Shown here in pieces: positions 1-36,775 of a stretch of DNA of 36,775 nt. The stretch is taken from contig JAOAGL010000001.1 of assembly GCA_026415775.1 (NCBI GenBank), positions 72,282 to 109,056 of the forward strand, given 5' to 3'. Numbering within the stretch: position 1 is the stretch's first letter; each line of letters opens with the position of its first letter. The notes below the pieces were generated by a model that did no database searches, was not told where the DNA came from, and saw nothing but the letters and a program-made list of their open reading frames with translations. Both the position numbers and the translations under genes were made by a program. The DNA comes from Patescibacteria group bacterium. Its GTDB lineage: Bacteria > Patescibacteriota > Minisyncoccia > UBA6257 > JAAZHW01.

Positions 1-372
1 GAATCAATCTCTAGTTTCGAAATTAATCCGGATTTTTTCGCTATTTTTGATAATTTTTTCGATGGCAACAAAAAAGCAATGCTTTTTAATCTAGAAAAAG
101 CCTTGAAGGGCGGAGTTGATGAAGGTCAAATTTTTAATTATTTTATTAAACAAGTTCGGGTTGCTATTTATATTTTGAATCATCAAACAGAAAATATTGA
201 AGCGCCGACTTTTGTAGTAAACAAAATTAAGAGAAAATTGGTGCGGTGGCGCAATGCCAAGGAAACGCTATTTAAAATTTATGAACAATTAGCCAAAATT
301 GATTGGTTAATTAAAAAAGGCGTTCTTGATTATCAAACAGCGTTAGAAATATTAATTGCTCATCTTAAATAA
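1..372 (+). CDS. DNA polymerase III delta subunit (HolA-like), C-terminal fragment; 5' end outside window
   Basis: Frame 1 is open from base 1 (ESISSFEINPDFFAIFDNFFDGNKKAMLFNLEKAL...), so the tracked 79..372 ORF is the tail of a longer gene. The helical C-terminal pattern resembles HolA domain III. The TAA stop abuts the mnmA ATG. Confidence 0.4.
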   Translation, partial: ESISSFEINPDFFAIFDNFFDGNKKAMLFNLEKALKGGVDEGQIFNYFIKQVRVAIYILNHQTENIEAPTFVVNKIKRKLVRWRNAKETLFKIYEQLAKIDWLIKKGVLDYQTALEILIAHLK

Positions 373-1434
373 ATGATGAATAAAAAAAATGGTAAAAATT
401 TAAAAGTGGTGATTGGTTTATCGGGCGGCATTGATAGTGCCGTTGCGGCCAAATTGTTAAAAGAAAGTGGATTTGAAGTTGTCGGCGTTCATTTAAAACT
501 CTGGCATGAAAAAAAAGAAATTTTAAAAAAACGTGAGTTATTGGTTAAAAAAATCGCCAAAAAATTAAATATTCCTCTCATCATCGTTAATGCCCAAAAA
601 ATTTTTTTGAATTATACAATTAATCAATTTTTAAAAGAATTGAGGAGGGGCCGAACGCCCAATCCTTGCATTGATTGCAACTATTACGTAAAGTTTGAAG
701 CGCTTGCTAAAATCGCCAACAGAATCAAGGCTCAATTTCTAGCAACAGGTCATTATGCCCGCATTAAAAATGAAAAAGGTGTTTTCTATTTATTAAAAGG
801 AAAGGATAAAAACAAAGATCAATCATATTTTCTATGGCGACTTAATCAAAAATTACTAAAAAGAATTATTTTCCCCTTAGGAGAATTTCAAAAAGATGAA
901 GTGAAAAAAATGGCTGAATTTTGGGGATTAAATCTGAAAAAAAATTATTCAGAAAGCCAAGACTTATGTTTTGCTAATAATTTAGAGAGGTTTATTGAAA
1001 AAAGATTAAAAAGACGAGATGGCGTTATTATTGATGTAACAAAAAATAAAATAATCGGGGAACATCCAGGGATTCATTTTTTTACTATTGGCCAGAGAAA
1101 AAACATTCGAATTCCCGGCCCTGAACCATATTATGTCATTAAAAAGAATAGTAAAAAAAATTTATTATTTGTCGCTCCTTTCTCTGCTAAAAAATTTTTC
1201 CAAAATAACCAATGCGAATTAGAGAAAGTTAATTTTGTTATTTATAAAATTAAATTGCCTCTTTCTTGTTTGGTAAAAATCCGTTATCGAACAAGACCTC
1301 TTTCGGCGACGCTTTTAAAGAGAAACGGGAAATACTTGCTCTGCTTTAAAAAGCCGGCTGAATTTTTAACGCCAGGCCAATCAGCCGTATTTTATCAAAA
1401 AGAAAAGCTGATTGGCGGAGGAGTGATAAAATAA
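373..1434 (+). CDS. mnmA: tRNA-specific 2-thiouridylase MnmA
   Basis: PP-loop VVIGLSGGIDSAVAA; NPCIDCN, ATGHYAR and KDQSYFLW motifs typical of MnmA. Confidence 0.9.
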   Translation: MMNKKNGKNLKVVIGLSGGIDSAVAAKLLKESGFEVVGVHLKLWHEKKEILKKRELLVKKIAKKLNIPLIIVNAQKIFLNYTINQFLKELRRGRTPNPCIDCNYYVKFEALAKIANRIKAQFLATGHYARIKNEKGVFYLLKGKDKNKDQSYFLWRLNQKLLKRIIFPLGEFQKDEVKKMAEFWGLNLKKNYSESQDLCFANNLERFIEKRLKRRDGVIIDVTKNKIIGEHPGIHFFTIGQRKNIRIPGPEPYYVIKKNSKKNLLFVAPFSAKKFFQNNQCELEKVNFVIYKIKLPLSCLVKIRYRTRPLSATLLKRNGKYLLCFKKPAEFLTPGQSAVFYQKEKLIGGGVIK

Positions 1435-1456
1435 AATTTTTAGTTATAATGAAGAT

Positions 1457-2269
1457 ATGAGCAATTTTGAAGAAAGAATTATTGAATTAGAAAAAATTAG
1501 AAAGCGCAAAAAAATTATTGTGGTCATTATTCCATTGTTGATTATTCTTCTTTTTGTTTTAATTAAGCTTTTCTTTATTAAACCAGAGCCAACATGCTTT
1601 GATGGGGTAAAAAATGGCCGAGAGGAAGGAATTGATTGTGGCGGTCCATGTTTAGCTTGCGGCATTAAATATGCCGCACCAATTGAAGTTGTCCAAACAA
1701 AAATTATTCCTGAAACAATTAATACCAGCGAGGTTTTAGTTCAAATTAAAAATAGCAATTTGGAATATGGCGTTAAATTCCGTTACTCTATTACTCTCTA
1801 CAGTGCTTTTGGTGAAAAAATAAAAACAATAAGCGATTATGACTATATCTTACCTTTTTCAACAAAATATTTATTGGCTCAGAAAATTGATATTTCAACT
1901 GACAAAATCAATCGCGCTGAGGTGAATTTTGAATATAACATTAGCGACTGGTTTTATAGCCCACGAAAAACTTCTGATTTATTTACCGTTGTTGATAAAA
2001 GGTTGAGAAAAATGGAACCAAACGAAGCGGGATTTTTAGAATTAATTTCTCAGATAAAAAATAACACTAATCAAGATTTTTCAGAGGTTGATATTATTAT
2101 TTTGCTTTTCTCCAAAACCGGCCAAATTATCAATGCAGCTAAAACAAAAACTTTTAATTTAGGCGCTTATGATACACGCACTTTTGGTTATGTTTGGCAA
2201 CTGGCCTTCCCCGAATTAAATAATTTGGATTATTTCCACATTGAAATTCTGACTGATGCTCTTGAATAA
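1457..2269 (+). CDS. hypothetical membrane-anchored protein with Cys-rich module
   Basis: Long ORF with an N-terminal TM helix (IIVVIIPLLIILLFVLI) followed by CFDGVKNGREEGIDCGGPCLAC. No recognisable catalytic motif. Confidence 0.55.
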   Translation: MSNFEERIIELEKIRKRKKIIVVIIPLLIILLFVLIKLFFIKPEPTCFDGVKNGREEGIDCGGPCLACGIKYAAPIEVVQTKIIPETINTSEVLVQIKNSNLEYGVKFRYSITLYSAFGEKIKTISDYDYILPFSTKYLLAQKIDISTDKINRAEVNFEYNISDWFYSPRKTSDLFTVVDKRLRKMEPNEAGFLELISQIKNNTNQDFSEVDIIILLFSKTGQIINAAKTKTFNLGAYDTRTFGYVWQLAFPELNNLDYFHIEILTDALE

Positions 2270-2271
2270 TT

Positions 2272-3369
2272 ATGAATTTATCTTTGCGTAAAATTTCTTT
2301 TTCTCTGATTTTGCCGTTGTTTATTTTGGCTATTTTAAGCTTGTTAACACTTTATAGTTTATCTTCCCAAGACGCAAAGCCTTATCAAATTTTTCAAAAA
2401 CAGCTATTTTGGTTTATTTTTTGTTTTGCGGTTTTTTATCTCATTGCTAATTTTTTTGATTACCGTGTTTTAAATACTCAAAATTTTTTCGTTGCTATCA
2501 TCTATTTTATCGCCTTGATTCTTTTAATAATTGTTTTGGTTTTCGGCTCGAGAATTAAAGGAGCGGCAGGTTGGTTAAATTTTAAACTTTTTAGTTTTCA
2601 ACCAGTAGAGCTAGCTAAATTAGCTTTGATTATTTTTTTAGCGCGATATTTTGCTATTTGGCACATTGAAATTTGGCGACCTCAAAGATTATTGGTTACC
2701 GCCATTTATAGTGGTTTATTCGCTTTTTTAACTTTCCTTCAACCCGATTTGGGTTCAGCTATCTTTTTTATGGTTATCTGGGTGGGAATGCTTTTATTTT
2801 CTGGTTTAAAATTTAAGCATTTTTTGATTTTAGTAATCTTTTTTGTTATTTTGGCGCTGCTTGGCTGGAATTATTTTTTGAAACCTTATCAGAAAGAGCG
2901 CATTCTTACTTTTTTAAACCCAGCTCGCGATCCCTTGGGTAGTGGATATAGTGTTATCCAAGCAAAAATTGCTATTGGCTCAGCGGGATTTTTCGGTCGA
3001 GGATTGGGACAAGGATTATTAACTCAATTAAGATTTTTACCTGAAGCAAAAACTGATTTCTTTTTTGCGGCTTTCACGGAAGAGTGGGGGATTCTTGGAA
3101 TAATTATTATGTTTTTTGCCTATGGTTGGTTAATTTTTCAAATATATCGCATTGCTATAAAAAGCGAGAATAATTTTTCCCGTCTTTTTATTTTTGGTTA
3201 TCTTTTAATTTTATTCACTCAGATTTTTATAAATCTCGGGGCTAATCTTGGATTTCTACCAGTCACTGGTTTGCCTTTGCCATTTTTAAGTTATGGTGGC
3301 TCCAATCTCTTGATTAATTTTATCGCTTTGGGTATTATTCAAAATATTAGCCGCATTCATAGTTTTTAA
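2272..3369 (+). CDS. SEDS-family peptidoglycan glycosyltransferase (FtsW/RodA/SpoVE)
   Basis: Polytopic membrane protein with FQPVELAKL, LPEAKTDFFFAAFTEEWG and LPFLSYGGSNLL signatures. Confidence 0.9.
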   Translation: MNLSLRKISFSLILPLFILAILSLLTLYSLSSQDAKPYQIFQKQLFWFIFCFAVFYLIANFFDYRVLNTQNFFVAIIYFIALILLIIVLVFGSRIKGAAGWLNFKLFSFQPVELAKLALIIFLARYFAIWHIEIWRPQRLLVTAIYSGLFAFLTFLQPDLGSAIFFMVIWVGMLLFSGLKFKHFLILVIFFVILALLGWNYFLKPYQKERILTFLNPARDPLGSGYSVIQAKIAIGSAGFFGRGLGQGLLTQLRFLPEAKTDFFFAAFTEEWGILGIIIMFFAYGWLIFQIYRIAIKSENNFSRLFIFGYLLILFTQIFINLGANLGFLPVTGLPLPFLSYGGSNLLINFIALGIIQNISRIHSF

Positions 3370-3412
3370 TTTTTTTGTCGTTTCGAAATTTTTCTTTATT
3401 TAAATTTTTGCC

Positions 3413-4444
3413 ATGAAACAATTCCTAATTCTGGTTGCAAGCATTTATCTTGTTGGGATAATTCTCTTCATTATTATTTTCAATTATCAATTAAAACCTC
3501 TAATAGTAAGTGCTGATGTGAAAAACCAAAAAGTAGAATTTGTTGTTCAAAAAGGCGAAGGTTTTAAAGAAATTGCCGAAAATTTAGAAGCTCAACAATT
3601 AATCAAATCTTCAAAATCTTTTAAACTTTATCTTCTGCTTCATGGCTGGGCGAACAAATTAAAACCCGGAATTTATCAAATTCCTTATGAATTGCCCGCT
3701 TCGGAAGTGGCTAAAATGCTTTTAACTGGCGTTGTTGATGAAAAAACCATCACTATCCCTGAAGGATATACGCTTTCTCTAATTGAAGAAAAATTAAAAA
3801 ATGAAGGAGTTTTGGCGCAAGATGAATCGCTTTTGAAATTAAAAATCTCTGATTTTCAAAACGATTATTTCTTTTTAAAGGATGCGCCGGCGAATTATTC
3901 TTTGGAAGGATTTCTTTTCCCCGATACTTATCGTTTTAAACTTAATTCGCCAGCTAAAATTATTGCCAAACGAATGCTTGATAACTTAGAAAAAAATCTT
4001 ACTGATGGTATTCGTCAACAAATTGAACAATCACGATTTAATGTGTACCAGATTATTGCTTTGGCTTCATTAATTGAAGGAGAAATTCCTCATGCCGAAG
4101 ATAGGCCAATTGTGGCAGGAATATTAATCAAACGCCTTGATAATCAAATACCGCTTCAAATTGATGCAACAATTGTTTATATAAAATGTGAAATTTTAAA
4201 AACGGAAAATTGCCGAAAATTATCATTAGATGATTTAAAAATTCCTTCACCTTATAACACCTATCAAAATTTAGGATTGCCCAAAGGACCAATTAATAAT
4301 CCTGGTTTAAATGCCATTGAGGCTGTTCTTAATCCATTAGAAAGTGCTTATTGGTATTATTTATCTGATCCCAAAACAGGAAATACAATTTTTTCAAAAA
4401 CTTTAAAAGAACATAATGCAGCAAAAGCTAAGTATTTGAAATAA
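3413..4444 (+). CDS. mltG: endolytic murein transglycosylase MltG (YceG-like)
   Basis: N-terminal TM helix, LEGFLFPDTY, ASLIEGE and PGLNAIEAVLNP motifs of the YceG family. Confidence 0.85.
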   Translation: MKQFLILVASIYLVGIILFIIIFNYQLKPLIVSADVKNQKVEFVVQKGEGFKEIAENLEAQQLIKSSKSFKLYLLLHGWANKLKPGIYQIPYELPASEVAKMLLTGVVDEKTITIPEGYTLSLIEEKLKNEGVLAQDESLLKLKISDFQNDYFFLKDAPANYSLEGFLFPDTYRFKLNSPAKIIAKRMLDNLEKNLTDGIRQQIEQSRFNVYQIIALASLIEGEIPHAEDRPIVAGILIKRLDNQIPLQIDATIVYIKCEILKTENCRKLSLDDLKIPSPYNTYQNLGLPKGPINNPGLNAIEAVLNPLESAYWYYLSDPKTGNTIFSKTLKEHNAAKAKYLK

Positions 4445-4473
4445 AAAATTCCGCCGAACGGCGGAATTTTTTT
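4444..4473. terminator. bidirectional hairpin terminator between convergent mltG and recA
   Basis: aaaaAATTCCGCCgaacGGCGGAATTttttt: 9-bp GC-containing stem flanked by A and T runs. Confidence 0.7.
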
Positions 4474-5503
4474 ATTTCATTTCTTTTAAAACTTTCTGTC
4501 TTAAGGCTTTGTCAATTTCTAAAGCAATTTTTGGGTTTTGTTTTAAAAATTCTTTCGCATTATCAATACCAACGCCCAATTTTGTCTCGCCGTAAAGATA
4601 CGAATTACCAGAACGATTAATGATACCGAATTTAACACCTGTATTAATTAAATCCCCTTCTTTGGAAATACCTTCATTATAAATAATATCAAATTCTGCC
4701 TCCCTAAATGGTGGCGCCACTTTATTCTTTACCACTTTTACTTTGACTCGGGAACCAATAATTTCTTCTCCTTTTTTCACCTGCGCTGTCCGGCGAATAT
4801 CTAATCTAACAGAGGCATAAAATTTCAACGCTCGGCCGCCCGGCGTTGTTTCTGGATTACCAAACATAATGCCAACCTGCATTCGAATTTGATTGATAAA
4901 AATAATAACGGTTTTGGTTTTGGCGGCAATTGCAGTAATTTTTCTTAAAGCTTGCGACATTAATCGCGCCTGAAGACCAATATGCTGCGCGCCCATTTCT
5001 CCCTCAATTTCCGCTCGAGGAGTTAGCGCTGCTACCGAATCAACAACAATTACATCCAAAGAACCAGAACGCACTAATTGTTCCATAATATTTAATGCCT
5101 CCTCACCATTATCAGGTTGGGAAATAAAAAGTTCATTTAATTTAACGCCGATTTTTTTAGCATATTCAGGATCCAACGCATGCTCCGCATCAATAAAAGC
5201 TGCCTTTCCTCCTTGTTTTTGCGCCTGTGCTACAATATGCAAAGCTAAAGTTGTTTTACCGCTCGATTCTGGTCCAAAAATCTCAACGATTCTCCCCCGC
5301 GGCACACCACCGACACCCAAAGCTAAATCTAAAGAAATCGAACCAGTAGAAATAGCTTCCACATCTACCCTTGGCGCTTCTCCCAATTTCATAATTGCGC
5401 CTTCTCCGAATTTTGCTTGGATTTCTTTAATTGTCGCTTCCAAAATTTCGTCTTTTTCATCTATTGTTTCTTTTTCTTCTTTTTTCTTTGATTGTTTTAC
5501 CAT
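4472..5503 (-). CDS. recA: recombinase RecA
   Basis: Walker [29 protein letters not shown] and the canonical C-terminal domain. Confidence 0.97.
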
Positions 5504-5546
5504 AAATAAAAATTTTTATTCGGCCATTTAAATTTTTCCTAATGTT

Positions 5547-5555
5547 ATTATAGCA
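5547..5555 (-). promoter_or_regulatory. extended -10 (TGcTATAAT) upstream of recA
   Basis: The minus strand reads tgtgcTATAATaac about 45 nt upstream of the recA ATG. No -35 was evaluated. Confidence 0.4.
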
Positions 5556-5599
5556 CAAAACAAAAAAAATTAAATTTAATTTTAATAAACAAATCTTTG

Positions 5600-5671
5600 T
5601 GCCCCTGGTAGGAATCGAACCCACATCTCTCCCTTAGGACGGGATTGCTCTATCCGTTGAGCTACAGGGGC
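5600..5671 (-). tRNA. tRNA-Arg (anticodon CCT)
   Basis: Hand-folded cloverleaf: GCCCCTG/CAGGGGC acceptor, GCTC-AACGGATA-GAGC D arm, anticodon loop GTCCTAA, GTGGG-TTCGATT-CCTAC T arm. 72 nt, no encoded CCA. Confidence 0.85.
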
Positions 5672-5678
5672 TTAAAAA

Positions 5679-6770
5679 TTAGTATTGATAAGCGTCAACA
5701 ACTAATCCCTTATTATCCTTTAAAATAATTTTGTCATGACTCCTATCCGCTAGACTGTTATTTACAAAAACGTACCATTCGTTTTGAAAGAAATCTGAAT
5801 TGTTTTGGTATTTATTAACGCAATTATCATAACCATAATAACTATTTAAAAATTGCTGACAAGAAAAATCACCGACAAAACGGTTAACATCAATACTTGT
5901 AGGAATTTGGCACCTTCCTAAATTATTAATATAACGTTGGCAATCGCTTGATAAATAAGAAATGTCATTTTCTAATGGCCGCGGGCAATCTAAACGAAAA
6001 AGATTATAAAAATTATAAGAATTTGTTAGATAACCGAAGCAGCGATTCAAATAAAAATTAACGACAATCGGACTGCCCGCTCCCACTATTATTAAAGAAT
6101 CTTGAGGATTTAAAATAATATTTTGCCAAATCAAACTAGAATTTAATCGGAAAAATTTAACAGCACTACCAATTGAGTAACTACGTGAATTACTTTCTAT
6201 CGTCCAACCATTCAAATCAATATTTGTACCAGAACGATTAACTAAGGTCAATTTTTGCGGTGTATTTTGAGGATAAACAGAAGCTATCTTTACCTGTCCA
6301 GCTTTGTCTGAAAGTTTTGCTCTAAAAACTCTCTGCGCTGGAGTATAATCTTCAATTCCGTCTTTGGTTTTTGCTCGGACATAAAAATAATAAGTGCGCT
6401 CGCCCGGCAATAATTGGACTACTCTGATATTGCTGCTGCTCACCTGCCAATCTGTATCAATACCATCTACTTTGGTTTCAAAAACTAATCCCCGTTGATC
6501 CCCGCTCCAAATTGCTACAAATTGAAAAACAGCCACATTGTTATCCGCAATCTCCTCCCAGTCTTTTGGACCAGAAATAATTACTGTTTCGGGTCGCGGA
6601 CCAGTATAAGGAGTCGGATAAGGCGTGGCTGTTTTCCACGATGACTGGTTAGAAATTTTTAAACCCTCTAATCCAGGCAATGAAACCTTTATTGGACTAA
6701 AATTAGCCAAAACAAAAAGAATTATTCCAAATCCAATTAATAAAAATACTATGGGTAAAGTTTTTGGCAT
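5679..6770 (-). CDS. secreted/membrane-anchored protein with lamin-tail (LTD)-like domain and Cys-rich C-terminus
   Basis: N-terminal TM helix; LVNRSGTNIDLNGWTIES resembles the LTD motif; eight Cys in the last ~100 aa. The ATG overlaps the hsp20 stop (TAATG). Confidence 0.55.
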   Translation of the reverse strand: MPKTLPIVFLLIGFGIILFVLANFSPIKVSLPGLEGLKISNQSSWKTATPYPTPYTGPRPETVIISGPKDWEEIADNNVAVFQFVAIWSGDQRGLVFETKVDGIDTDWQVSSSNIRVVQLLPGERTYYFYVRAKTKDGIEDYTPAQRVFRAKLSDKAGQVKIASVYPQNTPQKLTLVNRSGTNIDLNGWTIESNSRSYSIGSAVKFFRLNSSLIWQNIILNPQDSLIIVGAGSPIVVNFYLNRCFGYLTNSYNFYNLFRLDCPRPLENDISYLSSDCQRYINNLGRCQIPTSIDVNRFVGDFSCQQFLNSYYGYDNCVNKYQNNSDFFQNEWYVFVNNSLADRSHDKIILKDNKGLVVDAYQY

Positions 6771-7198
6771 TAATCTTTGCTTTTAATTTTAATTTTTTTC
6801 TCTTCGGAGCGTGAAGGCGACTTCTTTGGCATTACAACTTTTAATACACCTTTTTCATAGTTTGCCTCAACCTTGTCCTCATCAATCTCAACAGGAATTC
6901 TAACTATTCTTTCAAATTCACCGCGTCGAATTTCTTTTCGCCAATAATCTTTTTTCTTTTCTTCTTCTTTACTTTCAGTTGAACCTTTTATAGTTAAAAC
7001 TTGATCTTTAACTGAAACTTCAACTTTCTCTGGATCAACGTTGGGCAAATTTAATTCAGCAATAACTTCTTTATCAGTTTGATAAAGGTCCATTGTCGGT
7101 TCTTTAAAGAAAGAGGTTGAAACAACTGGCAAAAACCAGTCATCATCTTCAAAAAATTTTTCTAAATCTCTAAAAGGACTCCAACGAATTAAGCTCAT
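6770..7198 (-). CDS. Hsp20/alpha-crystallin small heat-shock protein
   Basis: Alpha-crystallin domain pattern (DLYQTDKEVIAELNLPNVDPEKVEVSV...GEFERIVRIP...GVLKVVMPK). Confidence 0.9.
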   Translation of the reverse strand: MSLIRWSPFRDLEKFFEDDDWFLPVVSTSFFKEPTMDLYQTDKEVIAELNLPNVDPEKVEVSVKDQVLTIKGSTESKEEEKKKDYWRKEIRRGEFERIVRIPVEIDEDKVEANYEKGVLKVVMPKKSPSRSEEKKIKIKSKD

Positions 7199-7282
7199 AT
7201 TTTTGTTTTTATATAAGCTTAACTCGACCTTTAATTTTTATCCTATATTATATTATACCAAAATTGTCAAGACCCTGCAAGA

Positions 7283-8893
7283 TTAACCAAACATTAGCCA
7301 AGCTGGTTTAAATATTAGAAGCAACCCAATAATAACCATTAGAATGCCTCCGATTAAGCGTGAATAAAGAGTATATTTATTGTTTTTAGCAGCAATTTTT
7401 AAAGTAATCATCGCGATAACAAAAACAACTATATCATCAAGCATATAAAGAATAATGTAAATTAACATATAAAAGAAGTATTGCCAGGAATTTAGATTGC
7501 TTAAAGCTAAAATCTGCGTAAAAACAACTGGGAAACCAGCAGAGCAAATGAGCTCTACTAAATTAACAGAAAAAGCTAAAGCAATAATACCAATAATAGC
7601 TAATAAAAGTGATTTTTTATGAATTGCCTCTTTCATTCGTTCAATAATTTTTTTCTTCTGAGTTTCATTGGTTACATCACACGTTATTGCTTTTTGTTTC
7701 TTAATTTTAAAGACTTCTCTAATTGAAAAAATACCTGCGCCAATAGCAACCAAGGCAATTGCTAAACGCACCCAAAAAATCGCACCAACAAAAAGAATAA
7801 GCTTTAACCAAGCAGCCATAAACAAGAAATAAACTAGTCCAGAAATAAAAAGAAAAATTCCGCCTAAAATCCACATTCTTTTTCTATCTTTCATTCCTAA
7901 AAGAAAACTAATTAAAAATATCAAAACCCACATCGCGCAAGGATTAAAACCATCCAGACTACCCATTATAATTGTCAAAAGAGGCAATGAAATATTTTTT
8001 GTTTTAATTTCGCCGAATAACGGCAATTTCAAAACCTCAGGAATTACACTGTCTTTTGTTGGAAGATTTATAGAAGAAATTAGATTACCAACAATATCAG
8101 GGCAACCAGTTTCAATAGCACATTGAATGGCATCCTCAATAATTGGACCTGTAACAGATTCATTTTTCCAACCTAAAACATATTTTTTACCAATCACAAA
8201 AAGAGGAACTGCCGCATTCTCAATTTGCAATTCGTCAAGTGTTTTTTTAAAAATTTCCAAATTTTCTTTTTTGGATAATTCTAATTTTTTAATTTCAAGA
8301 TTGGGATATTTTGTTCTTAATGTTTCCAAATATTGTTTTTCTGCATTACATAAAGGACAACCACTACTCCAGAAAAAATAAGCTTTTAATTCTGCTTCAG
8401 AAACAGGAGTTGTTGGAGTAATAAATGGAGTGGGAGTGGGCGAAGGTTGGGGAGTAAAAGTTGGCACAAAAGGAGAAACATTAATCAATTTAGCCAACGG
8501 ATCATCACATTTCTGAAGGCGACATTGCAAAACATAACTTTCGATTTGAGCACCGGTTGTTTCGTCGTTTAAATAACCAACAAGCGCATTATTGCCAACA
8601 ACTGTAAAAGGTACTCCTCCAATTTGTTGATTTAAAATTTTACCTGCCTCAATTAATAATTCTCTATTTTTAGCATTATACCAAACTTCGAAAGAATAAA
8701 TTTTAACTTCTGGGTACTTCTGCTGAAGTTTTTCTAAAAATGGTTTCTCATCAGCACAATGAGGACAACCATCACCCCAGAAAAAATAAATATTAACTTG
8801 ATTAAAGGCTAAAGTTTTAAAACCAAAAATAAAAAAAATAGAAACAAAAAAGACAACAAACAAAGAAAACGGTAATAATCTTTTTCTGAACAT
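7283..8893 (-). CDS. fusion of two thioredoxin-fold domains with a CcdA/DsbD-like membrane thiol-disulfide transporter
   Basis: Signal/TM helix, Trx fold 1 with CPHC, P/T-rich linker (PTFTPQPSPTPTPFITPTTP), Trx fold 2 with CPLC, then a polytopic domain with GFNPCAMW and ELICSAGFP membrane cysteines. Confidence 0.7.
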   Translation of the reverse strand: MFRKRLLPFSLFVVFFVSIFFIFGFKTLAFNQVNIYFFWGDGCPHCADEKPFLEKLQQKYPEVKIYSFEVWYNAKNRELLIEAGKILNQQIGGVPFTVVGNNALVGYLNDETTGAQIESYVLQCRLQKCDDPLAKLINVSPFVPTFTPQPSPTPTPFITPTTPVSEAELKAYFFWSSGCPLCNAEKQYLETLRTKYPNLEIKKLELSKKENLEIFKKTLDELQIENAAVPLFVIGKKYVLGWKNESVTGPIIEDAIQCAIETGCPDIVGNLISSINLPTKDSVIPEVLKLPLFGEIKTKNISLPLLTIIMGSLDGFNPCAMWVLIFLISFLLGMKDRKRMWILGGIFLFISGLVYFLFMAAWLKLILFVGAIFWVRLAIALVAIGAGIFSIREVFKIKKQKAITCDVTNETQKKKIIERMKEAIHKKSLLLAIIGIIALAFSVNLVELICSAGFPVVFTQILALSNLNSWQYFFYMLIYIILYMLDDIVVFVIAMITLKIAAKNNKYTLYSRLIGGILMVIIGLLLIFKPAWLMFG

Positions 8894-8927
8894 AATAGTT
8901 TTATTGTAAATAATTTAATGGTGAAAA

Positions 8928-10202
8928 TCAAACTTTTTTAAGAATAACTAAACTTTCCAAATGTGGTGTGTTTGGATAAAAATCAAAGCCATATATTTTT
9001 TCTAATTTATAAAATTCTTTTAAATAATTGATATCTCTTGCTTGAGTTAAAGGATTACAAGCTAAATAAAAAATATATTTTGGCAGGCACTGAAGAATAG
9101 CTTTAATAACGTTTCTATGAATGCCGGCGCGCGGTGGATCCAAAATTAATAAATCGGCGTTTTCTAAATGTTGAAGCGCCACTTTTTCCGACTTGGCCGC
9201 TAATGCTTGAAAATGTGAAGCATTATTCAATTTAGCATTAATTTCAGCATAATGGATAGCATTCTGATCTAAATCAACGCCAACAATTTTTTTGGCATAA
9301 TCACTCAAAGAAATGCCTATTACACCTACGCCACAATATAAATCTATAATTTTATTAAAATCTAAAACATTCTCTTTCATTAAAATTAACGCTTTTTCAA
9401 ATAATGGAATATTATTTTGAAAAAAATTATTAAAACCGTATTGAAATTCCTGATTTAAAATTTTTTCTCGTAAAAAATTTTTTCCTTTAGTTATCAAAAT
9501 TTCATCAATCACACTTGCAGGTGATTGCGGCCGCGAATAGCCCACAATAAAACCACTTAATTTTTCATTACTATAAATTGAATGATTATATTCCTTTTTT
9601 TTAATTAATAAATTAAAAACTAAATCATTAAAATTTTTGCTCTTTCTCACAATTAAACTTTTTAACTTTTCAATTTTCTCTTTATTAAGAAATTGTACAA
9701 AATCTAAAACAATTTGATTGCTTTCTTTGTCTAACAAAATGCATCCTTGAAGCAATTTTTCTTTTCTTAAAAAATCTCCTCTTTTATGAAACGCCAATGA
9801 TAAACCATTTTCATCTTCATCAAAAACAAACTCCATTTTTGTACGATAACCAAAAATTTCTGGCGATTCAAAAAATCCATTTAATTCTATCTCTTTTTGG
9901 AAAAAACGATTATAAATTTCTTTAAGCAAATTCTTTTTTAATTCAATTTGATAACCGTAATTAAAAGTTTGCCAGGGGGAACAAATTAAATAATGATCCT
10001 CTTTTGGTTCAATACGATGCGGAGATTTTTCTAGTATTTCAATTAATTCGCCTTCAATAAAATTATGTTTTTCTTTAATAATTCTGATTTTTGCCTTTTC
10101 ATTTGGTAAAATTCCATAAGCAAAAACTACTTTGTGATTAAAATAACCAATGGAAACGCCATTATGTCCTATTTTTTCAAAAGTTACAATTAATTCTTTC
10201 AT
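8928..10202 (-). CDS. TRAM-domain RNA (uracil-5-)-methyltransferase, TrmA/RlmD family
   Basis: N-terminal TRAM-like beta domain, SAM motif DLYCGVGVIGISL, ILDPPRAGI, C-terminal FDFYPNTPHLE. Confidence 0.8.
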   Translation of the reverse strand: MKELIVTFEKIGHNGVSIGYFNHKVVFAYGILPNEKAKIRIIKEKHNFIEGELIEILEKSPHRIEPKEDHYLICSPWQTFNYGYQIELKKNLLKEIYNRFFQKEIELNGFFESPEIFGYRTKMEFVFDEDENGLSLAFHKRGDFLRKEKLLQGCILLDKESNQIVLDFVQFLNKEKIEKLKSLIVRKSKNFNDLVFNLLIKKKEYNHSIYSNEKLSGFIVGYSRPQSPASVIDEILITKGKNFLREKILNQEFQYGFNNFFQNNIPLFEKALILMKENVLDFNKIIDLYCGVGVIGISLSDYAKKIVGVDLDQNAIHYAEINAKLNNASHFQALAAKSEKVALQHLENADLLILDPPRAGIHRNVIKAILQCLPKYIFYLACNPLTQARDINYLKEFYKLEKIYGFDFYPNTPHLESLVILKKV

Positions 10203-10591
10203 TTTGATTCAAAACAACGCAAAATAATTTCCCGACTCCGTGGTCCTTCAAATTCAATTAAAACAACTCTCTGCCATATTCCCAATAATAAATGTCCATT
10301 TTCAATTGGTAAAATTAAAGATGTGCCAATTAATGATGATAAAATATGCGCAGGCATATGCGCCGGATTATGCGGATGACGAAAATTGATTTTAGGAATA
10401 ATCTTTTCAAACGCTTCTAAATAATCAATATCGGTTCCACCCGGATCTAAATCAGCAGTGGTTAAAGCTGCTGTTGTGTGAAGTAGAAATAGATGACAAA
10501 TACCTTTCTGAATATTTAATCCTTTAATTTCCTGATTAATTAAATCAGTAATATCAACCACTTCTCTTTTAGTCTGTGTTTTTATAATCAT
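10199..10591 (-). CDS. yjbQ: YjbQ/UPF0047 family protein (secondary thiamine-phosphate synthase-like)
   Basis: HTTAALTTADLDPG and HMPAHILSSLIG motifs. The stop overlaps the downstream ATG (ATGA). Confidence 0.8.
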   Translation of the reverse strand: MIIKTQTKREVVDITDLINQEIKGLNIQKGICHLFLLHTTAALTTADLDPGGTDIDYLEAFEKIIPKINFRHPHNPAHMPAHILSSLIGTSLILPIENGHLLLGIWQRVVLIEFEGPRSREIILRCFESK

Positions 10592-10623
10592 CTTTTCATT
10601 TTACTCTATTTTTGCTAAAAACT

Positions 10624-11586
10624 CTATTTATCCCATTGAAAACCTCGACCAAAATGACCCCACGACGCTGTTTTTAAAAAAATCGGATTTCTTAAATTTA
10701 AAAATTTAATAATGCCTTGCGGCGTTAAATCATATCCTTTAATTTCATCACTTACTCCATCAACAATCACTTCCTTCATTAATGGTTTTTCCTCGCCAAT
10801 CGCATAAGCTAAACGTACAAAAACCTCTTTTGCTTTATATTTCCTTAAATAATCAACAGCAATTTTCCGCGCCATATAAGCAGCGCTGCGATCAACTTTG
10901 GTTCCATCTTTGCCGCTAAAAGAACCTCCTCCAACTGGTACATTTGGACCATACGAATCAATAACTAATTTGCGACCAGTCAAACCACTATCAGCATCAA
11001 AACCACCCGTTTGCCAATCGCCAGCTGGATTAATATAATACTTTTCTGCTTTAATTAATTTTCTTACTAATTTTTCTAATGTTTCACGTGAAACATTTTG
11101 AAAACTTGCTACAACTGATAAAACTTTTTTACCATAAATAGTCACTTGTGTTTTTCCATCATATGGAAACCTTTCGTAAATTTTTTGACAAAGATAACGC
11201 GATAATTCATATTCTAAAGGCATTAAACTTTTTGTGTCACTAGTTGCATAACCATTCATAATCCCTTGATCGCCAGCACCGCCTTTTTCTACGCCTCGAG
11301 CAATTTCCAAACTCTGCTCTACTAATCGTATTTCTAATTTAAATTTCAGACCAACAAATTTTTGAATAATTTTTCTTATTTCTTTTTCACCTAATTTTAT
11401 TCGACTTTTTACTTCACCAATCACAGCCACTAAATTATGACCAGCTAAAATTTCAATGGCTGTGCGCGCAAAGGGATCTTTTTTTAAATAAGCATCAAGC
11501 AAAGCATCAGCCATTTGATCGCATAATTTATCAGGGTGTTTTGGTGAAACAAATTCAGCGGTTTTAATTAATTTTTCTTTTTTCAT
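10624..11586 (-). CDS. metK: S-adenosylmethionine synthetase, compact 320-aa form
   Basis: HPDKLCDQ, GAGDQGIM, GLTGRKLVID and GGGSFSGKDGTKVDRSAAY motifs; loops are shorter than in ~385-aa MetK. Confidence 0.9.
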   Translation of the reverse strand: MKKEKLIKTAEFVSPKHPDKLCDQMADALLDAYLKKDPFARTAIEILAGHNLVAVIGEVKSRIKLGEKEIRKIIQKFVGLKFKLEIRLVEQSLEIARGVEKGGAGDQGIMNGYATSDTKSLMPLEYELSRYLCQKIYERFPYDGKTQVTIYGKKVLSVVASFQNVSRETLEKLVRKLIKAEKYYINPAGDWQTGGFDADSGLTGRKLVIDSYGPNVPVGGGSFSGKDGTKVDRSAAYMARKIAVDYLRKYKAKEVFVRLAYAIGEEKPLMKEVIVDGVSDEIKGYDLTPQGIIKFLNLRNPIFLKTASWGHFGRGFQWDK

Positions 11587-11610
11587 ATTTTTTAATTTAA
11601 TTTTTTATAA

Positions 11611-11643
11611 TTAAAAAACTCTTCCTAAAAAGAAGAGTTTTTC
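11611..11643 (-). terminator. intrinsic terminator forming the expression platform of the SAM riboswitch
   Basis: The minus strand reads AAAAACTCTTC-tttttag-GAAGAGTTTTTTaa, between the aptamer and the metK start. Confidence 0.7.
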
Positions 11644-11644
11644 G

Positions 11645-11758
11645 ACCAGTTATCTCTCCCTTTTAGGGTCTGGATTTGGCACCTTCTTTAAGGAGTCACC
11701 TTAAAGGGTTGCCGACGGATCATTGGGCCAGTTCCCTCCCCGCACTCGCGATAACTTT
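11645..11758 (-). promoter_or_regulatory. SAM-I (S-box) riboswitch aptamer
   Basis: The minus strand reads GTTATCGCGAGTGCGGGGAGGGAACTGGCCCAATGATCCGTCGGCAACC...AAGGTGCCAAATCCAGACC...GGGAGAGATAAC. This matches the conserved S-box cores (GAGGGA-UGGCCC-AUGA, GCAACC, GGUGCCAA-UCC, AGAUAA P1 closure) directly upstream of metK. Confidence 0.85.
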
Positions 11759-11770
11759 TTATTCAATTTT

Positions 11771-12094
11771 TTATTTTACTAAATTACGTGTATCTAACAA
11801 CATCTTTTTTTCTTCAGCAATTATTTCTGATAAAATTTCGTTATAATTTGGTACTTTTTCATCTAAAAATTTCTGAAAACCATCAACATCCCCTTGTTTA
11901 ACAATTTCTTCTAATTTTTCAATTGACTCATCATCAATAATTTCTGACAATTTATTAATAAATCTTAAATATACAACATCAGCTAATTTGGCTAAAAGAG
12001 CCAAACGTGATTCCATTGGGATATCATCAAGATTAAGACCTTCAAAAATATCTTTTGATAAATATTCTTTAATTTCTTCTTTAGATATTGGCAT
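11771..12094 (-). CDS. small acidic hypothetical protein (DUF5663-like, CPR-typical)
   Basis: 107-aa helical acidic ORF (LNLDDIPMESRLALLAKLADVV...). The family assignment is from memory only. Confidence 0.45.
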   Translation of the reverse strand: MPISKEEIKEYLSKDIFEGLNLDDIPMESRLALLAKLADVVYLRFINKLSEIIDDESIEKLEEIVKQGDVDGFQKFLDEKVPNYNEILSEIIAEEKKMLLDTRNLVK

Positions 12095-12135
12095 TTTTAA
12101 AAACTTTTAAATTTTACTAAACGACCTTTTAAAAA

Positions 12136-13680
12136 TTAATTCTGGCCTAGACCTCGCAAAATAGATTTAATTACCCCTAATGGCACTTCTTTGCCTAATT
12201 TCTTGTATGCATTAATTAGATCTTCAGCGCCTCCAATTTTAACTTTTGGAGTAATAAGAGCTTGAAATTTAAAATCTTCAGGATTAAGTGTTAGTAATAC
12301 TTGTTGATCTGATTTTAATGGCAAAACCCAATGAGCTTGAGGCATTTTAAACACCTGGCCCGAGATAGGATCAATAACTTCTGCATTACTCCAAGCTCTA
12401 GCAAAAAATTCATCAGTCATTCCTAATTGTTGTTTAATGGTTTGAGCAGCAGCCCAAAAACCACCTTTTCCAACATAAATAGTCGGAAAAACATTTCTTT
12501 CTCCAATCATTTCAAAAATTCTAGTAGAAGGCTTGGGTAGCTTTTCTATTTTTGTGATTACTTGTTCAACTGGCTTAGATGGTGGTTCTGGTAAAAGAAC
12601 ATCATGACCAAATGCTCTTTTTGTAAGAGCATAAATATTATCAGCATTGGCAGCTACACCACCAATCAAAGCAGCAATTAATGTCCATTTTCGACGTTTT
12701 TTGTCATGCTGAGCTCTTATTTTATCACGCTCTGCCAAAACTTGATCTAATCGACTATCAAGCTCTTCAGCTATATTAATCCATTGCTCATATGATTGAG
12801 GGGTTTTTGCAGGATCATTAATTAAATCAGCAATCTCTTTACTAATTTTTTCTACATTTTTATTAGTTTCTTCAATTAAAACTTTGTTTTCTTTACGTTT
12901 AATTAATTTATCAGCCAAAGATTTAATAGATCCACCAACAACAACACCTCCAAAAAATCGACGAGCAAAAGCTGTTGCTCCAATTCCCAAAGCAGCAAAG
13001 CCAGCACCTCCAGCAGCACCAATTACCCCACCACCGACACCAGCAATCGCTGCGCCAATTAAAGCTTTTTTACCATAGGGCAATGCTTTGTATTTTTCCC
13101 ACAATTTACCAAAAAACTTGGCATTTTTTATATTTACAGAATTGATCATCGCTCGAATTTCTTCGGCTGTTCTTTCTTCTTCGGCTAAAGTATTAAAAGC
13201 TACTTCGCTGATTAATAATTTTTGAATATCATTTTTTTCTTTTTCAAAAATTATTTCTGCCTCCTTATCAATTTCTCTTTCAACTGCTTCTTGTAATTTT
13301 GCGGGAGTTATTGAAGGATATGCTTTTAATAAACGATTTTCAATGACACTGCGCTTTCTTTTAGCTATCTCATCTCGAATATATCTTTTCTTTCTATTTA
13401 GCACATCGTGATATTCGGAAACCTTGTATTCATCCAAGGCGCGACGATACATATTATAAGCATTTTTATACCACAACTCTGCTTCTTTTAGCTTGGCCTC
13501 TGCCTCTAAACGCGCATCTGGCTTTTTTTCTTTTTTTACCGATTTTTGCATTTCTAAATATTTTTTGTACTGCAACAAATATTCAGCTTTTGCCTCTGAT
13601 AAATTTTTTATTGATTCTCCTGTTGTTAAAATTTTATCAGATTCTTCTAATTTAAATTTTAATGTTTTTTTGGAAGCCAT
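12136..13680 (-). CDS. hypothetical coiled-coil membrane protein with glycine-zipper segments and a possible LysM-like C-terminal domain
   Basis: K/E-rich coiled-coil N-terminus; Gly-rich hydrophobic stretch ALIGAAIAGVGGGVIGAAGGAGFAALGIGATAF; second TM helix WTLIAALIGGVAA; C-terminal YVGKGGFWAAAQTIKQQLGMT...GQVFKMP resembles a degenerate LysM. Confidence 0.6.
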   Translation of the reverse strand: MASKKTLKFKLEESDKILTTGESIKNLSEAKAEYLLQYKKYLEMQKSVKKEKKPDARLEAEAKLKEAELWYKNAYNMYRRALDEYKVSEYHDVLNRKKRYIRDEIAKRKRSVIENRLLKAYPSITPAKLQEAVEREIDKEAEIIFEKEKNDIQKLLISEVAFNTLAEEERTAEEIRAMINSVNIKNAKFFGKLWEKYKALPYGKKALIGAAIAGVGGGVIGAAGGAGFAALGIGATAFARRFFGGVVVGGSIKSLADKLIKRKENKVLIEETNKNVEKISKEIADLINDPAKTPQSYEQWINIAEELDSRLDQVLAERDKIRAQHDKKRRKWTLIAALIGGVAANADNIYALTKRAFGHDVLLPEPPSKPVEQVITKIEKLPKPSTRIFEMIGERNVFPTIYVGKGGFWAAAQTIKQQLGMTDEFFARAWSNAEVIDPISGQVFKMPQAHWVLPLKSDQQVLLTLNPEDFKFQALITPKVKIGGAEDLINAYKKLGKEVPLGVIKSILRGLGQN

Positions 13681-13727
13681 TTTTGTTATATTTAAAAAGC
13701 ACCTAAGCGACTTTGAATTCTATAACA

Positions 13728-13756
13728 ATAGTAGAATAATTAATATAACCTGTCAA
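13728..13756 (-). promoter_or_regulatory. sigma70-like promoter for the 514-aa gene
   Basis: Minus strand: TTGACA, 17 nt, TACTAT. Confidence 0.5.
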
Positions 13757-13784
13757 GAAATGGCTTTAATCTGTAAATTATGAC

Positions 13785-14117
13785 TTAAAATCTGAATTTC
13801 TCAGCAAACTGTCCAATAATAGGCAAATGTTCTTTTTTGCCATTAATCACATTAACAATGCCTATAATGGACAAAATGAACCAAGCTAAGCTGCCGATAG
13901 TCCAAACAAGCCAACCAATAATTGGCACCCAACTAATCATTAACGTGGCTATCTGAGCAATAGCCAAAACTAAACCTTGTTTGGCATGAAACTTTACAAA
14001 TTCATCTTTCTTTTCAATTAAAAGCGGGATAAGAACCAATAAACCAATATAGCTCAAAATCGCCAAAGCATTTACTTTTGCCTTTTCTTCTTTTTTTTCT
14101 TCAATTTTTTGTTCCAT
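13785..14117 (-). CDS. DUF4870-family small membrane protein
   Basis: SYIGLLVLIPLL...FVKFHAKQGLVLAI signature. The start is moved to the internal ATG (MEQKIEE) because the tracked N-terminus overlaps the upstream nuclease gene. Confidence 0.7.
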   Translation of the reverse strand: MEQKIEEKKEEKAKVNALAILSYIGLLVLIPLLIEKKDEFVKFHAKQGLVLAIAQIATLMISWVPIIGWLVWTIGSLAWFILSIIGIVNVINGKKEHLPIIGQFAEKFRF

Positions 14118-14137
14118 AAATAAAATTTTAACGACCT

Positions 14138-14875
14138 TTATTCCTCTTCTTTTTTTCTTAATAAATAATAACTGCAATAATTACAATCGGGGTCTGGAGG
14201 CGGAATTTTATTCGCTTCAAGAGTTTTTTTGATATTCATCAATGCATCCTCAATCCAACTATCATTGCCTTCATAAGGCAAAACTGAAATATCAAATTCT
14301 AATTTACCATCAAAAGCTTCTCTATCAGTTTTGCCATTGCAATAAACAAAAAAACCAGTTTTAGAAACTTTAAAACCATTTTTTTTAAAAAGCCATTGAT
14401 AAATTTCCATTTGTCTTTTGTAAGAATCTTTCCACTCATCATCAAGCGTCACTTCATTGCTGGAGCTGGTGCTTTTAAAATCAACAATATAAAGTACTCC
14501 TTCCTCGTCTACCCACACATCATCAATGGCTCCATAAATCTCTAAATTTGTCGGCTTGTGATAATAACGAATACCAACACGATTATTTCGCCATTCACTA
14601 ATTCGCTCATCATTTAATGGTTTTAATTTTATCCCATAGCGTTCTAATAGTGGGTATTTTTCATTTTTTGCTCGATGAATATCAAATTCCTTTTTCAACA
14701 AAGTATCAACTGCTTGATTTAAACTAAAAGGAAAACCCGGCGGCCGTGAAATACCTAAGCGAACATCTAAATAAAAACAACGCGGACATTCAATAAATAA
14801 ATCAATTTTTGAACGACTTAAAACAAAAGGTTCTAAACCTTCTGGCTGATAAATATTTCTTTCTCTTTTGTGCAT
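14138..14875 (-). CDS. PD-(D/E)XK nuclease, Cas4/RecB-like with cysteine pairs
   Basis: GAIDD...IVDFKS (D...D-x-K), QMEIYQW (QxxxY), N-terminal CPRC and C-terminal CNYC. Confidence 0.7.
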   Translation of the reverse strand: MHKRERNIYQPEGLEPFVLSRSKIDLFIECPRCFYLDVRLGISRPPGFPFSLNQAVDTLLKKEFDIHRAKNEKYPLLERYGIKLKPLNDERISEWRNNRVGIRYYHKPTNLEIYGAIDDVWVDEEGVLYIVDFKSTSSSNEVTLDDEWKDSYKRQMEIYQWLFKKNGFKVSKTGFFVYCNGKTDREAFDGKLEFDISVLPYEGNDSWIEDALMNIKKTLEANKIPPPDPDCNYCSYYLLRKKEEE

Positions 14876-14881
14876 ACGGAG

Positions 14882-15421
14882 TTATTTTACCAAATTAATT
14901 CCATAGCTGCTACTTAAAGGATCTTGAAAAAGAAAAATCTTTGGGGGATAAAAAGTAAAAACAGCAAAACAAATTAAAAGTCCAACCAATAAAACGAGAC
15001 CTAAAATCGCATACCCTCTTTGCACTGGCCGCCAAAACATAATCCAATAACTTAAAAATTGACCCGAAATCACCGCAATAATAAAAGTAGAAATATCTAA
15101 CCACAAAATATTTTTGCCTAAAATCGCGGTATAACCATAAAAAATAACGATAATTAAAACAGGCATTAGAAAAATTCCTTTTACTTTAGCAAAAACAAAA
15201 TTAGGAATTTCGTATTTTAAAATTTTATCTTCAATTAAAAGCCAGAGGACCGCCGGAAACACTGCTAATTTTAAATGCTCCCAGACACTTTCGTTCACGG
15301 CCGAAAAAATACCAACTAACCAAAAACGATTAAACCATTCAAAAGTAAAATGCAGCAAACTACCCAAAATAATAATAAATCCTGCGCCAATCAACTCCAA
15401 TCTTAAAATTTTCTTTCTCAT
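14882..15421 (-). CDS. polytopic membrane protein (DUF6512-like)
   Basis: Five to six TM helices. The tracked start is TTG; I prefer the ATG at 15421 (MRKKILRLE), but the start is uncertain. Confidence 0.5.
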   Translation of the reverse strand: MRKKILRLELIGAGFIIILGSLLHFTFEWFNRFWLVGIFSAVNESVWEHLKLAVFPAVLWLLIEDKILKYEIPNFVFAKVKGIFLMPVLIIVIFYGYTAILGKNILWLDISTFIIAVISGQFLSYWIMFWRPVQRGYAILGLVLLVGLLICFAVFTFYPPKIFLFQDPLSSSYGINLVK

Positions 15422-15531
15422 TTCCGACATCACCACCATTATAACAAAAAATAACAGCAAATGCGATTTGGCTATCTAATATTAAATCAACCACTACCAC
15501 ATTATATCACAAAATGTTCTCAATCTATATT

Positions 15532-15720
15532 TTAATTTTTATCTTTTTTATTATGTTTTTTATTATCCTTATCTTTTCGTACTACTATCTTAATTTTCCC
15601 ATCATAATTCTCTTGGAGTTCAGATATAAAATCATCAAATGTTTGCTTTAGATACAAATTATAAAGAATGGCACCACCAATGCCACCTAAAATAAAACAT
15701 AGAAAAAATAACCAAAACAT
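15532..15720 (-). CDS. small single-pass membrane protein with basic tail
   Basis: Internal ATG (MFWLFFLCFILGGIGGAILY) followed by a K/D-rich tail. The tracked TTG start is unlikely. Confidence 0.4.
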   Translation of the reverse strand: MFWLFFLCFILGGIGGAILYNLYLKQTFDDFISELQENYDGKIKIVVRKDKDNKKHNKKDKN

Positions 15721-15819
15721 CTTTTTGGTTTTAAACGACCTTTGCCTCCTATATATACCGTTACAAGTGGAAAACTTGGCAATGCTTAACAAAAATCAGC
15801 CTTTATGACTGTAGATTTG

Positions 15820-16293
15820 CTAATTCAACATCCAAACCGCCAAATTAAGAATTGAAGCAAAAGTAACCCAGAGAATATAAGGAATCAAAAGAAAAGCGGC
15901 AAGCGGTTTTATTTTATAAAATTTAATAATGGTCAATAAAATCAAAATCCACAAAATAACAATTTCAAAAAAAGCAAAACCGAAGTTTTTCAAACCAAAA
16001 AATATTATTGACCACAAAGCGTTAAAAATAAGATGAATTAAATAAATTGAAAGCGCGGATTTGATATTTTTATTTTCTCTTTCTCGCCAAACTAAAAATG
16101 CCGCCACAGCCATCAAAAAATAAAAGAGGATCCAAGCTGGGCCAAACAACCAATTCGGCGGAGCGAAACTAGGCTTTTTTAAATACTGGTACCAGCTGAC
16201 TATATTTGGAGTGGTAAAATAAGAGCCAATGGAGGTAGTAAGAAAAACTAAAAGAAACGAAATGAAGAGTGGTAAAATGTATTTTTTAAACAT
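15820..16293 (-). CDS. tspO: TspO/MBR tryptophan-rich sensory protein
   Basis: Five TM helices; PPNWLFGPAWILFYFLMAVAAFLVW and W-rich pattern typical of TspO. Confidence 0.85.
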   Translation of the reverse strand: MFKKYILPLFISFLLVFLTTSIGSYFTTPNIVSWYQYLKKPSFAPPNWLFGPAWILFYFLMAVAAFLVWRERENKNIKSALSIYLIHLIFNALWSIIFFGLKNFGFAFFEIVILWILILLTIIKFYKIKPLAAFLLIPYILWVTFASILNLAVWMLN

Positions 16294-16330
16294 ATTATTT
16301 TTATTATAAATGATAGAAATAGAAATAAAA

Positions 16331-16353
16331 CTGTGGCGCCGAAGGCGCCGCAG
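16331..16353 (-). terminator. GC-rich hairpin terminator
   Basis: The minus strand reads CTGCGGCGCCttcgGGCGCCACAGtttt, after the 81-aa gene. Confidence 0.6.
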
Positions 16354-16368
16354 AAATCATTTATTATA

Positions 16369-16614
16369 TTAGTTTGAAGATGAAATTTCGTCGTTATTTT
16401 CTTTTAGCATCTTTTTACTTACAACAAAAAGATAAATAATTTCCAAAATGCCAACGGTATTAATAAAAAAGAGAATAATAAACCACCATTTTTGGCCCAA
16501 CCGAGCAGCACGCCACAAAGCCCAAAGTTTCCAAACAATACTCCAAGCTAAAAGAACGGCTAATAAAACAGGTGGGATGGCATATTGTTGAGCGATAATT
16601 TGAAAGTAATTCAT
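16369..16614 (-). CDS. DUF5652-like small membrane protein
   Basis: Two TM helices with WKLWALWRAARLGQKWWF. Confidence 0.6.
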   Translation of the reverse strand: MNYFQIIAQQYAIPPVLLAVLLAWSIVWKLWALWRAARLGQKWWFIILFFINTVGILEIIYLFVVSKKMLKENNDEISSSN

Positions 16615-16676
16615 AAAAAACTTTTTGATGCGACTAAAATAATTATAACATTTTTAAATTTTTTATAAAAAGAAAA

Positions 16677-16693
16677 GCGGCGCTATGCGCCGC
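16677..16693 (-). terminator. GC-rich hairpin terminator (GCGGCGC-N3-GCGCCGC)
   Basis: Starts 9 nt beyond the stop codon at 16702 and is followed by a T-run on the minus strand. Confidence 0.6.
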
Positions 16694-16701
16694 CTGATTT
16701 T

Positions 16702-17187
16702 TTAAATTAAAAACAAAAGGCGAGGAATCCTCTGAGAATCCACATCCAACTTAAAACATTCTCTGCTCATCCACTGCAACAGATCTCCTTTTTTTATTTG
16801 AAGTTCCTCAAATAAAAATTTTGCTCTAGTCAAAATGATTAATTCATTTAAACTTAATTCCCCTCTTACTTCTAAAAATTTCTTAATTCTCTCTTTTTCT
16901 TTTTCTTTTAATTGATACTCGGGGGTTTTCACAAAAGTAAAATAATACCCTTTACCATTAAATTTAATTTCAATATACCCTGCCGTCTCAGCAATCGCAA
17001 CATAATGATCAATCAAATCCGAAAAGAAAACTCCACTCGGTGACATCAGAAAACCCCATTTTTCTTTTTTGTCATATTGGTAAAGAAATATCAGCGCATT
17101 CAGCATTGTCCGACTAATCTTTTTCTGGGGAAATAGTTGTTCAAACGATCTAATCATTTCAACTAGAAGCGCAATTTGTTTTAACAT
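16702..17187 (-). CDS. hypothetical protein, paralog 1 of a YwgA/Panacea(DUF4065)-like pair
   Basis: Strong RBS TAAGGAGGTATTTA before the ATG. Shares ISRT..L.FL..WG...SG..S.LID...YI...GK..F.F...EL..I.L with the next gene. Function is unknown. Confidence 0.65.
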   Translation of the reverse strand: MLKQIALLVEMIRSFEQLFPQKKISRTMLNALIFLYQYDKKEKWGFLMSPSGVFFSDLIDHYVAIAETAGYIEIKFNGKGYYFTFVKTPEYQLKEKEKERIKKFLEVRGELSLNELIILTRAKFLFEELQIKKGDLLQWMSRECFKLDVDSQRIPRLLFLI

Positions 17188-17225
17188 TAAATACCTCCTT
17201 ATAAAAATTTTAAAAAACTAAAAAA

Positions 17226-17253
17226 ATTTTATTCACCAAAGAAAAGTTGTCAA
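17226..17253 (-). promoter_or_regulatory. sigma70-like promoter of paralog 1
   Basis: Minus strand: TTGACA, 16 nt, TAAAAT. Confidence 0.5.
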
Positions 17254-17293
17254 GGTTTTTTGGGAAAAATTTTATTAAAATGAAGAAAAGAAA

Positions 17294-17312
17294 AGCGGCG
17301 CTTCGCGCCGCT
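17294..17312 (-). terminator. GC-rich hairpin terminator (AGCGGCGC-ttc-GCGCCGCT)
   Basis: Overlaps the TAG stop of paralog 2. The stem is nearly identical to the hairpin at 16677. Confidence 0.6.
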
Positions 17313-17817
17313 AAATTACTACCTCAACAAGTTTTTTTATTTCCTCTCTTTCTAGAAAAGGGCGGGAATCACAAATCGCATCAATAATCATTTTCTTATC
17401 CTCCATTTGGTAATTATTCCGCATGTATACCGCAAGGGTAATAATGCCTAATTCATCCGCTTTAAACTGTTGAAATTTCTGTATGATCTGCGTTAATGCT
17501 TGTTTATCCTCCGCATTTAGAGAATCCGTAACATCTGTAGAAACCTCTCGAAAAATAAACCAACTATTTTTTCCCTCTCTTTTCACCGCGATGTATTCCC
17601 GTGCCTCCGCCCAGCTTAGAAATAAATCTATGAGTTCTGAATGGGGTCCTGACGAATTTTTCAAATGGTACCCCCATTCGTATCGCATCTGATCCGAGAA
17701 CAAGAAGAGTAACTTTTGAACTACAGTTCTACTCAGCCATTGACGGTGATATTCATTCTTCAACACCGCCAACAAATAACAAACTGCTGCCGTGCCTTTT
17801 TCCATAAGCTCACTCAT
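17311..17817 (-). CDS. hypothetical protein, paralog 2 of a YwgA/Panacea(DUF4065)-like pair
   Basis: RBS AAAGGAGGTTTAA before the ATG. LSRTVVQKLLFLFS...SSGPHSELIDLF...YIAVKREGKNSWFIF resembles the KLQKLLY...GP.s.eL core followed by a winged-helix-like segment. Confidence 0.65.
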   Translation of the reverse strand: MSELMEKGTAAVCYLLAVLKNEYHRQWLSRTVVQKLLFLFSDQMRYEWGYHLKNSSGPHSELIDLFLSWAEAREYIAVKREGKNSWFIFREVSTDVTDSLNAEDKQALTQIIQKFQQFKADELGIITLAVYMRNNYQMEDKKMIIDAICDSRPFLEREEIKKLVEVVI

Positions 17818-17858
17818 TTAAACCTCCTTTTAAATTTAAATTTTTAAAATTTTCTACC

Positions 17859-18011
17859 CTAAATTTTGCACTTTTTTTGTTTTTTGTCAAATAAAATGTG
17901 GGGTTGCATTAAATTAAATACAAAAACTACCTCAATCGAGGTGGTTTTTAAAAATTTAAAAAGGGTTTTTATTCCCTGATATTGTCCGGGCTCTGTCTTT
18001 ATTTTGCGCAT
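17859..18011 (-). CDS. possible 50-aa small ORF (low confidence)
   Basis: Internal ATG preceded by GAAGGGGGTGGTGTT (strong SD-like). However, the frame runs through the hairpin at 17923..17949 and through the next promoter. Confidence 0.2.
   Translation of the reverse strand: MRKIKTEPGQYQGIKTLFKFLKTTSIEVVFVFNLMQPHILFDKKQKKCKI
17862..17890 (-). promoter_or_regulatory. candidate promoter of paralog 2
   Basis: Minus strand: TTGACA, 17 nt including a TGc extension, then AAAATT. Confidence 0.4.
17923..17949 (-). terminator. hairpin terminator, copy A of a duplicated module
   Basis: The minus strand reads AAAAACCACCTC-gatt-GAGGTAGTTTTT (one C.A mismatch). Confidence 0.5.
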
Positions 18012-18127
18012 AACACCACCCCCTTCTTCTACTTTCAATCCTATAAAATTAAAATCTGATTCTTGAGGAGAAATGAATGAATCTCGCGAGTTATTAAACA
18101 CAATTAATTTATTCAAAATAATTTGCT

Positions 18128-18943
18128 TTATCTTGTTGCGTGTTTTTTAATAACCGCTCCAAAAGTTAAATCATAATAATTTTTTCTTTTTATGCTATAA
18201 ATTTTATAAGAAATTTTGTATTGTCTTTTTATAATATCCAGTGCTTTTTTTATATCTTTTTTTGCCAACGCCGATAAATGTCCCTTAAAACCCTCTATGA
18301 AGTCTTTTTCGCTTAATGTAGTTGCTAAATGAATCAGCCTTTTCTGTTTTAATTTCCAAGGGGAATCTCTTTGAATATCTTGAATAAAAATTTCCCCATT
18401 TTTTGGAAGTATTTTTATCATTTCTTCAATTGTTTTAATGGGATCTTTAAGTAAATGAAATGTGCTGGTACTTATTATGTATTTTAGTTTTGGCAATTTT
18501 AATTCTTTTGGGCTTTTTTTAATTTTAAATAATTTGATTTTTTTAAGAAGACCTCTTTCTTGAATATTTTTTCTTCCAAGTTTAATCATAACAGGAGAAT
18601 TATCCGCACCATAAAGCACCACAGAACGAAATCTATTTTGTTTGTATATTTTGCTGGCTATTGCTATTAGTAATAGAGCTGAGCCACAACCAAAATCCAA
18701 AATATTTCCCGGTTTTTTTACGAAAGATGTTTCTTCGAAAAAAATTCTCAAAATATCATCATAACTGGATAATCTGTTTTTAAAATACAAATTATAAGTG
18801 TATGCATATTGTTTCCGGAAGCGTTCGCTTATATTGGTAAAATAATATCTTTTTCCTTCTGTTTTGATACCAAGAATTAAAAAAGCCGCCTCTTGTAAAG
18901 ATTTGGCTTTTTTAAGATGCTTAATTAATTCTTTGCTATCCAT
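18128..18943 (-). CDS. class I SAM-dependent methyltransferase (small-molecule/RNA type)
   Basis: Motif I ILDFGCGSALLL, post-I GADNSPVM, ISTSTFHLLKDP. No DNA-methyltransferase (D/N)PPY motif. AT-rich and without SD. The start is uncertain (18943 or 18982). Confidence 0.7.
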   Translation of the reverse strand: MDSKELIKHLKKAKSLQEAAFLILGIKTEGKRYYFTNISERFRKQYAYTYNLYFKNRLSSYDDILRIFFEETSFVKKPGNILDFGCGSALLLIAIASKIYKQNRFRSVVLYGADNSPVMIKLGRKNIQERGLLKKIKLFKIKKSPKELKLPKLKYIISTSTFHLLKDPIKTIEEMIKILPKNGEIFIQDIQRDSPWKLKQKRLIHLATTLSEKDFIEGFKGHLSALAKKDIKKALDIIKRQYKISYKIYSIKRKNYYDLTFGAVIKKHATR

Positions 18944-19025
18944 ATTAAAATTATATAATAATTTAAAATAAATTAAAACCATATCGAATAAGACATCTTA
19001 ACAAATTTATTTTGTGAAATAGAAA

Positions 19026-19046
19026 AGAGGCTCTTAAAGAGCCTCT
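19026..19046 (-). terminator. hairpin overlapping the stop of the 346-aa gene
   Basis: AGAGGCTCT-taa-AGAGCCTCT, followed by TTTTCT on the minus strand. Confidence 0.5.
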
Positions 19047-20074
19047 TTTATTTTTTCAACTAATTTCTCTACCACCACTCCCCCCCCTATCTCCTCAAAA
19101 TTCATTCCATAAACTAATGAGGAAAATAGAGGTACTGCCTGTCCAATGTTGATATACGCCCCATCCTCGCTATTAATAATATTTTTCTGCCTCAAATATT
19201 CTATGACCACAGGGCGGCGATACGCAGTAAAAAAGCCTCCGTGATATTCGTAAATCCGTCCTGTAGAAATACTGCGCTCTCTCAACGAGTGTCTATCAAC
19301 AAATACTACATCATCTCCATCAACATTGAAGTTAGGAAGATAGGGGTAATCTCCACTAAAAGACAGTGTTCCATCAACAAATACTACTCTTGCCTCCGCC
19401 GATCCCTTTAATTCATTGACCACCCTCTGTTTGAACTGGGTGAGTAAGTTATTAAATGTCTCTGGATCTATATTGCGCCGCTCCTTTTTTTGATTGATGA
19501 TGGTGGCTTTATTTATAGCCTTCTCCCCTCTGAGTCTACTGCGGGTAATGAGTATAACTCTTTCATCACCTAAACTTACCGGGATTCCGTGATCTAACAT
19601 GGTCAGATCTACAAGAACTCTTTGCACGTCTCTGTCGGCTTTTTCTGCTTTGACTATCTCCGACATTAACTGAACTACATCAAAAGCTTCTCCGATTAGG
19701 GCCTCTTCAATCAGAACCCCTTTCTTTTCTTTCAACAATTCACCAAAAAACGACAAAGACGTGGCGTCATATACGACCACCTCAGATTCTTTAATTTTCT
19801 GTTCTATTTCTGCGCTAAGAGCACCATCATCATAAGTTACAACTTCCACGCTAGCATATTTAGCACGAAATTTTTCGTCGGTATAAAGAGCATCGGAAAT
19901 CTTTCTTGCTACTTCATCATTGACATGTAGCGCATGAGCACCCTGTGCTTTTCTGTACAAAATAAGAACTTTCTTTTTGGGTTTCGGTGGAGCAGGTGGA
20001 ACTGGCGGGGTCGGTGGTGTTGGCAGTGTCTTTTTACTTCCACCGCTAAAAATGGAAAAAATTTTTTTAAACAT
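19034..20074 (-). CDS. orphan 346-aa protein with N-terminal amphipathic segment and polyproline linker
   Basis: RBS GGAGGTTTGCG before the ATG. Begins MFKKIFSIFSGGSKKTLPTPPTPPVPPAPPKPKKK, followed by alternating beta/alpha-like segments (VLILY, VEVVTYDD, VVVYDA, VVFVDG, VVFVDR). I recognise no family motif. Locally about 48% GC in a hand-counted 60-mer. Confidence 0.7.
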   Translation of the reverse strand: MFKKIFSIFSGGSKKTLPTPPTPPVPPAPPKPKKKVLILYRKAQGAHALHVNDEVARKISDALYTDEKFRAKYASVEVVTYDDGALSAEIEQKIKESEVVVYDATSLSFFGELLKEKKGVLIEEALIGEAFDVVQLMSEIVKAEKADRDVQRVLVDLTMLDHGIPVSLGDERVILITRSRLRGEKAINKATIINQKKERRNIDPETFNNLLTQFKQRVVNELKGSAEARVVFVDGTLSFSGDYPYLPNFNVDGDDVVFVDRHSLRERSISTGRIYEYHGGFFTAYRRPVVIEYLRQKNIINSEDGAYINIGQAVPLFSSLVYGMNFEEIGGGVVVEKLVEKIKEAL

Positions 20075-20089
20075 CGCAAACCTCCATAT

Positions 20090-20132
20090 TTCTCCCTACT
20101 TGATCCCCCCTTTCGGTGGGGCATCGGGAGAA
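20090..20132 (-). promoter_or_regulatory. GC-rich stem-loop in the 5' leader of the 346-aa gene
   Basis: The minus strand reads TTCTCCC-GAT-g-CCCC-accgaaa-GGGG-gg-ATC-aagta-GGGAGAA, ending 4 nt before the GGAGG RBS. Confidence 0.4.
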
Positions 20133-20153
20133 TAATTTTAATTTGCTTATTTA

Positions 20154-20182
20154 AGTATAACAATTTATGATTATTTTGTCAA
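20154..20182 (-). promoter_or_regulatory. near-consensus sigma70 promoter of the 346-aa gene
   Basis: Minus strand: TTGACA, 17 nt, TATACT. Confidence 0.6.
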
Positions 20183-20242
20183 TATTAATTGGATTTTTAT
20201 AAAAATGCGGGGTTTTGTTCTATAAATTAAATAACGAAAGAA

Positions 20243-20269
20243 AAAACCACCTCAATTGAGGTGGCTTTT
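20243..20269 (-). terminator. hairpin terminator after tRNA-Pro, copy B of the duplicated module
   Basis: The minus strand reads AAAAGCCACCTC-aatt-GAGGTGGTTTTTT. Confidence 0.6.
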
Positions 20270-20275
20270 AGCTAG

Positions 20276-20347
20276 TCGGGCTGCCGGGATTCGAACCCGG
20301 ACTAAATCCTCCCAAAGGACTCGTGCTAGCCGTTACACTACAGCCCG
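20276..20347 (-). tRNA. tRNA-Pro (anticodon TGG)
   Basis: Cloverleaf: CGGGCTG/CAGCCCG acceptor, anticodon stem AGTCC/GGATT, loop TTTGGGA, CCGGG-TTCGAAT-CCCGG T arm. 72 nt, no CCA. Confidence 0.9.
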
Positions 20348-20394
20348 TTTCATTTATATATTATAACCAAAAAGAGCTTTGAAAAAAATTTCTG

Positions 20395-20466
20395 CGCCGC
20401 CACCGGGAATCGAACCCGGATTTACACCTTGAAAGAGTGTTGTCCTAGCCATTAGACGATGGCGGC
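20395..20466 (-). tRNA. tRNA-Glu (anticodon TTC)
   Basis: Cloverleaf: GCCGCCA/TGGCGGC acceptor, anticodon stem ACACT/GGTGT, loop CTTTCAA, CCGGG-TTCGATT-CCCGG T arm. 72 nt, no CCA. Confidence 0.9.
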
Positions 20467-20508
20467 TGATGTTTTTTATTTTATTGATTAAAAAAATTTT
20501 TTCAATAA

Positions 20509-20535
20509 AAAGGGCTGTCTATTAGACAGCCCTTT
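20509..20535 (-). terminator. hairpin terminator of the SPFH gene
   Basis: AAAGGGCTGTCT-att-AGACAGCCCTTT, followed by a T-run on the minus strand. Confidence 0.65.
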
Positions 20536-20541
20536 ATGCCT

Positions 20542-21495
20542 TTATTTTTCTTTTTGCTTCATTAATTTAGTAGTATCGAATACTGGTGTAATATCAGATC
20601 CGTAGGGGAAAAACATAATAGTGTTTGAAGGAGATTCAGCTACGCTGGGAAGATTTTTTATGAAATACCACTGTAAGTACTCTTTTGTTAAGGATTGTTG
20701 AATAATTTTATTAGATTCTGCTATCCCCTGAGCTTCAATGATTTTCCTCTCCTTTTCTTTTTGTTCTTTTAGAATTTTGTACTGCATCTCCTGGGCCTCC
20801 TGGTCAGCCTGCATTTTTCTTTCAATAGCCTGTTCTAGTTGATCAGGAAGCTTGACCTTCCTTATGGTAAAATCAACACCCAACACCCACATCTTTTCTG
20901 CTTTTTCACAAAATCGCTCAAAAATCCTTCTGCCAAATTCTTCTCTTTTTTGAGGGTGGGAGTAAATATCATTGGAGCTATAATTTACAGCGATGTCCCT
21001 TGCTGCACCTCGTAACTGAGGTAGTGCTACGGTCGAGAGTGGATCGCCTGAAATGTTTAACAAATATTTGTGGGCATTGGCAACATCAAGCCTATACCAC
21101 AATGTAGCATCCAAAAAAACCCTCAAGCCGTCATTCATCAGCACATCCATCGTTGTAGTAGCTCCTTCTCCTTCAACATTCAAAGGAATGTGCATGGTCA
21201 ACTCCTGGATCCGTCCGTCCATCTTTTCAACTTGTACAAATGGATTTACTAAATGTAATCCAGAGGGGATAATTTTCATTTGAACCTTACCAAATAGAAC
21301 GGGCACCCCCACATGGCCAACAGGAATCACCGTGAAAAAAGAGATTGAAAAAATTAAAATACATGTGCCTATCGCCAAAGCAATTGTACCCGTGGTTATC
21401 CCCTTTTTGTCATTCCCCTCTCGTACGTCCTTCAACCACCAAAGCAAACCTAATCCCGCAAAAATTCCCAAAACCAAAAGTCCTATGCCTTGCAT
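20542..21495 (-). CDS. SPFH/band-7 (prohibitin/HflC-like) membrane protein
   Basis: N-terminal TM helices, SPFH core (VPVGHVGVPVLFGKV...LRVFLDATLWYRL...), C-terminal coiled coil (QEAQEMQYKILKEQKEKERKIIEAQGIAESNKII). RBS CAGGAGGTTTAA before the ATG. Confidence 0.85.
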   Translation of the reverse strand: MQGIGLLVLGIFAGLGLLWWLKDVREGNDKKGITTGTIALAIGTCILIFSISFFTVIPVGHVGVPVLFGKVQMKIIPSGLHLVNPFVQVEKMDGRIQELTMHIPLNVEGEGATTTMDVLMNDGLRVFLDATLWYRLDVANAHKYLLNISGDPLSTVALPQLRGAARDIAVNYSSNDIYSHPQKREEFGRRIFERFCEKAEKMWVLGVDFTIRKVKLPDQLEQAIERKMQADQEAQEMQYKILKEQKEKERKIIEAQGIAESNKIIQQSLTKEYLQWYFIKNLPSVAESPSNTIMFFPYGSDITPVFDTTKLMKQKEK

Positions 21496-21508
21496 TTAAA
21501 CCTCCTGA

Positions 21509-21555
21509 TGTTCCTTTGTTGCCTGCCGACATAATCGGTTCAGGTATCCGGAACA
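21509..21555 (-). promoter_or_regulatory. GC-rich stem-loop in the SPFH 5' leader
   Basis: The minus strand reads TGTTCC-ggata-CCTG-aa-CCGA-ttatg-TCGG-CAGG-caacaaa-GGAACA, ending directly before TCAGGAGG. Confidence 0.35.
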
Positions 21556-21573
21556 TTTTTAATTTGCTAATTA

Positions 21574-21602
21574 TATATTAAACTTTTTTTAATTTTTGTC
21601 AA
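21574..21602 (-). promoter_or_regulatory. candidate promoter of the SPFH gene
   Basis: Minus strand: TTGACA, 17 nt, AATATA (TATATA at a 19-nt spacing). Confidence 0.45.
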
Positions 21603-21668
21603 GACTAATTTTTCTTGAATTATTCCATTCTTTTAGTAAAATTAAAAATTAGTAAATAATAAAATGTT

Positions 21669-21740
21669 GTCCCCGTAGTTCAATGGATAGAACAGCTCCC
21701 TTCTAAGGAGCGGATGGGGGTTCGATTCCCTCCGGGGGCA
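21669..21740 (+). tRNA. tRNA-Arg (anticodon TCT)
   Basis: Cloverleaf: GTCCCCG/CGGGGGC acceptor, GTTC-AATGGATA-GAAC D arm, GCTCC/GGAGC anticodon stem, loop CTTCTAA. 72 nt, no CCA. Confidence 0.9.
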
Positions 21741-21788
21741 CTTAAATAGTTTTTTGACATTTTGTTTTTAAAAAATAAGATTTTAGTA

Positions 21789-22967
21789 ATGAAGGTTTTG
21801 GCTATTGAAACAAGCTGTGATGAAACCTCAATAAGCATTTTGGAATTTGATGCTAAAAAAAGATGCCGCATTTTGGCTAATTTTGTTTATTCGCAAATTG
21901 CAGTGCATCAACCTTTTGGCGGTGTAGTGCCGACTTTGGCCAAACGCGAACACCAAAAAAATTTGGTCCCTATTTTAAAATTGGCCTTAAAAAAAGCTGC
22001 TTTATTAAAAAAGAGAAAAAATACTATTTCCTCTAAAAAAATCTCTATTATTAAAGAAATTCTGGCCCGCGATGAAATTTTACAACAACAAACGCTTGAT
22101 TTTTTTACTCAATATCAAAAACCTCAAATTCACTTCATTGCTGTTACAGCAGGACCAGGATTAGCTCCTGCTCTTTGGCCGGGCGTTAACTTTGCCCGCG
22201 CTTTAAGTTTTTATTGGCAAACTCCACTTATTGGTGTCAATCATTTAGAAGGCCACGTTTTGGCTAACTGGCTCCCCAAAGAAGAAAAAGTATGGCAAAA
22301 AATAAATATTTCTCCTAAAATTTTTCCAGCGTTAAGTTTAATTGTTTCCGGCGGCCATACTCAGTTGGTCTTAATTAAAAAATTAGGCCATTATAAAGTT
22401 ATTGGTGAAACACGTGATGATGCTGCCGGTGAGTGTTTTGATAAAACAGCGCGTCTTTTAAATTTGGGATATCCCGGCGGTCCAGCCATTGCTAAAGAAG
22501 CAGCAAAATTTCAAAAAGAAAATCCATTTTCTATTCAATTACCTCGGCCAATGATTAATTCAAAAGACTATGATTTTTCTTTTGCTGGTTTAAAAACAGC
22601 TGTTCTTTATTTAATTGAGGATTTAAAAAAGAAAAATGTAAATTTAAAAAAACTCAAACCTCTTATAGCTAAAGAAATCCAAGATAGTATTAATGAAGTT
22701 TTAGTAAAAAAGACGATTCAAGCAGCTAAAAATTTTAAAACCCACAGTATTATTTTAGGAGGTGGAGTAGCTGCAAACGAAAATTTAAAATTTTTATTAG
22801 CTAATGAAGTTAAAAAACAATTGCCAAAAATTCAACTATTTATTCCTGAAACAAAATATACTGGCGATAATGCCGCAATGATTGCTTTGGTTGGTTGGTT
22901 AAAGAAGAAATCTGCCAATATCAATAATTGGAAAAAATTAGAAGCTGATGCTAATCTGAGATTATAG
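21789..22967 (+). CDS. tsaD: tRNA N6-adenosine threonylcarbamoyltransferase TsaD
   Basis: MKVLAIETSCDETS start, GVNHLEGH, GGPAIAKEA and GGVAANENL motifs. The start is moved to the internal ATG at 21789. Confidence 0.9.
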   Translation: MKVLAIETSCDETSISILEFDAKKRCRILANFVYSQIAVHQPFGGVVPTLAKREHQKNLVPILKLALKKAALLKKRKNTISSKKISIIKEILARDEILQQQTLDFFTQYQKPQIHFIAVTAGPGLAPALWPGVNFARALSFYWQTPLIGVNHLEGHVLANWLPKEEKVWQKINISPKIFPALSLIVSGGHTQLVLIKKLGHYKVIGETRDDAAGECFDKTARLLNLGYPGGPAIAKEAAKFQKENPFSIQLPRPMINSKDYDFSFAGLKTAVLYLIEDLKKKNVNLKKLKPLIAKEIQDSINEVLVKKTIQAAKNFKTHSIILGGGVAANENLKFLLANEVKKQLPKIQLFIPETKYTGDNAAMIALVGWLKKKSANINNWKKLEADANLRL

Positions 22968-23026
22968 AATTTATTTAATAAGAATTATTTTTAATAATTT
23001 TGTCAAGAGATATTTTTAAACAAAAT

Positions 23027-23046
23027 CCCCTATTTATCCACAGGGG
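23027..23046 (+). terminator. weak hairpin (possible tsaD terminator) whose loop carries a perfect DnaA box
   Basis: CCCCT-atttatccac-AGGGG followed by TTTTATTTT. TTATCCACA lies at 23034..23042. Confidence 0.3.
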
Positions 23047-23188
23047 TTTTATTTTAAATTGTCCTGGTTGATTTTTAAGACCGCTCTTTATTTTGTTGTT
23101 TTAAACCCGCCCACTCACCCGCTCCATTTTTATCTCGATCCCGCCCACTTGTCTCATCCCATTCAGAACCATTGCCGACCTATGATAT

Positions 23189-23208
23189 GTCGCACAATAT
23201 TGTTTCAC
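23189..23208. repeat. left arm of a perfect 20-nt inverted repeat bracketing the parS array
   Basis: GTCGCACAATATTGTTTCAC is the exact reverse complement of 23581..23600. Confidence 0.9.
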
Positions 23209-23240
23209 AAAAATTTTGTGAAACACTTTCCCAACCAAAA

Positions 23241-23480
23241 TGTTTCACGTGAAACATTTTCGGCCTCCTGCACCCTAAAGTGTTTCACGTGAAACATTTC
23301 TGATATTTTTCAGGCTTAAACATTACTTAAAAAACCACTAAAAATGTTTCACGTGAAACATTTTAAGATTGAGTATTTCACAAAAAAATTCGCGAAACAC
23401 TCCAGGAATCAAAAAAACTTCCACAAAATGTTTCACGTGAAACATTTACCGAACTACCAAAAAGTGTTTCACGTGAAACA
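23241..23480. repeat. array of five exact parS palindromes (ParB-binding centromere-like sites)
   Basis: TGTTTCACGTGAAACA at 23241..23256, 23281..23296, 23345..23360, 23429..23444 and 23465..23480. This equals the conserved tGTTNCACGTGAAACa parS consensus. Confidence 0.85.
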
Positions 23481-23546
23481 CTTAAAACAAGTAAAAAATG
23501 AAAAATATAGAAAATATGTGAATTTGTGAATTTTTGCAATTTTGAT

Positions 23547-23574
23547 TTGACAAAAATGTTTCACATTGTATAAT
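23547..23574 (+). promoter_or_regulatory. near-consensus promoter of yraN embedded in a split parS
   Basis: TTGACA, 16 nt, TATAAT with TG immediately upstream. The spacer contains the half-site TGTTTCAC (23557..23564) and the partner GTGAAACA lies at 23581..23588. Confidence 0.6.
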
Positions 23575-23580
23575 TTTTTT

Positions 23581-23600
23581 GTGAAACAATATTGTGCGAC
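23581..23600. repeat. right arm of the 20-nt inverted repeat
   Basis: GTGAAACAATATTGTGCGAC. Confidence 0.9.
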
Positions 23601-23605
23601 GTATT

Positions 23606-23980
23606 ATGTCCAAGCAAACAAATAAAACCATCGGCACATTAGGAGAATTAATTGCTGAACGCCATCTTATAAAGGAAGGCTACAAGATTATTGCTAAAAA
23701 TGTCAGGGAGAAGTGGGGCGAGATTGACTTAATCGCCGATAATAAAAAAGAAATTGTTTTTATTGAGGTAAAAACTCTAATTCAAAAATCACCCTCTTTA
23801 TCAAACCTTAAACCTGAGGATCAAATGACCAACCATAAAATCCAACACCTTCAAAAAAGCATTCTTCATTATTTAAATAAAAATAAAATAAACGGAGATT
23901 ACCGCGTGGATTTAATTAGTGTTGAATTATACCCCCAATCTAAAAAATATCACCTTCGCCACTACAAAAATATTTTATAA
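23606..23980 (+). CDS. yraN: YraN/UPF0102 family endonuclease-like protein
   Basis: GTLGELIAERHLIKEGYKIIAKNVREKWGEIDLIA...IVFIEVKT pattern. ATG at 23606 is preferred over the tracked GTG at 23594. Confidence 0.8.
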   Translation: MSKQTNKTIGTLGELIAERHLIKEGYKIIAKNVREKWGEIDLIADNKKEIVFIEVKTLIQKSPSLSNLKPEDQMTNHKIQHLQKSILHYLNKNKINGDYRVDLISVELYPQSKKYHLRHYKNIL

Positions 23981-24006
23981 AAAAATCGCCCAGCTGGGCG
24001 ATTTTT
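23981..24006. terminator. bidirectional terminator
   Basis: Perfect 26-nt palindrome AAAAATCGCCCAGCTGGGCGATTTTT. Confidence 0.75.
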
Positions 24007-24118
24007 ATTTAGATACTTTTGTTTTTTGTAATTTGTATTTTTGTAAATAACGGAAGGTTGATGGTGTTCGATAGGCTAATTTTCCCTTTTTAGCTCGGCG
24101 TGAAGAATAATTTTTCAT
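24005..24118 (-). CDS. possible 37-aa highly basic small protein (not in ORF track)
   Basis: MKNYSSRRAKKGKLAYRTPSTFRYLQKYKLQKTKVSK. The ATG lies 1 nt after the upstream stop (TAAtATG), and the ORF ends inside the terminator palindrome. Confidence 0.3.
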   Translation of the reverse strand: MKNYSSRRAKKGKLAYRTPSTFRYLQKYKLQKTKVSK

Positions 24119-24119
24119 A

Positions 24120-24662
24120 TTACAAATTTATTTTTTCCGCCCATTTATATAAAATAGGAATGCGCCAATATCTTCCCAAAAGAGTTTGAAAAAAAGAATT
24201 AAGAGTAATTGCCAAAACCAATAAACCATAAAGCATATTAATAATGGGAATAAAATAAAAAATAGAAGTAACAAGTTGAAGGGCAAACCAAACTAGTCCT
24301 TGTTTAGCATGTTTCTGGCAAAATTGACTGTCACGTTTTAAAAATAGAGGAATAAGGAAAAGAAAAGATAAATAAGAAAAAACGGCCACATATTTATTTT
24401 GTTTTATATCTTCTTCTGATAATTTCTCGTTTTCTAATTGTAAATTATTTTTCTGTAAAAAAGCATCCAAATTATTTTTTTCTTCAAAGATTTCTTCAGA
24501 ATAATTATTAGTGGTTGATTCATTAATTTTTTTTGATAGATTTTCTTTTTCTTGATGTTGTGATAATGTGTCTATTGTAATTTTTAATTCGTCGGTTGAT
24601 AAATTATTTTTTGATGTTCTTGATGTTTTTTTGTTGGATGTTGATGATTTTTTTCTCGGCAT
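24120..24662 (-). CDS. DUF4870-family membrane protein with long low-complexity N-terminus
   Basis: Start reset to MPRKKSSTSNKK. FSYLSFLFLIPLF...FCQKHAKQGLVWFALQL matches the 13785..14117 paralog. Confidence 0.65.
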   Translation of the reverse strand: MPRKKSSTSNKKTSRTSKNNLSTDELKITIDTLSQHQEKENLSKKINESTTNNYSEEIFEEKNNLDAFLQKNNLQLENEKLSEEDIKQNKYVAVFSYLSFLFLIPLFLKRDSQFCQKHAKQGLVWFALQLVTSIFYFIPIINMLYGLLVLAITLNSFFQTLLGRYWRIPILYKWAEKINL

Positions 24663-24753
24663 ATCTTTTCTTAATAAGCGACAATCACTATTATAAAAAA
24701 TTTTTTCGAAAAATAAAATTGAATTTTTTAAAAATGTTTCTATACTTTTAATT

Positions 24754-25470
24754 ATGGCTGGACATTCAAAGTGGGCGCAAATAAAACATAAGAAGGCGGC
24801 AACGGATGCAAAAAAAAGTAAAATTTTTTCTAAATTAGCTGCCGCAATCACTGTTGCTGCCAGAGAAGGAGGAGGGGATCCGGATAAAAATCCGAAACTT
24901 CGCCTTGCTATTGAAAAGGCACGTTCATTTAATATGCCCTCGGATAATATTGAACGCGCCATTAAAAGAGGCACTGGCGCATTAGAAGGAGCACAATTAG
25001 AAGAATTATTACTTGAAGCTTATGGGCCAAATGGTCATGCGCTTTTAATCTCTGCTATCACTGATAATCGTAACCGTACTTTAGCAGAAATAAAGCATAT
25101 TCTTAATAAATATGATGGTAAATTAGGAACAGAAGGGAGTGTGCGATGGATGTTTGATTTGAAAGGAAAAATTATTCTAGAAACACCGAAGCTGACAGAA
25201 GAAGAGGAATTAAAATTGATTGATTGGGGCGTTGAGGATATTCAACAAGAAGATGATAATATTATTGTTTATACTCAACCTGATAATCTTTATAATCTTC
25301 AACAACAAATTAAAAATAATGGATTTCGCATTTTAGAGGCATCATTGGATTTTATTCCAAAAAATATTGAAACAATTTCCGACGAAGAAAAAAATATTTA
25401 TGAAAAATTATTTGATGAATTAGATGAACAAGCAGAAGTCAAAGATATTTATTCAACCATCGAATTTTAA
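24754..25470 (+). CDS. yebC: YebC/PmpR family DNA-binding regulator
   Basis: MAGHSKWAQIKHKKAATDAKKSKIFSKL... is the canonical N-terminus. Confidence 0.9.
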   Translation: MAGHSKWAQIKHKKAATDAKKSKIFSKLAAAITVAAREGGGDPDKNPKLRLAIEKARSFNMPSDNIERAIKRGTGALEGAQLEELLLEAYGPNGHALLISAITDNRNRTLAEIKHILNKYDGKLGTEGSVRWMFDLKGKIILETPKLTEEEELKLIDWGVEDIQQEDDNIIVYTQPDNLYNLQQQIKNNGFRILEASLDFIPKNIETISDEEKNIYEKLFDELDEQAEVKDIYSTIEF

Positions 25471-25483
25471 TAAAAATATTTTT

Positions 25484-25972
25484 ATGAAAATTCTGGGTTT
25501 TGATCCGGGAACAAAAAGATTAGGATATGGAATTATTGAAATTAAAAATAATCAATTAAAAGTTATTGATGCTGATTGTTTTGAACCAAAAAATAGAACG
25601 GAAGAAAAAATTTTAGAAGAAATTTTTCAAAAAGTAGATTCATTAATCAAAAAATATAAACCTGATTTTATTTCTATTGAAAAAATTTTCTTTTTTCAAA
25701 ATCAAAAAACCGCTTTTCAAATTAGTGAAGTAAGAGGTGTTTTACTTTTAGCTGCCGCTCAACATCAAATTCCGATTATTCAACCAACTCCACTAGAAAT
25801 TAAAACTTGTTTAACTGGTTATGGCAGGGCAGAAAAAAATAACGTGGCTTTAATGGTTAAAAAAATTCTTAAATTAGAAAAAATGCCGCGCTTAGACGAT
25901 ACAACAGACGCTTTAGCTTGCTCTATCACTGCTTATTATTTTTTGAAAAATAATTTCAAAATTAAGAAATAA
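25484..25972 (+). CDS. ruvC: crossover junction endodeoxyribonuclease RuvC
   Basis: MKILGFDPGTKRLGYGII, EKIFFFQN, DDTTDALA. Internal ATG chosen as the start. Confidence 0.9.
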   Translation: MKILGFDPGTKRLGYGIIEIKNNQLKVIDADCFEPKNRTEEKILEEIFQKVDSLIKKYKPDFISIEKIFFFQNQKTAFQISEVRGVLLLAAAQHQIPIIQPTPLEIKTCLTGYGRAEKNNVALMVKKILKLEKMPRLDDTTDALACSITAYYFLKNNFKIKK

Positions 25973-25994
25973 TTTTTATACTCGTCAAAAAAGA

Positions 25995-26015
25995 GAAATC
26001 CACAGGAAATCCACA
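25995..26015 (+). promoter_or_regulatory. two tandem DnaA-box-like repeats upstream of dnaA
   Basis: GAAATCCACA at 25995..26004 and 26006..26015 (7 of 9 match to TTATCCACA). Confidence 0.35.
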
Positions 26016-26095
26016 TTTGCAAGGATATTAATTTGTTATTATTTTTTATAATAAATATTGAATAATTTATTATTTTTCGCATAATAGGTGTGAAT

Positions 26096-27466
26096 ATGGA
26101 TAATAAAGAGCTTTGGCAATTGGTTTTAGGGGAGTTAGAACTTCAAATTTCGAAGCCAAATTTTCAAACTTGGTTTAAAAATAGCGCTTTAACCGAGAAA
26201 GGTGATGATTATGTAGTAATTAGTCTAGAAAGTGTCTTCGCAAAAGAGTGGGTAGAGACCAAATATAACAAATTATTGCTTAAAATTATCCGAAATTTCG
26301 AGCCGGAAATCAAAGAAATTCGCTATCAAATCCAACCGACTACTAAACCAGCTGTTTTAATCACCAAAAAGAAGGTGGAGGCAACCATTGAAACCGAAAA
26401 TCTGAATTTAAATGACTTTTCTATTGATCCAAAAACTAATTTAAATTCAAAATATACATTTCAAAATTTTATTGTTGGTTCTAATAATGAATTGGCTTAC
26501 TCGGCCGCTATGGCTGTTATTCAAGAATTGGGGAAAAAATATAATCCGTTATTCATTTATGGTGGTGTTGGGTTGGGTAAAACTCATTTAATCCAAGCCG
26601 TTGGTAATGAATTAAAGAAAAATTATAAAAATAAAATTGGAATTAAATATGTTTCAACAGAAACTTTTGTTAATGAAGTAATTAATGGAATCAAAAATAA
26701 AAGAATGGAAGATGTAAAAAATAAATATCGCAAAGTTGATGTTTTAATTATTGATGATATTCAATTTATTGCTGGTAAAGAAAAAACACAAGAGGAATTT
26801 TTCCATACATTTAATACTTTATATGAAAATAATAAGCAAATTATTATTTCATCAGACAGATCGCCTTATTTACTCTCAACCCTAGAAGAACGATTAAGGT
26901 CTCGTTTTGAAGGAGGAATGGTAGCAGATATTTCTTATCCGGATTTTGAAACAAGAATGGCTATTTTAAAGCTTAAATTACAAACTCATCATTCTGAAAT
27001 CTTTCTTTCTGATGAAATTTTAGGGTTAATTGCTGAGAAATTCCCTTATAATATTCGCGAATTAGAAGGTGCTTTAACGCGTTTATTGGGTATTTTAAAA
27101 ATTAGAAAATTAAATCCTACTAAAGAAAATATAGAAAATCTATTAAATGAAATAACCAATCAAAGGGTAATGATGATTGCGCCTGAATTAATTATTAAAA
27201 CCGTAGGAGAATTTTATAATATTCCCGAAAAAGATTTAATTAGTCATTCTCGGAAAAAAGAATTAGTTAAACCACGTCAAATTATCATGTATTTATTAAG
27301 AGAATATTTAAAATATTCATTTCCAACAATCGCTCGAAAATTAGGAGGCCGCGACCATACCACAATAATGCATGCTTATAATAAAATCACTCAGGAATTA
27401 CTAAAAAATCATTTATTAACCCAAGAAATTAATTTAATAAAAGAAAAAATATATAATCGTCATTAA
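26096..27466 (+). CDS. dnaA: chromosomal replication initiator DnaA
   Basis: Walker A GGVGLGKTHL, IDDIQFI, DIRELEGAL, C-terminal HTTIMHA. ATG at 26096 follows AGGTG. Confidence 0.95.
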   Translation: MDNKELWQLVLGELELQISKPNFQTWFKNSALTEKGDDYVVISLESVFAKEWVETKYNKLLLKIIRNFEPEIKEIRYQIQPTTKPAVLITKKKVEATIETENLNLNDFSIDPKTNLNSKYTFQNFIVGSNNELAYSAAMAVIQELGKKYNPLFIYGGVGLGKTHLIQAVGNELKKNYKNKIGIKYVSTETFVNEVINGIKNKRMEDVKNKYRKVDVLIIDDIQFIAGKEKTQEEFFHTFNTLYENNKQIIISSDRSPYLLSTLEERLRSRFEGGMVADISYPDFETRMAILKLKLQTHHSEIFLSDEILGLIAEKFPYNIRELEGALTRLLGILKIRKLNPTKENIENLLNEITNQRVMMIAPELIIKTVGEFYNIPEKDLISHSRKKELVKPRQIIMYLLREYLKYSFPTIARKLGGRDHTTIMHAYNKITQELLKNHLLTQEINLIKEKIYNRH

Positions 27467-27475
27467 TTCAATTGG

Positions 27476-27527
27476 TTATCCAAATTTTTATTTCATTTAT
27501 ACAAAATTTATTCACAACTAATCCAAA
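27476..27527 (+). promoter_or_regulatory. DnaA-box-like 9-mers in the dnaA-dnaN spacer (candidate oriC part)
   Basis: TTATCCAAA (27476), TTATTCACA (27508) and TAATCCAAA (27519), all in one orientation, followed by a very AT-rich tract up to 27619. Confidence 0.4.
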
Positions 27528-27619
27528 ATTAAAAAATCAAAAAATCAGTTAAAAATCTCAAATTATTAGATAAATTATTTAAAAAAAGTCGCGCTCTATT
27601 ACAACAACAAATTTAAAAT

Positions 27620-28720
27620 ATGAAAATTATTGTTATAAAGGAAAATTTAAAAAAGTCTTTTTCTGATGTAGAAGGGGGAATTGGTAGTGGGGTAATGTTA
27701 CCCATACTAAAAAATGTTTTAATTACTACCGATGATGGAAGAATAAAAATTTGTTCTACTGATTTAGAAATTGCTATTACTAGCTGGATTAATGGAAAAA
27801 TTGTGGATGAAGGTGGGATAACAGTGCCGGCTAATATTTTAGGAATGGTTTTAAATAATATTTCTGAATCAAAAATTGAATTAGATTCCACAGATTCAAA
27901 ATTAAAAATAAAAACCGATAAATCAGAAAATATTATTCAAGGAATTAAAGATTCAGAATATCCTATTATTCCAACTATTAAATCCGATAATTATATCGAG
28001 ATAAAAAGTGATGTCTTAAAAAAATCTTTAAATCAAATAATTTCAGCTGCCGCCTCATCTGATAGAAGAATCGAATTAAATGGAATTTTGTTTTATTTAA
28101 ATAATGAATTAAAAATGGTAGCTACAGACACTTTTCGATTAGCGGAGAAAACCTTAAAAAATAATGAATTTCAAACAAATATTACCGAATTACGCGCTAT
28201 TATTCCATTAAAAGTTATCCAAGAATTTCTAAAAATTTGTAAAGAAGATAAAGTTGTTAAAATTTATTTCGACCCACACCAAGTAATGTTTGATTTAGAG
28301 GATGTTCAAATAATTTCTCGGTTAATAGAAGGTAATTTTCCTGATTATCAATCTATAATTCCTCAAGATTTTTTAACTACTGTATTGATTAATAAAGAAT
28401 TTTTATACAATGCCATTAAATTAGCTTCTGTTTTTTCATCAAAAATTAATAATGTAAATATTAAAATAAAATCACCTAATAAATTTATTGTTTATAATCA
28501 AGAATCAAGTATTGGTGAGACTAAATCAGAATTAGATGCTGAAATTAATGGTGAAAATCAGGAATTGATATTTAATTGGCATTATTTAATTGATGGATTA
28601 AAAAATATTGAGAGTGAAGAAGTGTTTTTAGGTTTTAACGGAGATATAAAACCATTATTTATTAAATCACCAACCGATAATAATTACTTTTATATTCTAA
28701 TGCCGATTAAAAATAATTAA
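27620..28720 (+). CDS. dnaN: DNA polymerase III beta sliding clamp
   Basis: Position after dnaA, 366 aa, VATDTFRLAE and RLIEGNFPDY motifs. Confidence 0.9.
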   Translation: MKIIVIKENLKKSFSDVEGGIGSGVMLPILKNVLITTDDGRIKICSTDLEIAITSWINGKIVDEGGITVPANILGMVLNNISESKIELDSTDSKLKIKTDKSENIIQGIKDSEYPIIPTIKSDNYIEIKSDVLKKSLNQIISAAASSDRRIELNGILFYLNNELKMVATDTFRLAEKTLKNNEFQTNITELRAIIPLKVIQEFLKICKEDKVVKIYFDPHQVMFDLEDVQIISRLIEGNFPDYQSIIPQDFLTTVLINKEFLYNAIKLASVFSSKINNVNIKIKSPNKFIVYNQESSIGETKSELDAEINGENQELIFNWHYLIDGLKNIESEEVFLGFNGDIKPLFIKSPTDNNYFYILMPIKNN

Positions 28721-28725
28721 TAATT

Positions 28726-29280
28726 ATGACACGCGAAGAAGCTTTTAATTTATTAAAAGAAAAAATTCAAGATATTAATATGGTAAAACATTCTTTGGCG
28801 GTTGAGGCTTGTTTGAGAGAATTAGCTATTTTTTTCAGTCAAAATCCGGATGAATGGGGATTAGCTGGTTTGCTTCATGATTATGATTATAAAGAAATGT
28901 TGCCATTTCCAGAAAAACACGGATTGGTAGCAGTGGAGGAATTAGAAAAATTAGGATTAAAAAATCAAGATATTTTGCACGCTATCAAAGCTCATAATGA
29001 AAAAAATAATACTCCGAGAGAATCTTTATTAGATAAAGCTATTCATTGTACGGATCCAATGACGGGTTTAATTGTGGCTGCTACCTTGGTTTTACCTTCA
29101 AAAAAAATCAATGATTTAAATGTTGAGATGATTTTAAATCGCTATAAAGAAAAAAGATTTGCCGCTGGCGCAAATCGAGAAATCATTAGCCGTTGTTCGG
29201 AATTAGGTTTATCATTAGAAAAATTTTCAGAGATTTGTTTGAAGGCGATGCAGAAAATTAGTGATGATTTAGGTTTATAA
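28726..29280 (+). CDS. HD/HDIG-domain phosphohydrolase
   Basis: HSLAVEA ... LLHDYDY metal-binding pattern. Confidence 0.75.
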   Translation: MTREEAFNLLKEKIQDINMVKHSLAVEACLRELAIFFSQNPDEWGLAGLLHDYDYKEMLPFPEKHGLVAVEELEKLGLKNQDILHAIKAHNEKNNTPRESLLDKAIHCTDPMTGLIVAATLVLPSKKINDLNVEMILNRYKEKRFAAGANREIISRCSELGLSLEKFSEICLKAMQKISDDLGL

Positions 29281-29283
29281 ATT

Positions 29284-31377
29284 TCAATGAATAATTTCTA
29301 AAATTTTTTGTTGTTGAATTTTCTTTTGAAGTAGTATATTTTTTTTCAGTTCTGGGTCGGATTTTAAAATTATTTCCGCCTCTTTTTTAGCAATTTGCAC
29401 TAAAGATAAATTTGTTAAAGCTCTCATTAAATTATCAGGCAAACCTGATTGGCGTGTACCTAGAAATTCCCCTGGTCCTCTTAATTCTAAATCTTTTTCG
29501 GCTAATTCAAAAGAATTTTTAGCTGTTAAGATAGCTTTTAATCTTTTTTGGGTATTTAAACTATTATTTTCTGTAAATAAAAAACAATAAGATTGATAAG
29601 GTCCACGACCTACTCGGCCTCGAAATTGATATAATTGAGCCAAACCAAATCTTTCAGCGCCTTCTATTAAAATAATAGAAGTATTAGGTACATCAATACC
29701 AACTTCCACTACAGAAGTAGAAACCAAAATATCATATTCTCTATTTAAAAATTTTTTCATAATTTCTTCCTTTTCTTTATTTTTTAATTTTCCATGTAAC
29801 ATAGCAATATTTAAATCCGGAAAGATATCTTTTTTTAATTTTTCATATTCTTGGGTGACGCTTTTAACCTCTAATTTTTCTGAATTATCAATTAAAGGAC
29901 AAATAATAAAAACTTGTCTACCTTCTTTAATTTTTTCTCTAATAAATTCATAAACTTTTTCTCTTTGATTTGGAGTAATAATTTTTGTAATGATTGGTTT
30001 TCTATTTTTTGGTAACTCTTTAATTATTGAAATATCCAAATCACCCCACAATGTTAAAGCTAAAGTGCGCGGTATGGGCGTAGCAGTCATTGATAATAAA
30101 TGAGGGATAAAATCGTTATGATTGGTTAAAAGTTTTTGTCTTTGTTCAACACCAAAACGATGTTGTTCATCAATAATCACCAGTCCCAATTTTTGAAATT
30201 TAATATTTTTTTGAATAAGGGCGTGAGTGCCAATAATGATATTTATTTCATTATTAATGCAATTTTGAATAAATGTTTTTTTATTTATATCAGAGACAAA
30301 ACCTTCCCAACTTAATCTGGTATTACTGCTTGTTATTAAACCTATACTAATATCAAAATTTTTGAAAAGATTATTAAAATTTTGAAAATGTTGATTGGCT
30401 AAAATTTCCGTAGGAGCCATAAAGGCAACCTGATAATTATTTTTAACTGTCATTAAAGAGGCAATAGCAGCGACGATTGTTTTGCCAGAGCCGACATCTC
30501 CCTGCAATAAGCGATTCATTGGTTTTCCTTTTTGAAAATCTTTTAAAATGTCTAAAACTGCATTTTTTTGATCTGCTGTTAATTGGAAATTTAATGATTG
30601 AGCAAATTCCTTGAGGATTTCTAAATTGGGTTTAATAGCAAATCCCTTGTATTGTTGTAATTTTGATTTTTGTTGTAAAATTATTAATTCTAGAATTAAT
30701 AAATCTTCGAATAAAAAACGCTTCTGAGCATTTTCTGCTTCTTTTAAATTTTTGGGGAAGTGTATTTGGTTTAGGGCTTTTTTTAAATCAGGAAAATTAT
30801 ATTTATTTTTTAAATAAGGGGGTAGCCAGTCAATTGGTATGCGAGTTTCCTTAAGACATTTTTTTATGAAAAATCTTATAGCACGAGATGTTAAACCTTC
30901 AGTTTCCGGATATACTGGAATTAACCCTCCTGTTTCTCTCCTTTCTTTATTATTCAAATCGTTAATTTTTTCATAATGTGATGGTAAAAAATAAGTGCCA
31001 TTTTTATCAATTATTAACTTGCCAGCAACACTAATAAACTCATTAATTCTCAAATTTTTTGTAAGAAATGGCTGATTAAACCAAAGAATTTTTACTACAC
31101 CGGATTCATCTTGAAGAATAGCTTCTGTTATGTACATTTTTTTGTGCCATGTCTTAAAAGTTTTTATATCTAAAATTTTCCCTTCAATAGTAACGATTTC
31201 ATTGGGAATTAATTGAGTGATATTTTTCACTATTGAAAAATCTTCATATCGGAAGGGAAAATAAAATAATAAATCTTTAATAGTTTCAATATTAATTTTT
31301 TTAAATTTTGTTAAATATTTTTTCCCTACACCAGACAATTTTTCAATAGGTGTTTGAAAATCATACATATATTTCAT
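29284..31377 (-). CDS. recG: ATP-dependent DNA helicase RecG
   Basis: Wedge/OB N-terminus, GDVGSGKT, DEQHRFG, SMTATPIPRT, QLRGRVGRG. Confidence 0.9.
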   Translation of the reverse strand: MKYMYDFQTPIEKLSGVGKKYLTKFKKINIETIKDLLFYFPFRYEDFSIVKNITQLIPNEIVTIEGKILDIKTFKTWHKKMYITEAILQDESGVVKILWFNQPFLTKNLRINEFISVAGKLIIDKNGTYFLPSHYEKINDLNNKERRETGGLIPVYPETEGLTSRAIRFFIKKCLKETRIPIDWLPPYLKNKYNFPDLKKALNQIHFPKNLKEAENAQKRFLFEDLLILELIILQQKSKLQQYKGFAIKPNLEILKEFAQSLNFQLTADQKNAVLDILKDFQKGKPMNRLLQGDVGSGKTIVAAIASLMTVKNNYQVAFMAPTEILANQHFQNFNNLFKNFDISIGLITSSNTRLSWEGFVSDINKKTFIQNCINNEINIIIGTHALIQKNIKFQKLGLVIIDEQHRFGVEQRQKLLTNHNDFIPHLLSMTATPIPRTLALTLWGDLDISIIKELPKNRKPIITKIITPNQREKVYEFIREKIKEGRQVFIICPLIDNSEKLEVKSVTQEYEKLKKDIFPDLNIAMLHGKLKNKEKEEIMKKFLNREYDILVSTSVVEVGIDVPNTSIILIEGAERFGLAQLYQFRGRVGRGPYQSYCFLFTENNSLNTQKRLKAILTAKNSFELAEKDLELRGPGEFLGTRQSGLPDNLMRALTNLSLVQIAKKEAEIILKSDPELKKNILLQKKIQQQKILEIIH

Positions 31378-31393
31378 TATAACCCAAAGTTTG

Positions 31394-31465
31394 TACCCCC
31401 ACGAGGAATTGAACCTCGATCTCAGCCTCCGCAGGGCTGCGCTCTATCCGTTGAGCTATGGGGGC
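31394..31465 (-). tRNA. tRNA-Arg (anticodon GCG)
   Basis: Cloverleaf: GCCCCCA/TGGGGGT acceptor (G1.U72), CAGCC/GGCTG anticodon stem, loop CTGCGGA, CGAGG-TTCAATT-CCTCG T arm. 72 nt, no CCA. Confidence 0.85.
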
Positions 31466-31477
31466 AGCAGTCTTAGC

Positions 31478-32083
31478 TTAAAAAATATTAGCAATTAAAT
31501 CAATTAGTGATGGTTTAATTTCTTTTTCTGGTAACAAATTTTTTAAAAACTCTTTAATTTTATCTGTTTTTTCTTTTTTAAATGGCACAAAAAGATTGGT
31601 ATTTAAAAATTTATTAGTTTTAAAAATAATAAAATTTTTATCAGCCGTTTCCATAATCCAAAAATAATTTAAATCATTATAAGAATAAAATGTTTCAGCC
31701 ACATACAATCCTTCCTCAGTTAAACGATAAATAGATTTTTGGGGTTTTAAGAAATATAAAACAAATAATACATCAGCTAAAAGAATGATAACGAAAAAAA
31801 TCCAATTACTTTGCAAGAAAGCAACAATAATGAAAACGAGAGATAAAATAAAAAAGATAATTGAAAGCCAAGAATTATAAGAATATTTTTCTTCAACCGT
31901 CCACCAAATTGGCTGAATTTTTTTATTTTTTGTTTTTTCTGTGGTGGGAGATTGTTTCTGCAGATTTTCTGTATTATTGTTTTTTGGCGGAACAATAACT
32001 GTTTTTTTATTAATTGTTCGTAAATCTAAAACAGTTTCCGGCTTTTTTTGATTATTAGCAATAGCGTCTAATTTTTTGGCCAT
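31478..32083 (-). CDS. hypothetical two-TM membrane protein
   Basis: Low-complexity N-terminus, TM hairpin (WLSIIFFILSLVFIIVAFLQSNWIFFVIILLADVLFVLYFL), soluble C-terminal domain. Confidence 0.5.
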   Translation of the reverse strand: MAKKLDAIANNQKKPETVLDLRTINKKTVIVPPKNNNTENLQKQSPTTEKTKNKKIQPIWWTVEEKYSYNSWLSIIFFILSLVFIIVAFLQSNWIFFVIILLADVLFVLYFLKPQKSIYRLTEEGLYVAETFYSYNDLNYFWIMETADKNFIIFKTNKFLNTNLFVPFKKEKTDKIKEFLKNLLPEKEIKPSLIDLIANIF

Positions 32084-32095
32084 TATATTTATATT

Positions 32096-33199
32096 TTAAT
32101 CCTTTTTTATTTGAAGATTAATGCGTTTTTCGTTGAAATTTATATTACTAATAATAAATTCACCTTCGTCATTGAGTTTTAGTTGTTGCTGCATTTTTTC
32201 AATACCTCCAAATTCGGAAGAGTGTATAAAACCAAATATATCCGAATCAATTTGGATTAATGCTCCAAAAGGTAAAAATTTATACACTTTCCCCTTAATT
32301 ATTTGTTGTGGTTGGTATTGTTTGAGTTTTTCAATTAAAGGATCTTGTTGTAATGCTTTTAGGGAAAGAATAATCTCTTTGTTTTTATTGATAGATGTAA
32401 TTTTAAATTGGTAAAAGGTGTTTGGTTTGAGTATTGTATCTAATTTATCAACTGGAGACCAAGATGCTTCATCAATGGGTAAAAACGCTTTAATTAGAGG
32501 ATGGTCTTTAAGGGAAATAATTGCTCCGCCACTAGTTATTTTATATAGACTTCCTTCAACCACATCACCCACTTTATATTTATTAATCAAATCCTTTATT
32601 TTATCTTCCTCTATTTTTTTCTCCGAGAAAATAATTTTACCATCAGCTGGGGTGAAATTTAGAATTTTTACTTTGATTTCCTTTCCCACTAATTGTTCAA
32701 GCGCTTCTAAAATTTTTTCTTTGTCACCGCCTTCCACTTTTGGAAAGTGGTCTTCAGACATTTGGGAAGTTGGCAAAAATCCTTGGATATCGTCAATTTT
32801 AATTATTAATCCCCCGCGATTGGCACCCATAACTTTTCCAATAAGAATCTCATCTTTATTAATCAATTCTTTTAGATTTTGATATTGTTCATGGGGTACG
32901 ACATCGTGCAACATCATTTCAATCATTCCGAATTCATTTTCTGGATGTAAAACTTGCGCTCGGACAATATCCCCCTCTTTTAGATTTTTAATAACATCAG
33001 CCGATTTTATAAATTCAGCGCCCCAAATTAAACCCGTGCCGTATTGATTTAAATCTAGATATAACGCTTTTGATGCTTTTTTGATAATTTTAGCTTCTAA
33101 AATTGTGCCGGGGTTTAACTTCGGCAAATTAGTTGCGTGGAGCCAAGAAGGCCGTCTCTTTATTGTAGAAGAATTTGGAGTGGAATTTTGATTCAACAT
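32096..33199 (-). CDS. S1 RNA-binding domain protein (ribosomal protein S1-like, about four S1 repeats)
   Basis: Repeated G.I..G.V......G..v.l....GfiH/LP pattern along 367 aa. Confidence 0.75.
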   Translation of the reverse strand: MLNQNSTPNSSTIKRRPSWLHATNLPKLNPGTILEAKIIKKASKALYLDLNQYGTGLIWGAEFIKSADVIKNLKEGDIVRAQVLHPENEFGMIEMMLHDVVPHEQYQNLKELINKDEILIGKVMGANRGGLIIKIDDIQGFLPTSQMSEDHFPKVEGGDKEKILEALEQLVGKEIKVKILNFTPADGKIIFSEKKIEEDKIKDLINKYKVGDVVEGSLYKITSGGAIISLKDHPLIKAFLPIDEASWSPVDKLDTILKPNTFYQFKITSINKNKEIILSLKALQQDPLIEKLKQYQPQQIIKGKVYKFLPFGALIQIDSDIFGFIHSSEFGGIEKMQQQLKLNDEGEFIISNINFNEKRINLQIKKD

Positions 33200-33290
33200 A
33201 GTGTAAATAGATTAGCAAATTTCTTTAAAAATGTCCAGAGTGTAGAGGCTAAGAGTTGAAAAAAACTTTTAAAAAATTAAAATAAAGAAT

Positions 33291-33935
33291 ATGACTCTTG
33301 AATGGTTTGGCGAAGGATGTTTTAAAATTACTGAAACTGGCAACCGTTTTTCTATACTTACCGAAACTCCTAGTAAAGATTCGGGATTGCCTATTCCGCG
33401 TCATAAAACAGACGTTTATTTAAGCGTTTTTTCTAATTTAAGTGATAGTTTATTTAATTCAAATAAAAAAGAAAATGAAATTTTTATTATTAATAATGCC
33501 GGTGATTATGAATTAAAAGATAATTTTATTCGGGGAATGGTGGTCAGCGTGAAAGAAGGATTAGTGAAAAGCATTTATACAATTAAAATGGAGGATATTA
33601 GAGTTGCTTATTTAGGAATGATTAATAATAAAGAATGGACGCCGGAAGCGGGAAATTTTTTGGGAGAAATAGATATAATGTTAATTCCTATAGGTGGCGG
33701 TGAAATGCTTGATGCGGTTCAAGCGGTTGAGGTTATAAAACAGGTGGAGCCAAAAATCGTTATTCCGATGTATTATAAAATTCCCGGTTTAAAAATAAAA
33801 AGAGGAGAATTAAATACTTTTCTAAATAAAATGGAAATCAAAAAAATCGAAGAAATGGATAAATTACTAATTAAAAGCAGAGAATTAGAAAATTGGGGAG
33901 AAGAAATTAAAGTATATATTTTAAAACAATCATGA
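33291..33935 (+). CDS. MBL-fold-like protein lacking the HxHxDH metal motif
   Basis: MTLEWFGEGCFKI start and IPIGGGEMLDAVQAVEVIKQVEPKIVIPM resemble the Lactamase_B_3/UPF0173 layout. The expected SHdHhDH position reads LSVFSNLSD. Confidence 0.45.
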   Translation: MTLEWFGEGCFKITETGNRFSILTETPSKDSGLPIPRHKTDVYLSVFSNLSDSLFNSNKKENEIFIINNAGDYELKDNFIRGMVVSVKEGLVKSIYTIKMEDIRVAYLGMINNKEWTPEAGNFLGEIDIMLIPIGGGEMLDAVQAVEVIKQVEPKIVIPMYYKIPGLKIKRGELNTFLNKMEIKKIEEMDKLLIKSRELENWGEEIKVYILKQS

Positions 33936-34336
33936 AAATTATAAAAAAAATAAAAAATTTCTTTGTTTTTATTCAATCCTTGCCCTACGAAAAAAGGCTT
34001 TATTTACTTCAAATTTCTTTAGTTGTGGTTGGTTTAATAGGTTTTTTGGTGTGGATTAGTATTTTTAGCAACCAAGTGAGCGAGAATAGAATTGCCTTAG
34101 AAGAACAAAATAAATCAGCTCCTAGTAAAGTAGATGTTTTCAAAAAAGGTATCTATGCGGTTTATCAGGATTCTTTATTACCATTTTTAAAGAAAACTTC
34201 CCAGGTTTTACTCTCATTCTTTTCTTTTTCCGTGCAAGTAGTAATTAGAATTTTCAATTTTACTTCACATTTAGCACAGCAAATTCTAGTACAATATAAA
34301 GCGTATGCGCAATTAATTCAACACTTCCTCTTTTAA
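33932..34336 (+). CDS. hypothetical membrane protein
   Basis: ATGA overlap with the upstream gene; one clear TM helix ([23 protein letters not shown]). Confidence 0.45.
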
Positions 34337-34344
34337 TAAAAACT

Positions 34345-36775
34345 ATGAAATATAAAAATAAAAAATCCGATAATAATTCTCCAAACAAAGAAGATTTAAA
34401 AAATAATTCTAATAATAACAAAATTGTTCCCCGTGAAATTACCGAAGAATTAAAAACGGCTTATTTAGATTATGCAATGAGCGTCATTGTTTCGCGAGCT
34501 TTACCTGATGTGCGTGATGGTTTAAAGCCGGTTCAGCGAAGAATTTTGTATGCGATGGGTGAGGCTGGTTTTTGGCATTCATCCAAATTTAGAAAATCAG
34601 CGAGCATTGTTGGTGAGGTGTTGGGCAAATATCATCCCCATGGCGATGTGCCGGTGTACGATGCTTTGGCAAGAATGGCCCAACCGTTTTCTTTGCGTTA
34701 CCCATTAATCGAAGGTCAAGGTAATTGGGGTTCAATTGATGGAGATGCACCAGCAGCGATGCGTTATACCGAAGCGCGTTTGGCAGTTTTGGCTGAGGAG
34801 ATGCTTCAGGATTTAGACAAAGAAACTGTTCCTTTCCAAGATAATTATGATGGAACTCGGAAAGAGCCCACTGTCTTGCCAGCCAAACTGCCTAATTTAC
34901 TTATTAATGGCACATCAGGTATTGCTGTAGGAATGGCAACAAACATTCCCCCTCATAATTTAGGAGAGGTTTGCGATGCTGTGGTTTATTTAATTGATCA
35001 TCCTCAAGCTGAGGTAAAAGATTTATTAAATTTTGTTCAAGGTCCTGATTTTCCAACTGGTGGTGTTATTTATAATCGCAAGGTATTAGAAGAAATTTAC
35101 AGCGCTGGTAAAGGGGCGATTACAGTAAGAGCTCTAGCTGATATTCAAGAAAGAAAATCAGGTCAGTTTGATATTGTGATTACGGAAATTCCTTATCAAG
35201 TTAATAAATCTGCTTTATTGGAAAAAATTGCGGAGTTAGTACAAGACAAAAAAATTGAAGGAATTAAGGATATTCGTGATGAATCTGATAAAGAAGGATT
35301 GTGTATTACTATCCAGTTAAAAAATGATGCTCATCCCCAAAAAATTTTAAATAATTTATTTAAACATACAGACTTACAAAAAGATTTCCATGTTAATTTT
35401 TTGGCTTTGGTTGATGGTATTCAACCCCAAACTCTTTCATTGAAAGGATTGCTTGAGCAATTTATTAAACACCGCCAAAATATTATTCGCAAGCGCTCAG
35501 AGTTTGATTTAGCGAAAGCCAAAGCCCGCTTACATATTTTAGAAGGTTTATTAAAGGCATTAAAGAATATTGATGCGGTTATCAAAACAATTAAAACCTC
35601 GAAAAGTCGTGATGAAGCAAAAGAAAAATTAGTTAAAAATTTTAAATTAACCGTTATTCAAGCAGAAGCAATTTTAGAGATGAAACTTCAAACACTTGTT
35701 GGCTTGGAAAGAATTAAAATTGAAGAAGAAGCTAAATTAAAAGAAAAAGAAATTAAAGAGCTGGAAGAAATTTTAGGTAGTCCTAAGAAAATTTTGCAGA
35801 TTATTAAAGACGAAACAACTGAATTAAAAAAGAAATATAGCGATGAGCGCAAAACAAAAGTTGTTAATGCTGCTATTGGTGAATTTAAAGATGAAGATTT
35901 AATTCAGGCACAAGACGTTGTTATAATGATGAGTCAGGATGGTTATATTAAATCGTTTGTACCAGAAACAATTAAAGCTCAAAAACGTGGAGGAAAAGGT
36001 TTAATAGGATTTGATGTCAAAGAAGAAGATAAAATTCAACACGTTCTTGTGGCTAATACCCATGATAATCTACTCTTTTTAACAACCGCTGGTCGCGCTT
36101 TTCAATTGCGAGCTTATGAAATTCCTTTGGGCAGTCGAACATCGCGAGGCAAGAGTATTTTTAATTTTCTGGAATTGCCTCAAAATGAAAAAATCGCCGC
36201 GATTGTCAATTACCCATTTAATGAAAAAAAAGAGCCTGAGGGATTTTTAGCACTAGTAACCAAAAATGGCATTATGAAGAAAACTCCCTTGGCAGATTTT
36301 TTGAGTGTAAGACGTTCGGGATTAATAGCTATTAGATTAAAAGAAGGTGATGAGTTAAAAGACGCTAAAATTGTTAATAAAGGGGATGAAGTTATTGTTT
36401 TATCTGCTTATGGGCAGGCATTAAGATTCCCTGAAAAAGATTTGAGGCCAATGGGAAGGGTAGCGGCTGGTGTTTTGGGCATTAAATTAAAAAAAGAAGC
36501 GGGTAATGAAGTGAGAGGCTTTGATGTGATTCCTTCAATAATGAAAGAGGGTTTATTATTGGTGGTTACTGAAAATGGCTTTGGGAAAAAAACATTATTA
36601 AAAGAATATCGTCTGCAACATCGCGGCGGTCAAGGCATCAAAACGGCCAAAATTACTGAAAAAACAGGAAAAGTGGTAGCTATTAGGGTAATTACTAAAG
36701 AAGATAAGGAAGCATTAATTATTTCTAAAACTGGCATTTTAATTAAAACGGATTTAGATAATATTTCGCAGCAAT
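34345..36775 (+). CDS. gyrA: DNA gyrase subunit A, 3' end outside window (absent from the ORF track because no stop is reached)
   Basis: My translation gives [41 protein letters not shown] and the catalytic [10 protein letters not shown]. The frame stays open for 810 codons to the window end. Confidence 0.95.

Follow-up and report, generated by a model that had tools for sequence, protein, structure and literature searches.

Do four neighbouring minus-strand genes with Shine-Dalgarno (SD) sites form one acquired module, or do they mainly have a mode of expression in common? A sequence-only reading had favoured the module. The window, i.e. the whole stretch of 36,775 nucleotides analysed, contains a hypervariable zone at ~14.4–23.7 kb with tRNA genes on its flanks. 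A likely replication origin of this Minisyncoccia (Parcubacteria-type Patescibacteria) genome is 1.4–6.9 kb away from the zone. The reading we favour, with a probability of about 0.55, is that the four genes are separate single-gene cassettes in this origin-side zone and form a small SD-dependent expression class. The features concerned are:

16702–17187, minus strand: YwgA-like paralog 1, 161 aa (ORF); SD GGAGG 17198–17194, promoter 17253–17226, terminator 16695–16675
17311–17817, minus strand: YwgA-like paralog 2 (YwgA2), 168 aa; SD 17827–17823, promoter 17890–17863, leader ~38 nt, terminator 17312–17294
17885–17949, minus strand: right-hand direct repeat; the tRNA-Pro terminator hairpin occurs here again, together with the sequence to the -35 box
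18128–18982, minus strand: class I SAM-dependent methyltransferase (Pfam Methyltransf_31, 9e-14), without SD
19034–20074, minus strand: orphan 346-aa gene; SD 20085–20081, promoter 20182–20154, terminator 19049–19023
about 20147–20075, minus strand: leader of the 346-aa gene, 73 nt; hairpin 20130–20092 (fold z -3.9)
20242–20505, minus strand: tRNA-Glu and tRNA-Pro unit (ARAGORN, Rfam, promoter/terminator scan)
20275–20347, minus strand: tRNA-Pro; the hairpin terminator shared with tRNA-Glu (20269–20242) is the left-hand direct repeat
20394–20466, minus strand: tRNA-Glu; promoter 20505–20478
20506–21666, minus strand: SPFH cassette (1.16 kb), which strains have whole or not at all
20542–21495, minus strand: SPFH gene, 317 aa; SD 21505–21501, promoter 21602–21575, terminator 20532–20507
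about 21568–21496, minus strand: SPFH leader, 73 nt; hairpin 21554–21510
21669–21741, plus strand: tRNA-Arg(TCT) (ARAGORN), right boundary of the SPFH insertion site

SD sites were scored as RNA duplex energies in the 22 nt upstream of the starts, against the canonical 16S tail CACCUCCUUA; the 3′ end of the host's own 16S rRNA lies outside the window. Only four of the 38 ORFs in the window had an SD site, and these were the four genes in question: paralog 1 (-13.6 kcal/mol), YwgA2 (-12.8 kcal/mol), the SPFH gene (-11.5 kcal/mol) and the 346-aa gene (-10.5 kcal/mol). The remaining 34 reached -6.1 kcal/mol or weaker. When starts were allowed to move to any in-frame ATG, GTG or TTG up to codon 50 of each ORF, the four were still at the top, followed by duplexes of -9.2 and then -6.6 kcal/mol. 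The contrast with SD-less neighbours that had been described is therefore robust to the choice of start. GGAGG stands 5–6 nt ahead of the ATG in each of the four genes, while the 43 occurrences of GGAGG on both strands of the window would place it so in ~0.2 genes by chance. SD sites were absent from 12 further genes beyond the window (L019) and from about eight accessory genes in L001, a sister strain; the rarity was judged on ~60 genes of this genome. As the zone's remaining accessory genes (271-aa, UMPH-1, 595-aa and NERD) are AT-rich and SD-less, accessory status does not account for the signature.

It is unlikely that GGAGG has nothing to do with ribosome binding here. On that view the anti-SD would be missing from the ribosome or hidden, and a regulatory protein or RNA would recognise the conserved AAGGAGGT box, or else the box would have a structural role in the leader. 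For Parcubacteria, only 48% of 16S genes have a reported anti-SD motif (PMC9297842), i.e. it went undetected in about half of them. GGAGG is also not avoided inside genes (43 observed vs 25 ± 5 expected), and predicted folds pair part of the SD/start region with the mRNA 5′ end or early coding sequence. Against this, GGAGG is at canonical distance from the ATG (or GTG) in the window genes and similarly close to it in all orthologues, the longer motif AAGGAGGT is exactly complementary to the canonical 16S tail, and it is conserved within an otherwise variable leader.

Promoters, +1 sites and expression levels are predictions throughout. The promoter scan gave an exact TTGACA for all four genes (21602, 20182, 17890 and 17253), and each has its own hairpin followed by a T-run, with the SPFH terminator read directly and the other three taken from the scan. 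Both features had been noted before and were confirmed. Their description as foreign-looking did not stand. Native SD-less genes are also served by TTGACA promoters and hairpin terminators, and the SPFH gene, the 346-aa gene and the resident YwgA2 have homologous promoters and leaders. Pairwise local alignments of these upstream regions gave z values of 5.5–8.8, which exceeded all 13 control upstream regions, although AT-rich regions align easily. The upstream region of paralog 1 had no significant similarity to the other three (z 0.8–3.1). AGCAAATTAAAA, with at most one mismatch, was found only at two predicted +1 sites. Because of the homology among the three, the SD and promoter signals of the set look native rather than foreign.

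The genes had also been called GC-richer. This holds for three of the four (0.393, 0.408 and 0.398 vs 0.316 for the window) and fails for paralog 1 (0.319), which overall is not above window-type GC. For comparison, dnaN had a GC content of 0.251, and recA had 0.384, in line with the earlier caution that GC alone is weak evidence. The methyltransferase amid the set proved AT-rich and SD-less as described (GC 0.267, GC3 0.20), with its start probably at 18943. The trait common to all four is a high share of G in the third codon position (0.29, 0.25, 0.24 and 0.20 vs a mean of 0.125), ranking 1, 2, 3 and 6 of 36 (enumerated chance ~7e-5). The favoured codons are GAG, AAG, CAG, GGG, AGG and CTG.

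Could this be an ordinary high-expression signature, with the four simply being the region's most strongly expressed genes and no special class? Strong consensus promoters, own terminators, proximity to the origin and the leading strand would fit, and mRNA stability could benefit from the 5′ stem-loops in two of the leaders. The typically abundant hsp20, S1-domain protein, recA, metK and pilins lack both SD and third-position G bias, though, and the bias is towards G-ending codons, not the C-ending two-fold codons usual in expression-linked bias. We consider this explanation improbable.

The two YwgA-like paralogs are 25% identical (E 3e-13). Paralog 1 had no Pfam, NCBIfam or PADLOC match. The AF2 model of YwgA2 (pLDDT 92.6) found chains B/D of 7YK3 as its best Foldseek match (TM 0.72, E 6e-6), and this predicted fold is like that of Panacea and the DarG C-terminal domain. 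The predicted structure fits the Panacea-like reading; the Pfam SocA_Panacea score was under the curated cut-off (E 0.0096).

YwgA2 orthologues at 86, 62, 52 and 47% identity all carry AAGGAGG (dG -12.2 to -13.4), and their neighbours are SD-less. Synteny is kept with DUF5652, DUF6512, PDDEXK, MamF, a 514-aa gene, DUF5663 and metK. In L005, GC3/G3 of the YwgA-like gene was 0.46/0.30, vs 0.19–0.29/0.07–0.19 in its neighbours. dS was saturated (1.7 or undefined) and dN/dS was 0.15–0.22 (0.16 for paralog 1 vs L001), so an old foreign signature should have decayed. Since orthologues at 47–62% identity keep synteny, SD and raised GC3/G3 at saturated dS, the YwgA-like genes are not the recent imports they had been taken for. 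The comparisons indicate that this Minisyncoccia lineage has had the YwgA-like gene for a long time, and the SD signal is maintained by selection.

A toxin–antitoxin or defence-type island is a further reading, to which we assign a low probability. In it, the two proteins of the Panacea fold would serve as antitoxins or adaptors and neutralise a toxic protein encoded next to them, with the 346-aa orphan, SPFH and the 271-aa gene of sister strains as candidates; an arms race would cause the hypervariability. The fold of YwgA2 is like the toxin-binding C-terminal domain of DarG, PADLOC matches were weak (the C-terminal part of DarG, 1.6e-4; PDC-M19A, 7e-5), and NERD and PD-(D/E)XK genes are close by in the zone. 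YwgA2 alleles are mosaic and highly divergent (73–81% identity centrally, 100% in the flanks), and very diverse toxins partner Panacea antitoxins (PMC8832971). However, PanAT pairs are bicistronic, while here every gene comes with a separate promoter and terminator. No candidate toxin lies beside the YwgA-like genes in L006, within the contig of L005 or beside the L017/L018 pair, and the 346-aa, SPFH and 271-aa proteins had no defence-model match. Moreover, dN/dS is purifying overall, not diversifying.

Compared with known Panacea proteins (PF13274/DUF4065; PanA, SocA, B. subtilis YwgA, DarG C-terminal domain; PMC8832971), YwgA2 keeps Gly-Pro at the GPV signature position but reads GPH, and paralog 1 has no such motif. 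No toxin gene adjoins, and the gene lies in conserved chromosomal synteny, not on a mobile element.

The SPFH protein has two N-terminal transmembrane helices and a Band_7 domain (Pfam 3e-26). It resembles prohibitin/HflC-type scaffolds in this domain, in being anchored in the membrane by its N-terminal part and in a coiled-coil region towards the C terminus that matches prohibitin, HflC and stomatin chains. It differs in having no adjoining NfeD, HflK or FtsH partner and in being a strain-variable single-gene cassette; scores against NCBIfam HflC were far under the cut-off. An orthologue at 75% identity (L016) keeps TTGACA, the long leader, AAAGGAGG and the terminator. The closest homologues outside the lineage (39–45% identity in direct alignment, 41–48% by another comparison) are in SD-using genomes of 42–46% GC, and this gene may therefore have an ancient foreign source. 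The 346-aa protein had no homologue in the word-index search, and a search of 1.84 billion representatives gave it one remote match (28% identity, E 2e-4); it had no Pfam, NCBIfam, PADLOC, PHROG, PDB, phage or plasmid match.

Comparison between genomes separates the genes. The SPFH cassette is missing with a clean junction from the otherwise identical strain L001, which holds the other three genes, from the related genome L017/L018 and from two metagenomes (20505 joined to 21667 in runs X3 and X4). L017/L018 has both YwgA-like paralogs and lacks the 346-aa gene and the methyltransferase together. This block is flanked by a ~65-nt direct repeat of the terminator–promoter segment (I2, 89%; local alignment score 53 vs a shuffle mean of 22, z 8.8). 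L006 carries just one YwgA-like gene, which lies in conserved synteny, and none of the other families; L005 is the same downstream of its gene, its upstream side ending with the contig. A 271-aa gene lies additionally between the paralogs in L001 and L002, and identity between strains is mosaic (100% outside the zone, 85–92% inside). ARAGORN placed the three tRNA genes as read before, and the clean absences agree with the suggested insertion next to them. The distinct shared history that had been proposed is kept as far as own history, expression design and insertion site go, and is lost as one co-acting module. The SD-less methyltransferase travels with the 346-aa gene, and at least three separate events are indicated; whether these were insertions or deletions rests on few genomes.

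One horizontally acquired module beside tRNA genes, whose SPFH scaffold, two Panacea-like proteins and 346-aa protein act together, is very unlikely: the four genes do cluster within 4.9 kb of a hypervariable zone, with SD sites and G-rich third positions in common, beside three tRNA genes and with nearest outside SPFH homologues in GC-richer, SD-using genomes, but the reading is largely refuted because the four families occur together in no other recovered locus, no YwgA-like or 346-aa relatives were found at SPFH homologue loci, and the locus has no integrase, recombinase or tRNA-fragment repeat.

As separate cassettes of an SD-dependent class, the genes would have come together stepwise. 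The YwgA-like Panacea-fold gene would be the oldest resident, with a strong promoter and AAGGAGG in every recovered relative. The SPFH cassette and the 346-aa and methyltransferase block would have been gained or lost later and separately, each unit using a promoter and leader homologous to those of YwgA2. Ordinary mRNAs of the genome would have short, AU-rich, SD-less leaders. The four mRNAs may instead be translated via SD/anti-SD pairing, forming a separate translational class for high or conditional expression. For a gene that has just been inserted, a promoter–leader–SD cassette could be what allows expression as part of this class.

The closest known system is that of Flavobacteriia and Bacteroidia, in which ribosomes are 'blind' to SD and rpsU (bS21) is SD-led (PMC7797042, PMC9976891, PMC13000453). 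There too, nearly all genes are SD-less and a tiny set has a strong conserved SD. A few SD-led genes in an SD-less genome imply a separate translational channel. The Flavobacterium gene encodes a ribosomal protein in an autoregulatory loop, whereas the set here, in Patescibacteria and known from sequence, comprises a Panacea-fold family, an SPFH protein and an orphan. As for the locus, it is like tRNA-associated genomic islands and plasticity regions in its indels beside tRNA genes, its accessory genes without assigned function and its mosaic identity between otherwise identical strains. Unlike them, it has neither an integrase nor a duplicated tRNA 3′ end, its flanking repeat is made up of terminator and promoter sequence, and the units are single genes with their own expression signals.

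Four of the 38 ORFs in the window, all on the minus strand, were preceded by a strong Shine-Dalgarno (SD) site. Computed against the canonical 16S tail, their SD duplex energies were −10.5 to −13.6 kcal/mol, and those of the other 34 ORFs were −6.1 kcal/mol or weaker. The same four stayed on top with any in-frame alternative start within 50 codons of each ORF, and the spacing from GGAGG to ATG was 5–6 nt in each. SD sites were absent from 12 genes past the window (on L019, the sister-strain contig reaching beyond its right end) and from about 8 accessory genes of the sister strain L001. Hence, ~60 genes were covered in total, with SD-led starts in 4 of 38 window ORFs and 0 of ~20 further genes. 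The sequence-only reading of four strongly SD-led genes in SD-less surroundings was thus confirmed, well above chance. The features concerned are as follows.

Features of the four-gene region and the adjoining gene-free stretch
16702–17187, minus strand: paralog 1 (YwgA1)
17311–17817, minus strand: paralog 2 (YwgA2)
18128–18982, minus strand: class I SAM-dependent methyltransferase, AT-rich, SD-less
19034–20074, minus strand: 346-aa gene
20506–21666: SPFH cassette, 1,161 bp, present or absent as a unit
20542–21495, minus strand: SPFH gene
22968–23593: gene-free stretch, 626 bp, 2.5 kb from dnaA, at the GC-skew minimum

G-ending codons (GAG, AAG, CAG, GGG, AGG, CTG and NCG) were in excess in all four genes, with G at third codon positions (G3) at 0.20–0.29 versus a mean of 0.125. 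The same reading had described the four as GC-richer. This applied to three of them (GC 0.39–0.41), which had the three highest values of GC at third positions (GC3) in the window (0.35–0.40), and not to paralog 1, whose overall GC of 0.319 was no excess in a window of 31.6% GC.

Each of the four genes had an exact TTGACA, properly spaced to a −10-like hexamer (predicted promoter), and, at its 3′ side, a GC-rich hairpin with a T-run after it. As each appears to have its own promoter and terminator, the proposed monocistronic reading is a reasonable prediction. Some SD-less native genes, such as UPF0102, tsaD and TspO, likewise use an exact TTGACA and a hairpin terminator; it is thus in SD and codon composition, and not in promoter or terminator, that the four stand out. 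Upstream of the 346-aa gene, SPFH and YwgA2, the sequences aligned with each other (z 5.5–8.8 versus shuffles, above all 13 control upstream regions), and the likeness spanned TTGACAAAA, the spacer and the leader start. The leaders of the 346-aa gene and SPFH, each 73 nt by our own count, open at the predicted +1 with AGCAAATTAAAA, copies of which with up to one mismatch were found nowhere else in the window; this 5′ box is also written AGCAAAUU. Both leaders have a stable hairpin directly 5′ of the SD (fold z −2.4 and −3.9). The terminators of the two paralogs were near-identical (92% over 26 nt). The description of these signals as foreign-looking did not hold: the promoter and leader of the 346-aa gene and SPFH are homologous to those of YwgA2, and the promoter and terminator types recur on native genes. 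Judged from the sequence, the expression signals are native and shared. The leaders matched no known RNA family in Rfam at gathering or permissive thresholds. Their folding at 37 and 60 °C, examined for SD occlusion or a thermosensor, was mixed and unconvincing across the four genes.

The YwgA-like genes were the one family that could be traced, and here the SD was kept over a long divergence. Orthologues were found at 62% (L017/L018), 52% (L005, a Minisyncoccia MAG) and 47% identity (L006). As far as the contigs reach, the neighbours in L005 and L006 were those of the window (DUF5652, DUF6512, PD-(D/E)XK and MamF/DUF4870), and synteny in L005 went on through the 514-aa gene, DUF5663, metK and beyond. 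AAGGAGG stood at the right distance in all YwgA-like orthologues and their neighbours were SD-less; in L005, the YwgA-like gene had the top GC3 and G3 of its locus. Because synonymous sites were saturated between orthologues, the SD and the composition must have been maintained rather than passively inherited from a donor. The genes were under purifying selection (dN/dS 0.15–0.22). By these sequence comparisons, the YwgA-like gene is ancestral in the lineage. Scanned with the YwgA2 alignment, genome contigs gave one locus (L005 itself) and metagenome contigs one weak locus.

The AF2 model of YwgA2, built from 7 sequences, had a pLDDT of 92.6. Its only significant PDB matches were chains B and D of 7YK3 (TMq 0.72–0.73, E 6e-6, probability 1.0), the M. 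tuberculosis DarT-DarG complex. From the chain length, the title of Deep et al. 2023 and a sub-threshold PADLOC DarG hit of YwgA2 in the C-terminal part of the profile (positions 163–304), we infer that chains B and D correspond to the C-terminal domain of DarG. Against SocA_Panacea (PF13274), paralog 2 scored 17.3 bits (E 0.0096), below the gathering cut-off of 25.7, and paralog 1 had no Pfam match to PF13274. The model supports calling YwgA2 Panacea-like by fold, not by Pfam membership. The Panacea domain has a conserved GPV signature motif (PMC8832971). In six YwgA2-type sequences, G57 and P58 were invariant, followed by His (GPH), Thr or another residue; paralog 1, a distant paralog of YwgA2 (25% identity, E 3e-13), has SGV/SGA. 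A BFVD fold search with YwgA2 found nothing significant, and YwgA2 had no match in viral contigs or phage records.

The Panacea/DarG-like fold and the hypervariability of the zone suggest a toxin-antitoxin or defence role. PanAT type II pairs, however, have the toxin in the same operon, whereas here each YwgA-like gene has its own predicted promoter and terminator and there is no operon. No toxin is adjacent: no candidate was found beside the orthologues in L006 and L017, or downstream in L005 (where the contig end cuts the upstream side). The other proteins had no defence-model match. The locus also reveals a conserved Panacea-fold family without a toxin partner.

For Band_7 (PF01145), the SPFH gene scored 92.9 bits (cut-off 23.6, E 3.2e-26, residues 56–246), and its C-terminal residues 185–298, a candidate coiled-coil oligomerisation region, matched prohibitin and stomatin chains; the score against the HflC equivalog was 26 bits, far under the cut-off of 134. 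Its domain matches place it among Band_7/SPFH proteins of prohibitin/HflC type. Two hydrophobic stretches seen by eye in the translation (residues ~3–21 and 34–57) form a candidate N-terminal membrane anchor. HflK/C or SPFH-NfeD operons have an HflK, NfeD or FtsH partner adjacent, whereas the neighbours here are tRNA genes and tsaD, with no partner. The gene was under purifying selection (pN 0.14 vs pS 0.83) and had no match in viral contigs.

The whole cassette was missing from L001, where tRNA-Arg and the tRNA-Glu promoter meet at a clean junction. L001 was otherwise 100% identical to the window over 23.7–31.1 kb, and its contig L019 over 23.9–36.8 kb. The same cassette-free junction was found in L017/L018 and in the metagenome runs X3 and X4; the SPFH gene was present in run X2 and contig L002. 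An orthologue with 75% identity (L016) had the same design, comprising TTGACAAAA, a long structured leader, AAAGGAGGTTTAAGGTG and a terminator, in upstream flanking DNA that differs from the window's. The next-closest homologues (39–45% identity when aligned directly, 41–48% by another comparison) were in genomes of 42–46% GC that use SDs widely. For this reason, an old foreign origin is possible for SPFH, and among the four genes for SPFH only.

The 346-aa protein is a true orphan with one remote relative. A word-index homologue search returned the query itself only, and an exhaustive HMMER search of 1.84 billion representatives gave a single remote match (P0008), on a 2.8-kb contig with three genes of no known family and no NCBIfam match. 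The Ala/Gly/Arg-rich composition of that protein points to a genome of clearly higher GC. No family, structure, viral-contig, phage-record or plasmid-record match was found for the 346-aa protein, and its single-sequence AlphaFold model was unusable (pLDDT 39.6). The N-terminus, MFKKIFSIFSGG followed by a Pro-rich linker, resembles that of P0008 and is possibly an amphipathic membrane-targeting helix.

Together with the methyltransferase, the 346-aa gene formed one ~2.3-kb block between two direct copies of a ~65-nt segment, made up of the tRNA-Pro terminator hairpin and the sequence up to the −35 box. This terminator and promoter segment was the only flanking repeat. In L017/L018, the tRNA-Pro terminator was followed by 165 nt and then directly by the YwgA2 promoter, and the block was absent. 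A segment of ~180 nt (17950–18127, minus strand), lying between the stop codon of the methyltransferase and the duplicated hairpin, was relatively GC-rich. A called ORF of 80–85 aa crosses the terminator and promoter there; ORF and segment had no SD, no family match and no Rfam match. The segment may be what is left of a gene, or it may encode a small RNA.

Core genes of the window encode an MnmA-type tRNA enzyme, FtsW/RodA, YceG, recA, hsp20, metK (with a SAM riboswitch), tsaD, YebC, RuvC, dnaA, dnaN, recG, an S1-domain protein and gyrA. Among named relatives, the one closest to any window protein was a 'Minisyncoccia bacterium' MAG, which places the host with the Parcubacteria-type Patescibacteria. 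Near-identical DNA was present in hot-spring and sludge metagenomes. The minimum of the cumulative GC skew was at ~23–24 kb. Within the gene-free stretch at 22968–23593, the 16-bp palindrome TGTTTCACGTGAAACA occurred in five perfect copies (0.01 expected) and twice in split form (TGTTTCACA-N-TGTGAAACA); a hairpin there enclosed a canonical DnaA box, TGTGGATAA. A further perfect copy of the palindrome lay inside metK (11080–11095). On these sequence features, the stretch probably represents oriC and carries either a DnaA-box variant of an unusual type or a different origin-binding site. With the GC-skew minimum, palindromes and DnaA box placed here, the four genes would lie 1.4–6.9 kb from the probable origin, co-directional with the leftward fork.

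Between strains, 14.4–23.7 kb was a mosaic of segments with 85–92% and with 100% identity. The segments at 14.4–17.26 kb and 21.6–23.7 kb (including tsaD and the putative origin) were 85–92% identical, and 23.7–36.8 kb was 100% identical (L001, L002, L007, L019). The centre of YwgA2 (17400–17700) was 73–81% identical in L002 and L007, with identical flanks. The alignments indicate that 14386–23700 is a recombination mosaic adjoining the origin. Further on, sister strains had additional genes, one for UMPH-1 and one for a 595-aa protein. They also had an extra AT-rich, SD-less 271-aa gene between the paralogs on the opposite strand (L001 12815–13630, junction at window 17261/17279). It had no PADLOC, PHROGs, NCBIfam or precomputed Pfam match; as it sits between two Panacea-fold genes, it is a candidate partner.

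A few single-gene units here share one promoter, leader and SD design, and these units were gained or lost independently in a recombination-prone zone by the origin. Newly arrived coding sequences would be expressed via copying of a resident terminator-promoter-leader segment. GGAGG would pair with the 16S anti-SD, an initiation mode unlike the bulk of the genome, and the SD-led mRNAs would be translated either at a higher rate or conditionally. More broadly, a small conserved SD-led set, anchored by the Panacea-fold family and separately translated, may persist in SD-poor bacteria of the Parcubacteria type, together with a recruiting cassette; we put the probability of this at about one in five. 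The separate route would be a ribosome sub-population or a condition that frees the anti-SD, in parallel with the SD-led rpsU in Flavobacteria. The portable cassette recruiting SPFH and the 346-aa gene would consist of the TTGACAAAA promoter and a leader opening with AGCAAAUUAAAA, then GGAGGUUU; in two of the genes, the leader is 73 nt long and includes a hairpin. An envelope or stress role would suit a set made up of a membrane scaffold, a pair of Panacea-fold adaptors and an orphan that is possibly membrane-associated; nothing functional joins them.

To our knowledge, translation initiation in Patescibacteria (CPR bacteria) is essentially unstudied. Among described systems, the nearest parallel is the SD-blind ribosome of Bacteroidia, where the anti-SD is present and sequestered by bS21/bS18/bS6 and rpsU is SD-led (PMC7797042, PMC9976891, PMC13000453). 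In the ~60 genes covered here, as in that system, SDs are generally lacking and a few genes are strongly SD-led. As a caveat to the parallel, only 48% of Parcubacteria 16S genes were found to carry an anti-SD (PMC9297842), and the motif is reportedly missing from many Parcubacteria. Our finding is a CPR case of rare SD-led genes in an SD-poor genome combined with promoter and leader re-use, drawn from ~60 genes. A perfect conserved SD in a few genes is a handle on which ribosomes use it, under what conditions and why in these genes. Moreover, the locus shows how new single genes can gain expression in a reduced genome, through re-use of a resident segment with promoter, leader and SD.

GGAGG is possibly a non-ribosomal site. 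It is unlikely that the four genes show a plain signature of high expression, because neither the SD nor the G3 bias is found in hsp20, the S1-domain protein, recA, metK or the pilin genes. Acquisition as one module of four genes failed the co-occurrence test: the four families were not found together at any other locus recovered. From the sequence-only interpretation, the distinct history and the insertion beside tRNA genes stood, and the single foreign module acting together did not. The comparisons indicate a history of several separate events, not one.

An integron-like or integrase-mediated tRNA-linked island was ruled out, as no recombinase is present: no window ORF had an integrase, recombinase or transposase domain, and there was no tRNA 3′-end repeat. 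Past the right end of the window, L019 continued from gyrA with a methyltransferase, a solute-binding protein and three tandem, SD-less T4SS_pilin-family genes (L019 15205–16552, ~5–6.5 kb past the end).

GTCG was found ~30 nt (21–34) upstream of the ATG in 8 of 36 genes versus 1.1 expected, in the forms (A)GGTCG/AGTCG, often aaaGGTCG or tAGTCG. Starts preceded by it included 3413(+), 7198(−), 10202(−), 12094(−), 13680(−), 16614(−) and 27620(+), and it occurred likewise in L005, L006, L019 and L001. It sits a few nt 3′ of TATAAT-like boxes and was not at that position in the four SD-led genes. In ordinary genes of the lineage, GTCG probably marks the conserved 5′ end of the leader, which is short, AU-rich and SD-less.

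The leader and first codons of hsp20 (6770–7198; leader ~7229–7185, minus strand) form a perfect ~16-bp hairpin burying the AUG, whose unpaired probability in the predicted fold was 0.00 at 37 °C and 0.03 at 60 °C. The leader sequence was kept before hsp20 in L005. In the predicted fold, this looks like an RNA-thermometer-type element on the start codon of an SD-less mRNA. Upstream of metK, a SAM-I riboswitch was found at 11647–11757 (minus strand, 69 bits); classical riboswitch control is thus retained in this reduced genome.

Follow-up and report, generated by a model that had tools for sequence, protein, structure and literature searches.

The current analysis suggests that the tsaD-yraN spacer of a Patescibacteria group bacterium serves a Paceibacteria (CPR) clade as its chromosomal centromere and that the array of parS sites within it is flanked by a second type of site, a reading to which we assign a probability of roughly 0.6. 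Within the window, i.e. the entire 36.7 kb stretch of a 492 kb contig that was analyzed, five perfect copies of the 16-mer TGTTTCACGTGAAACA are packed into 240 bp of this spacer. The array itself is quite likely a ParB centromere, judging from its sequence, position, and conservation. It belongs to a known kind of segregation element, while the split versions of the parS site found at its edges are previously undescribed. Its density is shared with arrays from many phyla; what is unusual is the context, namely its uncoupling from parAB and the split sites, both of which appear particular to this clade.

Anatomy of the parS array

The spacer extends for 638 bp from the tsaD stop codon (22967) to the yraN ATG (23606), the same length reported in a sequence-only reading of this DNA, which had placed perfect 16-mers at 23241, 23281, 23345, 23429, and 23465 and considered the array to be both noncoding and origin-proximal. 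Each of these points holds, the coordinates by exact match. The search of the whole window also yielded a sixth perfect copy absent from that reading:

parS 1, 23241..23256, no strand: perfect, within a 24-nt palindrome
parS 2, 23281..23296, no strand: perfect
parS 3, 23345..23360, no strand: perfect, within a 24-nt palindrome; one mismatch in the relative L001
parS 4, 23429..23444, no strand: perfect
parS 5, 23465..23480, no strand: perfect
sixth perfect parS, 11080..11095, no strand: isolated, 12 kb away from the array, in the coding sequence of metK

The identification of the 16-mer as canonical chromosomal parS is borne out by six perfect matches to the consensus TGTTNCACGTGAAACA where 0.01 are expected by chance, a count reached in 0 of 100 shuffles of the window. 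The array copies are irregularly spaced (40, 64, 84, and 36 nt) and separated by unique sequence. Several had been described as 20–22-bp palindromes; the palindromes do extend beyond the core, with measured arms of 12, 8, 12, 11, and 11 nt, corresponding to lengths of 16–24 nt. Among 41 parS sites of the clade, the extended consensus is AAAR-TGTTTCACGTGAAACA-YTTT, which is followed in part by the flanks (AATG...CATT) of the copy housed in metK (ORF 10624-11586, S-adenosylmethionine synthetase). The 8-nt parS half-site also occurs as single copies at 11544 and 22405. No RNA family was detected in the spacer by Rfam, and the array lies upstream of, and is not transcribed from, the sole strong promoter, which led us to reject an RNA element as an account of the array. 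The spacer ORFs are not conserved.

Split sites at the array edges

Three pairs of separated half-sites had been noted around and within the array, and their coordinates were all confirmed. The rightmost pair coincides with the core promoter of yraN:

left arm of the inverted repeat, 23182..23213, no strand: contains the 20-mer GTCGCACAATATTGTTTCAC (23189-23208)
left split site, 23201..23225, no strand: TGTTTCAC-N9-GTGAAACA, a 25-nt perfect palindrome
internal split site, 23374..23399, no strand: degenerate, TATTTCAC-N10-GCGAAACA; in L001, a perfect TGTTTCAC-N9-GTGAAACA
sigma-70-type consensus promoter into yraN, 23547..23574, + strand: TTGACA-16-TATAAT, 12/12 matches
right split site with inverted 20-mer, 23557..23600, no strand: TGTTTCAC-N16-GTGAAACA around the -10 box, with GTGAAACAATATTGTGCGAC at 23581-23600
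yraN, 23606..23980, + strand: UPF0102, PD-(D/E)xK nuclease-like; follows the promoter

The promoter, previously called near-consensus, is in fact a full 12/12 match, and its -10 box TATAAT (23569-23574) does lie between the two halves of the right split site (23557-23564 and 23581-23588). The inverted 20-mer GTGAAACAATATTGTGCGAC falls within the predicted 5' UTR. The perfect 20-nt inverted repeat reported to bracket the array is likewise real, but constitutes the core of a longer repeat of 32 nt (94%) located at 23182-23213 and 23576-23607. Its 20-mer, GTCGCAMAATWWTGTTTCAC, is confined to this spacer in every clade member. In all cases, the split half-site is the 9-mer TGTTTCACA, and alongside it the split sites bear a conserved 12-nt extension, GTCGCAMAATWW. 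Half-sites occur at three spacings: 0 bp in parS itself, 7–9 bp, and 16–17 bp.

Conservation within the clade

Alignment of the tsaD-yraN spacer among relatives, which had been proposed as a check, revealed a common layout in ten related assemblies (L001, L123-L129, L207, and L209; DnaA 67-100% identical): a split site with the 20-mer, followed by 2-7 parS sites, and then a split site over the downstream promoter. Counted separately, these assemblies contain 0-6 perfect parS and 2-7 parS-like sites at ≤2 mismatches. The motifs are more conserved than the rest of the spacer. Between the window and L001, 2.0% of motif columns differ versus 26.2% of the remaining spacer (p=3e-13), and between L123 and L127 the values are 3.3% and 22.6% (p=1e-10). 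Differences that are about ten-fold fewer in motif columns reveal strong motif-specific purifying selection on the element.

The left split site has an orthologue with an N7–N9 spacing in L001, L123, L125, L127, L128, L129, and L209. The right split site retains its N16–17 spacing in L001 and L123-L127, where the promoter arrangement is kept as well, and an N7–9 version lies over the promoter in L128, L129, and L209. In these last three assemblies, the flanking sites are direct rather than inverted repeats. Variation in parS is limited to symmetric central positions across the clade, and in L124/L126 the three copies are all altered in a like manner (CACGCG or CGCGCG), which would be expected if one dimeric protein reads every copy. 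In the relatives, many parS copies also sit within copy-specific perfect palindromes of 36-48 nt, reaching -25.8 kcal/mol as single-stranded DNA. Beyond the close clade, no parS-like site was found near dnaA in 73 more distant Paceibacteria (DnaA 51-56%) or in L208 (66%). Since tsaD-yraN-yebC-ruvC-dnaA synteny is confined to the close clade, the orthologous spacers of these distant relatives are not comparable.

The element does not depend on yraN. Orthologues of yraN in L123-L129 are only 43-59% identical; in L209 the gene is a pseudogene and in L207 it is absent, with yebC directly after the element, and in both the element is intact. The sequence-only reading had entertained control of yraN by the parS-binding protein. 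In support of this idea, the right split site overlaps -10/+1 of the yraN promoter, an equivalent core-promoter overlap exists in all clade members, and we infer that the right-hand site would act as an operator on the downstream promoter. Persistence of the layout with yraN dead or absent nonetheless makes yraN control unlikely to be the main purpose of the element. Furthermore, promoter control offers no explanation for the left split site, with which no gene is associated.

Origin context

Cumulative G-C reaches its minimum at 23,991 and is flat from 23,421 to 24,513, thus coinciding with the array spacer, and gene orientation switches at ~21.5 kb. The array resides in a dnaA-dnaN-recG-gyrA chromosomal context, and the junction-resolvase-type protein genes yraN and ruvC come after it. 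The estimate of about 2.5 kb between array and dnaA proved accurate:

tsaD terminator hairpin, 23027..23055, + strand: CCCCT..AGGGG then a T-run, with a perfect DnaA box TTATCCACA (23034-23042) in the loop
two tandem DnaA boxes AAATCCACA, 25996..26015, + strand: 11-nt register, then an AT-rich stretch, just 5' of dnaA
dnaA, 26090..27466, + strand: the database version starts at ATG 26096
dnaN, 27620-28720: after dnaA

The tandem AAATCCACA boxes and the adjoining AT-rich stretch are likely part of oriC; further DnaA boxes of the window are found in the dnaA-dnaN spacer. From 77 relatives, we derived the lineage DnaA box (A/T)TCCACA, which is ~20-fold enriched in both dnaA-flanking spacers. The array spacer holds only two such 7-mers, at 23036 and 23419, a count too low for an oriC DnaA-box cluster. 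The first belongs to the terminator-loop box, the only perfect DnaA box of the window; it lies 150 bp to the left and is kept as TTATCCACA in L001 and L123, as TTATTCACA in L127, and as TAATCCACA in L126. A TTCCACA also adjoins parS 4.

Search for parA and parB

As the sequence-only reading had stated, no ORF of the window encodes a ParA or ParB domain, nor was an HTH or other DNA-binding domain detected among its unannotated ORFs. Searches by tblastn with Spo0J and Soj, for which a positive control on the survey loci described below worked, yielded no ParB or ParA in the window, in ~7.5 kb of a relative's contig to the right of it, or in the dnaA regions (±10 kb) of 80 relatives (~1.03 Mb in total). 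Accordingly, no par gene lies within about 23 kb left or 21 kb right of the array. Elsewhere in the phylum, a canonical three-domain ParB does exist in parA-parB operons. However, parS is missing from the ±10 kb around two CPR parAB loci, indicating that parS usage is not uniform across Patescibacteria. Chromosomal parB is found in 84% of bacterial orders, and orphan ParB lineages are common (PMC12704722); Patescibacteria are not mentioned in the supplements of that study.

Dense parS arrays in other phyla

The density of the array had been considered unusual, on the view that chromosomal parS sites are normally single and scattered. A survey for two perfect parS sites 8-38 nt apart identified at least 120 loci from many phyla, so neither proposition stands, and dense perfect-parS arrays upstream of parAB are evidently widespread. 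Among the 120 matches listed, 31 loci contain ≥3 sites per 300 bp, and the maximum is 7 sites in 325 bp (6 in any 300 bp). Also among the matches listed, the array lies 31-360 bp upstream of parA in all five loci with ≥4 sites and in 16 of 25 with three. Such arrays are probably autoregulatory as well as centromeric. Examples from Collinsella (3 sites at 39-bp spacing), Lachnospiraceae (L083, 7 sites), Eubacteriales (L102, 5 sites), and Acidimicrobiia resemble the present array in having 2-7 perfect 16-mers within ≤300 bp of noncoding DNA, with short unique spacers between copies. However, the survey arrays adjoin parA, whereas the array described here precedes yraN or yebC without parAB, and hence is not a parAB-promoter array. 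Split sites were absent from the 120 survey loci listed.

Discussion

Several features of the element permit a proposal regarding its function. The five contiguous palindromes and the metK copy are predicted loading sites for a canonical ParB/Spo0J CTPase clamp, and a position beside oriC would allow new origins to be marked, compacted through SMC loading, and separated. The flanking sites would constitute a second, clade-specific type, in which the parS half-site is reused with its halves 7–9 or 16–17 bp apart and with a 12-nt extension, GTCGCAMAATWW, added. Presumably, these are static, non-loading sites, their simplest occupant being a ParB dimer whose two DNA-binding domains are flexibly linked, and both together would delimit or loop the ~400-bp centromere core. 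It is possible, but more doubtful than the centromere assignment, that one and the same ParB also occupies the split sites; some other protein specific to the clade is almost as plausible an occupant as the ParB dimer. More speculatively, the split sites may represent a dedicated second binding mode, in which an open, non-clamping ParB dimer or a new clade-specific partner reading the same half-site sits at the array edges as a boundary or loop anchor as well as a promoter gate.

The principal alternative agrees that the array is a ParB centromere, but assigns the split sites and 20-mer to a different clade-specific DNA-binding protein that was co-opted to, or converged on, the parS half-site, such as a regulator or boundary factor communicating with the partition complex. 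We consider this less likely than the favored reading. Across the three spacings, the halves face different sides of the helix, such that no rigid dimer could bind them all, and GTCGCAMAATWW, which lies outside known ParB footprints and is unmatched among known ParB sites, speaks for a further or a different protein; the absence of split sites from the 120 listed loci of other, ParB-bearing phyla would fit as well. Conversely, there is no conserved candidate DNA-binding gene beside the element, and the exact 8-9 nt half-site recurs in every copy of ten genomes, for which the same recognition helix is the simplest source. Moreover, half-site binding by ParB is documented: in P. aeruginosa and other species, ParB binds the half-parS heptamers GTTTCAC/GTTCCAC (Kawalek et al. 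2018, PMC5961200; PMC7022226). This binding is narrow and non-spreading, and one model seats each monomer of a dimer on a half-site of its own (PMC7022226, PMC5961200). The clade split sites share the GTTTCAC half-site. However, the heptamers are single and dispersed by the hundreds throughout the genome, whereas the split sites are paired inverted repeats with fixed spacings and a 12-nt extension, and they are found only at the two array edges in conserved positions.

The remaining alternatives seem far less probable. One would place the spacer within the replication origin: TGTTTCACA would be a variant of the DnaA box, each split site an inverted pair of such boxes, and the region overall an oriC module plus parS. 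The 9-mer does differ from the relaxed box TTWTNCACA by a single mismatch, the spacer falls at the GC-skew minimum, and the conserved TTATCCACA and the TTCCACA beside parS 4 are close by. Yet, TGTTTCACA occurs zero times in the dnaA-flanking spacers of the 77 relatives in which the lineage box is enriched, which led us to reject it as a DnaA box, and the expected tandem boxes and AT-rich stretch lie directly upstream of dnaA, with more boxes between dnaA and dnaN. To our knowledge, a G at position 2 of the box is not tolerated in characterized DnaA boxes. We view with equal skepticism a scenario in which the genome encodes no ParB and the palindromes act via DNA structure (cruciform or hairpin) or an unrelated palindrome-binder such as YraN. 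The lack of ParB in the clade sequence searched, the 36-48 nt palindromes of the relatives, which far exceed the needs of ParB, and the resolvase-type genes downstream would all be compatible with it. A structural role, however, would not require an exact parS in each copy, including that in metK, and the palindromes of the window itself are short (16-24 nt). The element also outlives yraN, chromosomal parB is the norm in 84% of bacterial orders (PMC12704722), and Patescibacteria do encode ParB. Least probable is that the 426-bp unit delimited by the 32-nt inverted repeat moves, or once moved, as a cassette (MITE-like or an integrated plasmid centromere), maybe with no current chromosomal function. 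Besides the terminal repeats, its restriction to the clade (it is absent at DnaA identity ≤66%) would fit a single acquisition, and between the window and L001, tsaD and the left spacer part form a divergent patch (87% versus 99.7-100% on the right). Despite this, the element occupies the orthologous position in ten of ten assemblies under strong motif-specific purifying selection, its flanking sites are direct repeats in three of them, and no sign of a target-site duplication is seen. The 20-mer has no second copy in the 36.7 kb window or ~1 Mb of relatives, and none was detected in 2.9 million viral contigs, where the split pattern has 14 matches, about the chance level, with no parS nearby. 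In plasmid and phage records, the only similarity consists of isolated parS-length BLAST matches with no related array. We therefore reject a plasmid, phage, or mobile origin.

For the favored centromere reading, the closest parallels are the chromosomal ParABS systems of B. subtilis, C. crescentus, P. aeruginosa (parS1-4), C. glutamicum, and M. xanthus. These share the same 16-bp consensus palindrome, and like them the present sites are origin-proximal, multi-copy, conserved under selection within the lineage, and include a copy inside a gene (metK). They differ in that characterized clusters span kilobases (four sites near oriC in P. aeruginosa, 22 near the origin in M. xanthus), whereas here five copies occupy 240 bp of noncoding DNA, parAB is absent within roughly 20 kb on either side, the array has split half-site palindromes at its flanks, and the host belongs to the CPR, as the sequence-only reading had guessed. 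A second parallel is found among ParB-family repressors, including KorB of RK2/RA3, ParB silencing near parS, and S. pneumoniae ParB-parS, in which a ParB-type site likewise overlaps or adjoins a promoter. By analogy, the overlap seen here would couple partition-complex occupancy to transcription. However, KorB operators are contiguous palindromes on plasmids, whereas here the -10 box lies between the halves of a split chromosomal site and the regulated gene is dispensable for conservation of the element.

CPR/Patescibacteria account for a large, largely uncultured share of bacterial diversity, and we found no paper linking them to ParB or parS. Should the proposed second binding mode be correct, the flanking sites would constitute a built-in "centromere insulator/operator", for which no ParABS system described offers a precedent. 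With parAB unlinked or reduced to an orphan ParB, the minimal genome of such a CPR lineage would thereby couple origin segregation to local transcription. At ~430 bp, the locus is a compact, conserved, and portable test object holding three spacings of one half-site. It could be used to examine whether ParB clamps load only where the half-sites are contiguous, and whether half-sites that are set apart function as static operators or as boundaries.

The array had also been likened to a plasmid centromere. Similar to F sopC, P1 parS (box A/box B), and pSM19035 parS, many sites are packed into one noncoding region, but the label itself does not hold, as the spacing is irregular without tandem repeats, no par operon adjoins, and both the parS consensus and the dnaA-dnaN context are chromosomal. 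Regular tandem iterons and a par operon, the hallmarks of the plasmid type, are thus both missing. The P1 site does provide one further likeness, as it also comprises two motif types in an asymmetric arrangement.

Organization of the parS array

Each of the five copies of the ParB site parS (TGTTTCACGTGAAACA) that the sequence-only reading placed in the tsaD-yraN spacer could be confirmed, whereas 0.01 would be expected in the window by chance, and all are perfect palindromes of 16-24 nt. The three split sites it described, in which parS half-sites are held apart, are likewise present. Its 20-nt inverted repeat bracketing the set is the perfect core (the 20-mer) of a longer repeat, while the proposed near-consensus yraN promoter matches the sigma-70 consensus at 12/12 positions. 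A sixth perfect parS had been overlooked.

Features of the locus (window coordinates)
11080-11095, sixth perfect parS, inside the metK ORF (10624-11586, minus strand)
23182-23213 and 23576-23607, arms of the bracketing inverted repeat, 32 nt, 94%
23201-23225, left split site, 25-nt perfect palindrome, N9
23241, 23281, 23345, 23429 and 23465, the five perfect parS
23374-23399, internal split site, degenerate, N10
23547-23574, yraN promoter
23557-23588, right split site, N16, with the -10 box between its halves
25996-26015, two tandem AAATCCACA boxes, AT-rich stretch next
Gene order: Band7 (minus), tRNA-Arg, tsaD (plus), 638-bp gap, yraN (plus), small membrane-protein gene (minus), yebC, ruvC, dnaA, dnaN, HD-domain gene, recG (minus)

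The sixth site lies 12 kb from the array within the S-adenosylmethionine synthetase gene, ahead of which is a SAM-I riboswitch (11647-11757, 69 bits).

Conservation of the array

The window comes from a CPR/Patescibacteria genome, as homologues of its DnaA are named Minisyncoccia, Candidatus Paceibacterota or Parcubacteria group. Relatives comprised 80 loci from a metagenome DnaA scan and three from protein look-up. Comparison of related CPR spacers, proposed earlier as a check, revealed a layout shared by L001, L123-L129, L207 and L209. The array is confined to these genomes, a clade with ≥67% DnaA identity. From left to right, the layout consists of a split site, parS copies and a second split site that overlaps the next gene's core promoter. 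The array always lies 2.6-3.0 kb upstream of dnaA (the claimed distance of ~2.5 kb in the window holds) and is downstream of tsaD wherever the upstream flank is covered, with one extra post-tsaD gene intervening in L125. At the left edge, the split site reads TGTTTCAC-N7-9-GTGAAACA with GTCGCAMAATWW ahead of it, together forming a 47-49 nt palindrome in L123, L125 and L127. Within 10 kb of dnaA on either side, 73 more distant relatives (DnaA 51-56%) and L208 (66%) contain zero parS sites at up to 2 mismatches, and these genomes also lack the tsaD-yraN-yebC-ruvC-dnaA synteny.

parS sites in the clade (assembled copy numbers, probably to be treated with some caution)
L127: 6 perfect, 1 near-perfect
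L123: 5 perfect, 2 near-perfect
L125: 5 sites
L001: 4 perfect, 1 near-perfect
L129: 2 perfect
L209: 2 perfect, one degenerate
L128: 1 perfect, 3 variants (central-variant sites at 181 and 310)
L124/L126: central variants only, CACGCG or CGCGCG

Three of ~10 independent assemblies break at the element (L124 inside the spacer, L128 at the left split site, L207 inside a split site), and therefore such arrays are probably under-represented or truncated in metagenome-assembled genomes.

Between the window and L001, 2.0% of motif columns differ vs 26.2% of the remaining spacer (p=3e-13); the corresponding values for L123 and L127 are 3.3% and 22.6% (p=1e-10). Selection evidently targets the motifs, not the whole spacer. 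Outside this spacer, the window and ~1 Mb of relatives contain neither the 20-mer nor the split sites, and the AAAR/YTTT parS flank is 85-90% A or T in the clade vs 42-64% in low-GC loci of the survey described below. The array with its split sites is real, under selection and functional.

Relation to the replication origin

A lineage DnaA box was derived by k-mer enrichment from 77 relatives, in which ATCCACA/TTCCACA is ~20-fold enriched in both spacers flanking dnaA; in the window, the dnaA-dnaN spacer contains TTATCCAAA and TTATTCACA. Given this enrichment, together with the tandem boxes and AT-rich stretch of the window, oriC most likely flanks dnaA. Gene strand is minus up to ~21.5 kb and plus beyond, and cumulative G-C reaches its minimum at 23,991 (flat from 23,421 to 24,513), which places the array at a strand-composition switch point. 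The split sites themselves are unlikely to be DnaA boxes: TGTTTCACA, the 9-mer to which each split half-site corresponds, is absent from the dnaA-flanking spacers of the 77 relatives.

The tsaD terminator hairpin (23027-23055) carries in its loop the sole perfect DnaA box of the window, TTATCCACA (23034-23042). The close relatives L001, L123, L126 and L127 retain this box as TTATCCACA, TTATTCACA or TAATCCACA while adjacent loop bases vary; L129 and L209 lack it. The box, ~150 bp from the putative centromere, may be genuinely bound by DnaA. The lineage-type box core TTCCACA also directly abuts parS 4 (23419-23425, CTTCCACAAAATGTTTCAC), as it does in L001, which may be chance, since the window contains 12 such 7-mers vs 7.4 expected. 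The location of yebC-ruvC differs as well: in most of the distant Paceibacteria (L130-L202), the pair is found 4-8 kb past dnaN and is oppositely oriented, whereas in the array clade it immediately precedes dnaA and is co-oriented with it. Appearance of the array therefore coincides with a rearrangement near the origin.

Dense arrays and ParB in other genomes

A survey for pairs of perfect parS 8-38 nt apart, with each species represented by one genome, identified at least 120 loci in many phyla, at least 31 of which contain ≥3 sites per 300 bp. Among the matches listed, the densest packs 7 sites into 325 bp (at most 6 per 300 bp), and arrays lie 31-360 bp upstream of parA at 5/5 loci with four or more sites and 16/25 with three; of the remaining nine, 7 have the array at the locus edge and 2 lack a par gene at the locus. 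The earlier view of the array as unusual was thus overstated as regards density, but stands as regards context: most of the dense arrays listed from elsewhere adjoin parA, whereas no ORF of the window encodes a ParA or ParB domain, as had been claimed. Split sites are absent from the 120 survey matches listed.

Permissive searches of unannotated window ORFs for a DNA-binding domain found none, and tblastn with Spo0J and Soj sequences, which served purely as probes, gave no hit across the window, the sequence extending it to the right and the dnaA loci of 80 relatives (1.03 Mb in all). Of the 120 survey loci listed, these probes detected ParB in 63 and ParA in 67. A consensus-style query did recover canonical three-domain ParB in Patescibacteria (P0135, P0157 and P0179), with the genes lying in parA-parB operons, in one case close to scpAB. 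No parS occurs within 10 kb on either side of two CPR parAB loci, and the phylum therefore has no fixed arrangement of parS with respect to parAB. Chromosomal parB is found in 84% of bacterial orders, and orphan copies unlinked to a parAB operon are common (PMC12704722); these published base rates favour the presence of parB in the clade.

A putative ParB centromere and its split sites

The array is probably a chromosomal ParB centromere of a known kind (probability roughly 0.75-0.8), whose five contiguous sites and metK copy would serve as origin-proximal ParB loading sites, a reading based upon their consensus identity, position, conservation and symmetric tolerated variation. Its architecture and host are previously undescribed. 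The split sites contain exactly the parS half-site, but half-site centres are 8 bp apart in contiguous parS vs ~15-17 and 24-25 bp in the split sites, spacings that could all be reached only by independently tethered DNA-binding domains, an architecture that ParB has. Closure of the ParB clamp is thought to require juxtaposed parS halves, and split sites would presumably be static as a result. The right one would occlude the promoter -10/+1, and together the two would mark the limits of the centromere core or hold it in a loop. Non-spreading binding of ParB to GTTTCAC half-sites is known, and in one published model a single dimer spans two separate half-sites (PMC7022226, PMC5961200).

That the ParB loading at parS also binds the split sites can only be suggested tentatively. 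A serious, somewhat less likely rival keeps the ParB centromere but assigns the split sites to a separate clade-specific protein, as ParB alone accounts for neither the conserved 12-nt extension nor the gene-less left split site. The locus would gain in interest if ParB proved to bind the split sites in a second mode, or if they marked a boundary of the centromere.

The sequence-only reading also wired the element to yraN. Its physical overlap with the promoter stands, but yraN control as the reason for the element does not. Five in-frame stops make yraN a pseudogene in L209 (4612-4990), yet parS copies, three 20-mer sites, the upstream split site and the -10 box are intact there; L207 lacks yraN, with a perfect 20-mer and an N7 split site directly upstream of yebC. 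Because the element persists in both, yraN control would be a side function at most. YraN is 43-59% identical where DnaA is 71-90% identical.

Additional observations

Many parS copies in relatives lie inside long, copy-specific perfect palindromes of 36-48 nt (L125 2110-2170, 2225-2265 and 2290-2330; L123 6995-7040 and 7255-7295; L128 295-345), well beyond the needs of a 16-bp site; one example, GAAATCTGGCATAAAGTGTTTCAC/GTGAAACACTTTATGCCAGATTTC, folds at -25.8 kcal/mol as ssDNA. At the first parS copy, the same pair of arm variants is present in L123 and L127 but with their order exchanged, as though the palindrome had been inverted. All three L124/L126 sites (7229, 7281 and 7333) carry CACGCG or CGCGCG for CACGTG in a genome without perfect parS, which looks like concerted change of every copy, through either co-evolution with the binding protein or gene conversion.

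The closest relative compared (L001/L206, a 242,645-bp JGI contig) is 98.3% identical to the window over 15 kb. DNA identity is 87% in tsaD, 99.9% farther left and 99.7-100% from yraN rightward; window 21789-23500 is a recombination patch relative to L001, with its right boundary inside the parS array. The two also differ by a 1.1-kb insertion or deletion that adjoins tRNA-Arg and tsaD on their left side (window 20505-21667 vs L001 3959-4023), and the Band7/SPFH gene (20542-21495) is missing from L001, there 98-99.9% identical.

Among the survey loci, Collinsella (L023, L028, L035, L043, L048, L051, L057, L073, L077, L088, L097 and L100) encodes in many species exactly three perfect parS at 39-bp spacing, 85 bp upstream of parA; the literature searched held no description of this genus-wide fixed array. 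Past the right edge of the window, a relative contig (L203, 15205-16552) has three consecutive small T4SS_pilin (PF18895) genes, following gyrA, a methyltransferase gene and a solute-binding-protein gene.
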